Positions 1 to 64,000 of a DNA stretch of 64,000 bases are shown here, one piece after another (the first letter of the stretch is position 1; every line of letters starts with the position of its first letter). The position numbers and the translations under genes were made by a program. The DNA is from Candidatus Woesearchaeota archaeon (GTDB lineage: Archaea; Nanobdellota; Nanobdellia; Woesearchaeales; JAZDKJ01). The stretch is taken from contig JAZDKJ010000008.1 of NCBI GenBank assembly GCA_043803105.1, positions 64,001 to 128,000 of the forward strand, read 5' to 3'. The notes under the pieces were generated by a model. That model ran no database searches. It saw only the letters and a program-made list of their open reading frames with translations, and was not told the DNA's origin.

Positions 1-241
1 TGTAGCCTCCACCTAGCCCGATTTTTCTTAAGGCTTCCTCACCATAGCGGGCAATGCAGCTCTCTACGTAAGCGCTGATTGGCTGGAACTCAAGAGGAAC
101 CTCTTTTACTGTGGGAATCTGTTCCTGTTCAAGGGTTGAAGTTGTGCGAAGGCTGTAGAAATAAAAGACAGTCGCGAAGAGAATCAACAGAACAAGTCCA
201 AGAATGATGAATACTGTAATCTGCCCTTTCCTCTGCAACAT
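1..241 (-). CDS. Class III (pilin-like) signal peptide surface protein, 3'-truncated by window edge
   Basis: Manual translation from ATG 241: MLQRKGQITVFIILGLVLLILF..., a (K/R)G|Q + hydrophobic helix motif typical of archaeal prepilin peptidase substrates. Not in the ORF track. Confidence 0.75.
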   Translation of the reverse strand, partial: MLQRKGQITVFIILGLVLLILFATVFYFYSLRTTSTLEQEQIPTVKEVPLEFQPISAYVESCIARYGEEALRKIGLGGGY

Positions 242-401
242 GTCAATCCTCGTTTTTTTTTGCGGCCAGCAAATCAGCAATAAACTGGCCTAGAGCCCTT
301 TTTGTAAACCTGTATAAAGACTATATATAAAGGTTTTGATTAGTTTGGGCGATAAAGACACTTTGAAAAAATTTATAAAGAGGCACATCAACCGCTGAGG
401 T

Positions 402-1463
402 ATGGTAAGCCTCGGACCTTTAAGCTTTTTAACCAAATATGACCTGTTAGCCGCATTGGTGATCCTTGCATTGTCTTTCGTTGTGTCAAAGCTTGTAAAC
501 CTAATAGTTGCAGAACTCGTGCACCACTTTGCAAAAAGAACCAAGACAACACTTGACGATGAAATACTGCATGCGATAAAGAGGCCGATATTCTTCTCAG
601 TACTCTTGCTTGGGCTTTACCTTGCAGTTGAGACAGTTAGTTTCCTTGCGCCCTACAAAGCAACATTTGACAGGATTGCCGCAGTGCTTGGCATTGCAAT
701 GCTTTTCTATGCATTGGTAAGGGTTGTGAACGGGCTTTTCCACTGGTACACACTTGACGTTACGAAGCGGACAAAGACTGAAGTCGACGACAAATACATA
801 GTGATAGTGAAAAGAGTTCTTGACATTGTCATATATATCATAGCAGCGCTTGTGATCCTTAGGTATTTTGGAGTTGAGATAACACCCATCCTCGCAAGCC
901 TGGGCATTGGCGGACTTGCTGTGGCGTTGGCGCTACAAGACACGCTTGCCAACTTTTTTGCAGGATTCTATACACTTACTGAGAAATCGATAAGAGTGGG
1001 GGACTTCATAGAACTGGAGAATGGGTTAAAGGGCTATGTCGATGACATCACCTGGAGAACAACAAGGATCAAGACACTCACTGACAACTTTGTGATAATT
1101 CCAAATTCCAAACTGGCACAATCCGTAACCACAAATTATTCGCTCGGCAGGACAGAGACTGCAATAAGCATACCGGTAGGGATATCTTATGATAGTGACC
1201 TGGAAGCGGCAGAGAAGGTTGCAATGCAAGTGGCCAAGGATGTGCAGGAACACCAGGAGAGGGCGGTTAAAGACCATGTGCCTTCGGTGAGATTCACTGA
1301 GTTTGGCGAGAGCACAATAAATTTCAATGTCAACCTTAAGGTACGCAAGTATAGCGACCAGTTCATCGTAAGGCACGAATTCATCAAGCAACTGAAAAAA
1401 GCCTTTGAAAAGAAAAAGTTAGAGTTCGCGTTCCCAACCAGGATAGTGTACATTCGCAAATAA
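402..1463 (+). CDS. mscS: Small-conductance mechanosensitive channel
   Basis: Multiple TM helices; GIGGLAVALALQDTLANFFAG, GDFIE, IPNSKL and FAFPTR motifs of the MscS family. Confidence 0.93.
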   Translation: MVSLGPLSFLTKYDLLAALVILALSFVVSKLVNLIVAELVHHFAKRTKTTLDDEILHAIKRPIFFSVLLLGLYLAVETVSFLAPYKATFDRIAAVLGIAMLFYALVRVVNGLFHWYTLDVTKRTKTEVDDKYIVIVKRVLDIVIYIIAALVILRYFGVEITPILASLGIGGLAVALALQDTLANFFAGFYTLTEKSIRVGDFIELENGLKGYVDDITWRTTRIKTLTDNFVIIPNSKLAQSVTTNYSLGRTETAISIPVGISYDSDLEAAEKVAMQVAKDVQEHQERAVKDHVPSVRFTEFGESTINFNVNLKVRKYSDQFIVRHEFIKQLKKAFEKKKLEFAFPTRIVYIRK

Positions 1464-1523
1464 TTGATGTAGCACAGATATTCTTAAAAGTGTCTATGGC
1501 TTATATGCGACCGAGGTGATTGA

Positions 1524-1877
1524 ATGAGATGGATTATTCTTGCAGTTATTTTTGGACTGTGGCTCGGTCAGATTGGGATGATTCGGTACGAGCAACAAGC
1601 AAGGGCCGGGGATGAATTAGTTGTGCACGTAAATGCTGTCAACAATGGTGGGCACTTTTTGGAGAATGTGAAGGTAAGGCTCTATATTCCTGAACTTGGG
1701 ATCATTCGGAGCATATCAGGATTTGAACTGGATCGCGAAGAAAAGGCTGGAAGGTACATATCAATGGAAATACCACCCGGAACAGGAGCCGGGGACTATC
1801 TTATGATAGTGCAAGCGAGCAACAGGGATGATGTGAATTTCAGGGCAAGAGAATACAGGTATTTCACAGTAATCTGA
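1524..1877 (+). CDS. Secreted/membrane-anchored Ig-like hypothetical protein
   Basis: GAGGTGA RBS; N-terminal hydrophobic helix; beta-rich body. Confidence 0.6.
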   Translation: MRWIILAVIFGLWLGQIGMIRYEQQARAGDELVVHVNAVNNGGHFLENVKVRLYIPELGIIRSISGFELDREEKAGRYISMEIPPGTGAGDYLMIVQASNRDDVNFRAREYRYFTVI

Positions 1878-1963
1878 ATCCGCAATTTCGAATAAAATCA
1901 TATCCTGTTAGAAACTTTTATATACCAGTTGCCTGTTTCGTATATTCTCGACGGAGGTTTCAA

Positions 1964-2761
1964 ATGAGGAAGATCTGCATAGTAAACCAGAAAGGCGGAG
2001 TTGCAAAATCGACGACAGCAATAAACCTGGCTGCGGGGCTAGCACTCGCAGGAAAAAAGGTGCTACTCCTTGACCTTGACCCTCAAGGCCACGTGGCAAC
2101 ATATTTTCCTATAAAAGAGTACAAAAAGAACATGTACGACCTTCTCACAAACGGCGCGTCAGCAGAAGAATGCATATACACAGTCGGCACAAACCTTGAC
2201 GTAATAATCTCTAGCAAGGAAATGCGTGGAGCAGAGCCAATACTATACAAAAAAGCAGACGGGGCAGGGGTATTACTGGCAAAACTAGAAAAGGTAAAGG
2301 GATATGATTATGTCATATCAGACAGCCCGCCCTCAGTAGGGATTCTAAGCCAGAATGCGATGCTATTTGCAGACGAGGCAATTATACCCACAACAGCAGA
2401 TCCTTTAGGCCTGGATGGAATGAAAAAGATGATACGCACGATAACAGAGTTCAACGAGCACTCAGGGCATAAGCTGAAGATAAGCAGGATAGTGCCTACA
2501 ATGTTCGACAAGAGAAACAAGATATGCAAGACAGTCTACGACGAGATGAGAAACGAATATTATGAACTTGTATCTGAGCCGATAAGCATAAACTCAAAAC
2601 TCAAGGAAGCGCCGAGGGCAATGAAATCAATATTCACTTATGCGCCGACCTCAAGCGGGGCACTCGATTACAAAAGACTTGTTGAGTCTGTCATAAGCGA
2701 AGAGCCATTGTGTGAGAGGCATAGGGTAAGCGAAAGAAAGACTGTAAAACTCACTGTGTAA
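1964..2761 (+). CDS. parA: ParA/Soj family ATPase
   Basis: Deviant Walker A NQKGGVAKST, DLDPQG, DSPPS. Confidence 0.9.
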   Translation: MRKICIVNQKGGVAKSTTAINLAAGLALAGKKVLLLDLDPQGHVATYFPIKEYKKNMYDLLTNGASAEECIYTVGTNLDVIISSKEMRGAEPILYKKADGAGVLLAKLEKVKGYDYVISDSPPSVGILSQNAMLFADEAIIPTTADPLGLDGMKKMIRTITEFNEHSGHKLKISRIVPTMFDKRNKICKTVYDEMRNEYYELVSEPISINSKLKEAPRAMKSIFTYAPTSSGALDYKRLVESVISEEPLCERHRVSERKTVKLTV

Positions 2762-2797
2762 GAAGTGTTTTATACCTGAGGCTTTTTCTTTTTTGTT

Positions 2798-3826
2798 ATG
2801 AGCATAAGAGAAGGCAGAGGCATAATTTCCGGAACAAAGGAAGAAAAGGTCACCTCGAGGATGGAGGTCTTCTACAACCCTGTGATGAAACACAACAGGG
2901 ACGTGTCAGTAATGGTCCTTAAGACAATAGGCGGCAAGATGCTTAAAATATGCCTGCCTTTGGAAGCGAGCGGAATTCGCGGGATCAGATTCTTCAAAGA
3001 ACTTCCGAAAGGAATGATAGAGAAAATCTATTTCAACGACCACAACGAAAAAGCTGTAAAGGCAATCAAGGCAAACCTGAAATTAAACAAGATAAAGACA
3101 AGATATGAGATATCCTGCCAGGACGCAAACCTTTTCATGCGAACAGGACAAGGTTTTGATTACATAGACATAGACCCGTTTGGAACACCTAACCCATTCT
3201 TGGATTCTGCAATACAAGCGATAAGCAGGAACGGGATAATTGCCGTAACTGCGACAGACACAGCAGCACTTTGCGGTACAAGCGAAAAAGCCTGCCTGAG
3301 AAAATACTGGGCAAAGCCGATGCACGATAGTTGCATGCATGAAACTGGACTGAGGATACTCATACGCAAGGTGCAATTGATAGGGGCGCAGTACAGCAAG
3401 GCGCTCATACCGATGTACAGCTACAGCAAAGACCACTATATGAGAATTTTTTTCAAGGTCGTAAAGGGAAAGGAAGAGACAGAAAGAATCCTAAGCCAGC
3501 ACGACTATTTCAAAGGCTTTGGGCCAATGTGGATTGGCAGGCTATGGGACAAGGAACTGGCTAAAGAACTTGCAAAGCAAGATACAGACAAGGAATTAAG
3601 CAAAATGCTGATCGCAATTGAGGCTGAATCAAGGATTAACACAATTGGGTTTTATGACTTGCATGAAATATCTGGAAGGCTGAAACATGAGGTGCCAAAA
3701 ACAGAGGATTTGATGAAAAGCATCAGAAAGGCAGGACATAAGGCCACAATAACACATTTCTTGCCTTATGGGATCAGAAGCACAATCACTGAAAAGGAGC
3801 TTGCCAGAATAATTTCTAACCTATAG
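2798..3826 (+). CDS. trm1: tRNA (guanine-26-N2)-dimethyltransferase
   Basis: VFYNPVM..NRD, SGIRGIR, DIDPFGTP, VTATDTAALCG motifs. Confidence 0.92.
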   Translation: MSIREGRGIISGTKEEKVTSRMEVFYNPVMKHNRDVSVMVLKTIGGKMLKICLPLEASGIRGIRFFKELPKGMIEKIYFNDHNEKAVKAIKANLKLNKIKTRYEISCQDANLFMRTGQGFDYIDIDPFGTPNPFLDSAIQAISRNGIIAVTATDTAALCGTSEKACLRKYWAKPMHDSCMHETGLRILIRKVQLIGAQYSKALIPMYSYSKDHYMRIFFKVVKGKEETERILSQHDYFKGFGPMWIGRLWDKELAKELAKQDTDKELSKMLIAIEAESRINTIGFYDLHEISGRLKHEVPKTEDLMKSIRKAGHKATITHFLPYGIRSTITEKELARIISNL

Positions 3827-4091
3827 CTCGCCTGACATCAGTAATCTCCACTGACTGTACCTGAGGAATTTTGGAAACACTTTCTTCAAGGGTTTCGGTT
3901 GAGCCGAGTGACTCATCCATCACAAAGATCAGGACCAGAGACTTCAGGCCGAAAGCGACAGGCTCGACGTCCACCTTGCCTACAGAGCCGCCAAACTCAG
4001 CTATCTCATGTGTAGCCTTAGACTCAATCTTTTTCAGATCAGCCGCAGGGCTATCAGGCATTATCTTCATAGAAACAACAACCTGTGCCAT
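3816..4091 (-). CDS. ef1b: Archaeal elongation factor 1-beta
   Basis: KIMPDSP, EPVAFGLKSL motifs; 91 aa. Confidence 0.93.
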   Translation of the reverse strand: MAQVVVSMKIMPDSPAADLKKIESKATHEIAEFGGSVGKVDVEPVAFGLKSLVLIFVMDESLGSTETLEESVSKIPQVQSVEITDVRRAIG

Positions 4092-4092
4092 C

Positions 4093-4266
4093 TTAGTTTG
4101 GACCTACAAAGCCGCACAAGGGGCACTTGTACTTAACAACAATCTCACGGCAATGCTTGCATCTAACAATGGTAGACTTCATGCACTGAGGGCACTGGAA
4201 CTTTGCAGTGCCAGCAAGATTAGTTATATCTCTTGAGCACGATGTGCAAACCGCTTGTTCAGACAT
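4093..4266 (-). CDS. Small double Zn-ribbon protein (DUF1610 type) upstream of aEF1-beta
   Basis: Manual translation MSEQAVCTSC...FQCPQC...IVRCKHCR...YKCPLCGFVGPN (57 aa); this pairing with aEF1-beta is conserved in archaea. Below the ORF-track cutoff. Confidence 0.88.
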   Translation of the reverse strand: MSEQAVCTSCSRDITNLAGTAKFQCPQCMKSTIVRCKHCREIVVKYKCPLCGFVGPN

Positions 4267-4367
4267 GTTCAATTGAGAAACTACAGGCTTTTTAAAAAGG
4301 TTGCGGTCTATGCAACATGCGGGCGGAAGACAAAAGATTTAAAAACTAGGCACACTGATAAGAAAGC

Positions 4368-6059
4368 ATGGCACTTACCATACAACCGCCAAAGCCTCCT
4401 TCACAGAAACCAGAAAGGCAAGAATTCACTTTTTCTGTAGCACCAGCGAAACTCGACCAAAAATATGATGCTGAAGAGAAATTCATCGCAACACGAAAGG
4501 AAGACCTGGAAAAGAGAGAACAAGTAATCAAACTAAGGGAAGAAGCTTACAAGAGGGAAATAGCAGACGTGGAGGACAGCCGCAAAAGGCTTGATGCTGA
4601 AATCCAAGAGCGTAGAATCTTCCTTCAAAACATGGAAAGGGAACTTGGAGAGAAGCAGGAACTGCTTTGGCAAAAAGAGCAGACACTCCAAAAAAAGGAG
4701 AAACTGCTGAAGGATACAGGCAACCTCAAGGATGCATACCTAAAAACAGAAATATCTGCGCTAAGAGAAAAAGCAGGTTTGCCAGGAATGGATGAAACGC
4801 TTAAAACCAAGGCAGACCTGTTGAAAAGGAAAGAGGAGCTCTTGAAGAACTATGAGCAATCACTGAAGGAATTCGCAAATTCATCAAGCGCGAAGGCAGA
4901 TGAGTCACTAAACGAAGACCTCCGCAAGCACATGGAGATGCTGCAGACAGGTCATGATACAATACAGGACAGGCAGACGGCACTAAACAGAATCGAGAAA
5001 GACCTTGAAGATAAAGAGGCAAGAATAAGCAAACAAGAGAACCAGCTAAATCAGATAAGATCATTGCTCGAAGCAAAGGAGACTGAGCTCTCCAAGAAAG
5101 AAGGGCTCCTAAGGGAACACTTTGAGAACATGGAACATGACAACACTGAGCAGGAGAGTAGCAAACTAGAAACTCCAAGACCGCAAGAGCTCACAGGAGA
5201 GAGACTGCCTGAAACCATCGCAAAACTTGGCAAGATCAGGGAAGAATGGGAAATCAAGGAAGGTATGCTAAAAGAGAAATCAGCAAGGGTGCTAGAAGAC
5301 AAGGTAAAGGTGGAACGAATGCTCGAGAAAATCGAGGCGGATGTTTCACTATTAGATGGAAAAGAGGAGGACATATTGCAGAAAATAGACACTCTCGAAC
5401 GAGACAAAAAGCTGCTGGACAAGGAAGAGGAACAGATAATTGCGAAGGTAAGAAAGCTTGAATTTGCAGAGGAGGGGCTGAAGAAAAGAGAGGCGACAGT
5501 AAAAGAGTTTGAAAGAACAATAGGGAAAGAGGAGCAAAGAATCACAGAAGCTGCAAAAAAGGTAGACAATGCCAAGGAATACCAAAAGGAGATACCCAAG
5601 CTTGAGAGGCACTACAACAAACTCAGAAAGCAATACCTGAAGATAGAGGAGGAGGCACTCGCAAAGAGCGCGATGATAAAGAGAGAGCATGAGACACTTA
5701 CCCAGAAAGAAACAGACCTCGAAGCAAGGGAGATAATACTAAAGCAGAAAGAGAGCCAGCTCATAAGCGAGGAGTATGAACTAATACACGCCAAGGAAAC
5801 GCTTGAAAAGGGAATACTGCACGACTATGCGCCAACAGAAATGATTGGCACGCCAGTAAATGATACGATACAGTATGCAAAGATGCAGGCATTGGTTAAC
5901 AAGGCCAGGGACGATATTTCCAAAGGCGCATTGGATGAGGCAAAACGCACGGTTGATGCAATAGAGAACCTGATGCAGAGCATGCAGGAAGGGGAAAAGA
6001 GACAGCTTGTCTATGACCTGATGGAATTGAAAACAGACATAAGGCTTGCAACGCTTTAG
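4368..6059 (+). CDS. Long coiled-coil hypothetical protein
   Basis: 563 aa of E/K/L heptad-rich sequence; no ATPase motif seen. Confidence 0.75.
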   Translation: MALTIQPPKPPSQKPERQEFTFSVAPAKLDQKYDAEEKFIATRKEDLEKREQVIKLREEAYKREIADVEDSRKRLDAEIQERRIFLQNMERELGEKQELLWQKEQTLQKKEKLLKDTGNLKDAYLKTEISALREKAGLPGMDETLKTKADLLKRKEELLKNYEQSLKEFANSSSAKADESLNEDLRKHMEMLQTGHDTIQDRQTALNRIEKDLEDKEARISKQENQLNQIRSLLEAKETELSKKEGLLREHFENMEHDNTEQESSKLETPRPQELTGERLPETIAKLGKIREEWEIKEGMLKEKSARVLEDKVKVERMLEKIEADVSLLDGKEEDILQKIDTLERDKKLLDKEEEQIIAKVRKLEFAEEGLKKREATVKEFERTIGKEEQRITEAAKKVDNAKEYQKEIPKLERHYNKLRKQYLKIEEEALAKSAMIKREHETLTQKETDLEAREIILKQKESQLISEEYELIHAKETLEKGILHDYAPTEMIGTPVNDTIQYAKMQALVNKARDDISKGALDEAKRTVDAIENLMQSMQEGEKRQLVYDLMELKTDIRLATL

Positions 6060-7111
6060 CAGGTCACAAGCCTGTCCTTGAAAGCAAAACGAACATCCAA
6101 GAATTTCTCGATAACATAAGCGTTCGTGCGGCAGTGAGGTGTTATTTCTGAAGTCAGGAAAGAGGCTTTTGGCGCAAAAACCAAAAAAGGCAGCAGCTGA
6201 TCTGCAAGAAAAGAATCAACAAGGCAGCCAGACTCTATCTGCTTTGAGAGGTTTGATGCAGCGAGCTTGCCAACAGACTCTGCAGAAACACCCTTCTTGC
6301 CAAGAGCGTCAGCACCAATGATGACAGGCCAAACACCATCATCCTCGAACTCTGCCCACAAAGTGATGCCTGAGCCAGGAGAGGCAGTATCATCATAACT
6401 GGCTGAAATATCTACCTTGCCAAAATGTTTCAAACTGGTTTGTGCAGAACTTGCCTGACGCTCCGCAACACTGCTTGACTTAAGGCTAAGCGAGGCATGA
6501 GAAATTCCCTTGATAGACTTAAGTTTGCCCCGATCAAGAGCAGAAAACGCAGGTATCGCCTTGTTTTTCAACAACTCAAGGAAATCACCGGCAGAGCCAA
6601 ATCTTGGCTTTATCGTGAGCTTAATCCTGCCCTGGCCCTTAGGATAATAGCCCCGACGCAATAGCTCGAGATCGAAAGAAGCAAAATGCCTGAGGTATGG
6701 CAAAAGAACGAACCGAAAGTAATCAACAGGCTGGCTCCATGGAACATCAGTGCCACCGGTAACAGAAATTGTGAAATCTTTAGCTGCAAAGCAAGAGGGC
6801 GAGAGAATGGACTGCATGAGCAAGGTTATAGAGCCTGCAGTGCCTATGTCGACAGAGATATCCTTTACAGACAGCTTAGCCGGCTCAAATGCAACGCTTG
6901 TTGAGCCCAAGGTTGCGCCAGAAACCGTTGCATTGCACAGCTCCTGTGCGGCCCTGACACAAGACAAATGCTGAGCCTGCAAACCAGGGTTGCAGCGGCC
7001 CTTCCTGATGTCGCGTATAGTAAAGGCTTTGCCTGTCAGGGATGACAAACCGAGACTTGTGCGAAGTATCTGGCCGCCACCTTCGAGAAAAGAACCGTCA
7101 ATCTCAATCAT
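6056..7111 (-). CDS. rtcA: RNA 3'-terminal phosphate cyclase
   Basis: IDGSFLEGGGQILR, GGTDVPWS, RRGYYPKGQG, ADQL, HCRTN motifs. Confidence 0.93.
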   Translation of the reverse strand: MIEIDGSFLEGGGQILRTSLGLSSLTGKAFTIRDIRKGRCNPGLQAQHLSCVRAAQELCNATVSGATLGSTSVAFEPAKLSVKDISVDIGTAGSITLLMQSILSPSCFAAKDFTISVTGGTDVPWSQPVDYFRFVLLPYLRHFASFDLELLRRGYYPKGQGRIKLTIKPRFGSAGDFLELLKNKAIPAFSALDRGKLKSIKGISHASLSLKSSSVAERQASSAQTSLKHFGKVDISASYDDTASPGSGITLWAEFEDDGVWPVIIGADALGKKGVSAESVGKLAASNLSKQIESGCLVDSFLADQLLPFLVFAPKASFLTSEITPHCRTNAYVIEKFLDVRFAFKDRLVTC

Positions 7112-7194
7112 TTACTCGAATAAACGCTGCATCTTAAAAAAGGTTGCGGCTGCACAAGATTTAAATATTGAATTCTTACAGGACGCATCAACTG

Positions 7195-8751
7195 ATGGAA
7201 ACCAGGCTTAACATACTATTGCAGACAAAAAAAGAGTTGGAAGACTTCAGGCGCTTTCTAGCAACACCGACAAAGGATGCGGCCAGAACAATAGAAGAAT
7301 TAGAATTAGAGCTCGAGGAACTCAAAAAAAGGTTCGCGAACCTAAGAGATTCATACCCAAGGGATGGGGAACTGTTCAGGATCATACAGTATTACATCGA
7401 TAAGCTAACCAATGTAAGGCTAGACCCAAACCAGGGGTTCCAAGTCCAAGCCTATGAGGAGATAGTCAAGAAAGATTTCTGGCAAATTGAGAGTGAACTC
7501 ATTCCCAAGCTTCAGAAAAACGACCTTGAGGAGAGAGTAAGCGCAGTGTACAAGCTTTTCATAGAAGGCTGCAGGCAAAGCAAGCTTTACCTTCACAGAT
7601 GCGAGTACATAGGAGAGACTATTGCCGATAGAAGAAGTTTCCACCTGTTTAATATAAGCACCTTCGAAGACACCACACTCAGCACGCAGATAATGATGAG
7701 CGAGGACGGAAAGGACTTCTTAGTCATAGGGTTCAGCGACTATTATATCTACAAAAGAAAACTTAGCGAGCAGGAAAAGGCGACAATGACGCGCAGAAAG
7801 TTCTTCTGGACAAGCTTTGCCGCACTCACGGGAGCATCGCTGTACCTACACGAAATGTATGTGAAAGACTATCTGCAGGGGACTGCGACAGTAATCGAGA
7901 TGGGAGTTGCTTTGGGGAGAGAGGGTTTAGAGGCAATTAACCTCCTCGCAAGGAAACATAGACTCGAGAGGGAACTTGACGAGCTACAAACAAAACAGAC
8001 TGAGGCACTCCAAGGCCAAATTGGATATGAAATAGAAGAGATAAGGCAATTACTTAGGCAAGGGCCTGGCGTGCGCGCAAGACTGGGGATAACAGCAGAC
8101 AAGTGGACACAGATAAGCTCCCCATTGTTCAGAAAGAGCCCTGTAGGCAAAATACCGAGTACACCAGGATTGTCAATCGGACACAAGATCAACAAATTCC
8201 TTTTTGGACTGAGCCAAAAGGCGCAAGGCAGGCACCAGGCAGATGACAAGATATATGCAGAGAATTTTGTCAAAATAACAACCGTAGAAGACGGCCTACT
8301 GAAGGGAATAAAGTACACAAAGGAAGAGCTGGCAAATCTCTTTGAAAAAGTTAACAAGACAAACAACCTGACTGTAGCAGAAAAACAGAAACTATTGTCA
8401 ATGATGGCAAGCTGGGAGCTCTTCCTAAAAGAGTACAAAAACGTCTCTGACCTGGACAGGCTTAACACGTCAAGACTGAAATCACAAGACCCTGCACTGC
8501 TGCACGTACAAAAGGAGATAGAGGAGATAGAGAGAAATCTAAGGAGCAACCCCCAATACATGGTGGCTTTAGAGAGATACAACAACAGGGACAGGCTGTT
8601 AAGCAGAATGAGCCCTTGGCTCGGTAGGGGAGCATCACTATACGTTTCATACAGGGCAGCAAAATGGGTAACATCAGGTGCAATGGTCACAAGAAGGGGA
8701 TTTTTGGGTATACAGAAAATATCAAACTTATTCAAGAAGAACGGGAGGTGA
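7195..8751 (+). CDS. Hypothetical coiled-coil protein with two internal twin-arginine-like motifs
   Basis: Long ORF; ATG 7195 chosen over TTG 7168; contains MTRRKFF + hydrophobic helix and a C-terminal TRRGFL. Confidence 0.7.
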   Translation: METRLNILLQTKKELEDFRRFLATPTKDAARTIEELELELEELKKRFANLRDSYPRDGELFRIIQYYIDKLTNVRLDPNQGFQVQAYEEIVKKDFWQIESELIPKLQKNDLEERVSAVYKLFIEGCRQSKLYLHRCEYIGETIADRRSFHLFNISTFEDTTLSTQIMMSEDGKDFLVIGFSDYYIYKRKLSEQEKATMTRRKFFWTSFAALTGASLYLHEMYVKDYLQGTATVIEMGVALGREGLEAINLLARKHRLERELDELQTKQTEALQGQIGYEIEEIRQLLRQGPGVRARLGITADKWTQISSPLFRKSPVGKIPSTPGLSIGHKINKFLFGLSQKAQGRHQADDKIYAENFVKITTVEDGLLKGIKYTKEELANLFEKVNKTNNLTVAEKQKLLSMMASWELFLKEYKNVSDLDRLNTSRLKSQDPALLHVQKEIEEIERNLRSNPQYMVALERYNNRDRLLSRMSPWLGRGASLYVSYRAAKWVTSGAMVTRRGFLGIQKISNLFKKNGR

Positions 8752-8756
8752 GCGAG

Positions 8757-9152
8757 ATGCTCAGAAAATTCAAGTTATATCCAGCGCATACAGTAATTGA
8801 GACTGACACCATCGAGAAGACAGCAAAGTACATGAAAAAGCATAATGCAAGATATGTTTATGTGGTGGACAAGGCAAAAAAACCAGTTGGTGTAATTTCA
8901 CTCTATGACATAGTTTTCAGGGTTGTGGCTGAAAAGGAAAATCCTTCAAAGACCGTGGCAAAGAAAATAATGCAAAGCCCTGTAGACCATGTTGATATAG
9001 GCCATGCGCCTGAATTTGCATTGAACATCATGATGAAGAGGCATACCTATGCCTGCCTTGTAACAGAAAAAGGCAAGGTGAAGGGATTGGTCGACTACAA
9101 ATCAGTTTTCGAGCAAGTTCTCAAGAACATGAAAGAGCGTGAGGCAAAGTGA
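8757..9152 (+). CDS. CBS-domain pair protein
   Basis: GGAGGTG RBS; VVDKAKKPVGVISLYDI and GKVKGLVD CBS motifs. Confidence 0.85.
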   Translation: MLRKFKLYPAHTVIETDTIEKTAKYMKKHNARYVYVVDKAKKPVGVISLYDIVFRVVAEKENPSKTVAKKIMQSPVDHVDIGHAPEFALNIMMKRHTYACLVTEKGKVKGLVDYKSVFEQVLKNMKEREAK

Positions 9153-9805
9153 GTCTTGAGGATTTTGTTAAGAAAGCAGGCCGGGGCTTTGATAAGGTAA
9201 GGGAGTATATCTCAGGGCCTGAAAAACTCGATAACATGGTACAATATGGGGTTGACCACTATCTAACAGATGAGAACAGGAGACTTTTGTTTGACAACAA
9301 GAGTGAAACACAACGGCAGCAACTCATGGGCTCACTAAAGCTAAAGATGCAGGAGAAAAGACTGGAGTACCAGGACTCACTTGACAAGCTTTCGCTCAAA
9401 GTTGCTGGAAAAGGCGGGCTTGCAGTATTGGCAAGCGATGTATACCACACTCTTAGGGGAACCCCATTTGAAATATTCTGGCCATTCAAGTATGGAATAG
9501 CGTCAATAAAGGGATTGCTGGAATTGCCAGCAATGTACCAGTATGTCAAAAAATCATGGGACCTTTATAGCGCAGTGGAATGGCTGGGCTATAAGGCAGT
9601 CTCGATGTTTATACCAGTCATTGGGCCTGCTCTTGACTACAACTCAGCCCAGAGAATCATAAGGAAAGGCATAGTGAGCGAGGGAGTAAAAGAATGGCTA
9701 AAGGAGCAGAAGCTCTATGAAGAGAAGGAGCCTTTGCTTGAAAGAGTCAAAAAACACGTAAAAGACGTTGTTAACAGCCCAGAACCTGCGCTTCAGCCTG
9801 CATAA
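9149..9805 (+). CDS. Hypothetical protein
   Basis: GTGA overlap with the CBS gene; 218-aa ORF. Confidence 0.7.
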   Translation: MSLEDFVKKAGRGFDKVREYISGPEKLDNMVQYGVDHYLTDENRRLLFDNKSETQRQQLMGSLKLKMQEKRLEYQDSLDKLSLKVAGKGGLAVLASDVYHTLRGTPFEIFWPFKYGIASIKGLLELPAMYQYVKKSWDLYSAVEWLGYKAVSMFIPVIGPALDYNSAQRIIRKGIVSEGVKEWLKEQKLYEEKEPLLERVKKHVKDVVNSPEPALQPA

Positions 9806-9875
9806 CAGCCTAACCAGCGATTTGTGAGTGTTAGTATCTCAGCTATCTAGAGATATTTCAAAATCCTCAATAGTG

Positions 9876-10257
9876 AACTCTCACTTTTTAGATTTTTGGC
9901 ACTATTTACTAGTGCCCACAAATGTTTTTATAGCTGTTTCGAATGGTTTTGGCTGAAAAAGTACTTCAGGAACATGTTCCAGCTCGGAATTCTCACTTTT
10001 TGATTGATTGGTGTGAATGACAACAGGTTTTGCCTAGGAATGGGGCATATATAATTGGTAGGACCTATAACCAGCATGTAATACTGGAAGGACAAAGTCT
10101 GGCAAGCAGTCTAACGCTTCTCTAATAGGAAAAACCTCTGGAAAAGAGCGAAAATAGGGAAAAAGTGAGATTGTGAGTAGGGTAAATTTATCACAAGGCT
10201 GAAAACATATGCTATGGGCACTATAAAATGCATCGTTTTTCGTAAAAAGTGAGAGTT
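9876..10257. repeat. Symmetric inverted repeat array in a non-coding region (candidate origin/protein-binding array)
   Basis: AACTCTCACTTTTTA (9876-9890) / TAAAAAGTGAGAGTT (10243-10257); TAGTGCCCA (9910-9918) / TGGGCACTA (10215-10223), each 19 bp from the 15-mer; inner TCTCACTTTTT (9991-10001) / AAAAAGTGAGA (10160-10170). Confidence 0.8.
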
Positions 10258-10461
10258 GGTCATGTAGGCTCTGTGAGCACTAGGTATCAAGATAGTTTTT
10301 GCTGAGATTTGTATATGCTTTTGGATGGGTGAGTAATGGGTGCTTGAGTGAGTTAGGGGGCAAGAGCTAAAAGCCATCAAAAATGAGGGGCTGCAATTGC
10401 TGGGCAGCAATTGTACAGCACAACAAAAGCTTCTTAAATATTGGAGAGCTAGCTAAGGTTA

Positions 10462-11640
10462 ATGGACAAGAGATCTCTAGTGATCGCAGGGATAGACCCT
10501 GGCACAACCACAGGCTTTTGCCTTATTGACCTGCAAGGCAGAATAATAAGCTTGCAATCAGGAAAGCAGCTTACCCTTGAACGACTGATCAGCAAGACAG
10601 TAGACAGCGGCAGGATAATCCTGGCAGGCTGCGACAAGAAAAATGTGCCTCTAATGGTCCAGAAGTTTTCTGCGCAATTCAATATCAAGGTAGAGGCTCC
10701 TGTTCATGACCTTCTACAAGATGAAAAAAAGGAGCTTGTTGGCAACACCAAGACAATGAACACGCATGAGTTTGACAGCGTAGCCTCTGCTAGCTTTGCA
10801 TTGAAGCAGGTAAGCCCTTTAGTACGGAAGATAAGGTTCTTGCTAAAAGAACAGAACAGGCAGGATTTGTTCGACAGAGTGGCTGAAATCGTGATAAGGA
10901 AAAGGATCAGCGTCAGACTTGCTTTCGACATGATAACCAAACCACAAAAAGAAGAGGTCAAGGTGGCGGTTAGCGCAACCCAGGAAGAAAGGGTGAGCAA
11001 AGAGAGGGTGCTCAAGCTGTATGAAGGTTTGCAGCAGGAAAAGTCTTTCAATGCACTCCTCAAACAGGAAAACCAACAGCTCAGAAAAGAACTAGAAAAG
11101 CAAAAAGAAATTGCCTCTTACCTAAGGGGAAAGATCGACAAGCTGTCACGAGAAGACGGGTCAGAGCAAAGGCAGATGTATAAGCAAGAGCAGCAGAACA
11201 ATCTAAAAAGCCGGCTGAGGGCACTGTACGCAGAGATTGAAGAGCTGAAGAGAGAGTTGCACAACGAGAGGTCGGTCTTGGCTGACTCAGGAGACAAGAC
11301 AATTGCCAAGAAGCTGAGAAACCTGGGCTCGCAGGAATTTGAGAAGAAATCAAGATTCATAAGACAGGGAGACGTCCTAGTCGTGGATGACCCGGGGATT
11401 GTTAGCGAAAGCGTGATAGAAAGGCTCAAGCAACTGCATGCTGTACTTATAGTGAAGAAGCACATGAGCCCAAAGGCGTTAAGAGAGATTGAGCTTCCAG
11501 TTGCCAATGCTGAGACTGTAAGAATGAAAGAGAGCAGGTACTTTGCGAGCATCGACAAGAAAGCTGTAGAGAGAATAAGCACACAAAGGGAGTTCTTGAA
11601 AAAGATAGTCAAGAGCTATCAGGCAGAAAGAAGATCATAA
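10462..11640 (+). CDS. DUF460-type RNase H-fold predicted nuclease with coiled coil
   Basis: IAGIDPGTTTG N-terminus, HEFDS motif, coiled-coil C-half. Confidence 0.8.
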   Translation: MDKRSLVIAGIDPGTTTGFCLIDLQGRIISLQSGKQLTLERLISKTVDSGRIILAGCDKKNVPLMVQKFSAQFNIKVEAPVHDLLQDEKKELVGNTKTMNTHEFDSVASASFALKQVSPLVRKIRFLLKEQNRQDLFDRVAEIVIRKRISVRLAFDMITKPQKEEVKVAVSATQEERVSKERVLKLYEGLQQEKSFNALLKQENQQLRKELEKQKEIASYLRGKIDKLSREDGSEQRQMYKQEQQNNLKSRLRALYAEIEELKRELHNERSVLADSGDKTIAKKLRNLGSQEFEKKSRFIRQGDVLVVDDPGIVSESVIERLKQLHAVLIVKKHMSPKALREIELPVANAETVRMKESRYFASIDKKAVERISTQREFLKKIVKSYQAERRS

Positions 11641-12039
11641 CCCAGAGTATGGAATCCATCTCTTGGTCATATCTTCAAGATTCTGAACAAAAACCTTACT
11701 GCCAACAGAGAGCACACGAAACTGCCTGCCGCGAATGACTACAAGGTCACCCTTCTTTATGTTGTAACATCGGAACAACACAGTGACGCGATAGACATCC
11801 TTTCCAGTCTGCCTGTTCCTCGTAAAGATGGTCCGACTGGTCTTGAGCTCACCTGCAAAACTTTTTTGAAGGGTTTTCCCAAGAGCCCGCAAGGAACGCT
11901 GCGAGACAAAATAGTAATCAAGGCCATTCTTTGCCTTCTTGACCTGGGAAATATCCTCGCCAGAAGACTCAACATAATCTATGACAACCTCGGTAGGATT
12001 CCTCAGCTGTAGTATCCCTTCAAAATAATCAGAGTGCAT
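11635..12039 (-). CDS. NMD3-related protein (C-terminal domain type)
   Basis: YFEGILQLR, GLDYYF, GKDVYRVTVLFR motifs. Confidence 0.8.
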   Translation of the reverse strand: MHSDYFEGILQLRNPTEVVIDYVESSGEDISQVKKAKNGLDYYFVSQRSLRALGKTLQKSFAGELKTSRTIFTRNRQTGKDVYRVTVLFRCYNIKKGDLVVIRGRQFRVLSVGSKVFVQNLEDMTKRWIPYSGL

Positions 12040-12093
12040 GGACGATAAAAAAAACAGTAAGGTTTATAAGAGTTGCTAAGCGTCTGCAAGCGA

Positions 12094-12675
12094 ATGGACT
12101 GGAAGAACACTCTCAAAAAGGCTTGGTATTTCATATGGGAGGATGACTCAATATTAAGCTGGCTTGTGAATATAGTGCTTGCGTTTGTGCTGATAAAATT
12201 CCTTGTTTATCCAGGACTGGGGTTATTGCTTGGAACAACGCATCCAGTTGTTGCTGTTGTCTCAGGAAGCATGGAGCACGACGGCAGTTTCTCAAATTGG
12301 TGGGAAAGCCAGAAAGGCTTCTATGATGCTTACAACATAACCGATGCAGAATTCAAGGATTACAGGTTCAACAACGGATTCAATAAAGGGGATATCATGA
12401 TCCTCAAGGGAGTGGCTCCGGAAGACATCAGGGTGGGTGATGTCCTGGTATACAGAACAGCAAGGCCTGACCCTATAATCCATAGGACAATCAAGATATA
12501 CGCTGATAACGGCAAACTGTACTTCCAGGCAAAGGGAGACCACAACTATGCTTCAAACCAAGACGAAACACGTATCAGCGAGGGCCAGATCGTAGGAAGG
12601 GCATTCATAAGAGTCCCATTATTGGGCTGGATAAAGATAGGATTTGTTGAGCTACTAAAACTGGTGATACCATGA
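12094..12675 (+). CDS. sec11: Signal peptidase I, archaeal Sec11 type
   Basis: VVSGSME (catalytic Ser), PIIHR (His), KGDHN. Confidence 0.92.
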   Translation: MDWKNTLKKAWYFIWEDDSILSWLVNIVLAFVLIKFLVYPGLGLLLGTTHPVVAVVSGSMEHDGSFSNWWESQKGFYDAYNITDAEFKDYRFNNGFNKGDIMILKGVAPEDIRVGDVLVYRTARPDPIIHRTIKIYADNGKLYFQAKGDHNYASNQDETRISEGQIVGRAFIRVPLLGWIKIGFVELLKLVIP

Positions 12676-12992
12676 TGTTCTGACCAAAGTGCGGATCGAT
12701 TCTAACGATAAGGGAAGTGAAGGGAAAAAAAGTGCTTGCGTGCAGCTGCGGTTATGTGGCAAAGGATAAGCAGGCAGGAACAATAAAGGAACAGATCAAT
12801 TTATCTTCAAAGAAAATTGATATAGTTCGCGACGAGGAGAAGTCCATACTTCCGAGGACATCTGCAACATGCCCAAAGTGCGGCCATGAAACTGCGTACT
12901 ATTGGCTTGTACAGACAAGGGCTGGGGATGAACCTGAGACAAAGTTTCTCAAGTGCGAGAAGTGCGAGACAGTGTGGCGGGATTATAACTGA
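12672..12992 (+). CDS. tfs: Transcription factor S (TFS/RpoM), with in-frame TGA at the first Cys
   Basis: MMF*PKCGS...CSCGY...CPKCGH...QTRAGDEPET.F.KCEKC; GGTGA RBS and ATGA overlap support a start at 12672; TGA at 12681-12683. Confidence 0.85.
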
Positions 12993-13011
12993 TTATCCTG
13001 CTTTAGAGAAC

Positions 13012-13263
13012 ATGGATATTTCTGAAAGGCTTGTGGCAGATTTGAAATCTGGCAAAGTCAAGGTAGTAATCAGGCCGAAAGCGGTCAATACCAGCATTGT
13101 AAGTTATAATGGCGAGAGCTACAAAATGGATGTCAAAGCAGCACCAGTAAAAGGAGAGGCAAATATTGAATTAGTCAAGTTCGTATCCAGGTTAGTAAAG
13201 CAAAGAGTTGAGATTGTGAGCGGACTAACAAGCAGGACGAAAATCCTGCGGTTTAGCCGTTAA
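13012..13263 (+). CDS. DUF167/YggU family protein
   Basis: VKAAPVKGEANIELVKF...IVSGLTSRTK. Confidence 0.85.
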   Translation: MDISERLVADLKSGKVKVVIRPKAVNTSIVSYNGESYKMDVKAAPVKGEANIELVKFVSRLVKQRVEIVSGLTSRTKILRFSR

Positions 13264-13302
13264 GAAGCAAAAGTTTTCTGCAAAAGGTTTATTTTTGGCT
13301 GA

Positions 13303-13551
13303 ATGTTGAACAAATTGATGTCACAGGTTGTATTAATAACCATAAAACAGGGGCTACTGAAATCAAGAGAATGCCATTTCAGGGAGGCAATTGGAATGTT
13401 CAACAGCCCTACCTTGGAAGGAGAAATAATGGACTCGGGCTACATACTTGTGGATTTTGACTCAAAAACAATTGTCAACAAGCAATCAGCATTCTCAAGG
13501 ACAGACTTGAAAGGCAAGGTTTTGGAGTTTGACTGGATTGAGCTTATCTGA
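13303..13551 (+). CDS. Hypothetical protein
   Basis: 82-aa ORF in the same orientation as its neighbours; start uncertain. Confidence 0.5.
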   Translation: MLNKLMSQVVLITIKQGLLKSRECHFREAIGMFNSPTLEGEIMDSGYILVDFDSKTIVNKQSAFSRTDLKGKVLEFDWIELI

Positions 13552-14062
13552 TCTTGATATCACTTGCTATCTGGTAGAAGGTGCCATAGGAATTGCATAC
13601 ATTGGAAGGGCAGGCGTAAGTCAGGGTGTAAATCCTGTTTTGCTGCTTTGCAAAGATTTGAGTAAATGTCATACTGTTTTGACCGACTGTGCCGTTGAAC
13701 TGCACCTGCAAACCGTCAAGCTGGCCTAGCTTTGCCTTCCTGGCCTTTGTTATAATATTGAGGTCCTTGAATTTTTGTTTTGCGTTTGTCAGGCCTAGGT
13801 CAATAAGCTTCTCGAGGCTTTGGGACATATTAAGAGGCACTACGCTTATGAAAAAACTGATGCGCTCTCCAGAATCCTTTGCGGTTGGAGTGTAGCTGTA
13901 AATCCCTGAATCCTCTTTCTCAGTCCAGGTCAAGGGTTTTGCTATGGAGAAATTTCCGTGGTCAATAAGCTCTGTCTTGGTTGCGAGATTGGTGCAGCCA
14001 GCAAGTAAAAGCAATAGAATTGTGAAAACCAAAGCCTTGTTCATGACAGGAGGGTTATCCAT
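13544..14062 (-). CDS. PsbP/Mog1-like lipoprotein
   Basis: LLAGC lipobox; FSIAKPLTW and IYTLTY patterns. Confidence 0.65.
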   Translation of the reverse strand: MDNPPVMNKALVFTILLLLLAGCTNLATKTELIDHGNFSIAKPLTWTEKEDSGIYSYTPTAKDSGERISFFISVVPLNMSQSLEKLIDLGLTNAKQKFKDLNIITKARKAKLGQLDGLQVQFNGTVGQNSMTFTQIFAKQQNRIYTLTYACPSNVCNSYGTFYQIASDIKIR

Positions 14063-14128
14063 AGGGCTTAAAAAGCTAATGGCAAGTGAGAGTAAAGCTT
14101 TAAAAAAACAAAGGATTTTGCATTTATC

Positions 14129-14953
14129 ATGGATGAATCAAAATTCGTTGTTTCAGAATATGGTTCTGAGGTAAAATACCTTTGGCAAGGCTTTCTCCCA
14201 TTGGAATCAGTAGTTGTGATAAAGAGCGGAAAAAGGTTTGAGCCTGACAAAGCTGCAAAAGACAAGATTGCAGCATATATACTGGAGAGCCTGAAAGAAG
14301 ACCCTAAATGGTTTGACGGTGCAAAACTCAGGTTTGACAACTTCTATGAGCAGGGCACAACACTTTTCATAAATGCAGGCTGGACAAAGTTCTCAGAAAA
14401 CAAGGTGATGTCAAAGATACCCAGGCACACAATGGAGTGGTATCCGAACGAGTTGTCTGTTGATACGCTTCAGGAGACTGTTGACGGATATTTTCCACTT
14501 GGCAAAAGGGGAAAGAGCAATATCTTCCCAGGGTTCATTGATTCTTATGGCTGCGGCACTTACGGCACCAAGGTAAATACTGCGGAAACTGTAGAAGATG
14601 AATGCAAGGAAGAGACAAAATACTTGTTCACGAGAGAGCCATTTGACATAACAAATGCAAGGGCAATGGCACTGATATGGGGAATGAGCCACAATACTAC
14701 GCTCGGGATTTACCTTCCGATTAAAGTCAAGGAGGCACACCTTGCACCCGGGAATGATGAACACAACGAGATAGTGCTCCTTCCGAACAGCAGGGAAAAT
14801 ATTGAACAACTTCTGAATACAGGCAAGATAGGAGAGGCAATCGTGTTCGACCATACGATAGGTCTTATAGAGCAGTACATAAAAAACAGGACTGATGGCA
14901 ATATCAAGCCTGTTAGGGTGCATAGCGGACTTCAGCGAATCATTGAAAGGTAA
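14129..14953 (+). CDS. Nudix-like hypothetical hydrolase
   Basis: FDGAKLR, LGKRG, EDECKEET (Nudix-box-like), EH motif. Confidence 0.55.
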   Translation: MDESKFVVSEYGSEVKYLWQGFLPLESVVVIKSGKRFEPDKAAKDKIAAYILESLKEDPKWFDGAKLRFDNFYEQGTTLFINAGWTKFSENKVMSKIPRHTMEWYPNELSVDTLQETVDGYFPLGKRGKSNIFPGFIDSYGCGTYGTKVNTAETVEDECKEETKYLFTREPFDITNARAMALIWGMSHNTTLGIYLPIKVKEAHLAPGNDEHNEIVLLPNSRENIEQLLNTGKIGEAIVFDHTIGLIEQYIKNRTDGNIKPVRVHSGLQRIIER

Positions 14954-14992
14954 CCAAAACCTTTAAAAACAGACTTCTAATCCACTGAGAAC

Positions 14993-15520
14993 ATGGCAAA
15001 ACTCAGAAAGGCGTGCGCCTACAGAAGGATAGAGCGGCCGCACACAAGGATAAGCAAGTTCAGGAAAAAGTCTTTTGTAAGGGCAAGGCCTGCGTCAAAA
15101 GTGGTCAGGTATGACATGGGGGATCCTGTCAAGAGCTTCAAGTACACACTAAACCTAGTCTCAAAACAATCATTCCAGTTAAGGCATAATGCGATAGAAT
15201 CAGGAAGGCAGAGCGCAAACAAGTTGCTGGAGAAGAACCTTGGAAAGTCAGGATATTACCTTAAGATCAGAGTGTATCCGCACCACATACTAAGAGAGAA
15301 TCCCCTGGCATCAGGAGCAGGAGCTGACAGGATGAGCACAGGAATGGCGCGAGCGTTTGGTAAGCCCATAGGAATAGCTGCCCAAATAAAGAGGGGACAA
15401 CCGGTTGTGCTAATCAGGGTGGACGAGCAGAACATACGGGTAGCGAGGGATGCGCTCAAGAAGTTCTCATACAAGTTCCCGGGAAGCTACAGTATACAGA
15501 TGGTACAATCAGAAGCCTGA
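14993..15520 (+). CDS. rpl10e: 50S ribosomal protein uL16 (L10e)
   Basis: YPHHILRENPLASGAGADRMSTGMARAFGKP. Confidence 0.97.
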   Translation: MAKLRKACAYRRIERPHTRISKFRKKSFVRARPASKVVRYDMGDPVKSFKYTLNLVSKQSFQLRHNAIESGRQSANKLLEKNLGKSGYYLKIRVYPHHILRENPLASGAGADRMSTGMARAFGKPIGIAAQIKRGQPVVLIRVDEQNIRVARDALKKFSYKFPGSYSIQMVQSEA

Positions 15521-16045
15521 AAGCAGGTCAGATTTTGTAATCACACCCTTTATCTTTCCTTTTTCTGCGACAAGCACCAAGGGATAATGCCTGAGCAGCT
15601 GCGAGACAACAAGCACGCTGACAGTCTGTGACACAACAGGAGGGGGCTCTTGCATGATATCTGATACGTTCTTGCCTTTGCCATCCATGAGTGAATCAAG
15701 GATGTTTGCCTCAGAGACAAGGCCGACAACCTGCTCATTGTCTACCACAGGCAATTGGCTGACCTCATGCCTCTTCATCATCTCAACTGCGCGGGAGATC
15801 CTTGCGTCAGGGGGAACTGACAAGAGCTTCCTCTGCATGATCCTGCGAATGTCCAGGTCAAGACCTTCCCGTGCTTTCTCAAGTGCATTGAAGATGCGAA
15901 CTGCATTGGTGTAGGTAGGGTCGACCCTGCCTGACTCGATCTTTGCAATCAGGCTCTGAGAAACTCCAGAACGGTTTGCAAGCTCCTGCTGGGTAAGGTT
16001 CAAACGCCTTCGCAGAAACTTTATCTCCTTTAAATCAGGTATCAC
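15509..16045 (-). CDS. Xre-HTH + CBS transcriptional regulator
   Basis: LTQQELANRSGVSQSLIAKIESGRVDP followed by a CBS pair. Confidence 0.92.
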   Translation of the reverse strand: MIPDLKEIKFLRRRLNLTQQELANRSGVSQSLIAKIESGRVDPTYTNAVRIFNALEKAREGLDLDIRRIMQRKLLSVPPDARISRAVEMMKRHEVSQLPVVDNEQVVGLVSEANILDSLMDGKGKNVSDIMQEPPPVVSQTVSVLVVSQLLRHYPLVLVAEKGKIKGVITKSDLLSGF

Positions 16046-16187
16046 AAGGCTACAAAAGAAGCAGCATATTTAAGTTTTTGCGCTACTATGGGCTGTTAAT
16101 TTAACGAGTGGTTGCTCTAAAGGTAGTTCACAACCAGTATTTTCGGAAAATCTTAAATAATAAACGTTCCTAACAGCCTCTTTAAGG

Positions 16188-16634
16188 GTGGTTCAAACGG
16201 CAGATTTTGAAAAATGGATGAAGTACAGTTTCTTAACCTCTATCTGTTTAGGGATTATCTCATTTATACTATTTGCCATGAATAGTAAAATGTTATATTT
16301 TGGTTTCATTTTGATGATAGTAATTTACTATATAGGGTATTTTGTGATATTGCTCGACATCATAAAAAAGGGTGCAAGGGGTTGGTGGATATTCCTCTGG
16401 TTAATAGGTCTATACCCCCTTATTGGTGTCCCTTATACGATAATTTATTATTTGGTCGGAAAAGATAGCGTTTCAGAAAAGACTTTCGCTGAAAAGGCAA
16501 AGATTAATGTTAATATTAACACCAAGAATTTTGACTTGTATTCACCAATAAAAGCTTCAAAGCATTGTTCGCATTGTGGCAAACCTATCAAACCAAATGT
16601 TAAGTTTTGCGAACATTGTGGGGTGAAACAGTAG
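16188..16634 (+). CDS. Membrane protein with C-terminal double Zn ribbon (cargo)
   Basis: Three TM helices, then CSHCG...FCEHCG. Confidence 0.75.
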   Translation: MVQTADFEKWMKYSFLTSICLGIISFILFAMNSKMLYFGFILMIVIYYIGYFVILLDIIKKGARGWWIFLWLIGLYPLIGVPYTIIYYLVGKDSVSEKTFAEKAKINVNINTKNFDLYSPIKASKHCSHCGKPIKPNVKFCEHCGVKQ

Positions 16635-16642
16635 AGGTATAA

Positions 16643-16915
16643 ATGGAATATAATAAAGAAGATATTATGTGGATTTTAGCTTGGTTAAGCTTTTTTGGTA
16701 TTACCTTTAAGATAATTTTTCAGGTTGTAATAGGGCCACTTATTAATTGGATTGTTGAGGATTTTTTCCCTACAATTACGCTAATGTTAAACTCAGTTAC
16801 CAATTACCTAGATACAACGTTCTTTAACGGCTTTAGTTTGATATGTATATGTTATCTAATCTGGTACTTATTCGGTAAGAAACCCAATAAAACCAAGGAT
16901 AACATATATAACTAA
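16643..16915 (+). CDS. Small membrane protein (cargo)
   Basis: GAGGT RBS; two TM helices. Confidence 0.65.
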   Translation: MEYNKEDIMWILAWLSFFGITFKIIFQVVIGPLINWIVEDFFPTITLMLNSVTNYLDTTFFNGFSLICICYLIWYLFGKKPNKTKDNIYN

Positions 16916-16960
16916 GGTTAAAATAAAAGCTATTATCATCATTTTGTATTCCTTTTTCAT
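16868..16960 (-). CDS. 30-aa single-TM peptide (cargo)
   Basis: AGGTGA RBS; MKKEYKMMIIAFILTLVIYVILGFIGFLTE*. Confidence 0.45.
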   Translation of the reverse strand: MKKEYKMMIIAFILTLVIYVILGFIGFLTE

Positions 16961-17066
16961 ATTAATCACCTTTTCCTATTTGATTTATTTTCCATAGTGT
17001 AAATAATTAGTTGGGATAAAGCTTAAATAATCGTATTCCAATATAGTCTAATCGGGGGGTGTCAGA

Positions 17067-17780
17067 ATGGCTTATTGTCCTGAATGTGGAACTAAAGTAC
17101 AAAGTCATCATAAATTTTGCCAAGATTGTGGGGCAAAAATTGATAGCAAACATAAACCCGAACATAAAGTTGAAAGCCACAAAAAACCAAGTGATAATCA
17201 TAAACAAGTAATTATTGGAATACTCACAAGTGTTATACTCGTCAGTATGATAGCTATTTTCTTTCTTTATCCTATCCCATATCAAAGAGTAGAATTTACT
17301 ACTAAAACAAGCCAATACCAGACACAAGAATCATATCAAGAAACTGTAAATTCAGATAATTGTGATAACGCACCAAGTTGCGTTTGCAGCCAGCGTGGTG
17401 GTTTTCTATGGCTTACTTGTGTGCAATGCAGTTGTACTAGGACTAGAAATGTTGTTGCTAATAAGTTAGTTCTTGACCAAGTAACAATAACAGACCAATG
17501 TTCATTATTTGATATGGCACGAGGTGTAAGAGTATCAAAAACTCACGCTCAAGATATTGTTACAAGATTTTTATCTGTACTGACAAGTATTAGAACCCCT
17601 AATTCGCCAGTTACAATTGGTGACACAAATTTGGAGAATGGGGTGTGGAAAGTCCAAATATTTGAGGGAGGTAGTACATTCGAATCCATAAATGTTAATG
17701 CTCAAAATGGGGATATTGTTTCTGTAACAGTTGGTGGAGTCACCGCCCCTATCGAAAATCTTATTGCCACATACTCATGA
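17067..17780 (+). CDS. Zn-ribbon + TM + extracellular Cys-rich/PepSY-like protein (cargo)
   Basis: YCPECG...FCQDCG, one TM helix, Cys-rich segment, INVNAQNGDIV C-terminus. Confidence 0.75.
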   Translation: MAYCPECGTKVQSHHKFCQDCGAKIDSKHKPEHKVESHKKPSDNHKQVIIGILTSVILVSMIAIFFLYPIPYQRVEFTTKTSQYQTQESYQETVNSDNCDNAPSCVCSQRGGFLWLTCVQCSCTRTRNVVANKLVLDQVTITDQCSLFDMARGVRVSKTHAQDIVTRFLSVLTSIRTPNSPVTIGDTNLENGVWKVQIFEGGSTFESINVNAQNGDIVSVTVGGVTAPIENLIATYS

Positions 17781-17862
17781 AAAAACTACAACCCCCAAAT
17801 AGCGAAGATAAGAATAGAGTTGGATGGGAAAGGACGGTTCAAAAAAGAATAATGTGTTCAAT

Positions 17863-18174
17863 CTAAAAGATTAGTATCAAAATTGAGACTAACATTAATA
17901 TCAAACCTATAAAGGCGCTATAAAAAGAATTTTTCAAATTATCAGTATTTTCAAACTCGTATGACCTAGTATTAAATGCTTTATAAATAAATACATAGGT
18001 CACCAGAAATGAAGCAAACCCTATTCCGAAACAGATTAAAGATGCTGACGGAATATTATACGTAGCAGATGCCGTTTTCTGATAAATATTTATTAGAGTA
18101 AAAAATCCAATTAGAATACTCCCTCCAGTAGAATTTATTGCAAGTACCATATCATTAAACTCTTTCTTAGCCAA
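17863..18174 (-). CDS. Small membrane protein (cargo)
   Basis: Three TM helices. Confidence 0.6.
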   Translation of the reverse strand: MAKKEFNDMVLAINSTGGSILIGFFTLINIYQKTASATYNIPSASLICFGIGFASFLVTYVFIYKAFNTRSYEFENTDNLKNSFYSAFIGLILMLVSILILIF

Positions 18175-18616
18175 CTTGAAACCTCTCTTTGAAATTTAGC
18201 TGCGAAATATCAACAACTATCGAAGTGTTTGTTGTTCCAAACGCAAAGGCACGGTCTTGTAGCTGATATACATTGGTCGAACCTACAGCCTTATACATAT
18301 TTAGGTCATACATCTTCGCATGGATTAGATTATGGTCTATTGTAATTGTGAGGGGTGTATCGCCGAAGTAATTACTTGGAACATTACCATAAATAAAGAT
18401 ATATGATAACAAGGACACACTCTTTTGTGATACTTTGACTTGAGTAGTAGACCCGACTGTTACAGTAACCACTAAGATATTAGATATTGGTACTATAAGC
18501 AAAAGAACTATAATCAGAATTGCGACTCCATACTGGTTAAACAATGCTTGAAGAAACCCGCCTTTACCCCCCATTTCTTCTTCTGGGACTTTTTGACTAT
18601 TTAAATCCTTCTTCAT
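18167..18616 (-). CDS. Membrane-anchored hypothetical protein (cargo)
   Basis: GAGGTG RBS before ATG 18616; one TM helix. Confidence 0.65.
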   Translation of the reverse strand: MKKDLNSQKVPEEEMGGKGGFLQALFNQYGVAILIIVLLLIVPISNILVVTVTVGSTTQVKVSQKSVSLLSYIFIYGNVPSNYFGDTPLTITIDHNLIHAKMYDLNMYKAVGSTNVYQLQDRAFAFGTTNTSIVVDISQLNFKERFQVG

Positions 18617-18633
18617 AAAGAACACCTCAAACA

Positions 18634-18726
18634 AATGTCCAGTGCTTTTTTATTGCCTTCCTAGACGCTGAGAAGCCCGAATTCTGCCTTTTCAGACGCT
18701 GCTTGTCGTCGTGGTCACTGGACATT
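18634..18726 (-). other. Structured non-coding element (11-bp closing stem enclosing two tandem hairpins)
   Basis: AATGTCCAGTG (18634-18644) / CACTGGACATT (18716-18726); direct repeats at 18654-18670 and 18685-18701. Confidence 0.5.
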
Positions 18727-18800
18727 CACGACTAAAGTATATAAAGAAAAACTCCTTAATTAAATAAAGGAAATCGACGGGAAATTACGAGTTTCCCGTC

Positions 18801-19766
18801 GTGGAGTCAAAAATGCGCCGTCAAGCACAAATCCAAACTCCAGAAAGCGGAAAGGCTTCTGGATATAAAATAGTTGTCAAATGTCCATTCTGCAAAAGCC
18901 AAAAATATGCAAAATGGGGCAAAAGAGTAACAGAGAATCGCGGCAAGATACAACTTTACAAATGTCAAGACTGCAACAAAAGATTTAGTAACGACGAAGG
19001 ATTTTATCGAATGAGAAACAATGAAAAAATAATAACCATGAGCATTGACATGTACCTGTCAAACCTAAGCAGTAGAAAAATGCGAAACCAACTAAACAGG
19101 CATTTTGGAACAAAGATTAGCCACATATCAATACTTGATTGGGTGAGAAAATACGTTATGAAAGTTCAAAAATATGTTAACAAATTCCAGCCAAAACTTG
19201 GAGGAAAAATCTATGCTGACGAAACAATTTGTATGCGAAAGAAAAACCAAGATGTTTTCTGGTGTTCGGTGGATTGGGACACAAGATTCATCAACGCCAC
19301 TTTATACAGTCCGCAAGACCAAAATCTCACAGACGCAACACAATTTATGAACAGCATACGAAAATCAAGCAACAGTATTTCAGAAGTAACGACTGACTCT
19401 TTAGGAGTCTATATTCCTGCATTTAAGAAGGTTTTTTACAGCAACAAAGGAAAACGAACTGAACAAACAAAACATACAGCAATCAATTTTAGCAAATCAG
19501 GAAAACATAATGTTAGGATTGAAACTGTGTTCAGCAAAATCAAAGACAGAGTCTATGACTTCCGAGGACTGAAAGCGTTATGGAGCGCTCCAATATTGTT
19601 GGCAGGAATCGTTTTACAACACAACTGGATTGAACAACACACTACGCTCAAGGATTATCCTTGCCAAAGAGCAGGACTAAAATTAGAAACAGGGCAGAAC
19701 AGGTGGCTAGGGCTTATTAGAATTGCTACAACCAGCGCAAGTAAAACAGAATTACCAAAACTATAA
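18801..19766 (+). CDS. DDE transposase, IS6/IS1-like with N-terminal Zn ribbon
   Basis: CPFC...YKCQDC Zn ribbon, HTH (ISHISILDWVRKY), catalytic ADET / TTDS / RIETVF. Confidence 0.9.
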   Translation: MESKMRRQAQIQTPESGKASGYKIVVKCPFCKSQKYAKWGKRVTENRGKIQLYKCQDCNKRFSNDEGFYRMRNNEKIITMSIDMYLSNLSSRKMRNQLNRHFGTKISHISILDWVRKYVMKVQKYVNKFQPKLGGKIYADETICMRKKNQDVFWCSVDWDTRFINATLYSPQDQNLTDATQFMNSIRKSSNSISEVTTDSLGVYIPAFKKVFYSNKGKRTEQTKHTAINFSKSGKHNVRIETVFSKIKDRVYDFRGLKALWSAPILLAGIVLQHNWIEQHTTLKDYPCQRAGLKLETGQNRWLGLIRIATTSASKTELPKL

Positions 19767-20112
19767 TTATCAAACTTATAATCAATGAGATGCTGTGCTT
19801 TCTTAGGAACTGCAATAAAGGAATATCCTCTTTCTCGTTTTGATTTTTCGGAATTTTGTCAAAATCTTTCTTAACTTTCACCCACTCAATAACATTTTTA
19901 ATTTTTTGAATTTTCTTTTCAGCGTAGTATGAACTGCTCATCTCAGCCAACCCATATACTGAGATGATAACACCAAAGACAAAAAGACTCCAACGAATCG
20001 TTGTATTGCCATATGCATTAGCATTTGAGAATGCAAAATATACAATGAAGATACCCAATATTGCAATAAAGAAATCATACCGAACATACTTTGGAATATC
20101 TTCTGGCGACAT
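19726..20112 (-). CDS. Membrane protein (cargo)
   Basis: Three TM helices. Confidence 0.65.
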   Translation of the reverse strand: MSPEDIPKYVRYDFFIAILGIFIVYFAFSNANAYGNTTIRWSLFVFGVIISVYGLAEMSSSYYAEKKIQKIKNVIEWVKVKKDFDKIPKNQNEKEDIPLLQFLRKHSISLIISLIIIVLVILFYLRWL

Positions 20113-20121
20113 GGGTCTTCC

Positions 20122-20325
20122 TTATGAAATTAAATCATAAAACTGGTTCTTAAATATCATCAATAAGAAAGCTGCTACAAGAAACAAGGCACCAGTCTGG
20201 TTAATTTTGACTGCAAAAAAATACCATGCAGCAAGTAAACTTAAAGCAATTAGGGTAATATGCAAATTCTTTTTAACTCCCATATTGGATTTGTTACTAA
20301 AGACTATATTTAAATCTTCCTTCAT
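20122..20325 (-). CDS. Small membrane protein (cargo)
   Basis: GGAGGTG RBS; two TM helices. Confidence 0.6.
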   Translation of the reverse strand: MKEDLNIVFSNKSNMGVKKNLHITLIALSLLAAWYFFAVKINQTGALFLVAAFLLMIFKNQFYDLIS

Positions 20326-20521
20326 TTCAACACCTCCATTCCTCTAGAGGATGTAAAGTATTAATGTGGTTGTGAACTACCTTTTCCCATTCAGGTTTTG
20401 AATGGAAAGCATATTTAAAGAGGTCGAGAAAGCTCACGCTAACTTGAACCAACACCACTCGTTAAGTTTACATCTCAGCGCTACTAAAGATTTATAAATG
20501 TAAAGGACTTTCAAAAAACCA

Positions 20522-20680
20522 ATGGACCAGGAACTAATAATAAACATCGGGATTATCCTAACAATCGTTGCGGTTTATTTGCTCACAAGGAACAAGAGCA
20601 AGGGCAGCAAGGAATACTCAAAGCTGTACGAAGACATAATCAATGGCGACGAGCACAAGGTAAAGGGAAAGCATTATTAG
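20522..20680 (+). CDS. Small single-TM protein (52 aa)
   Basis: TTTATAAA box upstream; MDQELIINIGIILTIVAVYLLTRNKSK...KVKGKHY*. Confidence 0.6.
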   Translation: MDQELIINIGIILTIVAVYLLTRNKSKGSKEYSKLYEDIINGDEHKVKGKHY

Positions 20681-20742
20681 ATTTCTCATGGGAATATTTA
20701 TATAGGCAGCAGCCAGTAGAGAATAAAAAAAGGGGTGCTTGG

Positions 20743-22500
20743 TTGATAGCCAGGTATAAGTTCGGAGACAAAGAGCTGCAAAAAGAGGTAGAAGGATTAG
20801 GCATAATCCTCTGCAACCGGAATGGCGGTTTCTGTTTCTTTGAAGATAGCACGAAAAGCAAGTACAATGGAGTGTTCTTTCGTGATGAACGGATTTACAA
20901 AGTGATTGAAGAGATAAGAATTAATGGCGAGATTCTAGGCATAACAAACAAGCTGTGGCAAGTTGAAAGGGAAAGAAAAGGGTTTAGGGAAACCTTCTTC
21001 ATGCCCTGTGGCACCAACAGCTTTGTCCACGAAACAGACAAGCGTGTAGAGGTACAGCTGATTCTTGACGTCAGGGAGCCGTATGATCAAAGCGAATGGG
21101 GCAGGATGTATTCGATTGAGCAGGAGAAGAATTGCATTATCATCAGGTATGACAAGAAAAGGGACGAGCGCGAAGGGAGCCAAGAAGAGTTCACGAGATA
21201 CCTTGCTATAAGCGGGAGAATAGAATCATTCAGGGAAAACAAAGAATGGATCAGGCAAAGTTATGAAAAAGACGCTCTGCGAAAAGACGTTCATTATGAA
21301 AGGTTTGTTTTCAACGCGCTGTGTTTTGAGACTGACTGCTTTGTGGCAAGCTTTAGTGCAAATCGCAAGAAGGCGATTGCTGAGTCCAGGGAGGTTTACA
21401 GGAAACTGGGGAAGATGAAGGATTTGGCAAGAAAAGAGGCACATCAGGAACTCACACAATCAGAGGAAGGCTTTGCCGCGCTTTGTGCAAGGCACTCGCT
21501 CCTTGGGCTATATCAACAGCCGCTTCAGGGAATTTATGCAGGGCTACCTTGGTTCTTCCAATTATGGACTCGAGACGAGCTTATTTCTGCACGTGCGCTT
21601 TCTATGATTGACTTTGAGGCTGGCAAGAAAATACTTTTCAAGCAACTGGGGGCAATAGGGTACGACGGGAAAATGCCGAGCATGCCGGACTCGCAGCTTG
21701 CGTCCTGCGATGCCCCAGGGTGGCTTTTCATGCTTGGAAAGGAGATCTATACAAAGCTCACAAAAAAGGAACAAAATCTTCTCATTGAAGGGTTGTTGCA
21801 TGTGCTTTACCTCGTGATAAAGTTCCAGACCCAGGATGAACTAATGTTCAACAAGGGAAAAGAGACCTGGATGGACACAAGCTTTGGGGATGATGAGCGG
21901 GCAGGCTACTGCATAGAGATGCAGGCAATGCTACTTTTCATGTACAAGACCATGTATGAGCTTACGATGAACAGCAGATACAAGGTGTTTGAAGAGAAGC
22001 TAAAGGAGAAGGTTAGGGATAAATTCTGGAATGGGGAATGGCTGAAGGATAGGGTTGGAGACGACACAAAAAGGCCTAATGTGTTCATCGCAGCGTATTT
22101 TTATCCAGGGCTCTTGAGTTCAGAAGAATGGAGAAAATGCTTCACAAATATTCTTGATGCATTGTGGCTGGACTGGGGGGGATTGTCAAGCATCGACAAG
22201 CAGAGCCCATTGTTTGTGGAGCAATACACGGGAACTGACAACAGGAGCTATCATAGAGGAGACTCATGGTATTATCTGAACAACATGGCTGCAGTGGTGC
22301 TTGCCCGGCTTGGCGGCTTTGATGATTATGTCAAGAAGATTGTGGATGCGAGCACAAAAGAGATACTCTGGCAGGGAGCAAGCGGACATCATGCAGAGGT
22401 CAGTTCAGCAAAGGAGCAAAGAAGCGAGGGATGCGTTGCACAGGCGTGGAGCGCTGCAACATATCTTGAGATGGTCAATGAAGCAAAAGCTTTGCGATAA
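20743..22500 (+). CDS. Glycogen debranching enzyme (amylo-alpha-1,6-glucosidase)
   Basis: AGLPWFFQLWTRDELI, TWMD, RPN, YHRGDSW, QAWS motifs. Confidence 0.88.
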   Translation: MIARYKFGDKELQKEVEGLGIILCNRNGGFCFFEDSTKSKYNGVFFRDERIYKVIEEIRINGEILGITNKLWQVERERKGFRETFFMPCGTNSFVHETDKRVEVQLILDVREPYDQSEWGRMYSIEQEKNCIIIRYDKKRDEREGSQEEFTRYLAISGRIESFRENKEWIRQSYEKDALRKDVHYERFVFNALCFETDCFVASFSANRKKAIAESREVYRKLGKMKDLARKEAHQELTQSEEGFAALCARHSLLGLYQQPLQGIYAGLPWFFQLWTRDELISARALSMIDFEAGKKILFKQLGAIGYDGKMPSMPDSQLASCDAPGWLFMLGKEIYTKLTKKEQNLLIEGLLHVLYLVIKFQTQDELMFNKGKETWMDTSFGDDERAGYCIEMQAMLLFMYKTMYELTMNSRYKVFEEKLKEKVRDKFWNGEWLKDRVGDDTKRPNVFIAAYFYPGLLSSEEWRKCFTNILDALWLDWGGLSSIDKQSPLFVEQYTGTDNRSYHRGDSWYYLNNMAAVVLARLGGFDDYVKKIVDASTKEILWQGASGHHAEVSSAKEQRSEGCVAQAWSAATYLEMVNEAKALR

Positions 22501-22906
22501 ACAGCCCGATGATGATGCCAAGGGCAATGCCGCCGAAAAAATCCAGCAGGCCAGAATTGATATGCTCTGCGTGCGTTTTATGGTTTATAGGTTCTTCAGA
22601 ATGTTCAGGCTCTTCAGACAATCCCTGGCTTGAAGTCAACGAAAGTATGCGTGTCCTGACAGCAGCAATCATGTCCTCCTGAGCTGGCTTTTCAGAGAAC
22701 TCTGTTGCGAGGAGAGAGTCCTGCAGGACAACATCTGTCCATGACTTGAAATCATTCTTATCCTGGTTCACGTGGTGGGCAAAGGTCTCTTGGCTCATGA
22801 TTGCGAGCCTGTCATGAAGCTCGAAAATGTTCTTTATCACAGTGCCGTCATGGACATAAAAATAGTGCTCAGGCATGACATCATCAAGCAGGGTTTTTTC
22901 ACTCAT
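22475..22906 (-). CDS. DUF5752-like domain protein with C-terminal TM anchor
   Basis: FYVHDG...FAHHVNQDKNDFKSW; paralog of the next gene. Confidence 0.7.
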   Translation of the reverse strand: MSEKTLLDDVMPEHYFYVHDGTVIKNIFELHDRLAIMSQETFAHHVNQDKNDFKSWTDVVLQDSLLATEFSEKPAQEDMIAAVRTRILSLTSSQGLSEEPEHSEEPINHKTHAEHINSGLLDFFGGIALGIIIGLFIAKLLLH

Positions 22907-23277
22907 TTTTTGTGCTCAAGACTCTTAACCATCTTTCGCAGAAGCACGAGCTCTGCATCAAGCTTTGAGTTTATATTCCTCAATTCGTTCGCGAGTTCGG
23001 GCTCTTCAAACACATCATTCACCCAGTTGCTAAAGTCATTGCGCTCGTCATTGACATGATGCCTGAAAACATCGTCGGGCATATCCTGCAGCGCATGGAT
23101 AAGGTCATAGAGGCTGTTTAGCCTTCGGCCATCAGCGAGCAAAAAACCGACCTCTTCAGGGGCCTTGCCCAAGACCTTCCTTACCACCTTCAACTGCACC
23201 GGGTGCTCTACACGCTTAGGTTGCTTTGAAGTGTGCTTAGAATGCTTTACAGTAGGATGCTTCTTCAACTGTACCAC
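22903..23277 (-). CDS. DUF5752-like domain protein
   Basis: FLLADG...FRHHVNDERNDFSNWV. Confidence 0.72.
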   Translation of the reverse strand: MVQLKKHPTVKHSKHTSKQPKRVEHPVQLKVVRKVLGKAPEEVGFLLADGRRLNSLYDLIHALQDMPDDVFRHHVNDERNDFSNWVNDVFEEPELANELRNINSKLDAELVLLRKMVKSLEHKK

Positions 23278-23284
23278 CTCTTTT

Positions 23285-24508
23285 TTAAACTAACTGTGAA
23301 AGTGCTGGAGCACTGGTATTTAAATTCTTTCCTTTTATGCGCTGCTGCAGGTCATTCATGATGTTCATGAAAGCGATAAAGCCCTCATAAGGAGTTTCGT
23401 AAGGGTTGAAGTACTTGTGGACATCACCATCGTTGAACCACTTGGTGCACATGTAATAGAAATGGTCAGAGGTCTGCAGCTTTCTCCAATCCTCAAGTAC
23501 CTTAGGGTCATTTGACGCCTTGACTGAATTCTCCATGGCAAAGATGTGATGCATGGCAGACTGCTGCATCCTGTTGCCGAGCCAGGCAGAGAGGTCACGC
23601 TCGATATCTGCCCAAGAAACAGGGTGATGGATGTCAAGATATCCGACAGAAGGGTAGCTATCCACCACCTGACTTGGAGTCTTAAAATTATTGTCAGGAT
23701 GCTTCAAAAGCTCAAATGGAAGATGGGACATGAAATTGAATATGCCTGTATCCTCCCACTGATGCTCGCCAAAGGTCTCGTAATCCATGAAAAGGTTCAC
23801 AACATGGCCATTGCCGTTCACAGCATTAACCCAGTTTGAATATTTCTCCACATTAAGGGGCCACTCTTTCCAGCCCTTGTCAGAGAACCTGAAAGCAATA
23901 TCATCAGACAAACGATAATTCTTCAGGAGAAGCTTAATCGATTTTGTGGTTGCCGGGCTATAAACAAAGTTAGGAGACCTCCAGCCAAGAATGTGGTCAG
24001 CACCCTCTGCAAGAATGCCTTTGTAGCCGAGACCCTCGATATAATGGGCAAGCTCGTTATTGTAAATCAATTCAGTGTTCCTAAAGACCTTAGGCGTCTG
24101 ATGAAACAGCCCCTGAATTTTCTTCCTATGTAAGGCGAGCTGTTCCCTAAACTCTTCCTTGGAATAGAGAAAGGATAAGCTATGATGATAAGTCTCTCCA
24201 AGAAACTCAACATTGCCGGTTGAAGCCAATTCCTGGAAACTGTCAATCACTTTAGGAGCAAAACTTTCGAACTGCTCCAAGGCAACGCCGGTGATGCTGT
24301 AAGCAATCTTAAAGCGGCCGTCAGTCCGATGGATTAAGTCAAGCATTAGCTTGTTAGTCGGAAGATAGCATTTCCTTGCAACCTTTTCAATGATCGCCTT
24401 GTTCTTCGCGTCGTCATAATAATTAGAGCCGCTGCCAATCTCAAAGACAGAATACTTCCTTAGGCGCGTAGGTTGGTGCACCTGAAAATAAAAGCAGACA
24501 CTGACCAT
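23285..24508 (-). CDS. GH57 alpha-amylase
   Basis: FQVHQP, FRNTELIY, FMDYETFGEHQW, QTSDHFYYM. Confidence 0.93.
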   Translation of the reverse strand: MVSVCFYFQVHQPTRLRKYSVFEIGSGSNYYDDAKNKAIIEKVARKCYLPTNKLMLDLIHRTDGRFKIAYSITGVALEQFESFAPKVIDSFQELASTGNVEFLGETYHHSLSFLYSKEEFREQLALHRKKIQGLFHQTPKVFRNTELIYNNELAHYIEGLGYKGILAEGADHILGWRSPNFVYSPATTKSIKLLLKNYRLSDDIAFRFSDKGWKEWPLNVEKYSNWVNAVNGNGHVVNLFMDYETFGEHQWEDTGIFNFMSHLPFELLKHPDNNFKTPSQVVDSYPSVGYLDIHHPVSWADIERDLSAWLGNRMQQSAMHHIFAMENSVKASNDPKVLEDWRKLQTSDHFYYMCTKWFNDGDVHKYFNPYETPYEGFIAFMNIMNDLQQRIKGKNLNTSAPALSQLV

Positions 24509-25732
24509 CTAAGTGATCCCCAACACCTGATTGTAGACCTTTATGCACTTTGCGGCAGGCTCGTTCCAGTTAAACTTCCTGACCTCAAGGCTCCCTGAAT
24601 CTGAAAGGCACTCATGCAATTCTTTGTAGCGCAGCACGCTGATGATCTTGTTTGCCATCTCATCAATATCCCAGAAATCAATCTTGAAGCAATGATTGAT
24701 GACTTCAGAGACGCCTGATTGTTTTGAGATAATGACTGGGGTACCGTTTCTCATGGCCTCCAATGGGGTTATCCCAAAGGGCTCTGAGACAGAGGGCATG
24801 ACATAAAGGTCTGCCATCTTGTAAGCGCGGTCAATGTCTTTGCCTCGCATAAAGCCAGCGAAGAGGACCTTGTCAGCAATACCAAGCTCAGCAGCCTTGT
24901 CAATCATGAAGTGCTCCATGTCGCCTGTGCCAACCACAAGGAATTTGACATTCTTCTCATAATCCAAGACCTTTCTTGCAGCATAAAGGAAATACTCAGG
25001 CCCTTTCTGCAATGTAATCCTGCCGAGGAACAAGACAATCCTGTCGTTCTTCTTTATCGGGAAATCCTGATAAGGCATCGGATCAGAAAACTCGACTGCA
25101 TTGTGTACAACCTCAACCTTGTCAGGAGAGACGCCGTAATGCTCGACCACCTTCTGCTTTGTAAAATTGCTCACTGCACAGATCTTGTCTGCAGTATGAA
25201 ATCCTTCGCGCTCGATATCATAGACGACCTGGTTCGGGTTTCCGCCAGTCCTGTCAAACTCTGTTGCGTGGATGTGAAGCACAAGGGGCTTTTTAGTCAT
25301 GCGCTTGACCTGAATTCCGGCAGGATAAGTCATCCAATCATGGCAGTGGATTACATCAAACTTTGTTTGCTTTGCAATGTGGCGAGCCTGCTGGGAATAC
25401 CTGTAAACCTCCTGGTAGAGATTTGAGCCGTACATTGTCTTTGAATCATTTGCTTTCTTTGACGCGAAATCTCTCAATCTTGCACTGTACGCTACCGAGC
25501 TTATGTACGGTACCAGCAGTGAATCAATCTCCTTGATTTTTAATCCACGCTTAACCTGGTCTGCGACAACAAGGTCAACATGGCTTTTGCCGAGCTCGCC
25601 TAAAGCCTTTGGAATAACAAAGGTAACGTCCACGCCTTGATTTGTCAAACCTTTAGTGAGACCAAAACAAGCAGTGCCAAGGCCTCCGCTGTTGTATGGA
25701 GGGAACTCCCAACCGAACATCAACACACGCAC
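24509..25732 (-). CDS. GT4 glycosyltransferase (glycogen-related)
   Basis: MFGWEFPP..SGGLG, HCHDW, PSVSEPFGITPLEA; GTG start at 25732 after GAGGTG. Confidence 0.9.
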   Translation of the reverse strand: MRVLMFGWEFPPYNSGGLGTACFGLTKGLTNQGVDVTFVIPKALGELGKSHVDLVVADQVKRGLKIKEIDSLLVPYISSVAYSARLRDFASKKANDSKTMYGSNLYQEVYRYSQQARHIAKQTKFDVIHCHDWMTYPAGIQVKRMTKKPLVLHIHATEFDRTGGNPNQVVYDIEREGFHTADKICAVSNFTKQKVVEHYGVSPDKVEVVHNAVEFSDPMPYQDFPIKKNDRIVLFLGRITLQKGPEYFLYAARKVLDYEKNVKFLVVGTGDMEHFMIDKAAELGIADKVLFAGFMRGKDIDRAYKMADLYVMPSVSEPFGITPLEAMRNGTPVIISKQSGVSEVINHCFKIDFWDIDEMANKIISVLRYKELHECLSDSGSLEVRKFNWNEPAAKCIKVYNQVLGIT

Positions 25733-25977
25733 AAGAGCACCTCTAGAGAATAGAATATACCAAACACTCCTTTTTTCATGTGAATGTCTCTTTTTTATCG
25801 GATTCTTGACTATCCAGGTACATTTTCGCACTTGCCCATATATATATTTTTCCGTTTTAAAATAGACTCAACGTTTGCTCAGGAATTGGTAATGGAAACA
25901 TATTTATAGCAGTTGGCAGGAGGCAACTGACAAGGGCATGTACTTTATTGCATTAACAAGACACAAACTGGTGGAAA

Positions 25978-26559
25978 ATGGTAAGACTTGACAAGCAGGA
26001 AGTGGAGATTGTAAGACAGCTTGTCCTGGATCCAAGGATATCTGACAACCAGATAAGCAAGAACGCAAAGATACCTTTGAAGTCTGTGAACAGGAAAAGA
26101 AAAAACCTCGAGGCAAAGGGGCTATTGTACTATTTTACATACCTTGACACCAGCAGCACAGGCACAGGGGCCTTTGGTGCAAGAGACATGTACATTATCA
26201 AATTAAGGCTTGGAATCACGAGAAAGGAATTCATAGAAAAAATAATGGGGCTCGAGTCAAACTATCTCAAGCAGAAACACGTGCTTGCCTCAGCAGTAGG
26301 AGAGTATGAAGGCAGGCTCGCGTTTGTCATGATAATCGAGTCAAGGCTTGCGACAGACATCATGGAGATTTTTAATGCAGAATTCGTGCCGGAACTAAAC
26401 AAGGTGTTTGGCGCCGGAGCAATAGACAAGGTTATCACAATAAGGCTTGACACAATCCTCAGACTACTCCATAATTACATACCGCCAGTCAACATGAAGG
26501 CAGGCTATATCATCAAGGAATGGGGCCACAAGAACGTTTTTGTTGATGACATAGATTAG
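25978..26559 (+). CDS. Lrp/AsnC-like HTH regulator
   Basis: LDKQEVEIVRQL..DPRISDNQISK...VNRKRKNLE. Confidence 0.65.
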   Translation: MVRLDKQEVEIVRQLVLDPRISDNQISKNAKIPLKSVNRKRKNLEAKGLLYYFTYLDTSSTGTGAFGARDMYIIKLRLGITRKEFIEKIMGLESNYLKQKHVLASAVGEYEGRLAFVMIIESRLATDIMEIFNAEFVPELNKVFGAGAIDKVITIRLDTILRLLHNYIPPVNMKAGYIIKEWGHKNVFVDDID

Positions 26560-26647
26560 TACGCTTCTATTATAGTTGTCGGTTGGCACAGAACAAAAAG
26601 TTATTATAGTGGGAACAATGAACCAAGCATAAAAAAGGGGTGAAATA

Positions 26648-28441
26648 ACGGTAGAAAGGAAAGCGGACATTCTATTTGAAGCATCGTGGGAAATATGCAA
26701 CAAAGTCGGTGGAATATACACTGTGGTAAAGTCCAAGATCAGGCCGACGCAGGAGAGGTACGGAGAGAACTATTTCCTATTCGGGCCATACTTCCCAAAA
26801 AAGGTGCAGGGAGAATTTGAAGAGAAAGTGCCGCGCGATTTCCTGAGGCAGCCGTTCGATACGGTGCGAAAGGAAGGAATTGTCTGCCACTTTGGGAACT
26901 GGCTTGTGCCCGGAAACCCGAACACTATACTCATAGACTTCTCAAACTATGCAGTGCAGAAGAACTCGATAAAGACGATGTACTGGGAAGAGTACAAGAT
27001 AGACTCGATGAACACAGAGTATTTTGACTATGACGAGCCTATGGTATGGTCAACAGCTGTCGGCAGGGTGATTGAAGAAATAATGAAAGAGCTCAAAGAC
27101 AAGAAGGCTGTGGCACACCTGCACGAATGGCTTGCTGGGGGAGCACTGCTTCATCTCGCTTCAAGGAAAGTGAAGATAGGGACAGTATTCACTACACATG
27201 CGACAATGCTCGGGAGAACGCTTGCATCACATAACATAAACCTTTATTCAGAGTTGAAGAGCATTGATCCAGAAAAGGCTGCATACACATACAAAGTGGC
27301 AACAAAATTCCAGACTGAAAGGGCGTGTGCGCAGCACGCAAGCGTATTTACCACAGTGTCAGAAATAACAGGAATGGAGGCAGAGCATTTCTTTTCGAGA
27401 AAGCCTGACATACTATTATTGAACGGGCTTGACCTCACAAAATTCCCGACATTTGAGGAGAGCACAATAAAGCATCGGGCATTCAGGACACACATAAGGG
27501 AATTCCTGATGTACTACTTTTTCCCGTACTACTCATTCAACCTGCAGGAAACACTGATATATTTCATCTGCGGAAGGTACGAGTTCCATGACAAGGGAAT
27601 CGACATACTGATAAAAGCGCTGGGCAAACTGAACGAGCAACTCAAAAAAGAGAAGTCATCAAGAAATGTCGTATGCTTTTTTTGGATACCAGGAAACATC
27701 AAGGGAATAAAGCCTGAGCTTCTTGAAAGCAAAACATACTACAACGATGTCAAGGATTCGCTTGATGATTCAATGGAAGACATAAAGAACAGGCTAGTGT
27801 TCAGGACGATTGCAGATGAGAAAATCTCGACAGAGACACTGTTTGACCATGAGCTTGTCCAGGAGATTAAACGCAAGGTGCTAAAGCTAAAGAGGAATGG
27901 CTCACCTGGGCTTTGCACCCATGACCTTTATGATGAGGGAAACGATGCAATACTTAATGCGCTGAAAAAAGAAAGGCTGCTAAACAAGAAGGATGACAAA
28001 GTCAGGGTGGTCTATTACCCGATCTACCTAACCGGGGCAGACGGTATGCTGGACCTCGGCTATTACGAAAGCATGCAGGGAAGCCATCTGGGAATATTCC
28101 CGTCAGTCTACGAGCCTTGGGGATACACTCCTCTCGAATCAGGCGCATTAGGCGTACCTGCAATAACAACTGACCTTGCAGGATTTGGAAGGTATATCAG
28201 CGGGCACATCAATGAGGAAGCTCCCGGAATATTTGTGCTTCACAGGTTCAACAAGACAGATGACGAGGCAACAGAGGAACTGGCAGGAATACTCTTAAAC
28301 TTTGCAAAGCTCACAAAGCAGAAAAGAGTCCAGAACAAGATAGAGGCAAAAAACCTAGCAGCAACAGCAGACTGGAAGAAGTTCATAGAGCTTTACATCA
28401 CAGCGCACAACATGGCGATTGAAAGGGCGTATTCTAAATAG
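26648..28441 (+). CDS. GT3 glycogen synthase (apparent ACG start)
   Basis: FEASWEICNKVGGIYTV lies upstream of the ORF-track start; HLHEW, TTHATMLGR, FPSVYEPWGYTPLE. Confidence 0.9.
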   Translation, partial: TVERKADILFEASWEICNKVGGIYTVVKSKIRPTQERYGENYFLFGPYFPKKVQGEFEEKVPRDFLRQPFDTVRKEGIVCHFGNWLVPGNPNTILIDFSNYAVQKNSIKTMYWEEYKIDSMNTEYFDYDEPMVWSTAVGRVIEEIMKELKDKKAVAHLHEWLAGGALLHLASRKVKIGTVFTTHATMLGRTLASHNINLYSELKSIDPEKAAYTYKVATKFQTERACAQHASVFTTVSEITGMEAEHFFSRKPDILLLNGLDLTKFPTFEESTIKHRAFRTHIREFLMYYFFPYYSFNLQETLIYFICGRYEFHDKGIDILIKALGKLNEQLKKEKSSRNVVCFFWIPGNIKGIKPELLESKTYYNDVKDSLDDSMEDIKNRLVFRTIADEKISTETLFDHELVQEIKRKVLKLKRNGSPGLCTHDLYDEGNDAILNALKKERLLNKKDDKVRVVYYPIYLTGADGMLDLGYYESMQGSHLGIFPSVYEPWGYTPLESGALGVPAITTDLAGFGRYISGHINEEAPGIFVLHRFNKTDDEATEELAGILLNFAKLTKQKRVQNKIEAKNLAATADWKKFIELYITAHNMAIERAYSK

Positions 28442-28598
28442 GGATTAGGATTTGGAGTTGAAATGGTCAATGTAAAACAACATCGCAAGGCGACGTAATC
28501 ATTTGGAACTTTCGGTCAAGCTATTTTCTGTCTGTCTGAATTAATTTGTCGAAACCTTTATATATACGACGACACGGATAATAATTGGGTGGTGTCTT

Positions 28599-29555
28599 GT
28601 GGAACAAAATAAGGTGCCTGTTCTCTTTGTTGTTTCATGTTTGCTCACATTGAGTCTCTTAAATGGTTGTGCTCGGCAGTCAACACAAGCGGAATCTACC
28701 GATAAGCAACTAGAGATTTCAACACATGATGAAATAGGATCAGTGCAACCTTCAGAATTTTCACCTTCGAATATTCGTCTCTTTGGCGCAACAAGTGAGG
28801 GTGAATCTATACGGTTCTTTTTCTTGCTTGAAGATAATCAGGGAACAAACACGCTTGGAGAAGGGACTGTAAGATTAGTAGTTTCTGATGACATGAACGA
28901 GTCGTTGTATGACCAAGAATTTAAAGTGAACCCGAGCGAGTTCGTTGATTACCAATTTCAAATGACTGGGCAACCTGTAGGGAAAGCTTTTGAATGGAGA
29001 GTCCGGAAATCAGACATAAAGAAAGGAGTTTCATTTATTGGTCTGGGAACAGCAGTCCTGACTTTTGAAACCCTAGATGGAAAAACGTTGAAAGCCACGC
29101 CTCAACCTGTTGAAATACCAGCTTATTCCGATGAAGAGTTGAGCCAAATGGCAGAGGATGATTATGATAAGACAGCAGTCACCATAGGCCAAAAGCTAAC
29201 CAAGAGTAGTTTTGAAATAAATGTCACAAAAGCGGGCTTCTATTCTACTATTGAGATGGGTCAAAAAGAAAAATACTTTCGTATTGACATGGAAATAAAG
29301 AATGTTGCTCGTAGCAGTCAATACTTCAGTCCAAGCAAAATGGCGTTAATTGATTCGCAAGGTAATCAGTATGATATTTCCTATAGGAGCACACTAAAAG
29401 GATTTTCAACAATGTACCCGGATGTTGTTAAGAAGGGGTTTATATTGTTTGAGAATGTACCGGCTGATATGACTTCAGCCAAGTTGGTTTTTGAACTTGG
29501 GATGGACATACATTACCAACCAAATTTACTTGAATACACGATGAAATTGAAATGA
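28599..29555 (+). CDS. Lipoprotein with C-terminal DUF4352-like Ig domain
   Basis: LLNGC lipobox; LIDSQGNQY...KKGFILFE. Confidence 0.7.
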   Translation: MEQNKVPVLFVVSCLLTLSLLNGCARQSTQAESTDKQLEISTHDEIGSVQPSEFSPSNIRLFGATSEGESIRFFFLLEDNQGTNTLGEGTVRLVVSDDMNESLYDQEFKVNPSEFVDYQFQMTGQPVGKAFEWRVRKSDIKKGVSFIGLGTAVLTFETLDGKTLKATPQPVEIPAYSDEELSQMAEDDYDKTAVTIGQKLTKSSFEINVTKAGFYSTIEMGQKEKYFRIDMEIKNVARSSQYFSPSKMALIDSQGNQYDISYRSTLKGFSTMYPDVVKKGFILFENVPADMTSAKLVFELGMDIHYQPNLLEYTMKLK

Positions 29556-29582
29556 GACTGAAAAAATTTCTGGGGGATTGAA

Positions 29583-30038
29583 ATGAATGCAATAAACGTG
29601 ATTTCGGTGATTCTGGCTGTTGGGGTATTATTTTTAATGTCAGGCTGTTCAGCTGGTGACCGTATCAGCGGCGTAATTACCCTTCAAAACAGGACAGTGT
29701 ACTCTAATCAACAGATATCAATTCAAGTTGACCTGTCTTACAATGATGCATTAAAGAGAGATGAAATTCAAGAATATAGTATTAATGTGTTAGTAAACGG
29801 GAATCATCTATGGATTCAAAAAAACGGTCAGACCATTGGAAGAGACAACGCAGAAGTTATTTCATTTGGAAAAGGTCGTACCAATCATGTACTAAATTAT
29901 ACAATACAGGCGACAACAGTTTCGGGAAACGAATACGTTGAGACGGTTGTTGTGTTTATTTCAACTATAAAGGGAGTTGTCAAGACACTTACAAGCGAAT
30001 TTATTACTATTAAAGCACCGCCCGTTGGGAGAGGGTAG
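29583..30038 (+). CDS. Putative lipoprotein
   Basis: LMSGC lipobox; beta-rich. Confidence 0.6.
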   Translation: MNAINVISVILAVGVLFLMSGCSAGDRISGVITLQNRTVYSNQQISIQVDLSYNDALKRDEIQEYSINVLVNGNHLWIQKNGQTIGRDNAEVISFGKGRTNHVLNYTIQATTVSGNEYVETVVVFISTIKGVVKTLTSEFITIKAPPVGRG

Positions 30039-30045
30039 ATAGTAA

Positions 30046-30630
30046 ATGGACCCTTTTCTGGCGGCGTGTTTTAGCCTATTAAAAGAGACAGTTGGCTTCT
30101 TTAAATTGAATAAATGGATTTCTGGCTTCTTAGCGGCGTGTTTATTATTTTTCTGGGTATTAGCCTCAAGTAATTTCTTTGATTATAATCATATAACTTT
30201 CGTTTCTCACGGAAAACCCATAGTCAGAAATTTAACTGAACCGCTCAAGCTAGGACTTATTGAGGAACCTAACGGTGAAAGAATCTACAAGTATGAAATC
30301 TCTTTTGGCAATTATTCTTCACCCTGTATCGAAAATACGGAAATAAAGATTAATGCTGACGAGCAAGCACTTCAAAGATTTTTACAAAAATGGTGTCAAG
30401 GAGACCTTTTACCAATTGAACTCAATGAGTATACGATTAAACTAAAGCAAGTTTCTGAACGGGACAACCAGTTGTCATATGAATTGGATACAAAGACGAA
30501 GTGGTCTTGGCGATGGTTTTTTGTCTTGATTGGTTCGATTTTCTTGATAGCTCTTATTTATAAAGTGATAGAACCAAAGATAAGCGATGAAAAGAAAAAA
30601 GGTGAGGGTGGCACCAGCATCAAGATGTAG
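30046..30630 (+). CDS. Membrane protein
   Basis: N- and C-terminal TM helices. Confidence 0.6.
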   Translation: MDPFLAACFSLLKETVGFFKLNKWISGFLAACLLFFWVLASSNFFDYNHITFVSHGKPIVRNLTEPLKLGLIEEPNGERIYKYEISFGNYSSPCIENTEIKINADEQALQRFLQKWCQGDLLPIELNEYTIKLKQVSERDNQLSYELDTKTKWSWRWFFVLIGSIFLIALIYKVIEPKISDEKKKGEGGTSIKM

Positions 30631-30726
30631 ATTTGTCAAGAAGTTCTTTTTTTCATCATTAAGCAAAAGATTTATATATATTATATATTTATACTATATT
30701 ATAAGTTTATAGGATTGTGATTTGAA

Positions 30727-31017
30727 ATGCAGCTAATAATCAAGAGAGCAAAAAATGAAGTACTACACTACCCAAGGCTTGACACCATACTTAAGGTGGA
30801 GAATATCCTTAGGCATGCTGCTGGTCCGGTATCAAAGAATGAGATAGACAGGAGAATAGGCAAAACAATCATGAGGCCAACACTAAACGTTATACTGGAT
30901 TATTTGGACAACAGTGGCAAAATTGCGACATTAAAAGAAGGGATAATCTGGATTTACAAAGAGGATATTAGCGGAAGGCTCAAGGAAAAACTTAGAAAGG
31001 GAATTACAGTGATGTAA
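30727..31017 (+). CDS. Winged-HTH putative antitoxin
   Basis: HYPRLDTILKVE...TLNVILDYL..SGKI; directly upstream of a RelE-like gene. Confidence 0.6.
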   Translation: MQLIIKRAKNEVLHYPRLDTILKVENILRHAAGPVSKNEIDRRIGKTIMRPTLNVILDYLDNSGKIATLKEGIIWIYKEDISGRLKEKLRKGITVM

Positions 31018-31018
31018 T

Positions 31019-31387
31019 ATGGACAAGGAAGTGATCATAAGATTTGATGAAGACGCATTCAAGGAGTATAAGGAATTACAAGACCTTGTTGCGAAGGAGA
31101 TATCCTCTACCAAGAAGCCAACCTATTCACAACTCCTTTCTTCAATAAATATTGCCCTGAGAAACATCAAGGCTAACCCTCGATACGGAGACTTGATACC
31201 GCGAAAATACATTTCAAAAGGTGTGGTCCAGAGATACGGAACTGACAAGATTCTAAGAGTGGAACTTGTAGGTTATTGGAGACTTCTTTACACCCTGATT
31301 GGCGATGAAGCACAGGTAATAGCTTTTATTCTTGAGTACATGGACCACGACAAGTACAACAAGGTATTTGCATACAAGAAGAGGTAA
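31019..31387 (+). CDS. RelE/ParE-like putative toxin
   Basis: NPRYG...RVELVGYWRLLYTL...MDHDKY. Confidence 0.6.
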   Translation: MDKEVIIRFDEDAFKEYKELQDLVAKEISSTKKPTYSQLLSSINIALRNIKANPRYGDLIPRKYISKGVVQRYGTDKILRVELVGYWRLLYTLIGDEAQVIAFILEYMDHDKYNKVFAYKKR

Positions 31388-31441
31388 GTTTCAACAGTTC
31401 TCAAAGCAAAATATTAAATATTGACCATAGAACTAAGGGTC

Positions 31442-32506
31442 ATGCAGAAAAGAGTTTCAATCGTGAAATGCGAAAGCTATAACGAATGCGAGGCAGCCAT
31501 TGACAGAAGCGTAAGACTAATCGGCGGGTGGAAGAGGTTTGTCAAAAAGAACGACCAAGTGCTGATAAAACCGAACATGCTTGTGGGAAAGGGGCCGGAG
31601 CATGCAGTCACAACTCATCCTGCAATGATCGAAGCAATAATAAAGAAAGTGCAGGAGCAAGGCGCAGAAGTAATTGTTGGGGACAGCTCAGCATCAAGGA
31701 ATTTTTCTCAGGTCGCAGACAAGACACAATTAGGGCAAATGTGCAAAAGGCTAGGAGTGAGGCTGATTGAATTGGAGAAGCCTGTATGGATTGATTCTAA
31801 CGGAACACTAGTCAAGAAATTCCCCATCAGCAATACTGTAATGAAGGCAGACCTTGTAATCAATGTGCCAAAGCTCAAGACGCACATTTTTACTGCATAC
31901 ACAGGCGCTGTAAAAAACCTTTTTGGAACCTTGCCAGGGCACCTGAAATCGCACTTCCACTTAAAGTACATGGACAAGACCAAATTCAGCGAGATGCTGC
32001 TTGAGCTCTATATGACCATTAATCCGGGGCTTACAATAATGGACGCAGTCATAGGGATGGAAGGAGCAGGGCCTGGCCAGGGCAAGCCAAAATACCTTGG
32101 CATGGTGATAGCAGGGGATGATGCACTTGCAGTAGACCAAGAGGCAGCAAGGATAGTGGGACTGGAAAAAGCGCCGATGTTTGAGGTGGCAAAAGAAAGA
32201 GGATTAGTTGCAACATATGAGGTAACTGGCGACAAAGTGGCAAGGCAAATGATTGAGCCAGCGGATGGTGTCATATCATCCCTAAGACACAGGCTCTTTG
32301 ACATTCGCGCAGGCCTGACGCGCAGGATAACAAAGCCTGTGGTGGGAGATGAATGCACAGGATGCGAGGAATGCAAGAGGATATGTCCTGTGCATGCAAT
32401 AAACGTTAAGAAGAAGGCAGAGATAGACTACAGCAAATGCATCAAATGCTTTTGCTGCTATGAGGTCTGCTCATATGATGCGATAAAGCTTCAGAGGTTC
32501 AAATGA
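31442..32506 (+). CDS. DUF362 protein with 2x[4Fe-4S] ferredoxin domain
   Basis: LIKPN, TTHP, PKLKTH, KNLFG; CTGCEEC...CP and CIKCFCC...C. Confidence 0.9.
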   Translation: MQKRVSIVKCESYNECEAAIDRSVRLIGGWKRFVKKNDQVLIKPNMLVGKGPEHAVTTHPAMIEAIIKKVQEQGAEVIVGDSSASRNFSQVADKTQLGQMCKRLGVRLIELEKPVWIDSNGTLVKKFPISNTVMKADLVINVPKLKTHIFTAYTGAVKNLFGTLPGHLKSHFHLKYMDKTKFSEMLLELYMTINPGLTIMDAVIGMEGAGPGQGKPKYLGMVIAGDDALAVDQEAARIVGLEKAPMFEVAKERGLVATYEVTGDKVARQMIEPADGVISSLRHRLFDIRAGLTRRITKPVVGDECTGCEECKRICPVHAINVKKKAEIDYSKCIKCFCCYEVCSYDAIKLQRFK

Positions 32507-32664
32507 GATTGCTACAGATAGTATCATTGGTGCTTGCAGTTGTTATGGTGTTAGGGTTGACGCTTATGGCCCTAGGCAAAATAACACCACTCCAGTTCTG
32601 GCTGACTGCAATAATCATTGCGCTGATTGCCTATGGGATTCTACCAAGGATTAAGAAACCCTAA
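32503..32664 (+). CDS. Small two-TM protein (53 aa)
   Basis: ATGA overlap with the DUF362 gene; manual translation. Confidence 0.55.
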   Translation: MRLLQIVSLVLAVVMVLGLTLMALGKITPLQFWLTAIIIALIAYGILPRIKKP

Positions 32665-32702
32665 GGGAAACGTTTTAAAACATAATAGAAACAACACTGC
32701 AA

Positions 32703-33278
32703 ATGGGGGAGCTTTTAACAATCTACAGGAACAACCTGTTTTTTGCAGCTGATAAAAAACTCAGGTCTGAAAAACAGGTTATTGAATATGTTGCGCTCGT
32801 CGCCGCAAAATTTATCCCAATGGACAAGGATATGCTGTTGCAGGAATATGATTCCTTGCCTAAGAACTACAAGCGATTCATCAGATACCAAGACAAGTTG
32901 GCAACATATTCTGCGGTAAAAGAGATTGCTGACCTTGCGCTCTTTATCATCGGCTCATTTCCCGATGAGAGGACAGTAAGCAAGACCGGCACTTCGCTTC
33001 AAGGGCATTTGAGGTTTGGCAAATTTCTGTATGAGCGGACCTTGTACTATGGGCAGGTTATCATGATAAACGGGGAGCAGATGCAAGTGTACAGCAAGAT
33101 GGCGGATAACTATAGGAAGATATCTCTTCTGATGTACAAAGTCAAGCAGAGCATAAACTACATTATCCCGTCTGTAACAATAGAGAGTCTTGATGAGATG
33201 ACTGTTGCGTTTGGCCAGGAATTTCCAGAGCAGTTGTTGGGGAAGAAGCCCGTAGGTTTATTGAGAGTCATAAAATAG
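32703..33278 (+). CDS. Hypothetical protein
   Basis: 191-aa ORF behind a TTTTAAAA box. Confidence 0.6.
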   Translation: MGELLTIYRNNLFFAADKKLRSEKQVIEYVALVAAKFIPMDKDMLLQEYDSLPKNYKRFIRYQDKLATYSAVKEIADLALFIIGSFPDERTVSKTGTSLQGHLRFGKFLYERTLYYGQVIMINGEQMQVYSKMADNYRKISLLMYKVKQSINYIIPSVTIESLDEMTVAFGQEFPEQLLGKKPVGLLRVIK

Positions 33279-33429
33279 TTATCTTTAAATAAATAACAAG
33301 CTTAACATTCTCCAATGAGCATTGGTTCGTTAATCATTTCTATCATCATTATTTAGTTAGGCCTCTCTCGGCCAGGGCAAAGCAGCATGATAGAAATATA
33401 TATAAAGCAAGCAGGAAGAACTGAGCACA

Positions 33430-36400
33430 ATGGAAAAGTCATACGATTTCAAGAGTGTTGAGGAAGAGGTAATGGAATTCTGGAAGAAAAGCAAGACTTA
33501 CCAGAATGCGAAGAAAAAGCTCAAGGGAAAAAAGCAATTCTATTTCCTTGACGGGCCACCCTACACCTCAGGAAGGGTGCACATAGGGACAGCATGGAAC
33601 AAGAGCCTAAAGGACACGATCCTTAGGTACAAGCGAATGCAGGGCTTTGATGCCTGGGATCGAGCAGGCTATGACATGCACGGAATGCCAACAGAGCAAG
33701 GGGTTGAAAGAGAGCTAGGAATAAAATTCAAAGAGGACATCCCGAAATTCGGAGTGGACAAGTTTGTCAAGGCCTGTAAAGAATTCTCGATAAGGAACAT
33801 GAACCTGATGAACAAGGACTTCCAGCGCCTGGGAGTTTGGATGGACTTTGAAAACGCATACCAGCCAATCGACCCAAAATATATAGAAGGTGAGTGGTGG
33901 CTGATAGCGCAGGCGCACAAGAACAAAAGGCTGTACGAAGGGGAAAAAACAATGCACTGGTGCGCAAAAGACGGCACAGCGCTTGCAAAACACGAACTTG
34001 AATACAAGCTGGTAACTGAAGACTCAATATTCATAAAGTTTCCAGTGGTGGGAAAGAACAAGGAGTTTCTCATAATCTGGACAACAACTCCATGGACAAT
34101 ACCCTTCAACTTAGGCGTGATGGTCAACCCAGAACTTGAGTATGTAAGGGCAAAGGTGGGGGATGAAGTATGGATCATAGCAAAAAGGCTTGTGGCAGCT
34201 GTGGTACAGTCAGTAGCAGACAAGCAATACAAGATAATTGAGGAGTTCACAGGAGACAAGCTTGCGGGAACAAAGTACATGCATCCTTTCTATGAGGAAA
34301 TAAGCGAATTCAAGGAGCTTGAAAAGAAGTCTGACAAATTATTCACTGTTGTATTGAGCTCAGAATATGTAGACCTTTCTGCAGGCTCTGGGTTAGTACA
34401 CATGGCGCCAGGATGCGGGCCAGAGGACTATGAGGTGGGCTATCGCGAGGGCATACCTCCATTTAACAACCTGACAGAATCAGGCATTTTCCCAAAAAGC
34501 ATGGGAAGATTTGCTGGCTTGAAAGCAAAAAAAGACGATGCACAATTCATCAAGGCATTAGAAGAAAAGGGCTACCTAATTGCAACCACGAAGGTGGAGC
34601 ACGATTATGCGCACTGCTGGCGATGCAAAAGCCCAGTCATATTCAGGACAACAAAACAATGGTTCTTCAAGGTGGAGGACATGATCCCTGAGATGAGAGA
34701 GCTAAACAAGAAAATCTATTGGATGCCTGACTATGCAGGAAGCAGGCAGTTTGACTCATGGCTCGCAAACTTGAGAGACAACGGGATAACAAGACAAAGG
34801 TTTTGGGGGACGCCATTGCCTGTATGGAGATGCGAGAAGTGCCAGAAATATGTTGTCATAGGTTCACTGAAAGAATTGCAGAAACATGCTGGAAAAATAC
34901 CTGAAGACCTACACAAGCCATGGATAGATGAGGTAGAGTGGAAATGCAAGTGCTCAGGAACGATGAAAAGAGTACCTGACATACTAGATGTATGGATAGA
35001 CGCGGGTTCGGCATCATGGAACTGCCTTGGGTTTCCGCAGAAAAAAGCACTGTTCAAGAAATTGTTCCCTGCAGACTTCATACTTGAAGGAATCGACCAG
35101 ATAAGGGGATGGTTCAACCTCTTGTTTGTTGCCTCCATGGTATCAATGCACAAACCATCATTCAAGGCAGTTTACATGCACGGGTTTGTCCAGGATTCAC
35201 AAGGAAGGAAGATGTCAAAATCTTTGGGCAACTATATATTACCGGAAGAGGTTGTCGGAAAATACGGCGCAGACACTCTACGGTTCTACATGATAGGAGG
35301 GACAAACCCTGGGCTTGACTTGAACTACAATTTCGAGGACATGCAAATAAAGTCAAGAAACATCTCAGTATTGTGGAACCTACATAACTTCCTGATTGAT
35401 TATGTGCATACGAACGGAATAAAACAACTAACTGGCAAGCCAAGCCTGTCAATAGAAGAGGAATACATCATCTCAAAATCAAACAATGCTGTAAAGAAAG
35501 CGACAGAGGCTATGGAGGCGTACAGGCTAAACGAAGTACCGTGGATAGTGGAAGGATTATTCCTCGAATTATCAAGGGGATATATCCAGATGGTAAGGGA
35601 GAAGTCTTCTTCAGGAACAGAAGAGGAGAAGATGGCTGTTGCCTACACAATCTATCGTGTGCTTTTTGATGCAATGAGACTGCTTTCGATAATCTGCCCG
35701 TTCATAACAGAAAAAATGTACCAGAACATCAAGCACGAATTCAAGCTAAATGAAAAGAGTATACATCATGAGAAATGGCCTGGCTATATTGAGAAGGAGA
35801 TAGACCAAGAACTGGAAGAGCAGATGGAAACAACACAGAACATAATACAAGCAGTGCTCAGGGCAAGAGAGCAGGCAAAACTAGGGGTAAGATGGCCACT
35901 AGCTGAGGCAATAATAATCACAAAGGACGCAAAAACCAAGGAAGCATCAGAACGGACAGAAGAGGTGCTAAGGAAAATAACAAACATCAAGAAAATAATT
36001 GTGAAGGAGAATTTTGAAGGAACCAAGGCAAGCATAAAGCCAGAATACAAAACCATAGGGCCAGAATTCGGTGCAATGGCACCAAGCATAATAGCCAAGA
36101 TACTGTCAGAAAGCCCGGAAACCGTAATAAGCCATATTGAGAAAGATGGAAGATTCATGCTAAAACTGGATGGAAAAGAGGTTGCAGTAAGAAAAGAGCA
36201 CCTGATAATAACAAGAACTGTACCAGAGCCATACATTGAAGCAGAATTCAAGAACGGAAGAATCTACATAAACACAAGGCTGAACAGGGAGCTTGAGGCT
36301 GAGGGATATGCAAGAGAGATAACCAGAAGGGTGCAGCAGTTAAGAAAGGAAGCGGGGCTAAATAAGACAGACACCATAACGCTTGAGATTGTTAGTGACG

Positions 36401-36555
36401 AAGCTATCAAGGAAATGATCTCAGGATGGCAGCAACATATCAAGGATAGGGTAGGTGCTTCGAAAGTTGAATTCTCAAAAACTGGTCAAAAGCACATCGC
36501 AGAGAAAAAGGAAAAGATAAGGGAGCATGAGATAGAAATATTCATCAGCAAATAG
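33430..36555 (+). CDS. ileS: Isoleucine--tRNA ligase
   Basis: DGPPYTSGRVHIG, WTTTPWT, EGIDQIRGWF, KMSKS. Confidence 0.97.
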   Translation: MEKSYDFKSVEEEVMEFWKKSKTYQNAKKKLKGKKQFYFLDGPPYTSGRVHIGTAWNKSLKDTILRYKRMQGFDAWDRAGYDMHGMPTEQGVERELGIKFKEDIPKFGVDKFVKACKEFSIRNMNLMNKDFQRLGVWMDFENAYQPIDPKYIEGEWWLIAQAHKNKRLYEGEKTMHWCAKDGTALAKHELEYKLVTEDSIFIKFPVVGKNKEFLIIWTTTPWTIPFNLGVMVNPELEYVRAKVGDEVWIIAKRLVAAVVQSVADKQYKIIEEFTGDKLAGTKYMHPFYEEISEFKELEKKSDKLFTVVLSSEYVDLSAGSGLVHMAPGCGPEDYEVGYREGIPPFNNLTESGIFPKSMGRFAGLKAKKDDAQFIKALEEKGYLIATTKVEHDYAHCWRCKSPVIFRTTKQWFFKVEDMIPEMRELNKKIYWMPDYAGSRQFDSWLANLRDNGITRQRFWGTPLPVWRCEKCQKYVVIGSLKELQKHAGKIPEDLHKPWIDEVEWKCKCSGTMKRVPDILDVWIDAGSASWNCLGFPQKKALFKKLFPADFILEGIDQIRGWFNLLFVASMVSMHKPSFKAVYMHGFVQDSQGRKMSKSLGNYILPEEVVGKYGADTLRFYMIGGTNPGLDLNYNFEDMQIKSRNISVLWNLHNFLIDYVHTNGIKQLTGKPSLSIEEEYIISKSNNAVKKATEAMEAYRLNEVPWIVEGLFLELSRGYIQMVREKSSSGTEEEKMAVAYTIYRVLFDAMRLLSIICPFITEKMYQNIKHEFKLNEKSIHHEKWPGYIEKEIDQELEEQMETTQNIIQAVLRAREQAKLGVRWPLAEAIIITKDAKTKEASERTEEVLRKITNIKKIIVKENFEGTKASIKPEYKTIGPEFGAMAPSIIAKILSESPETVISHIEKDGRFMLKLDGKEVAVRKEHLIITRTVPEPYIEAEFKNGRIYINTRLNRELEAEGYAREITRRVQQLRKEAGLNKTDTITLEIVSDEAIKEMISGWQQHIKDRVGASKVEFSKTGQKHIAEKKEKIREHEIEIFISK

Positions 36556-36616
36556 GAGTTCTACAGCTTGCCAAAACAAATCCAGCGAAAACTATATAAA
36601 CTAAGCTTTGACAGGA

Positions 36617-37078
36617 ATGTCCATGAGGACAATAGCACTCTGGATTGCATTGCTTCTCATTCTAACGCCTTTATGCATGGCAATCGATATTCCTCCACTT
36701 GCCAGTGTTATGGAGGGCTACAACTCAAACATAGACAATGTGCCTGGCTTTGTAAAGAGCATAATAGGGACAGAACGGATCAATTGTCATATCTCGCTGG
36801 ATGACGGCAGCACACTAAACGTAATGGCAACAAGCTCTAAAGGAAAGCTTGAGAGCCTTGACTTTGGCGAGCTTGAGAATGCAACAATGATTGTGAAGAC
36901 AAGCGAGGCGACTATCAGCAAGATAACAAGCGCAGACAACCCCATAACTGAGCTGAAGAAAGCGCTCTCGGACAAAGAGATAACTTATGAGCCTCAAGGC
37001 TTTATGAAAAAAGTCAAGTGGGGATTTGTGTCATTTGCGCTCAAGTTCTCTGTATGGTTTGGGTTTAAGCGAAAATGA
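36617..37078 (+). CDS. Secreted/membrane hypothetical protein
   Basis: N-terminal signal peptide. Confidence 0.65.
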   Translation: MSMRTIALWIALLLILTPLCMAIDIPPLASVMEGYNSNIDNVPGFVKSIIGTERINCHISLDDGSTLNVMATSSKGKLESLDFGELENATMIVKTSEATISKITSADNPITELKKALSDKEITYEPQGFMKKVKWGFVSFALKFSVWFGFKRK

Positions 37079-37515
37079 AGAAAGTCTCAAGAGACACTCC
37101 GCTTGCAGAAATCACATTACGCAAGTACGAGAAGCCATTTGGATTGAAAGGAAGAGAACTGGTGAGAAAACTCTGCCTATCAATAGGATTATTACAGCCA
37201 GGAGACTCAAGAGACATAATCGTTGACATCTTCCATGTGCTGTTGAAAAGCAAGAAAGAGCTTACTTCCAAGGAGATAGAGGAGTTGGTGATTGCATCTA
37301 GGAAAAAGCACAAGCTGGCTTTGCATGGCATAGCATCATCAAATATCAGGAGGCAGCTAAAAAGGCTAAAAGACCTTTTCCTAATCGAGAGCGTAATGAA
37401 CAAGTACAGGATTACAGAAAAGGCAAGACTTCGGGAAATATTTGCGGAGAAGATCGAGAAGTATTACCTTCAGAGCATTGTCTCAAGAGTGAAGGAGTAT
37501 TTCGACCAATTCTAG
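37075..37515 (+). CDS. Conserved archaeal HTH-type regulator
   Basis: ITLRKYEKP...CLSIGLLQPGDSRD...SNIRRQLKRL. Confidence 0.7.
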   Translation: MKKVSRDTPLAEITLRKYEKPFGLKGRELVRKLCLSIGLLQPGDSRDIIVDIFHVLLKSKKELTSKEIEELVIASRKKHKLALHGIASSNIRRQLKRLKDLFLIESVMNKYRITEKARLREIFAEKIEKYYLQSIVSRVKEYFDQF

Positions 37516-38368
37516 CGGCCTTGTCCATACCTGCGCTGTAGGCAAGGTCCAAGACAGTCTGGACATAGACATCCCAGTGATTATAGCCAAAGACAGCACC
37601 CTCAAGGCTGCCGTAAATCACGCTGTGCTGCGATAAGTAATTAGCAGCAGACATAATGCAATCAGCCATGTCATAGACATTATTGCCTACAAACCAGGTG
37701 TTAAGAGAGGTTGGAATAAACTGAGCATGACCTATGGCCGCGGCATGACTGGATTTCAAGGCCTTTGGATGAATCCTCTTTTTCATGGTGAATGTTGCCA
37801 AGCCTGCCAATTGCTTTGCTGCCCATTCTGCGCGATCATCCTCTGCAGTCCTGTAGAGTGAAACAAGCACACCTGCAGGCTCTAATTTTCCTGGATAGGC
37901 GCCAAATGAAGACTCGATGCCAATAACTGCCGAAGTCAGCTCCTTTGGAACTACGTATTCTTGAACTGACTTGTCCAGCCAATATGAATTATTATACATA
38001 AACCTGTGAATCTCTTTGCATTTTGTATCAAAACCTGTCCTTCTCTTGTAATCAGCGACTGAGGCTTCAAGTATCTGGGTTCTTTTCTCTGGAGACAATC
38101 GCTCATAAAATTTTCGGACACTTTCCTTTTTCTCGCTGGTTGGAAACAGATTGCTAATCTTTGGGTAAAACCTGGCATCTTTGACTACAGGACGGACGTC
38201 AATACCTTGCTCAGATAATTTCTCAACAAGAGAATCGACAGACCTATCACAGGAAGGATATTGTGATGTGCTGGTCCCTGTGGCAAGACCGAAGTTGGGG
38301 CTGAGCACACTAACTGCCAGTACCTTGATAGCACCGCTGACAAACTGCTTGCGAGTAAGATCATTCAT
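37412..38368 (-). CDS. MltB-like lytic murein transglycosylase with Tat-like signal
   Basis: IGIESSFG (catalytic Glu), SSHAAAIGHAQFIPTS, SAANYL, YNHWDVYV; N-terminal LTRKQFV + hydrophobic helix. Confidence 0.85.
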   Translation of the reverse strand: MNDLTRKQFVSGAIKVLAVSVLSPNFGLATGTSTSQYPSCDRSVDSLVEKLSEQGIDVRPVVKDARFYPKISNLFPTSEKKESVRKFYERLSPEKRTQILEASVADYKRRTGFDTKCKEIHRFMYNNSYWLDKSVQEYVVPKELTSAVIGIESSFGAYPGKLEPAGVLVSLYRTAEDDRAEWAAKQLAGLATFTMKKRIHPKALKSSHAAAIGHAQFIPTSLNTWFVGNNVYDMADCIMSAANYLSQHSVIYGSLEGAVFGYNHWDVYVQTVLDLAYSAGMDKAARIGRNTPSLLRQCSEGNTSRSSPQIFPEVLPFL

Positions 38369-38491
38369 GTCGCAGGCATTTGCACAGTGATTTATAAAGA
38401 TTACTATTTATAGTCTCTAAAAAGTAGTGATTATTTCAAGGCAGGGGGCTTTAACATCATTTTTAAATACCGGAATCAAGTAAGCAGCAAA

Positions 38492-39655
38492 ATGGGATAC
38501 GAACCGCAAGAGGATTCTTTTCTACTACAGAAATATGTAAAGAAATTTGCAAAGGGCGTTGTGCTTGACATGGGCACAGGGTCTGGAATACAGGCAAATG
38601 CTGCAGCAAGTAGGGCAAAAAAAGTTATTGCTGTGGATAAAGATAAAGAAGTGATAAAGCAATTAAATAAATCAAACACAAATAAGAAAATCACTTATCA
38701 CGAAAGCGATCTTTTTAGCTGCTTCAAAAAAGTGCATTGTGGCAGGTTTGACACCATAATATTCAATCCACCTTACCTGCCAAGGGAGGGGTCTGAAGAT
38801 TTGGCACTAGACGGAGGCAGGAAAGGTTAGGAGATTATTGAGAGGTTCTTGAACGCTGCAACAGGATTCCTAAAGCCTAAAGGCAAGATAATCATGGTAT
38901 TCTCATCACTGACAAATCAGGAGCGGATAAACAGGATAATCAAGGCAAACATGATGGAATACAAGCAACTTGAGGAGCAGCATATTTTCTTTGAGAGCAT
39001 TTATGTTTATTTGGCATACAAATCACAGCTTCTGAATCAACTCGAAGCAAAGGGAGTAAGAGCAATCAAATACCTTGCTCAAGGTAAAAGAGGAGTGGTC
39101 TACACAGGAGTATACAAAGGAACAAAGGTGGCAATCAAAACAAAAAAAGCTGGGAGCAAGGCAGAAGGAGCGATGGCAAACGAGGCAAGAATGCTTAAAG
39201 CAATAAACAAGCAAGGAATCGGGCCAAGGTTTAGATTTAGCGGAAAGGAATATCTTGTATATGAATTTGTGGAAGGTGAGTTCTTTATTGACTTTATTGG
39301 CCACAAGAAGAGAGCGCAGATTGTCAAGGTTATCAGAGAAATCTTTTCCCAGCTGTATAAACTTGACCAGATGCACATCAACAAGGAAGAGATGTCAAGG
39401 CCAAGAAAACACATAATAGTTGGAAACGATCGTGCAGTGCTAATAGACTTTGAAAGGGCAAGAAAGACAGAAAAGCCATCAAATGTAACACAGTTCTGCA
39501 GCTTCCTGATATCGAACTATATTGCGAGCACATTGAAAAAACAAGGAATAAACATCGATAGGGAGCGGCTTATCAGAGCAGCACAATCGTACAAGGAAAA
39601 GCTTGATAAGGGTTCATGGTCTTCTGTGCTGCATGAAATTGATGGAACAGCCTGA
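38492..39655 (+). CDS. HemK/Mtq2-like methyltransferase fused to a Bud32/RIO-like kinase, interrupted by in-frame TAG
   Basis: YEPQEDSFLL, LDMGTGSG, FNPPY; TAG at 38828-38830 is in frame with the 38849 ORF (GKRGVVY, VAIK, LIDFE). Confidence 0.8.
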
Positions 39656-39872
39656 TCACGCAATAGAAATCCCGGTAAGAGCGAGCAGACAAATCAAAGA
39701 GCTTGGGCAATTTGTGGCAGAGATGCAGCAGCTTGCACCAAAGGCAGAAGATGTAATATTTGCCAAGGCAATGGACATCTTAGGCCAGGTTTCTGCAGGA
39801 GAATTTGCAGAGGCATTAGATTATGCAAAACTTCAATCAAAAAGTTTGGGATATAACCAAAAAGATTCCTAA
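39642..39872 (+). CDS. Hypothetical protein
   Basis: Short ORF overlapping both neighbours. Confidence 0.4.
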   Translation: MEQPDHAIEIPVRASRQIKELGQFVAEMQQLAPKAEDVIFAKAMDILGQVSAGEFAEALDYAKLQSKSLGYNQKDS

Positions 39873-40122
39873 AGGGAGAGTCAGCACTTACAAAGCGATA
39901 GCCCAGGCGCTAGGTACTAAAGCGTACAGGGCTGTTGGCAATGCTCTGAACAAAAACCCTTACGCTCCTATAGTTCCATGCCATCGGGTCATAAGGAGCG
40001 ATGGCCTAGTGGGAGGATTTGCATCAGGCAACAGAAGGAAGATGCAAATGCTAAAAACAGAGGGAATAAATATATCAAATGGCAGGATAGAATTGAAGAA
40101 GTATTTCTTAAAAATTCGCTGA
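39823..40122 (+). CDS. ogt: O6-methylguanine-DNA methyltransferase (short form)
   Basis: IPKGRVSTY, RAVGNAL, VPCHRVI active site. Confidence 0.9.
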   Translation: MQNFNQKVWDITKKIPKGRVSTYKAIAQALGTKAYRAVGNALNKNPYAPIVPCHRVIRSDGLVGGFASGNRRKMQMLKTEGINISNGRIELKKYFLKIR

Positions 40123-40140
40123 TATACCACCGCAGAAAAA

Positions 40141-41073
40141 CTATCTTGCCTTGGTGCCCTTCTTTTTCTTAATCTTCTTGATATCCTTCTCAAGGTCAAG
40201 CTCTTCAAGCAATTCCTTGTAACGGTTCCTAATGGTTACTTCTGTGACACCTGCAACATCTGCAACCTCTCTTTGGGTGCGTTTCTCGCCGTGAATCAGG
40301 GCAGAAACATACAAGGCAGCAGCGGCAATTCCGGTCGGACCCCTACCAGAGGTTAATTCTGCTTTTTGGGCCTGCTCGAGAATCTCAACAGACTTTGACT
40401 GGGTCTCAGCAGAAAGCTTGAGCGAAGAGGAAAACCTTGCAATATAATCAACAGGATTGGAAGGCAAAATGGTTATGCCAAGCTCTCGTGTTACAAAGCG
40501 ATAAGTCCTACCAATCTCCTTCTTCTCAATACCAGATGCCTCAGAGAGCTCATCTAAAGTCCTTGGCACTTCATGCCTTCTGCAGGCAGCATAAAGAGCT
40601 CCTGCGACAACAGATTCCATGGAACGGCCTCTAACAAGACCTCTTTGGACTGCAAGGGTGTAAATCCTCGCAGACTCTTCTTCAACAGACTTTGGAAGCT
40701 TAAGATAAGAGGAAGCTCTTTTTAACTCTGCCAAAGCGAGCTTGAGGTTTCTCTCAATTGCTGTGGAGATCCTATACTGCCATTTCCTTAGCCTGAAGAA
40801 CTTGTTCCTGTCCTTTGAGCCAAGCTGGTAAAAGTCAGCCTTTTGGCCAACCTCTGTGCCAAGGCCCTGGTCATACTGGGTATAGGTCATTGGGGCGCCT
40901 GTACGCCTTCTGGACTCATCACCCTCAGAATCAAACTCGCGCCACTCCTGGCCGAAGTCAACCATCTTGTCTTCAATAACCAGGCCGCAATCCTTGCAAA
41001 TAATCTCGCCTTTATCTCTATTCAGAAACAGATTGATACCACCGCATTCCGGACATTTCTTAACGTACTGCAT
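40141..41073 (-). CDS. tfb: Transcription initiation factor IIB
   Basis: CPECG Zn ribbon, EWREF, GRSME, TEVTIRNRYKE. Confidence 0.97.
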   Translation of the reverse strand: MQYVKKCPECGGINLFLNRDKGEIICKDCGLVIEDKMVDFGQEWREFDSEGDESRRRTGAPMTYTQYDQGLGTEVGQKADFYQLGSKDRNKFFRLRKWQYRISTAIERNLKLALAELKRASSYLKLPKSVEEESARIYTLAVQRGLVRGRSMESVVAGALYAACRRHEVPRTLDELSEASGIEKKEIGRTYRFVTRELGITILPSNPVDYIARFSSSLKLSAETQSKSVEILEQAQKAELTSGRGPTGIAAAALYVSALIHGEKRTQREVADVAGVTEVTIRNRYKELLEELDLEKDIKKIKKKKGTKAR

Positions 41074-41260
41074 TTTCTAGTATGAGAACACGCTTTAAAC
41101 TCTCATACACCCCCCGAAAAATCGCTTTACTGTTAGTTAATGAATCGCAATGTTTAAAAATTGAATCTATAAGTTATATTTAAAGCTTTCCCCTCTGAGA
41201 ATTTGTCGACGGAGAAAAATAGCGAAAAATCTATAAAGGGCAGTCCTTCTGGAGAATTCG

Positions 41261-41434
41261 ATGGCAGGCAAAGAACTGTTGCCAAAAGAGCTTTACAAGA
41301 TCCTGGCATGCCCTATTGACAAAGCCAAACTAAGGTACACAAAGGACAAGAAGTTGCTAAGATGCAGCAAATGCGGGCATGTTTATGTCATCAAAGAAGG
41401 GATTCCTATACTTTTGCTACCCGGGATAAAATAG
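41261..41434 (+). CDS. trm112: Trm112 family methyltransferase activator
   Basis: Manual translation ILACPIDK...CSKCGHVYVIKEGIPILL (57 aa). Confidence 0.85.
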   Translation: MAGKELLPKELYKILACPIDKAKLRYTKDKKLLRCSKCGHVYVIKEGIPILLLPGIK

Positions 41435-41502
41435 AATTTCTACCAAAAACTTCTTGTTCCAACCTAAAACTTTAAAATCAAGATATCAACAACCATGCTG
41501 TT

Positions 41503-41937
41503 ATGGATGGAACAATCGCAGCTGGCCTCCCAGTGCATGACATTCGCAGGCTTAAGTTCGGCAGTCCGGCTGAACTGGAACATCTTCTAAGGAAATATCC
41601 TCTGGATGAGAGTTTCATTGACTGGTTTAACGCAATGGGTGGCCATATAATATATTTCCATGATTGGCCTGCTGGCAAAGGATCTTGTGGTGCTTTCCGG
41701 CATATATTTCTCGGCGTTAGGGGTAAAGGGCAACTTGTTGACTTGGCATTTTGTCATGAGCTGTTACACGCAGCAGTTCCTGACCTGAGGCTTGGGGTGC
41801 TTGGTCAAATGTTTTGCCAAAAACCGAATGAACACTATGCTTACGAGCGTGTAATTGATGGTCTCGCCGAAGAATATGCCTGCAACAGGAATTATATTGG
41901 TTATGCAAAAGAAAAAATTGCCTCAGTTCTCAAATGA
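41503..41937 (+). CDS. Hypothetical HExxH metalloprotein
   Basis: FCHELLH motif with a downstream Glu. Confidence 0.5.
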   Translation: MDGTIAAGLPVHDIRRLKFGSPAELEHLLRKYPLDESFIDWFNAMGGHIIYFHDWPAGKGSCGAFRHIFLGVRGKGQLVDLAFCHELLHAAVPDLRLGVLGQMFCQKPNEHYAYERVIDGLAEEYACNRNYIGYAKEKIASVLK

Positions 41938-41987
41938 ATCCTTGGTTCGAAACCTTTTTATAATCTACAGCAAGCGTTTTCTAGGAC

Positions 41988-42204
41988 GCCGCCGTGGCAC
42001 AACCTGGTACTGCGCCAGCCTTGAGAGCTGGTGGCCGAAAGGCTATCCCAGACAGCCTTTTTTGCTTCGCAAAAAAGCCTGGGGAAAGATTCCGGATATT
42101 CCGATGAGCGAGTCTTCCCGACATGCGTAAGAGCGAAATGGCTGGGGAAATTCAAATAGTCCAGAGGGAAAATCCTTCAGGATTTGAGTGTCTGGGCGGC
42201 GGCG
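41988..42204 (+). tRNA. tRNA-Ser(TGA) with introns at 53/54 (42052-42150) and 59/60 (42157-42190)
   Basis: Acceptor GCCGCCG/CGGCGGC+G; anticodon TGA at 42022-42024; long variable arm; removing both BHB introns gives CCCAG-TTCAAAT-CTGGG. Confidence 0.88.
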
Positions 42205-42209
42205 TATTC

Positions 42210-43166
42210 TTATTCTGAACTAACTTTCTCAACCCTTAGCCCATCAAATTTCTTTGATTGAATCCTGTCAAGAAGACTGTCAAGAAAGTCAAGCATTGAC
42301 CTTGCGATGTCGGTCTGCGTCACGATACCTACGGGCTTATCTGCCTCAGAAACAAGAAACCTCCTGAAGTTGCGCTCAAGCATGAAATGATTTGCCTCAA
42401 AAAGCTGCAAGTGAGTGGGAATGGAAACAACAGGAGACTTCATGACATCCTGGACATTAAAGCGAGCAAGCCTGGAAACATCCTTTGCAATCTCGTTAAC
42501 AAAATCACGCTCAGTCAAGATACCGGTTATATGGCCTTCGTTCTTTGCAAGAATGCAGCTAACGTTACGGCTTGCCATCAAAAGCTGTGCTTCTAGAACA
42601 GATTCGGTCTGCTCAATGGTAAGAAGATCTGATGCCATAATCTTCCACATATGGACAGTATTAAGAGAGTCAATTATTGAATGAGTGGCGAACCTGTCCA
42701 ATGCCTTCACTATATCAGTCAGGGTTATTATTCCCACGAGGTTGCCGTCCTCAAGAATCGGAAGCTTCCTGAATTGTTGGTTAACCATGAAGCGGTGGGC
42801 ATCAAAGATTCTTGTTGAAGGCTCAGCGCATTTAGGCGCAGGGCTCATCAGATTGCTTACTTTCTCTTGAAGGGCCTGGTCAACTAATTGAAGCTTCTGC
42901 ACAAAATCCCTCTCAGTGAGAATCCCGGCAATACGATTGGCTCTTGTTACCACGACACAAGACAAGGGTTCTCTGCGCATTGTTGCAGCTGCCTGCCATA
43001 ATGAGTCATTGACATCAACAGTGATGACCTTCCTGGTCATGATATTATTAACTGGCTGAAATAGGATCCTGTTGATTTCCTCCTGAAGAAGGCGAAGATT
43101 TCTTTTTTCTGCCAAGTCCTTAAAAAACGACAAGAATCTCTTAAAGAAGCTCAATTGCTCCGCCAT
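42210..43166 (-). CDS. Four-CBS-domain protein
   Basis: Repeated GILTERDF and GIITLTDI/GIVTQTDI. Confidence 0.88.
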   Translation of the reverse strand: MAEQLSFFKRFLSFFKDLAEKRNLRLLQEEINRILFQPVNNIMTRKVITVDVNDSLWQAAATMRREPLSCVVVTRANRIAGILTERDFVQKLQLVDQALQEKVSNLMSPAPKCAEPSTRIFDAHRFMVNQQFRKLPILEDGNLVGIITLTDIVKALDRFATHSIIDSLNTVHMWKIMASDLLTIEQTESVLEAQLLMASRNVSCILAKNEGHITGILTERDFVNEIAKDVSRLARFNVQDVMKSPVVSIPTHLQLFEANHFMLERNFRRFLVSEADKPVGIVTQTDIARSMLDFLDSLLDRIQSKKFDGLRVEKVSSE

Positions 43167-43257
43167 TCATGACTCTTTATGTGAGCAAATATTTAAACCT
43201 GCCTCAAAGAATGTTAGTGTAATCCTTTGGTACCACAATAGAATGTCAAATTAGAAT

Positions 43258-43659
43258 TCAGGCAAATTTCTTTACGGCAGTGCTACAGTAAGGGCAGTTG
43301 CTGGGCATGTTCTTCTCAACATTGATCTTGAACTGGTAAGCGCACTTCTGGCAGATGTATTTTACAGTGTTCTTGTCAATCCATTGCACTCTAACCAGGT
43401 CATCCATCTTCTGCTTGTGGATGCGCTGAAGATACTCGTCCTCGCGGTCCCAGCCAGCAGGGGAATCTTTCTTTGTATCCTTAGCAGCCTGGCTCTGGGC
43501 CTTGACCTCAGCGTGCACCTGTTCCCGCTGCTTGCGGTCATTGACACAGTTCTGGCAGACCATCTTCCTGTAGACAGGATCGAGAACAAGTTCGTCTGTT
43601 CTAACCTGCTTTCCACAAACCCTGCACTTTACCCTAATACTTTCCATTGACAAGGACAT
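43258..43659 (-). CDS. Zn-ribbon hypothetical protein
   Basis: Four CxxC motifs. Confidence 0.7.
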   Translation of the reverse strand: MSLSMESIRVKCRVCGKQVRTDELVLDPVYRKMVCQNCVNDRKQREQVHAEVKAQSQAAKDTKKDSPAGWDREDEYLQRIHKQKMDDLVRVQWIDKNTVKYICQKCAYQFKINVEKNMPSNCPYCSTAVKKFA

Positions 43660-43728
43660 ATTTTGCCTTCATATTTAAATTTTGTTTTTTTGACAAGACT
43701 TTTAAACATTGAAGGTTACTTAAAGCAA

Positions 43729-45255
43729 ATGGAATATGATATCATATTTGTTGTTGGAGAACGATATTTTGATCATCCCTTATGCGGAACTGCCATCCTG
43801 AAGAGGCTTCTTGAGAAGGAAGGTTTTTCTGTGGGTTTGATCGAAATGCCTCAAAACGACACTGATATAGCAAAACTTGGCAAGCCCAGATTGTTCTTTG
43901 GAGTGAGTTCTGGAAGCATTGACTCAATGGTCAGAAACTATACTCCGCTAAAGAAAAGACGGGATGAAGACAAGAACCTTGATTATAATGAGAAAGTGCC
44001 TGATAGGGCAGTAATAGTGTACTGCAATTGGATCAAAAAGCACTACAAAGATTCTGTCATAGTGATAGGGGGAACCGAGGCAACTTTAAGGCGGTTTACC
44101 CATTATGATTACTGGGACAACAAACTAAGAAGGTCAATCTTGCTTGATTCGAGGGCAAACATCCTGGTTTTTGGCATGGCAGAAAAGCAGACAGTGGAAA
44201 TAGCCAAAAGGCTAAAGCAAGGAAAAGGGCTTGAAGGCATCGAAGGAACTTGTGGGCTGGGAAAACAAATGCCTGCAGGATTTATAGAGCTTGCAAGCCA
44301 TGAAGAGGTATTAAATTCAAAAGAAAAATTCTGTGATATGCAGAACCTTCTAACCAACAGAAAGAGCCTGGCACAAAAAGTAGGGCCTTCTTATGTGCTC
44401 CAATACAAATCTCCAAAATACAGTAGCAAAGACCTTGATGAATACTATGGAATGCAATTCTTACGGACCACTCCAAAGGAGCTCAGAGGCTTCCAGTTCA
44501 GCATAGTAACGCACAGGGGCTGCGTGGGAAACTGCAACTTCTGCTCACTAAAATTAACGCAAGGGGATAGGATAATCTCACGGTCAGAAGAATCAATACT
44601 GAAAGAGATCAAAGGACTTACAAAGCTGGCTTTCTTCAAGGGAAATGTGGATGACTTTACAGGTCCTAGCGCAGATATGTATGGTATGGACTGCAGTGGC
44701 TGCCAAGAAGGGGAATGCCTTAACTGCAACAGACTGGACAAAAGCAATGAAAGGCTGATAAACCTGCTCAGGAAGGCAAGGCAAATCCCTGGAATAAAAA
44801 AAGTGAACCTGAAAAGCGGAATAAGATTTGACTTGGCGAGCGCAGAACTTGTAAAAGAGCTGGCAGAGCACCACATATACGATTTCCTGCGCATAGCTCC
44901 AGAGCATGTAAACAAAGAAGTGCTAAGCTTAATGAACAAAGAAAAAGGCGACCTTGATAAGTTCATTAAAGAATTTAAGAAGGATGCTTCAACAAAAAAA
45001 CTGTCGTTTTATTTCATGACTGCACACCCTGGTTCAACAATCAAGGAAGCAAGGGAATTGGCAGAGAAGATGTGTTTCCTGGAGAACAGCGAGAGCGTGC
45101 AGGTGTTTACACCAACGCCTATGACTGTGTCAACATGCATGTACTATGCAGGAATGGAGCCAAAGACAAAGAAAAAGATCCACGTGCCTTACACTTATTC
45201 TGAGAAAAAAGAGCAGAAACGAGTTCTGATGAAAAATTATTCAAAGACCTTCTGA
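43729..45255 (+). CDS. YgiQ-family radical SAM protein
   Basis: PDRAVIVY, THYDYW, HRGCVGNCNFC, APEH, AHPG, FTPTPMT. Confidence 0.9.
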   Translation: MEYDIIFVVGERYFDHPLCGTAILKRLLEKEGFSVGLIEMPQNDTDIAKLGKPRLFFGVSSGSIDSMVRNYTPLKKRRDEDKNLDYNEKVPDRAVIVYCNWIKKHYKDSVIVIGGTEATLRRFTHYDYWDNKLRRSILLDSRANILVFGMAEKQTVEIAKRLKQGKGLEGIEGTCGLGKQMPAGFIELASHEEVLNSKEKFCDMQNLLTNRKSLAQKVGPSYVLQYKSPKYSSKDLDEYYGMQFLRTTPKELRGFQFSIVTHRGCVGNCNFCSLKLTQGDRIISRSEESILKEIKGLTKLAFFKGNVDDFTGPSADMYGMDCSGCQEGECLNCNRLDKSNERLINLLRKARQIPGIKKVNLKSGIRFDLASAELVKELAEHHIYDFLRIAPEHVNKEVLSLMNKEKGDLDKFIKEFKKDASTKKLSFYFMTAHPGSTIKEARELAEKMCFLENSESVQVFTPTPMTVSTCMYYAGMEPKTKKKIHVPYTYSEKKEQKRVLMKNYSKTF

Positions 45256-45728
45256 ATTGCGAGTTCTGCAGGGACAGTCTCGTTAGTGCAGCCTGAGGCA
45301 CTCACAAAGACAGAGCAACCTTGAGTATTGTAAGTGGGTTCTCTCAAGGTGCAACCTGCAGCAATAGGGGTATCTTTTATCGCTTTCTCACATGCGTCGA
45401 AAGTCTGCCGTGCGTTATTGTAATCAATCAAGCTCCATCGCTTGGAGAACGCTAGGGCGACAGAGGGATTAATAGTCTCGTTAAAGGGCTGCAATCCATG
45501 ATATTTCCTCACCACGTTGTACATAGTGCAATTTCGCTCAGAACTTAGACGATATTGCGCTATGAATGTGGGTGGGGCAGCAGAGGTCTCAAAGGACCAT
45601 CCGTTAGGCAGGAGTTGTCTTATTTGCCCGACTTTTTCCTCCACTTCGCTTTGGCAGCCAATCGAGAGCTTCTGGTCTGTACAGCCAACCAATAAGATAC
45701 AAACAAACACAGCAAAGGCAGGTCTCAT
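45237..45728 (-). CDS. Cys-rich putative lipoprotein
   Basis: LLVGC lipobox. Confidence 0.55.
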   Translation of the reverse strand: MRPAFAVFVCILLVGCTDQKLSIGCQSEVEEKVGQIRQLLPNGWSFETSAAPPTFIAQYRLSSERNCTMYNVVRKYHGLQPFNETINPSVALAFSKRWSLIDYNNARQTFDACEKAIKDTPIAAGCTLREPTYNTQGCSVFVSASGCTNETVPAELAIQKVFE

Positions 45729-45943
45729 AGAGCAAGCTTTGTTGAAGATGTTTATAAATTTGTCGAAGCATTGAATATTTTATGTGGCATGGAAATGCGC
45801 CCTCGCCGCCTGATGTTTTCCAGGTTCGCAAAACTTGCTTCGGACGAGCTATTTTGCTTGAAATGAACCCTTGAAAACTGCGCAGTAGTAACATTCACGA
45901 AATGTTTATAAATACACAAGGCACAACATTTCTCGGTCACTAA

Positions 45944-48850
45944 ATGCAAGAGCTAATAATAAAGGTTGGAGGGAGTTCTGTAAGCACAGCCAAAAACATC
46001 TGGAATGTTGCAGGCCTGATTGCAAATGAATACCTAAGGAATCCCAACACTGGACTGACGGTTGTGGGCTCTGCCATAGGCACACCGCCTGGAAAAAAAC
46101 AACCCAAAGTAACTGACGTGTTGCTTAGGATTGCGAAAAACATCATTTCTGGCAGACAAAAAGAAGCAGTCGAGGATACAGAATACGTAACCAAACTACA
46201 TCTTAATGTAATAGACACATTGGATTTTGATACAGTCCTTGTGGAAGATAATCTGTCAAGCCTTGAATCGATAGTACATACTGCAATCGGCGAAGTCGAA
46301 AGTGGAAAACAAGTTGATGAATACATGCTGATGGATGCAACTGCAACCTTTGGAGAATTGACACTGAACCCTATTTTGGCTGCGGCTGTTCAAAGAAGGT
46401 TGGCAAACGACCTCAGTTCGATAGAAAAGCTCCTAGATCGAGGAACAAATCTCACTTCACAACAACAAAGACTGTACGAAAAGCTGAAATCCTGCGACGG
46501 CAGATATGTTCATGTTGTTGATCCAGCAAATTATGGGTTTGTGACTGACTCCAACTTCACTAAAGCAAAACTTTTGCCTCAGAGCCTTAATACAGAAATC
46601 GCAAAGCACCATATGAAATTGAGGCAAGGGCATCCTTACAAGGTGCTTTTTTATCCTGGTTTCATAGGTGGAGATGAAAAAGGCCACAGGACAACACTGG
46701 GAAGAGACGGTTCAAATGTGACAGCAGTAGCACTTGCAACTTCAATCAAAGCAAGCGAGATTATCATATACACTGACACAGACGGGGTTCTGGCAATACC
46801 TCCAACAGTCCTACCAAACGCACAAACAGTGAGGTTCCTTTCCTACAAAGAGGTTGTGAGCATGGCAGACTGGGGCGGAATGAAGGTAATGCAAGAGCCA
46901 GCACTTGAAATCCTGAACAGGAAGGGAGTAAACATTCCGATATATGTCAAAAACTCATTCAATCCAAAGGAGCCAGGCACATTAATCACGACAGCCTCAA
47001 CCGCGAGCCATACCCTGATGAAGGGAATCGGGGTGTTGAGGGACTTGAGCTACAGAGAATTTCCGGTTCAGACAGCGAGCGATCATGAGGCAATCGCCAG
47101 CATAATCAAGGGATACAAGGGAGCCAAAATAATCTGGGAAGAATTCTCTTCCAAAGGGAATCCAACGAGGGCAAAGTTCTTGGTTCAAAGAGATGCAAAG
47201 ATGGAAATGGACAAAGGACCAGAGTACTTTAGGGAAGCATTATACTGGCTAATAAAAAATCAGGTTTACAAAGGTAAATCAGTAAAGGGAGGATTCCATT
47301 ACCATGATGCATCACTTGTCACTGTGTTTGGCAAGGGAATTGGGAACTCTCACATTGAGATAGGAAAAATCCATGAAATATTGAGCAAGATTGAGCTTTC
47401 AGATAAACTTGAAGGCAAGGAATACATGTTCCCTGTCGAGGTCAAGGAGGATATGCTCCACCTTGTTGTGCGGGAGAAAGACACAAGCCCGGTTGCCAAT
47501 GGCATTTACAATGAGCTGAAAAAGATAAACATTGTGCTTTACGGTCTTGGCAAAGTAGGGCAAAGGTTTCTCGAACAAGCCATGTCAAGGTATCAACAGC
47601 TTGGAATCAACATTGTTGGGGTGGCTGACAGCCTTGGCGTGATCACCAAGCCTGATGGTCTGAGCATAAAAGAATTATCCATGATTAAGGGCATGAAGGC
47701 AGATGGCATAAAGCTTAAAGACATTTCAGTCGGTGAATACCTGCATAGACAAGAGGCTTTGGACCTTAGCAAGATTTTCAGATATGCCAAAGGCGACATG
47801 GTATTGATAGATGCGACTCCTGAGCCGCAAATGCTCTCAACGATTTCCCAGGCATTGAAATTGGGTGCTAGTGTCATATCAGTAAACAAGACTCCTTACG
47901 CAACAAAACCCCAGGCATGTAATGACAGGTCCACCAAACGCAAGATAAGAAAATTGTTCGAAGGTGTGCTGTCAGAAAGAGTTCTCAACCGCGGTACGGT
48001 AGGTGCAGACCTGGGCATACCTGGCACATTGTTAGGGGTTCTGGCCACAAACCCAGAATATGTGACTGTAAGAGGATGCATGAGTGCTACGTGCGGATAC
48101 ACAGCAGCTTCACTTAGTACAATGCGTTTTTCAGAAGCCATACAAAGTTCCATATCCAAGGGATATACAGAACCTACTCCTTTTGATGACTACTCAGGAA
48201 ATGATATACTTCGCAAGACCATAATACTGTGGAGAATGATTGCCAGCAAATATGGCCTTGACATGTTCAACATAGACATCAAGCATGAAAGCTTCATCGA
48301 GCCGATGATAAGGCTCTTTGAGAAGAAGGGAGGCAACCGAGCAGAATTTGCAGACATTAGCCAACTTGACGCAGTTCAATTTGTAGAAAAAATGAAGGTT
48401 TTAGATCGTTATTTTATAGAGCTCCAATCAGAGCTTGGAAAAGATTATGTGTTCAGATACGTTGCAGAAATAAGGTATAACCCTATGGCCTTGAACACTA
48501 TCGCCAACAAATATGAAATCTCAGTTGGATTAAAAAAATTACATAAGGACAGCATTCTTGGCGGGCTCGATGGACCTGAAAATCTGGTTGTATTTGGCGC
48601 AGGCGAAGAGCCGAAGAAGACTTATGGTCTTCAGCCAGGGCCTGGTGGAGGGCACGAGGTCACTGCAAGCGCGATAATGCACGACCTGGAAAAGATCATT
48701 GAAAGAGCCCGGGGAAGAAGAAAGGGGCAGGTTATCGAGGTATTCAAACAGAACGAAACAACAAAAACTCCTAAATACACTACTTTCTTTTTTAGCCATA
48801 CACAACAACGATTGAGGGATTATGTCTCGAAAGGGACACTGCATCCTTAA
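45944..48850 (+). CDS. thrA: Bifunctional aspartokinase/homoserine dehydrogenase (divergent)
   Basis: IIKVGGSSV, TTLGRDGSNVTA, YTDTDGV, VKNSFNP; YGLGKVG, SVNK, GYTEP.P.DDYSG.DI.RK, GPGGG.EVTASA. Confidence 0.85.
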   Translation: MQELIIKVGGSSVSTAKNIWNVAGLIANEYLRNPNTGLTVVGSAIGTPPGKKQPKVTDVLLRIAKNIISGRQKEAVEDTEYVTKLHLNVIDTLDFDTVLVEDNLSSLESIVHTAIGEVESGKQVDEYMLMDATATFGELTLNPILAAAVQRRLANDLSSIEKLLDRGTNLTSQQQRLYEKLKSCDGRYVHVVDPANYGFVTDSNFTKAKLLPQSLNTEIAKHHMKLRQGHPYKVLFYPGFIGGDEKGHRTTLGRDGSNVTAVALATSIKASEIIIYTDTDGVLAIPPTVLPNAQTVRFLSYKEVVSMADWGGMKVMQEPALEILNRKGVNIPIYVKNSFNPKEPGTLITTASTASHTLMKGIGVLRDLSYREFPVQTASDHEAIASIIKGYKGAKIIWEEFSSKGNPTRAKFLVQRDAKMEMDKGPEYFREALYWLIKNQVYKGKSVKGGFHYHDASLVTVFGKGIGNSHIEIGKIHEILSKIELSDKLEGKEYMFPVEVKEDMLHLVVREKDTSPVANGIYNELKKINIVLYGLGKVGQRFLEQAMSRYQQLGINIVGVADSLGVITKPDGLSIKELSMIKGMKADGIKLKDISVGEYLHRQEALDLSKIFRYAKGDMVLIDATPEPQMLSTISQALKLGASVISVNKTPYATKPQACNDRSTKRKIRKLFEGVLSERVLNRGTVGADLGIPGTLLGVLATNPEYVTVRGCMSATCGYTAASLSTMRFSEAIQSSISKGYTEPTPFDDYSGNDILRKTIILWRMIASKYGLDMFNIDIKHESFIEPMIRLFEKKGGNRAEFADISQLDAVQFVEKMKVLDRYFIELQSELGKDYVFRYVAEIRYNPMALNTIANKYEISVGLKKLHKDSILGGLDGPENLVVFGAGEEPKKTYGLQPGPGGGHEVTASAIMHDLEKIIERARGRRKGQVIEVFKQNETTKTPKYTTFFFSHTQQRLRDYVSKGTLHP

Positions 48851-48852
48851 TC

Positions 48853-49473
48853 TTGGCAAAGCTTCGAAAAGGATGTGCATACTTGAGAAAAAGTAGACTT
48901 GCAAGAAAATACAATGCAAGGCCCGCAATAGCTTTTGAACACCCTTACTGGGTTTTCTCTGTTGCGAAGCGTGTTGATATTCATGATAGTAACGAAAAAA
49001 CTCTTGTTAAGGATTTGAGCGACCTTATGACTGAAGCCAGGGATCTATATGGGTGGGTAGGGATAAGTTCTAACAACTTGATGTGGAATGCCACAAAGAT
49101 GCCAATCAGAGTAATCCAGGTGCTTGCTCCAGAAGGGGGAGACTACTTAACTCTTACGAATCCTGAGCTAAAGGAGATTTGTGGAGAGAAATTCGAATCG
49201 CATGAAGGTTGCGGTTCATTTCCCGGAAGAATGTATTGGGTACAAAGGTATCCCTATGTGCGCCTGGTTGGAATCCAACTTTATCATGCCAAATTCGAGC
49301 AAATAGAACTAATATACGGAGCAAAAGACGTGAAATTAGAGTGGCCAGAATGTTGTGTTAATGAAAAGCTCCAGCCAGTTCGTGTAGTGCAGCACGAATG
49401 CGATCATTTAGAAGCCATAGTCATACCTAAACTTGCTTATTCAATGAACAGGAACCAAAACAAATATAAATGA
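48853..49473 (+). CDS. Peptide deformylase-like protein with uL16-like N-terminus
   Basis: VGISSN (motif 1 variant), EGCGS, VQHECDHLE. Confidence 0.8.
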   Translation: MAKLRKGCAYLRKSRLARKYNARPAIAFEHPYWVFSVAKRVDIHDSNEKTLVKDLSDLMTEARDLYGWVGISSNNLMWNATKMPIRVIQVLAPEGGDYLTLTNPELKEICGEKFESHEGCGSFPGRMYWVQRYPYVRLVGIQLYHAKFEQIELIYGAKDVKLEWPECCVNEKLQPVRVVQHECDHLEAIVIPKLAYSMNRNQNKYK

Positions 49474-49495
49474 ATTTGGAACCATCAAGACAGAT

Positions 49496-49701
49496 GCCCC
49501 GTTGGTGTAGCCCGGCGCAATGGAACTTCAGTTAGAGGTTCCATGCGGGAACAATCATTCGGCCCTCTCGAGGCCGAGACTCGGGTTCAAACAGCCTTTT
49601 TCCATAGGAAAAAGCCTGGGGAAAGGCTTTTTTGCCTTCGGCAAAAAAGTGTGTTTCAAAGGTTTCAAATGTGGGAGGGTTAGAAAATCCCGAACGGGGC
49701 A
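49496..49701 (+). tRNA. tRNA-Glu(CTC) with D-loop intron (49517-49551) and 59/60 intron (49592-49687)
   Basis: Acceptor GCCCCGT/ACGGGGC+A; CGGCC-CT-CTC-GA-GGCCG; BHB helices CCCG/CGGG and TTCA/AGAA. Confidence 0.88.
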
Positions 49702-49873
49702 TTAATTTCTTAACACCATATAACAGAATTCAACGAGTTCGCAACATATTTAAGGGGAAACTAGTTTTTATGTCAGCAAGCCGCGGTCGCATACTCACAG
49801 AACAAGTTCTGTGGTCGCGACCTTGTGTGGCAATCTTCAAGCTAAATAGCTTGATGGCAATAAGATCAATTTT

Positions 49874-50015
49874 GCCGCGGTCGCATAATCCGGTACGCGC
49901 TGGATTCCTCCGGAATCCGCTGGTGTCCCGTGCGCGGAACATTGCGGCAGTCTCGAACCAATGCAAGAGAACTGCTGTCCGTAAGGGCATCTCGGTTCAA
50001 ATCCGAGCCGCGGCG
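49874..50015 (+). tRNA. tRNA-Ser(CGA) with D-loop intron (49895-49940) and canonical 37/38 intron (49958-49969)
   Basis: Acceptor GCCGCGG/CCGCGGC+G; GCAGT-CT-CGA-AA-ACTGC after splicing; long variable arm; BHB helix TCCG/CGGA. Confidence 0.87.
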
Positions 50016-50023
50016 TTTACACA

Positions 50024-50332
50024 ATGTATATCCCAAAGCGTTACGGCCAGAGCAAGATTGACAAGTGCCCTTTCTGCGGAAAACAGGCCATCGCACTTAA
50101 CAAGCAGAAGGTTCCAGTCTGTGAAGCGCACAAATGGAACAATCTGGATGAGATGAAATGCAGCTGCGGAAGCTACCTGGAGATGAAACATGGGAAATTT
50201 GGGGTATTCTTCGTTTGCTTCAAGTGTGGAAACAAGAACCTAAAGCAGGTGCTTGAGATAAATGAGCCCAAAGATAAGAGCAGCAGTCAGAATGAAATAA
50301 CTGTAAGGTCTGATGACCCAAGGTACTTCTAA
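50024..50332 (+). CDS. Zn-ribbon hypothetical protein
   Basis: CPFCG, CEAH, CSCG, GKFGVFFVCFKC. Confidence 0.75.
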   Translation: MYIPKRYGQSKIDKCPFCGKQAIALNKQKVPVCEAHKWNNLDEMKCSCGSYLEMKHGKFGVFFVCFKCGNKNLKQVLEINEPKDKSSSQNEITVRSDDPRYF

Positions 50333-50391
50333 AATAAAAAGATTTAAAAAGAGGGGTTTCCTCATATTAACAAAATTGATATTTTTGGGAG

Positions 50392-50766
50392 GTGAATAAA
50401 TTGGCAAAAGAGGTAAAAACAGCGAGTAGTAGCATGACACAGACAATAGGAGGCTGGGCATTCATCATCGGTGTCATCATTGCAGTAATTTCTGGATTTT
50501 TTATGCTCAGCGCAACGCTTGTCTCAGTACTTGTATTGCTGGGATTAATAGTCGGCTTCTTGAACATAACAGGCAAAGAGACAATGGGGTTTTTGATGGC
50601 AACCGTGTCTTTGGTAATTGTTAGCTATTTCGGAGGCCAAGCCTTAAGCGAAATCGCTTTTGTTGGCACGGTGCTTGCAGGCATCATGAATGCAATAATG
50701 ATATTTGTGGTACCAGCAACAATTGTCGTGGCCCTGAAGTCAATATTTGCAATGGCACACGATTAG
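50392..50766 (+). CDS. Four-TM membrane protein
   Basis: Hydrophobic helices; GWAFIIG, GFLNIT; start uncertain. Confidence 0.75.
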   Translation: MNKLAKEVKTASSSMTQTIGGWAFIIGVIIAVISGFFMLSATLVSVLVLLGLIVGFLNITGKETMGFLMATVSLVIVSYFGGQALSEIAFVGTVLAGIMNAIMIFVVPATIVVALKSIFAMAHD

Positions 50767-50808
50767 GTTTTTTATTTTTTTTTATTTTAGAATTCTTTGA
50801 AGGCAAAT

Positions 50809-51465
50809 TTAGAATAGTCTGTTGGCAAAAGCACTGAATCTTGTATCCATCTGTATTTCGGTTGTTTTAGGTGCACCTTGCCTGTATCCAGATGCGAATA
50901 GGTCAACAACCAAATCAATAAATGGTTTTGGTTTTGCAGCCCATTTAGCGCTTTGCACATCTGCCTTTACCTGTATTATATAATCGAGACCTTTGTCTCC
51001 GAAAATGGCTCCGCTTAGCATTGCCTCGATGATATCAGCCTTCGTAACATTATAGTTCGCAGGGACACATCTCCTCCGTGTCATAACATCTGCAATACCT
51101 TGAACAATTCCTTCCTGCACTCCCTTAACAAAAGCCAGACTCACCGGATGATTATGGAAAGCGAAAGCTGCAATCGGCACCTGGGAGGCATACAAATTTG
51201 CCTTATCCCGGTTTAGATCCATCAACATCCAGACTGGATCCTTGGAGTTGCTAATGGTCCTCTTGAGGTACTCAAACTCCCTGTAACCAATATGAGAAGG
51301 AGGAGCACTGACATAGTGGCCTCCAAGAATTGGAAATCGAAATTCTGTGGTATCATAAGTACTTTCATAGTTGAATGAAGCATTCCTAAGTATTGTAACA
51401 AGAAGTTTAACATCTTTCCGTGAACAACGCATTTTCTTGGAAGTTGGAATTCGTTCGCCTATCAT
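50809..51465 (-). CDS. Hypothetical protein (HNHP motif)
   Basis: 218-aa ORF; FHNHP is JAB-like but the remaining motif was not confirmed. Confidence 0.55.
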   Translation of the reverse strand: MIGERIPTSKKMRCSRKDVKLLVTILRNASFNYESTYDTTEFRFPILGGHYVSAPPSHIGYREFEYLKRTISNSKDPVWMLMDLNRDKANLYASQVPIAAFAFHNHPVSLAFVKGVQEGIVQGIADVMTRRRCVPANYNVTKADIIEAMLSGAIFGDKGLDYIIQVKADVQSAKWAAKPKPFIDLVVDLFASGYRQGAPKTTEIQMDTRFSAFANRLF

Positions 51466-51634
51466 AACAGAACCTATTGTTCTCTGAGGATTTATAAAGA
51501 TTTGCCCACCAAAGCGCAGCTTGTGATGATGGTTGCTTTACCGAGACCTCGATTCTGACTTGGTCCTTTCATGTCTCAAGGCGCATCCCAAAAAAACGTC
51601 AGCTTTAAAAGAGGACAAGGCATTCTCCTTGTTA

Positions 51635-52288
51635 ATGATAAGCAAGGCTTTTTTGGATTGGAATGGGGTACTGCTAGCGGATGGTTCGGCTTGCTTTGAT
51701 ACTGACAACCATATGCTGAAAACATTTGGTGGTAACCTAGTCGATTTCAAGACCTTCAGAGACACTATAGTTATCCCTTCAATAGACTTCTACGTAATGC
51801 ATGGTTGCAATCGGGAACAATTGGAGAGAGATTCAAAAGAAGTTTCAAAGGTTTTTCATGCTTATTTTGAGAAAAGAGAATCGAAGTGCAGGACAAGGAA
51901 GGGGGCAAGGGAGGTTTTGTACTGGCTAAGGGAGAATTCAATCGAGACCATAATCGTGACGAATCACACTGTCGCAGGGCTTGAACTTCAACTATCAAGA
52001 CTTAAACTCAAAGAATACTTCTCCGCAGTTGAAGCCAATCCAGACGGAAATACGTCGATGCACACAACGAGCAAGCTGGAAAAGGTTTGCCGGCACTACA
52101 GCAGGAATGAGGGGGCATTGATCCTTGGAGATTCGCCCGAAGAAGTCAAAATTGGAAAAGAGCTAGGCATTCCAACTGTTGCAATAACCGGCGGATATTA
52201 TTCCACAAAGAGGCTTAGACAAAGCCAGCCTGATTACCTGATTAACAATTGGAAAGAACTGATTGGAGTAATAAAGGAAATCAGATAA
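51635..52288 (+). CDS. HAD-superfamily hydrolase
   Basis: FLDWNGVL, VTN, ILGDS motifs. Confidence 0.85.
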   Translation: MISKAFLDWNGVLLADGSACFDTDNHMLKTFGGNLVDFKTFRDTIVIPSIDFYVMHGCNREQLERDSKEVSKVFHAYFEKRESKCRTRKGAREVLYWLRENSIETIIVTNHTVAGLELQLSRLKLKEYFSAVEANPDGNTSMHTTSKLEKVCRHYSRNEGALILGDSPEEVKIGKELGIPTVAITGGYYSTKRLRQSQPDYLINNWKELIGVIKEIR

Positions 52289-52352
52289 GAACCAGAGATA
52301 ATTTTTTTGATCTATTGCAGCTTTAGCACATAATCCTTTAAGGTTGAAGTTC

Positions 52353-53567
52353 TTAAGACAGAGCAATTCCTTCAAGATATTTTTCGCTTTTCAGGTCTAA
52401 TGAATAGAATGTCTTGTCATAGTTTGCGAAGTATGCCACATCTCCTTTCTGGAGTAGAAAGGCAGGATAGGATATCTTGCCAGTGTTGCTGATGGCCAAT
52501 TTGCCACTCTCCACATCATACAAAGTATCTCCATCCTCCAAAGAAAACAACCTGCCGCCAAGAGTAAGTAATGCGGCCGGAATGAACGGCACCAGTCCTT
52601 TCTCGAAATTTTCCAGAGGATATTCTATTTTTGAGAATGGCTTTCCTGGGTGGCGTAGGTCATAGCAGGTATGGTGGTCTCTTCCAAGCACCAATAATGG
52701 CAAATCTGTTCGATGGGTTTGGTGACTCCAAAATCTACAGCTGCTTATGCAGTCTGCTTGGGAGGAGAACCAGGATATGGTCATCAATTCATTGTTTATG
52801 TCTTTTTTTGGTACATACTTAGCGATGTATGGGGCAACTTGTTGCTCAAGTTCGACTGTTTCTTTAAATGGTCGGACTATCTTTTTTCCATCCCTGGAAA
52901 GATAGCTTACCTGTCCATCTATCTCAAAGTGCCCAGGTATTATTTTACAAGGCAGTTTTACTTCTCCGATTTCTTTGGAAAAACTTAGCAAAGTGTTACG
53001 GTCAGCCGATAGTGCGATTAGCTGGCCTTTGATTTCTTCAACACTGACTATTTCATTGTTGCTTACTAATTCTTTGCCTGACATCAGATCGACTGTCTTA
53101 TACTCTCTGCTAGATAAATGGAGGCTTTCTGCAAGAATTAGATGCTCTTCGGTGGCCAACCTGGCATTGCAGTCAGCCAAAGGACAGACCATAGTTTTGA
53201 TTGTCCCGTTAGGGTTGATTTTTATATACTCTTGCCTCTTTTTGACTCTGAAATAGTGTCCTGAGTCTGAATCCACTGTCCAGACAGTGTCTGGCAACCT
53301 GTAAGTTCCCTGCGATAAGTTGAACAGATTCCTGCTGTCATTTTTTGATTGGAAATATGGCATTCCTTTGATTATTATCGGTTTTGTTCTTACAGGTTCA
53401 CTAAATTTCGTGACTAGTCTTCCTTTTTCAAAAAGACTATAAACACTTTGGCGATCGACTCCTAGAAGATACGCAAAATCAGCGTCGTTCCAGAGCAGGA
53501 ATGCCTCTTGCGGTAATTGGAATAACTCTTTGACACCTTTTCCGATAAGGTTCTCAAGGTTTAGCAT
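52353..53567 (-). CDS. Hypothetical beta-rich protein
   Basis: 404-aa ORF with no recognised motif. Confidence 0.6.
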   Translation of the reverse strand: MLNLENLIGKGVKELFQLPQEAFLLWNDADFAYLLGVDRQSVYSLFEKGRLVTKFSEPVRTKPIIIKGMPYFQSKNDSRNLFNLSQGTYRLPDTVWTVDSDSGHYFRVKKRQEYIKINPNGTIKTMVCPLADCNARLATEEHLILAESLHLSSREYKTVDLMSGKELVSNNEIVSVEEIKGQLIALSADRNTLLSFSKEIGEVKLPCKIIPGHFEIDGQVSYLSRDGKKIVRPFKETVELEQQVAPYIAKYVPKKDINNELMTISWFSSQADCISSCRFWSHQTHRTDLPLLVLGRDHHTCYDLRHPGKPFSKIEYPLENFEKGLVPFIPAALLTLGGRLFSLEDGDTLYDVESGKLAISNTGKISYPAFLLQKGDVAYFANYDKTFYSLDLKSEKYLEGIALS

Positions 53568-53675
53568 AGTCGAGAAGAGTGACCCTTTGTTTATATTGAT
53601 TATTGTGCTTTATTGCAGCTAACCGCAAGGTATCATGGCCAATGTGCTTGAGGCTGTCAGCTGATGAACAACCTG

Positions 53676-55526
53676 TAAAGAAAGAGTGGCGGTGCGGAGT
53701 TCTATAACAAGTGCGATTTCAGGCCTAGCAATTCATCGTCCTCTGAGCAAATTTTTCAAAATGCAGACCATATATCGCTAATTCTATTGCGACAGGAACT
53801 GCCTTTATCTTTGTGAAGAAGGTCCTTGTCAACAGCCTCCAGTATAAGAACCTGGAATTGGAAAGAATGCCAATCTTCCAAAAGCTCTTGAAAAGCGCAT
53901 GAAGATCTCTTTTGGTGAATCTTGAACGCACAGTTGGTTTGTAATGCTTAATAAAAGTATTGATTCTTTGATAATAATTCTTGGGCGTGTAAATTGTGGA
54001 AATGATTTCCTTGTAACCCTGGATAAGTTTTGCTTCTTTCATTTTGGGCACAAAGTTAATGGTACCATCTGTGTTTTCTCCTGTTGCTGCATGCAGCAAT
54101 CTTCCCTCAGCCTTGAGCCTGTGCCAAAGCCTTGTCTGTGGAAGCACATTCAAAAGCCCGACCATGGCTGTCACTACACCAATCTCTTGAATGAACTTTA
54201 TCTGGGTTTTGAAAATATTTGAAGGATCGTTATCAAATCCGACAATAAAACCTGCTGCCACCTGCAAGCCATTCTGGTGTATTATCTTCACGGATTCAGA
54301 CAGATTTCTCAAGTTGTTCAGTTTGCCGCACTCCCTCAAGCTTTTTGCGCTTGGAGTCTCAATGCCAAGAAACACTGTACCAAAATTTGCCCTTGACATG
54401 AGCTGCATAAGCTCGAGGTCATCTGCAAGGTTAATACTGGCCTCAGCGGAAAGGGTAAAAGGATATTTACGGCTCTTCTGCCAGTCTATCAATAGGGGAA
54501 GCAATCTCTTCACCTTCTCCTTGTTACCAATGAAATTGTCATCAACAATGAAAACACGACCTCTCCAGCCATAATCAAAAATCTGCTGGAACTCCCTTAT
54601 GACCTGGTCTGGGTCTTTTGTCCGGGGGCTTCTGCCATTCATCACGACAATGTCACAGAATTCGCAATCAAAAGGGCAGCCCCTAGAATATTGTATCGGC
54701 ATGCTTGCATAGTCTTTCAGGCTTATCAAAGACCACATAGGCACAGGAGTTTTTCTTATATCAGGCCGTACCTTTGAGGAGTATACCTTTTTTGGAGTTC
54801 CTTTTTCAAGGTCATTCAAGAATCTTGGCAGGGTGACTTCTGCCTCGTTCAAAACAAAATGGTCCACATCCTTAAACCGCATATAGGTTGTTGTAAAGCA
54901 TGGGCCGCCAGCAACGATAGTCTTTCCAAGGGCTTTGCATCTCTTGATTATTTCCTTGACACTTTCAGTCTGAACAATCATTGCGCTAATCAATACCATG
55001 TCTGGCCAACTAAGCTGTTGGTCTGTCAGTTCGGATACATTCATATCCAGAAGCTTTTTCTCCCATCTTTTAGGAAGCATAGACGCCACTGTCAATAAAC
55101 CTAGTGGCGGAGAGGAAGCCTTTTTCTTGATAAAACCCAGAGCATGACCAAAACTCCAAAAGGTGTCAGGACACTTTGGATAGACCAGAAGAACTTTCAC
55201 CGCTTTTTTCATCTATTGCAACTTTTGTTGGGGTTATATAAAGGTATTCTTTGACGAATGTTGGGCTCGTGATGTTATGTTCTTTTCCTGCGCAGGTTCC
55301 AAGCCCCTATCAATCCTGCGGCAATTGCAGCAAATCCTCCCAGTGCAAGAGTTACGGTCAGAAGAAGAAATTGTGATAGAACGTCCACCTTCAGCGTGGC
55401 AAAAGTTTCCTAAACACGTTGACAGGATTTCTTAAAGCAACACGTAGGTTATGGCATGTTCTCTTGTGCATTCGGAGGGGGTGTTTACCTGAGGTAAATA
55501 TATAAAGAAAATGTGGCGGTGCCGAG
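53676..55526. mobile_element. Putative integrated islet at the tRNA(CAT) 3' end
   Basis: Direct repeat TAAAGAAAGAGTGGCGGTGCGGAG (53676-53699) vs TAAAGAAAATGTGGCGGTGCCGAG (55503-55526), 21/24 identical, includes the tRNA 3' end. Confidence 0.55.
53725..55212 (-). CDS. B12-binding radical SAM protein (DUF4070 type)
   Basis: PPLGLLTVA, SRGCPFDCEFC, VDDNF, GFIVGFD. Confidence 0.92.
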   Translation of the reverse strand: MKKAVKVLLVYPKCPDTFWSFGHALGFIKKKASSPPLGLLTVASMLPKRWEKKLLDMNVSELTDQQLSWPDMVLISAMIVQTESVKEIIKRCKALGKTIVAGGPCFTTTYMRFKDVDHFVLNEAEVTLPRFLNDLEKGTPKKVYSSKVRPDIRKTPVPMWSLISLKDYASMPIQYSRGCPFDCEFCDIVVMNGRSPRTKDPDQVIREFQQIFDYGWRGRVFIVDDNFIGNKEKVKRLLPLLIDWQKSRKYPFTLSAEASINLADDLELMQLMSRANFGTVFLGIETPSAKSLRECGKLNNLRNLSESVKIIHQNGLQVAAGFIVGFDNDPSNIFKTQIKFIQEIGVVTAMVGLLNVLPQTRLWHRLKAEGRLLHAATGENTDGTINFVPKMKEAKLIQGYKEIISTIYTPKNYYQRINTFIKHYKPTVRSRFTKRDLHALFKSFWKIGILSNSRFLYWRLLTRTFFTKIKAVPVAIELAIYGLHFEKFAQRTMNC

Positions 55527-55662
55527 ACTTCCGCATCCTTTTGGGATATTCGGACTCGGGACCTTTACGTCACCCATGGTTTAGCTTGAGTATATCATCG
55601 GCATCTGCCTCATCGCTCAAGAATATGAGCGTAACGCTATAACCAGGCTAAGCTACACCGCC
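55514..55662 (-). tRNA. tRNA-CAT (Ile2 favoured over elongator Met) with 37/38 intron (55571-55623) and 59/60 intron (55528-55548)
   Basis: Acceptor GGCGGTG/CACCGCC+A; TTACG-CT-CAT-AA-CGTAA after splicing; BHB helices CTCA/TGGG and TCCG/CGGA; G1-C72 and G2-C71 favour Ile2. Confidence 0.85.
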
Positions 55663-55800
55663 AGCTTTTTTTGTCCCAAAAAAACCTGGGAAAAGGGTTT
55701 TTGGCTGGTGCCAAAAACGCAGCCTCTACGGCTGCAAAAGTTGCCAGCTGACTTTTCAGCTGAGCAGCACCGCCAGCTTTTTTGCTGATGCAAAACTTAG
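55662..55800 (+). repeat. tRNA-associated hairpin repeat element (also at 42052-42088 and 49591-49650)
   Basis: CAGC(C)-T5-7-loop-A5-7-(G)CCTGGG(G/A)AAAG consensus followed by further hairpins. Confidence 0.75.
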
Positions 55801-55819
55801 ACCAGAGAACAACAGGACT

Positions 55820-56227
55820 TTATAAAAAACTAACTATTTTCTTCTGGTAATCCTGCATCTCACTGCCTTCATACTTCTGCTGTGGCCAGTGCTTCAAGCC
55901 ATCAGTTGAGAAACGAGGTATCACATGGAAGTGGAAGTGCGGGACAACCTGGCCTGCTGCCCTGAAATTGCTCTGTGAGACGCTGATGCCATCAGCCTGA
56001 GTAGATTTCTTCACTGCAATGGAGATTTTCTTCAGCACTGAAGCCAATTCTTTTAGCAAAGGCTCTGGGATATCAAGAATCGTCTCGAAATGCTGCTTTG
56101 GAATAATCAAGGTATGGCCTTTATTCACAGGGAAAAGGTCGAGGAATGCGACAACATGCTCGTTCTCGAAAACCCTACTGCTTGGGGCTTCACCCTTCGC
56201 AATCTTGCAGAAAATACAATCATTCAC
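55820..56227 (-). CDS. HIT family hydrolase
   Basis: CIFCKI, GHTLIIPK, HFHFH triad. Confidence 0.93.
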   Translation of the reverse strand: MNDCIFCKIAKGEAPSSRVFENEHVVAFLDLFPVNKGHTLIIPKQHFETILDIPEPLLKELASVLKKISIAVKKSTQADGISVSQSNFRAAGQVVPHFHFHVIPRFSTDGLKHWPQQKYEGSEMQDYQKKIVSFL

Positions 56228-56412
56228 TTTTTGCGCACCTTTGGATAAGGGTCAATAGTTCCCCACCACATCATGCAGTCAGTGCAGTAATAGCCCCAGA
56301 CACCGAGCTTCTTGACTGCCAATAGTTTCTTGCACTTAGGGCAGGGCCTGGAAATAAACTCGATTATCTCCTGCGATTCTTTGGATTCGCTTGGCTTTTG
56401 CATAAGCATCAC
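56224..56412 (-). CDS. Small Zn-finger protein
   Basis: CPKC...CTDC; overlaps both neighbours in an operon. Confidence 0.6.
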   Translation of the reverse strand: MMLMQKPSESKESQEIIEFISRPCPKCKKLLAVKKLGVWGYYCTDCMMWWGTIDPYPKVRKK

Positions 56413-56930
56413 AACTTAGACTTGACAGCCTTATCAGAAATTATTGCGCTGTTGCCTGAAGGGTCTTCTATTATCATCTTCAAAGAGTCCTGGCCCCACA
56501 TTACGCGCTGAAGCTTTTTCAGGAGATTCTTTGCCTTCTTTCTGTCTTCATCTTCCTCTGCGGTGTCGCGCAGCACCTCGATCTCGTGCTTGATGCGGTT
56601 CAGTATGCCTTCAACGTTGGTTACATAACCGTTAGAGGCAGGACCTGGGGTAATTGTGGTTATGTGGGGAATCTTCACAGTGGCCTGGCTGGATTTCACG
56701 ACGCGGATCGTAAGGTCCTGCTCACCTGAGATATCAATCGTGTACTTGCTTGGCTCGTGGGTCTCGACAGACTCGATATCAGCCTTGTGATACTTGCACT
56801 CGCTGCAGGTCATGGAGAAAATAAGGACTTTGCCGAAATAAGGCACTTCTTTTTCAGCTTCGGTAAGGCTTAATGCCAACGCTTTGCATATTGGGCATGG
56901 TTGACCGGTCAATTCGCTCATTTCAGGCAT
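56409..56930 (-). CDS. ZPR1-type zinc finger protein
   Basis: CPIC, VPYFG, CSEC, TNVEGIL, EDPSGNS. Confidence 0.92.
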   Translation of the reverse strand: MPEMSELTGQPCPICKALALSLTEAEKEVPYFGKVLIFSMTCSECKYHKADIESVETHEPSKYTIDISGEQDLTIRVVKSSQATVKIPHITTITPGPASNGYVTNVEGILNRIKHEIEVLRDTAEEDEDRKKAKNLLKKLQRVMWGQDSLKMIIEDPSGNSAIISDKAVKSKL

Positions 56931-56979
56931 GAAAAAAAAGAGAGAAGAAGGGTATATATTTTTTTTGGTATTGGAAAGG

Positions 56980-57390
56980 CTATTCGTCCTCCTTTCCATG
57001 TTCAGCCTTGTAGTCTTCCTTTATGTCTTCCATCTGCTTTGTCCTGTAGATGGTGGCAAACGAAGGAGTGACAACAATCCAATCCTCGCCAAAACCAGCG
57101 ATCTCACCCTCGATGGCATCACAAGTCTTCTTCAACTTGTTAATTGCCCTTTTCAACTCAATCAAGTCCTTGTCTTTCAATGGGCGAATGTTAATCAAAG
57201 CGATAGTCTGGCCTGCCCTTAATGCATCAAGGATCTCCTTTACATCCTCAAAATCCTTCATCATGAAGGGGCGCACAACTATCTTTGTTTTTGTCTCTTC
57301 TGATTCGGTCTCGATCTCAACATAACCTTCTTCAGAATCTGGCTTGTCTTTCTTGACCTTTGAGCTTAATCGCGAGAAAAATTTCCTCAT
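56980..57390 (-). CDS. sepF: Cell division protein SepF
   Basis: ILDALRAG..ALINI...GEIAGFGEDWIVVTP. Confidence 0.85.
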   Translation of the reverse strand: MRKFFSRLSSKVKKDKPDSEEGYVEIETESEETKTKIVVRPFMMKDFEDVKEILDALRAGQTIALINIRPLKDKDLIELKRAINKLKKTCDAIEGEIAGFGEDWIVVTPSFATIYRTKQMEDIKEDYKAEHGKEDE

Positions 57391-57508
57391 CTTGGTTCCT
57401 CCATCGAGTAATCTATAAGAACTAACATCTTATGACAGATATATAAAACTTGCGTTTTTGACGTGGGCCACCTAAAACTTTTTATAATACTGCACCATCT
57501 CTACTATC

Positions 57509-59416
57509 ATGTCGAAAATAACCATTACAATAGATAATCACAAGCACAGCCTTGAATCAGGCATAACAGCAAAAGAGATAACGAAGGAACTCAAGCTTGA
57601 CAAGAGGATTCTTGCGGCAAAATTCAACGATGAGTTGATTGACCTTGCAGCAAAATTGGCGAAAGATGGCATTTTGTCTTTTGTCACATTCGATTCTCCT
57701 GAGGGAAAAGAGATATTCAGGCATTCAAGCGCACATATCTTGGCACAAGCAGTAACTTCGCTATATCCTGAGGCATTGCCGACAATCGGGCCTGCAGTTG
57801 AAGAGGGATTCTATTATGACTTTGACCTTGACAAGACGTTTGCTCCTGAGGACCTTGCAAAGATAGAAAAGAAAATGAAGGACATAATCAAGCAGAACCT
57901 CAAGATAGAGAGGGAGCAAATTCCAAAGAATGAAGCTCTCAAGCTGTTCAAGAATAACAAGTACAAACAAGAGATGATTGAGGAGCTAGACGAGCCGACG
58001 ATCACAGTGTATCAGCAGGGAGAATATGCAGAGTTCTGCAGGGGGCCGCACGTCCCTTCAACGGGCTATATTGGGGCGGTTAAGCTGACGAAGATAGCCG
58101 GAGCATACTGGAAAGGGGACAACAAGAACAAGATGCTCCAAAGGCTTTATGGAATAAGCTTCCCAAGCCAACAGGAGCTTGATGATCATGTAAAACGCAT
58201 AGAGGAAGCAGAGAAAAGAGACCACAGAAAGCTGGGAAAACAGCTGGACCTATTTTCAATGCATGATGAAGGGCCTGGATTCCCGTTCTTCCACCCAAGT
58301 GGGATGGTCATAATCAACCAGCTAAAGCAATTCTGGAGAGAAGAACATGCAAAGGCTGGCTATGACGAGATACAGACCCCTATTATACTCTCAAGAACAC
58401 TCTGGGAGCAAAGCGGGCATTGGGACCATTACAAGAACAGCATGTACTTTACCAAGATAGATGGATTGGATTTTGCAGTAAAGCCAATGAACTGCCCAGG
58501 CGGAATACTGGTTTACAAGGAACATCTGCATTCTTACAAAGAATTGCCGATGAGGCTTGCAGAGATGGGAATAGTGCATAGGCACGAGCTATCAGGTGTG
58601 CTTGCAGGTTTGTTCAGGGTAAGGACCTTTACTCAAGATGATGCTCACATCTTCATGACAGAAGAACAGATAAGAGAGGAAATAATCGGGGTAATAAACC
58701 TAGTTGACAAATTCTACAAGACCTTCAATTTTGACTATCAGGTGGAATTAAGCACTAGGCCAAAAGACAAGATGGGCACTGATGCGATGTGGGAGGTTGC
58801 AGAAAAAGGGCTTGAAGAAGCGCTGAAAACGAGAAAGATGAATTACAAGATAAACCCTGGGGACGGGGCTTTTTACGGGCCAAAAATCGACTTTCACATA
58901 AAGGACTGCATAGGAAGAACCTGGCAGTGCGCAACAATACAACTTGACTTCCAGATGCCTGAGAAATTTGACCTAACCTATGAAGGCCAGGATGGAAAGA
59001 AGCATCGGCCAGTGATGATACATAGGGTCATTTACGGAGCAATAGAAAGGTTCCTGGGAATACTCATAGAAAACTATGCAGGAAAATTCCCATTATGGCT
59101 GAGCCCTGTGCAGATAAGGATAATGACTGTCTCAGAAAAATTCAATGATCATGCAGAAGAGCTAAGAAAAAAGCTGCTGGAACAAGGATACAGGGTTGAG
59201 CTCGATGTGCGCTCGGAGAGCATACCTAAGAAAGTGAGGGATGCGCAGGCAATGAAGATACCATTGATGCTTACAATCGGAGAAAAGGAAGTAAGCAACA
59301 ATACTGTTGCGATAAGGACAGCTGACGGAAAAGTCTATTTTGGGATGCAGGTTGAAGAGTTTATCAGGAAAGCTGCTGATAATATTGCGAAAAGAGAGAA
59401 TGCGATAACCTTCTAG
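57509..59416 (+). CDS. thrS: Threonine--tRNA ligase (bacterial-type, TGS + editing domain)
   Basis: RHSSAHILA, CRGPH, RDHRKLG, KPMNCP, FYGPKID. Confidence 0.97.
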   Translation: MSKITITIDNHKHSLESGITAKEITKELKLDKRILAAKFNDELIDLAAKLAKDGILSFVTFDSPEGKEIFRHSSAHILAQAVTSLYPEALPTIGPAVEEGFYYDFDLDKTFAPEDLAKIEKKMKDIIKQNLKIEREQIPKNEALKLFKNNKYKQEMIEELDEPTITVYQQGEYAEFCRGPHVPSTGYIGAVKLTKIAGAYWKGDNKNKMLQRLYGISFPSQQELDDHVKRIEEAEKRDHRKLGKQLDLFSMHDEGPGFPFFHPSGMVIINQLKQFWREEHAKAGYDEIQTPIILSRTLWEQSGHWDHYKNSMYFTKIDGLDFAVKPMNCPGGILVYKEHLHSYKELPMRLAEMGIVHRHELSGVLAGLFRVRTFTQDDAHIFMTEEQIREEIIGVINLVDKFYKTFNFDYQVELSTRPKDKMGTDAMWEVAEKGLEEALKTRKMNYKINPGDGAFYGPKIDFHIKDCIGRTWQCATIQLDFQMPEKFDLTYEGQDGKKHRPVMIHRVIYGAIERFLGILIENYAGKFPLWLSPVQIRIMTVSEKFNDHAEELRKKLLEQGYRVELDVRSESIPKKVRDAQAMKIPLMLTIGEKEVSNNTVAIRTADGKVYFGMQVEEFIRKAADNIAKRENAITF

Positions 59417-60012
59417 ATGTTTTTATATTCCGGGTGATGCAGCAATCTGTCCATACCTTGCTCTTTCAAGAAAGCCAACGCTTGACGGTAATACATTTTA
59501 GGTCTTAATTGAGTGGGAGTGTCGGCTACAGATAGATATCTGATTTTATGCTCAAAAATATACTTAAGCAAGCTCTCAGCCTCTTTTTTATCGATCAGAC
59601 CTGATTGTATGAAAAGGCTAAATTCGGTGGTGGAAACCACAGTATGTTTTACGCGATTTTCAATCATGCTACGTATCACTTTACCCGTGTGAGCAAGGTC
59701 CTCCGGATAATCCCTCTTGAGCAGATCCTCAAGCTTGAGATATGACTTTGCCATTGTAGTCACTGTAGAGTTTGGTCCCAGGGGAAGAACTGCTTTGCTA
59801 AGATCCTTAAGTAAATCAACAGACTGAAGATAATTGTCTAAGCCGCTTCGCAGCACTTTATCTGTTATGGGCTTCATCAACCTGTATTCAGGCTTTTCAA
59901 AGCAAGCAGCTAACCTGGACTCAAGTTCAGCTGGAGAGCTGGTTCTCGCTTGTTCAAGAAATGGCGTATAGAAAAGATTGGACTTGAGTTCGTACCAACG
60001 GACATCTGGCAT
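59413..60012 (-). CDS. Hypothetical protein
   Basis: 199-aa ORF behind a TTTTAAA box. Confidence 0.6.
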   Translation of the reverse strand: MPDVRWYELKSNLFYTPFLEQARTSSPAELESRLAACFEKPEYRLMKPITDKVLRSGLDNYLQSVDLLKDLSKAVLPLGPNSTVTTMAKSYLKLEDLLKRDYPEDLAHTGKVIRSMIENRVKHTVVSTTEFSLFIQSGLIDKKEAESLLKYIFEHKIRYLSVADTPTQLRPKMYYRQALAFLKEQGMDRLLHHPEYKNI

Positions 60013-60096
60013 AGCGAAGGAAAATCACATAAACCTTTTAAAACTTAAGGTCGGCGCTCGAAAAAATTATATACAGGACCACTTTACCTACAGGAT

Positions 60097-60324
60097 GTGA
60101 GGGATTACATAATCGGTCTTCTGGAGCTGGCAAAAGAGGACAAGTGCAAAAGCTGCATAAGGATCCAGCAGGAGCTTAGGAGGGCATCAAAAGAGACTGA
60201 AGACAGCCTTCTGAAGGGCAAGATCAACTCAGCGTTGATTGACCATGACCTTCACTATTCGCTTGGATGCAAACCGTGCGAACCACAAGCAAGGATAAAG
60301 GAATTCTCAAAAAGACCATTGTAA
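60097..60324 (+). CDS. Small Cys/His metal-binding protein
   Basis: CKSC...HDLH...CKPC. Confidence 0.5.
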   Translation: MRDYIIGLLELAKEDKCKSCIRIQQELRRASKETEDSLLKGKINSALIDHDLHYSLGCKPCEPQARIKEFSKRPL

Positions 60325-60371
60325 AGGTTCACAATAAGGTTTAAATAGGGATTAACCTAATCGCAAAAACA

Positions 60372-61280
60372 ATGTATGACCTAATAATAATCGGAGGAGG
60401 GCCTGCGGGGTTGAGTGCAGCAATCTATGCAGGAAGATATAAGCTCAAGGCACTTCTTTTAACCAAGATAATCGGCGGAATGATGAGCGAAGCGCACCTC
60501 ATAGAAAACTATCCTGGGGTAGAAAGCGTAACAGGAATGGACTTAGCTGAGAAAATGAAAAAACAGGTAGAACACCTTGGGGTGAAGATAGAGGAGGAAG
60601 AGGTTGTCAGGCTTGAAAAGACACCAAATGGATTCCTGGCAAACAAAAAGCATGAGGCAAAGTACATCCTCCTGGCATTGGGAACTGAAAGAAAGAAGCT
60701 AAACCTTGCAAAGGAAAAGGAGTTTGCAGGAAAGGGAGTATCTTACTGTGCAACATGCGATGCACCATTATTCAAGGACAAGGAGGTTGCTGTTGTAGGG
60801 GGAAAAGATTCTGCTGTAATGGCTGCTGAACTACTGGCAAGCTATGCGAGAAAAGTCTATGTGATATACAGGGGAGAACAACTTCAGGCCCAACCAGTTG
60901 CGAGGGAGAGACTGCTTGCAAACCCAAAGGTTGAGGCAATATACAAGGCAAACGTTTCTGACCTTCAAGGAAAATCCATGCTGGAATCAATCAAGCTTGA
61001 CAACGGAAGAGAAATCAAGGTGGACGGACTGTTTGTTGAGATCGGAAGCACGCCTTCTGTCATACTTGCAAAGGAACTAGGAATAAAGCTTGACCATGAT
61101 GATTGCATCACAGTTGACCAGCACCTGTGCACGAGTATGCCTCATGTGTACGCAGCAGGCGATATAACAAGCCACAACGCCAAATGGAGGCAGGTTGTCA
61201 TCGCGTGCGCTGAAGGGGCGCTTGCAGCAAGAAGCATATATGAAGATTTCAAGCGCAAGGCAACAAGCGAGCACGTATGA
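60372..61280 (+). CDS. trxB: Thioredoxin reductase
   Basis: GGGPAG, ENYPG, SYCATCD, YAAGD. Confidence 0.93.
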   Translation: MYDLIIIGGGPAGLSAAIYAGRYKLKALLLTKIIGGMMSEAHLIENYPGVESVTGMDLAEKMKKQVEHLGVKIEEEEVVRLEKTPNGFLANKKHEAKYILLALGTERKKLNLAKEKEFAGKGVSYCATCDAPLFKDKEVAVVGGKDSAVMAAELLASYARKVYVIYRGEQLQAQPVARERLLANPKVEAIYKANVSDLQGKSMLESIKLDNGREIKVDGLFVEIGSTPSVILAKELGIKLDHDDCITVDQHLCTSMPHVYAAGDITSHNAKWRQVVIACAEGALAARSIYEDFKRKATSEHV

Positions 61281-61627
61281 AAGCGCAGACAATTCCCAAG
61301 GGATGCCCGATATGCAGTAGCGACGTAAAGGGAGATGAAACCCACAAGTACTACTGCAAAAAGTGCAATCTTCTGTTTGAAGCAAGGGACGTGCACAAAG
61401 AAGAGAAAAAACCCGAGGTTCAATCTGAGGTCTCAAAGCAACAGGAAAAGCCCAAGCAAGTTGTGCAAGCCAAAGAAGCAGGCCTTACGGCATCTTCACA
61501 ATCAAACAAGTATCATAAGAAAGGGTGCAGGTACATAAGGCAGATAGAAAACAAGAACCTTATATACTACAAGGACAAAAAGGAGGCAGAACGGCAGGGA
61601 CGAAGGCCGTGCAAATGCAACAAATGA
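61277..61627 (+). CDS. Zn-ribbon + Ada-like metal-binding domain protein
   Basis: CPIC/CKKC; SNKYH..GC...GRRPCKC. Confidence 0.7.
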   Translation: MKAQTIPKGCPICSSDVKGDETHKYYCKKCNLLFEARDVHKEEKKPEVQSEVSKQQEKPKQVVQAKEAGLTASSQSNKYHKKGCRYIRQIENKNLIYYKDKKEAERQGRRPCKCNK

Positions 61628-62139
61628 TGCAACACAAAAACCAGAGGGTAGGAGTGTTTGTGGACATACAGAATATGTACTACTCAGCAAAGCACCTCTA
61701 CAGCACAAAGCTCAACTACAAGGAATTATTGAGATTGGCATTGCAGCAAAGAAGCCTGATAAGGGCAATAGCCTACGTGATAAGGGCTGAGGTCAAGGAA
61801 GAAGAAACATTTTTTGATGCTCTCAAGAACCAGGGTTATGAGGTAAAGAGCAAAGACCTGCAGGTTTTCTATGGCGGGGCAAAAAAAGGGGATTGGGACA
61901 TAGGAATAGCAATGGACATGATAGAGCTTGCCCCAAAGCTTGACACATTAGTCCTTGTGAGTGGTGATGGAGACTTTGTGCCTCTTCTAAGGCATCTTAG
62001 ACATGCATTGGGATGCAGGGTTGAGGTAGTGGCGTTTGGCAGGAGCTCAGCAGCAAAGCTTATAGAGGAAGCGGATGATTTCTACGACTTAGACAAGCAC
62101 CAGTTTGTGCTAATAAAACCCAGGAAAGAACATGGATGA
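61624..62139 (+). CDS. NYN/LabA family PIN-fold protein
   Basis: VFVDIQN, KGDWD, LVSGDGDF. Confidence 0.9.
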   Translation: MMQHKNQRVGVFVDIQNMYYSAKHLYSTKLNYKELLRLALQQRSLIRAIAYVIRAEVKEEETFFDALKNQGYEVKSKDLQVFYGGAKKGDWDIGIAMDMIELAPKLDTLVLVSGDGDFVPLLRHLRHALGCRVEVVAFGRSSAAKLIEEADDFYDLDKHQFVLIKPRKEHG

Positions 62140-62395
62140 GATAAACTTTTGCCCGTTCTGCAGCGCTTCCCAACACAAGATATTCACAGTAAAGGAAGAC
62201 CAGTATTTCTGCAAGGAATGCAACAGGTTCTTCAAGGCAGACCATCTCTTTTACAACTGTCCTAAATGCAATTCAAAAAAGATAGTTGACTCAGACTTCC
62301 CAAGCCCTGACGGCCAGGTGGTTTTCCAGTGCCAGTCGTGCAAGAAAATGTTGTCAGCAAAAGACTTTTTTTCCAAGAGCCAGACCAGCTCTTAA
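62132..62395 (+). CDS. Double Zn-ribbon protein
   Basis: Four CxxC motifs. Confidence 0.7.
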   Translation: MDEINFCPFCSASQHKIFTVKEDQYFCKECNRFFKADHLFYNCPKCNSKKIVDSDFPSPDGQVVFQCQSCKKMLSAKDFFSKSQTSS

Positions 62396-62669
62396 GAGAC
62401 TCTGATAATTTAACCAAGGCTTCTATCAAATCCCGAATCCTCTCAGCTGTCTCTTCAAAGGCGCGGCTGCTGTTGAATACCTCCTGCACAGCTCGGACCT
62501 GTGATTATTAAGGGAAAAAGAAAAGATTTATAAATATGTTTTTCCAGAAATACACAAAAAAGAAGAGAAAACTGGTTTTTGATATTTTCCAGTTTTGTTC
62601 TATAGTGATTTCGGAGTAACAAAAAATACACAAAGGCTTAAATATAAGTTTTGCCAAAGGAGACTGCCC

Positions 62670-63170
62670 GTGGCTGTAACAAACGACAAGCTGTACAAGA
62701 CCATATCTGAATTGGTTGGCGAGGATGTGATTCCATTGGTTAAATTCCTAAGGAACAGGAAAAACATCTCGGAATTCAAGATAGCTGAAAAGATAAACAT
62801 CGAGGTAAACCAGACCAGGAACATGCTCTACAGGCTGCATGACCACAACTTGGTAACTTACCACAGGAAAAAAGACCGTATCAAGGGATGGTACATAAGC
62901 TACTGGACATTCAACATCAAAAGACTAAAACAGCTGGTGCATAGCCTTCAAAAACAGAAAATAACGCAACTCAAGGACAAACTGAAGAAAGAGGAAGAGA
63001 ACCAGAACTCCTATTTCATCTGCCCAAACCTGTGCGTGAGGCTGGACTTTGACCAATCAACAGACTTTGAGTTCAAGTGCCCTGAGTGCGGATCGCTCCT
63101 GGTGCATCAGGACAACACGAAAACAATAATCAACCTTAAGGAAAAAATAAAGGTGCTTGAAGCAGCTTAA
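62670..63170 (+). CDS. tfe: Transcription factor E (alpha)
   Basis: wHTH (TRNMLYRL...KGWYISYW) and F.CPECG Zn ribbon; GTG start after GGAG. Confidence 0.9.
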   Translation: MAVTNDKLYKTISELVGEDVIPLVKFLRNRKNISEFKIAEKINIEVNQTRNMLYRLHDHNLVTYHRKKDRIKGWYISYWTFNIKRLKQLVHSLQKQKITQLKDKLKKEEENQNSYFICPNLCVRLDFDQSTDFEFKCPECGSLLVHQDNTKTIINLKEKIKVLEAA

Positions 63171-63400
63171 GAAACAAGTTCTTTTCTGTGCTCCATCTGG
63201 ACCAATGAAACAAGGGCCCTGACAATGGCAGCAATGCTTAGCAACATAACTGTGATATCCTCTACCTTAACTGGAATTCCAATATTGAACATTGCCTTGT
63301 TGTTGCCCAGATTAAACAAAGCAGATATGAAAATCAGTGCGAAAACAACCAGGATTACCAAAAGCAGATAGATGGTGCGCCTGTGATACTTGTGCAGCAT
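63167..63400 (-). CDS. Small two-TM protein
   Basis: Hydrophobic helices. Confidence 0.6.
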   Translation of the reverse strand: MLHKYHRRTIYLLLVILVVFALIFISALFNLGNNKAMFNIGIPVKVEDITVMLLSIAAIVRALVSLVQMEHRKELVS

Positions 63401-63478
63401 TATGGGTGGGGGTCTCTTGAATTATTTAAAGGTAAGCACAAGAAGATATTTAAGGCTCGGACTCATTCTTTGCATGCG

Positions 63479-64000
63479 ATGAACTTTACAGAATCATTGT
63501 CCAGGAATAAGAGAGAGATAGACCATGAGCTGGAAAGATTCTTTGATGCACGGATGAAAAAAGCAAAGGGAATATCGCCTGAAGCATACGAGGCGTTCCA
63601 AATACTAAAGGAGTTCAACCTCAGGGGAGGCAAGCGTATAAGACCAATGCTAACCATATCCAGCTACAGAGGATTTGGCGGAAAGAACAAGGAGATAACA
63701 AGGGCTGCGCTTGCGGTTGAGTTGATGGAGTCATTCCTTCTAATACACGATGACATCATGGACAAGGACGCGATGCGAAGGGGCGGGCCAACTGTGCACA
63801 AAATCTATGAGACAAAATTCAAGGGTGCAGAGCATTATGGCAACTCGCTAGCCATAGTGGTGGGAGATATAGCATCTGCATTAGGAAGCGAGGCAATTGC
63901 GGAAACTGGGTTTGACGCAAGACGCAGGATTGAGGCAATAGAGAAATTCAACAAGGTAATAATCAACACATGCTTTGGCCAGATACTGGACCTAAAGTCA
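63479..64000 (+). CDS. idsA: Polyprenyl (GGPP-type) synthase, 3'-truncated by window edge
   Basis: Manual translation: GGKRIRP...LIHDDIMDKDAMRRG. Confidence 0.9.
   Translation, partial: MNFTESLSRNKREIDHELERFFDARMKKAKGISPEAYEAFQILKEFNLRGGKRIRPMLTISSYRGFGGKNKEITRAALAVELMESFLLIHDDIMDKDAMRRGGPTVHKIYETKFKGAEHYGNSLAIVVGDIASALGSEAIAETGFDARRRIEAIEKFNKVIINTCFGQILDLKS

Follow-up and report, generated by a model that had tools for sequence, protein, structure and literature searches.

A hairpin repeat in and beside tRNA and 16S rRNA genes of a woesearchaeote: a candidate portable mini-intron cassette

The window considered here, a 64,000-nucleotide stretch of contig JAZDKJ010000008.1 from Candidatus Woesearchaeota archaeon, contains three intron-bearing tRNA genes that are each accompanied by a copy of a small hairpin module, hp1. 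ARAGORN and Rfam found no tRNA in the raw window. The features, in window positions, are:

41988-42204, + strand, tRNA-Ser(TGA) gene; exons 41988-42051, 42151-42156 (TTCAAA) and 42191-42204
42052-42150, + strand, tRNA-Ser intron at 53/54 (99 nt); bulge-helix-bulge (BHB) TCCC-AG^A-CAGCC ... GGCTG-GGGA-AA^T, read by hand
42053-42088, + strand, hp1 copy 1 (CAGCC-T6-GCTTCGC-A6-GCCTG-GGGA-AAG); model R1, 48.9 bits
42157-42190, + strand, second T-loop intron of tRNA-Ser, at 59/60 (34 nt, without hp1); the ARAGORN call requires its removal
49496-49701, + strand, tRNA-Glu(CTC) gene, with a D-loop intron (about 49516-49551) and a T-loop intron
49592-49687, + strand, tRNA-Glu T-loop intron at 59/60 (96 nt); hp1, a second hairpin, then the 3' half GGTT-AGAA-AA^T
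49592-49625, + strand, hp1 copy 2 (CAGCC-T5-CCATAGG-A5-GCCTG-GGGA-AAG); model R1, 53.9 bits
49626-49649, + strand, hp2, the second T/A hairpin of the tRNA-Glu intron; stem formed in the fold
55514-55662, - strand, tRNA(CAT) gene, with a 53-nt anticodon-loop intron and a 21-nt T-loop intron, both without hp1
55662-55695, + strand, hp1 copy 3, antisense to tRNA(CAT); model R1, 53 bits
55697-55762, + strand, composite leader hairpins hp2 (55697-55718), hp3 (55719-55735) and hp4 (55745-55762); fold, z = -4.06
55768-55795, + strand, duplicate of tRNA nucleotides 1-7 (CACCGCC, 55768-55774) plus partial hp1 (55774-55795)

The repeats listed in the original prediction, three copies of what is here called hp1 (now placed at 42053-42088, 49592-49625 and 55662-55695) and a partial copy (55774-55795), are all present as described, while its account of the host genes needs some amendment. 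The 53/54 intron of tRNA-Ser stands, but the description was incomplete: a second T-arm intron lies at 59/60, with a central helix TTCA/TGAG read by hand. ARAGORN calls an 84-nt tRNA-Ser(tga) once both introns are removed in silico, and makes no call on the unspliced gene. In the RNAfold minimum-energy structure of the 53/54 intron, UCCC pairs with GGGA and CAGCC with a distal GGCUG, with AGA forming a bulge of 3 nt (precursor fold, z = -2.3). The element had also been credited with supplying its own BHB half. Its tail does have the geometry of a 3' half, but in tRNA-Ser the element's own CCTGGGGAAAG is a pseudo-site, and the true 3' splice half is supplied further on by a second copy that fits better (GGCTG-GGGA-AA, 42140-42150). 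Likewise, tRNA-Glu carries the predicted 59/60 intron with hp1 and a second hairpin, but has a D-loop intron besides, and ARAGORN calls tRNA-Glu(ctc) only after both introns are removed; the D-loop boundaries are approximate, because 66 of 80 boundary combinations yield a tRNA call (Glu-ctc in the listed examples). In the minimum-energy fold of this gene the T stem is retained, and AGCCU is matched by a distal GGGUU (z = -3.07).

At tRNA(CAT), hp1 copy 3 lies antisense at the 5' end as proposed, but overlaps the gene by one base instead of merely abutting it, because its first C complements tRNA nucleotide 1. A direct-repeat search recovered the duplicate at 55768-55795 (GCTAAGCTACACCGCCAGC versus GCTGAGCAGCACCGCCAGC). 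Once the introns are taken out, ARAGORN also calls a tRNA here, as Thr-cgt, through a 3-nt shift of the 53-nt intron; the BHB register and the orthologue in the same-genus genome G001, where the T loop TTCAAAT is uninterrupted, both favor CAT.

The consensus of hp1 is CAGC(C)-T4-7-variable palindrome-A4-7-(G)CCTG-GGRA-AA. This discrete, non-coding repeat runs from CAGC to CCTG-GGRA-AA and spans about 34 nt, or about 93 nt where a second module, which enters at one fixed point, is nested inside. In the window, CCTGGGRAAAG occurs three times where 0.07 occurrences are expected (none of 100 shuffles had as many), and a covariance model of 11 copies, run with filters off, gave exactly three strong matches (48.9-53.9 bits; next best 18 bits). 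The genome-wide scan suggested by the original prediction yielded 15 matches to model R1 at E<1e-5, to which 9 split or degenerate copies were added by regular expression or by eye, for a tally of 24 in the 1.56 Mb genome. A discrete repeat tied to tRNA or 16S rRNA genes is borne out, with 22 of the 24 in or beside such genes, and not the random spread of a generic terminator-like hairpin that had been named as the contrary outcome. Eleven copies lie sense in tRNA T-arm introns, one in a 16S intron, four antisense at a tRNA 5' end, three sense behind a 5' tRNA fragment and three antisense ahead of 3' tRNA fragments. The remaining two have no recognisable RNA gene and, together with the copy inside 16S rRNA, qualify for the genome as a whole the impression, gained in the window, that none exist away from tRNAs. 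Introns, leaders, trailers and sites without a recognisable RNA gene are thus occupied, in both orientations, and about half of the recognised tRNA loci (18 of at least 35) bear hp1. Four composite copies—from a T-loop intron, an antisense leader, a tRNA-Ala trailer and an intergenic site—align from CAGC to CCTGGGAAAA with 89-92% identity across 48-53 nt; outside these limits the flanks are unrelated, so the ends are sharp, and no short target duplication is seen there.

That loops differ while pairing is kept, as first noted in the window, is confirmed by 89 distinct copies, in which pairing extends to 99.6% of cells and both partners have changed in 7 of 11 pairs. Covariation scores 0.37, compared with 0.106 for shuffled alignments (0 of 500 equally high), and even the closing pair varies among copies in this genome, being C-G, G-C or A-U. 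The alignment was model-fitted and most of its rows were picked by a pattern fixing T4/A4 and the flanks, so the flank conservation in rows from genome_contigs is partly imposed. The hairpin is maintained via compensatory change.

The introns that carry hp1 look designed for excision by the tRNA-splicing enzyme. The GGRA-AA tail mimics the 3' splice half, the partner of the T loop, and T-loop introns close with four bases complementary to T-loop positions 54-57, after which comes A(A/G)T. At C12:115068 and in G036 (L019), hp1 alone is the whole intron; in short T-loop introns at C6:25666 and in G028 (L031), the hp1 5' arm opens the intron and its own 3' half ends it. RNAfold on full precursors favors long-range pairing of the 5' arm over the local hairpin, and in-silico intron removal brings back tRNA calls. 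The T-loop central helix has 3 of 4 pairs only, and the motif is relaxed. Among the matches listed, the upstream flank pairs with GGRA in BHB register (at least 3 of 4 pairs) at 42 of 81 copies, against 23% for random tetramers, and still does so at 30 of 69 copies outside T loops; tail type (GGGA or GGAA) shows no covariation with flank base -6 (p = 0.79). The genome encodes an EndA of 203 aa with both domains, as well as RNase P RNA. The 16S rRNA provides a further example. Of 21 genomes of the order, 7 carry an intron of 93-152 nt without a homing-endonuclease ORF between GGATTAGATA and CCCGAGTAGTCC, and 14 have an empty site, so its presence is patchy. The BHB is strict (TTAG-AT^A-CAGCTTTTT...AAAAAGCTG-CTAA-TG^A), and in the genome under study hp1 sits at the 5' end; the hp1 tail of the G000 intron is of the T-loop type (GGAA), not the 16S type (CTAA).

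Beyond this genome, genome_contigs has at least 108 stretches with the exact hp1 pattern, nearly all of them belonging to DPANN archaeal MAGs. Among the matches listed, 77 of 80 loci are archaeal and 3 bacterial; the archaeal ones are mostly labelled as DPANN (Woesearchaeota, Iainarchaeum, Micrarchaeota, Aenigmatarchaeota, Undinarchaeales and Nanoarchaeota), some just as "archaeon" or Methanosarcinales. An ARAGORN tRNA lies within 200 nt of 34 of 81 copies elsewhere in DPANN, among the matches listed, against 5.8% of random positions. The elements are more conserved than their host genes. For example, 86 of 93 positions agree between the introns at C12:181546 and C7:13127, versus 22 of 38 and 9 of 14 in their flanking exons; the 3' parts of the introns at C6:403763 and C6:521476 match at 46 of 53 positions versus 21 of 37 for the hosts; and the hp1-to-hp4 composite of the tRNA(CAT) leader recurs at C6:371781, abutting tRNA-Tyr, with 81 of 101 positions identical versus 24 of 38 for the tRNAs themselves. 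Presence and absence, which the original prediction had proposed to compare, do differ: model R1 has no match in G001, and hp1 is missing at both orthologous sites readable there, the tRNA(CAT) leader and tRNA-Ser(GGA), which lacks the 53/54 intron. A filled/empty pair among close strains was not found, the nearest genome (84% complete, 240 contigs) being 66-69% identical in coding DNA, and absence there may reflect loss or assembly failure. Conversely, the tRNA-Ser 53/54 intron with hp1 occurs at the same site in the distant Woesearchaeota MAG L113; part of the pattern looks vertical, because some hp1 introns share site and tRNA in distant MAGs.

A co-occurring mobiliser, one of the expectations of the original prediction, did not emerge. 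In this genome, which is 96% complete, RVT_1 reverse transcriptase was not found and group II-like signals were all below threshold; the hairpins bordering the one Y1/HUH transposase are unrelated and recur nowhere else. No fixed target-site duplication accompanies hp1. Duplications of tRNA ends flank many copies; they are 14-65 nt long and sometimes absent, and so fit no single known transposition chemistry. The proposed non-autonomous, tRNA-targeting element holds in part: the repeat is discrete, sharp-ended, patchy and present in both orientations, but no mobiliser or fixed duplication was found, and it looks in part vertically inherited.

We give about an even chance to hp1 being a discrete, copied, portable mini-intron cassette of DPANN archaea. 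In the RNA, the CAG...CUG-closed U/A hairpin would form the inner helix of a BHB or bulge-helix-loop motif, with GGRA pairing either to T-loop UUCR or to T-stem UCCC; the final two A's would be the first two bulge nucleotides, so that the unit ends at the expected endonuclease cut. A sense copy in a T arm, anticodon loop or 16S rRNA could then serve as a whole intron, or as the 5' module of a longer one that finishes with a second, better 3' half, and would be tolerated because it can be spliced out. Copying among unrelated sites presumably proceeds as DNA, or via a DNA copy, and unspliceable copies would persist only outside mature RNA, often beside a duplicated tRNA gene end. The antisense copies, the two copies at no recognisable RNA gene and the module nested at a fixed point argue for DNA-level events, and we infer gain rather than loss as their direction. 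Against this reading count the missing mobiliser and strain pair, the partly vertical pattern, the relaxed T-loop motif, the long-range pairing of the 5' arm in full precursors, a tail type that does not follow flank base -6, the variable duplications and the T6-T7 runs, since oligo-T tracts terminate archaeal transcription. As such a cassette, hp1 may show how archaeal tRNA introns arise.

Other readings deserve weighing. The hp1 repeat has T and A runs on both strands, stands immediately 3' of a tRNA in several cases (L070, L088, L108, L117, L122) and forms tandem arrays in some MAGs (L063, L064, L116, G034); there is also a weak co-occurrence with Y1 transposases (5 of 8 hp1-positive versus 5 of 33 hp1-negative genomes). 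Yet it is most improbable that hp1 is a generic intergenic hairpin, terminator-like or REP-like, without a special intron link, given that 22 of the 24 copies are at tRNA or rRNA genes, which by rough estimate account for about 1% of the genome, that 12 lie within RNA genes, where a terminator would be harmful, and that the Y1 gene is bordered by different, non-repeated hairpins. Mobility at the RNA level, with an excised intron ligated or reverse-spliced into other RNAs and then copied to DNA, would account for an hp1 3' end at the predicted endonuclease cut, for hits in highly transcribed RNA genes and for duplicated segments that stop near tRNA gene 5' and 3' ends. BHB-compatible flanks above chance, among the matches listed, also favor it, but simple reverse splicing cannot yield antisense or intergenic copies, which need an extra step. 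Together with the missing RVT_1 reverse transcriptase, the below-threshold group II-like signals and a nested module that in our reading lacks BHB logic, this makes the RNA route very unlikely.

We think it improbable that hp1 marks an old, vertically inherited, immobile intron family in which it is retained as a folding or splicing aid, with likeness among tRNAs arising through gene duplication, anticodon switching and gene conversion, and non-intron copies being recombination debris. Both tRNA-Ser genes, and both tRNA-Glu genes, do share homologous introns at the same positions, the tRNA-Ser 53/54 and 59/60 layout recurs in L113, the motif is conserved across phyla among the matches listed, and T-arm introns at 53/54 and 59/60 are already described for ARMAN-2 (PMC3239211). 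Against this stand the unit's unrelated flanks and two orientations, its T-loop-type tail in 16S rRNA, the two copies at no recognisable RNA gene, elements far more alike than host exons with different acceptor stems, and the lack of hp1 in the same-genus genome. It is unlikely that the repeats are leftovers or miniatures of integrase-driven elements, hp1 and its spacer lying beside an attachment site and the duplicated tRNA ends being attL and attR; introns would then originate when an intron-bearing attP copy recombines with an intron-less tRNA, as modelled by Sugahara et al. 2012 (PMC3293823). Of the four tyrosine recombinase genes (418-431 aa), three share the strand of an hp1-bearing tRNA and are located 55-330 nt downstream of it, att-like tRNA 3'-end repeats occur 2-36 kb downstream (C10:64631 and 65627, C6:509998, C7:15345, C8:134078/136956/137479), and hp1-flanking repeats span a tRNA loop to just beyond the nearer gene end, as in archaeal integrations according to PMC3293823. 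But three of three adjacent loci are weak evidence (chance about 0.1), because about half of tRNA loci carry hp1, and integrase homologues occur within 8-kb loci of just 2 of 80 copies elsewhere in DPANN, among the matches listed. Moreover, hp1 is absent from the ends of three larger elements checked in this genome and from 2.9 million viral contigs (0 matches), the DNA between repeats is 36-200 bp without an ORF, repeats also flank hp1 at non-tRNA sites (C5:47110, L090, L120), and the sharp CAGC...GGRA-AA unit is left unexplained.

For a portable cassette, the nearest relatives in kind are several. Published work already contains the idea that tRNA introns of archaea move or are brought in by mobile DNA. 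Fujishima and colleagues in 2010 reportedly found Thermoproteales non-canonical tRNA introns alike across genes and positions, and interpreted them as intron transposition. Both sets comprise BHB introns at non-canonical positions that are alike across tRNA genes, but the cassette hp1 measures 34 nt, has defined ends and a tail complementary to the T loop, is spread over several DPANN phyla and 16S rRNA, and also occurs outside introns, in both orientations and with duplicated tRNA ends. BHB introns are known from the 16S rRNA of Thermoproteales as well; a conserved 16S site, a strict BHB and patchiness among relatives are common to those and the present intron, which differs in its 93-152 nt length, its lack of a homing-endonuclease ORF and the tRNA-type hp1 at its 5' end. 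REP/BIME elements with RAYT, and PATE/MITE derivatives of IS200/IS605, are short, imperfect, non-coding palindromes with a conserved head and mosaic nested hairpins. These features, and the absence of target duplication at unit ends, are shared with hp1, which, unlike REP/BIME, flanks no cognate Y1 gene, concentrates in RNA genes instead of operon 3' ends and has a tail tuned to a splicing motif.

For DPANN archaea, EndA of broad specificity is described and relaxed hBH motifs are cut in vitro (Fujishima et al. 2011, PMC3239211; Kaneta et al. 2018, PMC5829648), and alpha4-type EndAs have been linked to heavily disrupted tRNA genes (PMC3239211; PMC5829648). Introns at 53/54 and 59/60 are common to ARMAN-2 and this genome; the EndA here is a single 203-aa alpha-type protein, and those accounts, as far as covered here, mention no shared hairpin family such as hp1. 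Comparable in layout is a single Caldiarchaeum locus where a 1.8 kb recombinase-encoding insert was proposed to have brought about intron gain (Sugahara et al. 2012, PMC3293823). There, as at hp1 sites, a 5' tRNA fragment is followed by inserted DNA and then an intact tRNA, recombinase genes lie beside tRNAs, and the intron is proposed to arrive with mobile DNA. Unlike that insert, those at hp1 sites are 36-200 bp long, non-coding and built on one conserved hairpin module, and they number in the dozens.

The repeat family that the original prediction placed at tRNA genes, here called hp1, is a hairpin module of about 34 nt (CAGC(C), four to seven T, a variable palindrome, four to seven A, then (G)CCTG-GGRA-AA), and we put at about even the chance that it is a portable mini-intron cassette. 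In this role hp1 would be copied as DNA between sites, tolerated where the splicing endonuclease can excise it, and would act as the seed or 5' module from which longer introns form. The three copies and one partial copy in the window have just the sequences that had been described, and the 11-mer CCTGGGRAAAG occurs there three times against 0.07 expected by chance. A covariance model of hp1, built from an alignment of 11 copies in the own genome (1.56 Mb in 13 contigs, 96.5% complete, the window being C8:64001-128000), gives three matches of 48.9-53.9 bits in the window with filters off, the rest scoring 18 bits or less. The tRNA genes concerned are as follows.

41988-42204: tRNA-Ser(TGA), with introns at 53/54 (42052-42150) and 59/60 (42157-42190); called by ARAGORN after intron removal
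49496-49701: tRNA-Glu(CTC), with a D-loop intron (about 49516-49551) and a T-loop intron (49592-49687); called by ARAGORN after intron removal
55662-55514, minus strand: tRNA(CAT), with a 53-nt anticodon-loop intron and a 21-nt T-loop intron

The raw window yields no tRNA by ARAGORN, with or without its intron option, or by Rfam at the gathering threshold; the serine and glutamate genes are called only once their introns are removed in silico. ARAGORN labels the third gene Thr-cgt through a 3-nt shift of the intron, and we favor CAT on the register of the bulge-helix-bulge (BHB) splice motif (CTCA/TGGG) and the orthologue in G001, the genome of the same genus. With its 21-nt intron removed, the T loop of tRNA(CAT) (window 55514-55662, minus strand) reads TCCGAAT, with C at position 55; in G001 the orthologous T loop is TTCAAAT and carries no intron. 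GATGA-like strings are present in the 53-nt anticodon-loop intron. For the whole own genome ARAGORN reports nine tRNAs and RF00005 six matches over cut-off, so its tRNA genes are heavily interrupted, and interruption of the hp1 type would explain why standard finders miss most tRNAs in such genomes. Elsewhere in the window, 55820-57390 on the minus strand holds three consecutive ORFs of 135, 196, and 136 aa and matches G001 DNA in two overlapping pieces at 66-69% identity; a frameshift or break in one gene could account for it, as could a fault in the assembly.

Genome-wide, hp1 is present in 24 copies, 15 of them strong by the covariance model and nine split or degenerate copies found by regular expression or by eye. 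Eleven lie in sense orientation in tRNA T-arm introns, one forms the 5' end of the 16S rRNA intron (between GGATTAGATA and CCCGAGTAGTCC), and three sense copies sit right behind the 5' fragment of the next tRNA. Antisense copies occupy a tRNA 5' end in four cases (CAT and its partial copy, Tyr, and C8:7981) and precede 3' fragments downstream of tRNA-Ala and tRNA-Thr in three. The last two, C5:47110 and C6:36804, have no recognizable RNA gene, so the original remark that no copies were seen away from tRNAs stands for the three strong matches of the window and does not extend to the genome. About 18 of at least 35 recognized own tRNA loci have hp1 inside or adjoining, the 35 being a hand-compiled lower bound and no census, because the custom structure-based tRNA finder is incomplete (some 16 plausible genes from 73 candidates).

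Four copies contain a nested two-hairpin module between the A run and CCTGG. These composites, one in a T-loop intron, one in an antisense leader, one in a trailer, and one at an intergenic site, can be aligned from CAGC to CCTGGGAAAA at 89-92% identity and not beyond; shared ends in unrelated flanks therefore mark hp1 as a discrete unit. No short target-site duplication was found at the ends of the four. As had been noted from the sequence, loops differ while pairing is kept: in an alignment of 89 distinct copies, 99.6% of cells form pairs, and both sides have changed in 7 of the 11 pairs. The covariation score of 0.37, from an alignment that is model-fitted and in which most rows were selected by pattern, was reached by none of 500 shuffles, and slid controls gave 0.065 or less. 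In the own genome at large, such nested modules, about 57 nt long with two hairpins, occur at one fixed point of hp1 (A run/CCTGG) in at least three sequence variants (C6:521476, C8:7981, C6:36804, C6:303930, C7:13127, C13:502, C6:187486), and a second hairpin family, GAAGGTGC-(G/C)AGCTGACTT(T/C)(T/G)CAGCT(C/G), is present at seven or more own loci, several adjoining tRNA-end fragments (C6:371865, C6:405519, C6:393886, C8:119747, which is window 55745-55762, C10:15733, C12:115188, C12:74596).

The 10-nt tail of hp1 is made up of CCTG, GGRA, and AA, the CCTG closing the hairpin with a C.C mismatch that is constant. Read against the splice motif, CCTG corresponds to the inner helix, GGRA to the 4-bp central-helix strand, and AA to the first two bulge nucleotides of a predicted 3' splice site. 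In T-loop introns the AA is followed by A(A/G)T, and the terminal tetramer of every such intron can pair with T-loop positions 54-57. The entire intron is hp1 at C12:115068 and in another genome (G036, L019), while short T-loop introns at C6:25666 and in G028 (L031) start with the hp1 5' arm and end with a CGAA-AGT of their own.

The own genome has a splicing endonuclease gene, a single 203-aa ORF (C4:37074-37685, minus strand) with the domains tRNA_int_endo_N and tRNA_int_endo. Assessed by hand, BHB geometry is strict (two 3-nt bulges, 4-bp helix) in the Ser 53/54 and 16S introns, and T-loop copies have a relaxed motif, in which three of four central pairs form and the 5' site carries a loop. 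The Ser 53/54 motif, also drawn by hand, reads TCCC-AG^A-CAGCC ... GGCTG-GGGA-AA^TTCAAA; the element's own GCCTG-GGGA-AAG in this intron nearly duplicates the true 3' half, and an RNAfold structure of the Ser precursor shows the AGA bulge of 3 nt together with the helices UCCC/GGGA and CAGCC/GGCUG. Only the 12 intragenic copies lie within an RNA that becomes canonical on their removal; the other 12 do not. The upstream flank can pair with the hp1 tail in BHB register in 42 of 81 copies, a match that 23% of random tetramers would give, and in 30 of 69 outside T loops; no significant covariation of tail type with flank base emerged. A strict outer H2 helix in every long intron was also considered and dropped, since no distal perfect complement of CAGCTTTTT was found in the own T-loop introns; one is present in the 16S intron only and, imperfectly, in the Ser intron.

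At the 16S rRNA site, the flanks rejoin to GGATTAGATACCCGAGTAGTCC once the intron is removed, matching 14 intron-less relatives; across the order (21 genomes) the intron is present in seven and the site empty in the other 14. All seven are built alike, with covarying H2 pairs (CAGC/GCTG, CAAC/GTTG, CACC/GGTG, CGAG/CTCG) and a constant CTAA. In the own genome the hp1 tail of this intron is still the T-loop-type GGAA, and retention of that tail suggests derivation from a tRNA-type copy. Downstream of the 16S rRNA, group II intron RNA domains are matched twice, both times below threshold (L008 2401-2468 and 2880-2928, C8 at about 151900-152430; 27.6 and 22.5 bits), in a genome without a detected reverse transcriptase. 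The RNase P RNA match at C12:69545-69885 spans 341 nt against a 288-position model, and its extra length may be an insertion.

Beyond the own genome, the covariance model finds matches in seven of 40 relatives, all from other families of the same order, and none in G001, the only genome of the same genus (84% complete). At least 108 stretches of contigs from one genome per species, and none of the viral contigs, contain the exact pattern CAGCYTTTTN{3,18}AAAARCCTGGGRAAA; of the 80 loci listed, 77 are archaeal, most labeled as DPANN groups, and the three bacterial matches are due to chance. Contexts elsewhere resemble those of the own genome, with T-loop introns, anticodon-loop introns of tRNA-Thr, trailers right after the tRNA 3' end, and brackets of duplicated tRNA ends. 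The anticipated enrichment at tRNA genes is evident: 34 of 81 archaeal copies are within 200 nt of an ARAGORN-detectable tRNA, against 5.8% for positions drawn at random from those loci. Some DPANN MAGs (L063, L064, L116, and L018 of G034) carry hp1 in tandem arrays whose period ranges from about 41 to 106 nt, each unit of L116 including a 5' tRNA-Glu fragment. A search of metagenome contigs with the protein adjoining tRNA(CAT) gave no closer relative (best match 65% identical), and none of the 80 metagenome loci listed has a syntenic tRNA(CAT) 5' end or an hp1-like hairpin.

Elements that resemble each other more than their hosts do are taken as evidence for copying, and three pairs are of this kind. 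The introns at C12:181546 and C7:13127 are identical at 86 of 93 positions, their flanking exons at 22/38 and 9/14; the leader composites of CAT and Tyr, from hp1 through the further hairpins to hp4, agree at 81/101 and the tRNAs at 24/38; and the 3' parts of the C6:403763 and C6:521476 introns agree at 46/53, their hosts at 21/37. Copies outside genes are likewise what would be expected of something copied. Also on the side of copying, G001 has no hp1 in its tRNA(CAT) leader and an intact TTCAAAT at the site where tRNA-Ser(GGA) of the own genome has its 53/54 intron; another intron of that tRNA, 59/60-60/61, is common to both genomes. The tRNA-Glu match in G001 lies only about 130 nt from a contig end and so is uninformative. 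Vertical inheritance of hp1 as a functional intron module is, in our estimation, rather unlikely. Mobility at the RNA level seems highly improbable, and the suggested reverse transcriptase did not materialize (zero PF00078 matches in the own genome, 96.5% complete). Scarcely credible is a generic terminator or REP-like hairpin. T6-T7 runs within putative introns do raise the question of premature termination. No TATA-like box was seen inside hp1-bearing introns; an Aeropyrum "intron" proved to be two halves transcribed separately (PMC3218864).

A less likely account takes hp1 copies for scars, or for miniature forms, of elements driven by an integrase. In the own genome 8 of 24 copies sit between direct repeats of 14-65 nt, as do at least 20 of 84 elsewhere, each repeat spanning from a break in the D loop, T arm, or anticodon arm to 0-17 nt past the nearer tRNA gene end, so that one repeat copy is a tRNA fragment and the other an intact gene. 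Such tRNA-end repeats have the classical look of integrase attachment sites; three tyrosine recombinase genes (418-431 aa) lie just downstream of hp1-bearing own tRNAs, with att-like repeats a further 2-36 kb on. However, the DNA between hp1-associated repeats is only 36-200 bp and ORF-less, the ends of the larger own elements lack hp1, and the proposed integrase association, adjacent at three own loci yet at only 2 of 80 loci elsewhere, is not general. A target duplication of fixed length was rejected, the repeats varying from 14 to 65 nt. A tRNA fragment that always adjoins CAGC was rejected too, since the leaders of CAT and Tyr have the opposite polarity. At L045 1396-1510 (G001:C195) an intact tRNA-Ser gene is preceded, at a distance of about 70 nt, by a 5' fragment of tRNA-Ser, and the spacer between them is not hp1; duplication of tRNA ends thus also occurs apart from hp1. 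Outside the window, at C10:28583-64647, a tRNA-Ser(GCT)-like gene precedes one for a 428-aa tyrosine recombinase, and exact 17-nt and 15-nt repeats of the tRNA 3' end recur 36 and 37 kb downstream; the stretch is a candidate integrated element of about 36 kb. More att-like repeats of tRNA 3' ends stand downstream of hp1-bearing tRNAs, also outside the window (C6:509998-521343, C7:13278-15345, C8:132901-137479, C6:542449), including an 11.3-kb stretch that opens with an integrase gene; an array of three follows a second tRNA-Glu outside the window.

Other mobilizers fare no better in the own genome, where neither a TnpB-type domain (PF07282) nor, among its hp1 copies, an ORF enclosed by an inverted hp1 pair was found. 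As to the suggested TnpA/HUH mobilizer, there is a single gene for a Y1/HUH (Y1) transposase, flanked by unrelated hairpins, not hp1; these (CGCACTTTAGTGCG) occur at the gene's own two ends and in three looser matches (within two mismatches) elsewhere. Y1 genes are present in 5 of 8 hp1-positive versus 5 of 33 hp1-negative genomes, a co-occurrence that is only suggestive, and kin are not independent.

The origin of non-canonical archaeal tRNA introns is an unsettled question, and the cassette reading makes it experimentally approachable, given a small, sequence-defined unit that can be traced from genome to genome and is seen as a complete intron, as the head of longer introns, and outside genes. 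A bolder version, which we hold tentatively and at somewhat less than an even chance, is that hp1 is a 34-nt mobile parasite of archaeal tRNA splicing across DPANN phyla: its ends would be the cut sites, its tail would pair with the universal T loop, copies landing in sense in the loop of an RNA gene would be removed without a scar, and longer non-canonical introns of tRNA and rRNA would grow by added modules. If true, this would supply a concrete, testable route by which archaeal tRNA introns arrive.

Set beside known systems, hp1 copies have defined ends in unrelated flanks, as MITEs do, and are not the repeat that flanks a Y1 gene, as in a REPtron. Intron transposition in Thermoproteales is reportedly an idea already published, cited in PMC3239211. 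In the main texts searched on archaeal and DPANN tRNA introns, we found no description of the hp1 hairpin family or of a sequence-defined, phylum-spanning cassette with splice-site ends. Related ideas are in print: intron gain through an integrating element (PMC3293823), and T-arm introns of DPANN archaea together with an EndA (tRNA-splicing endonuclease) of broad specificity (PMC3239211, PMC5829648).
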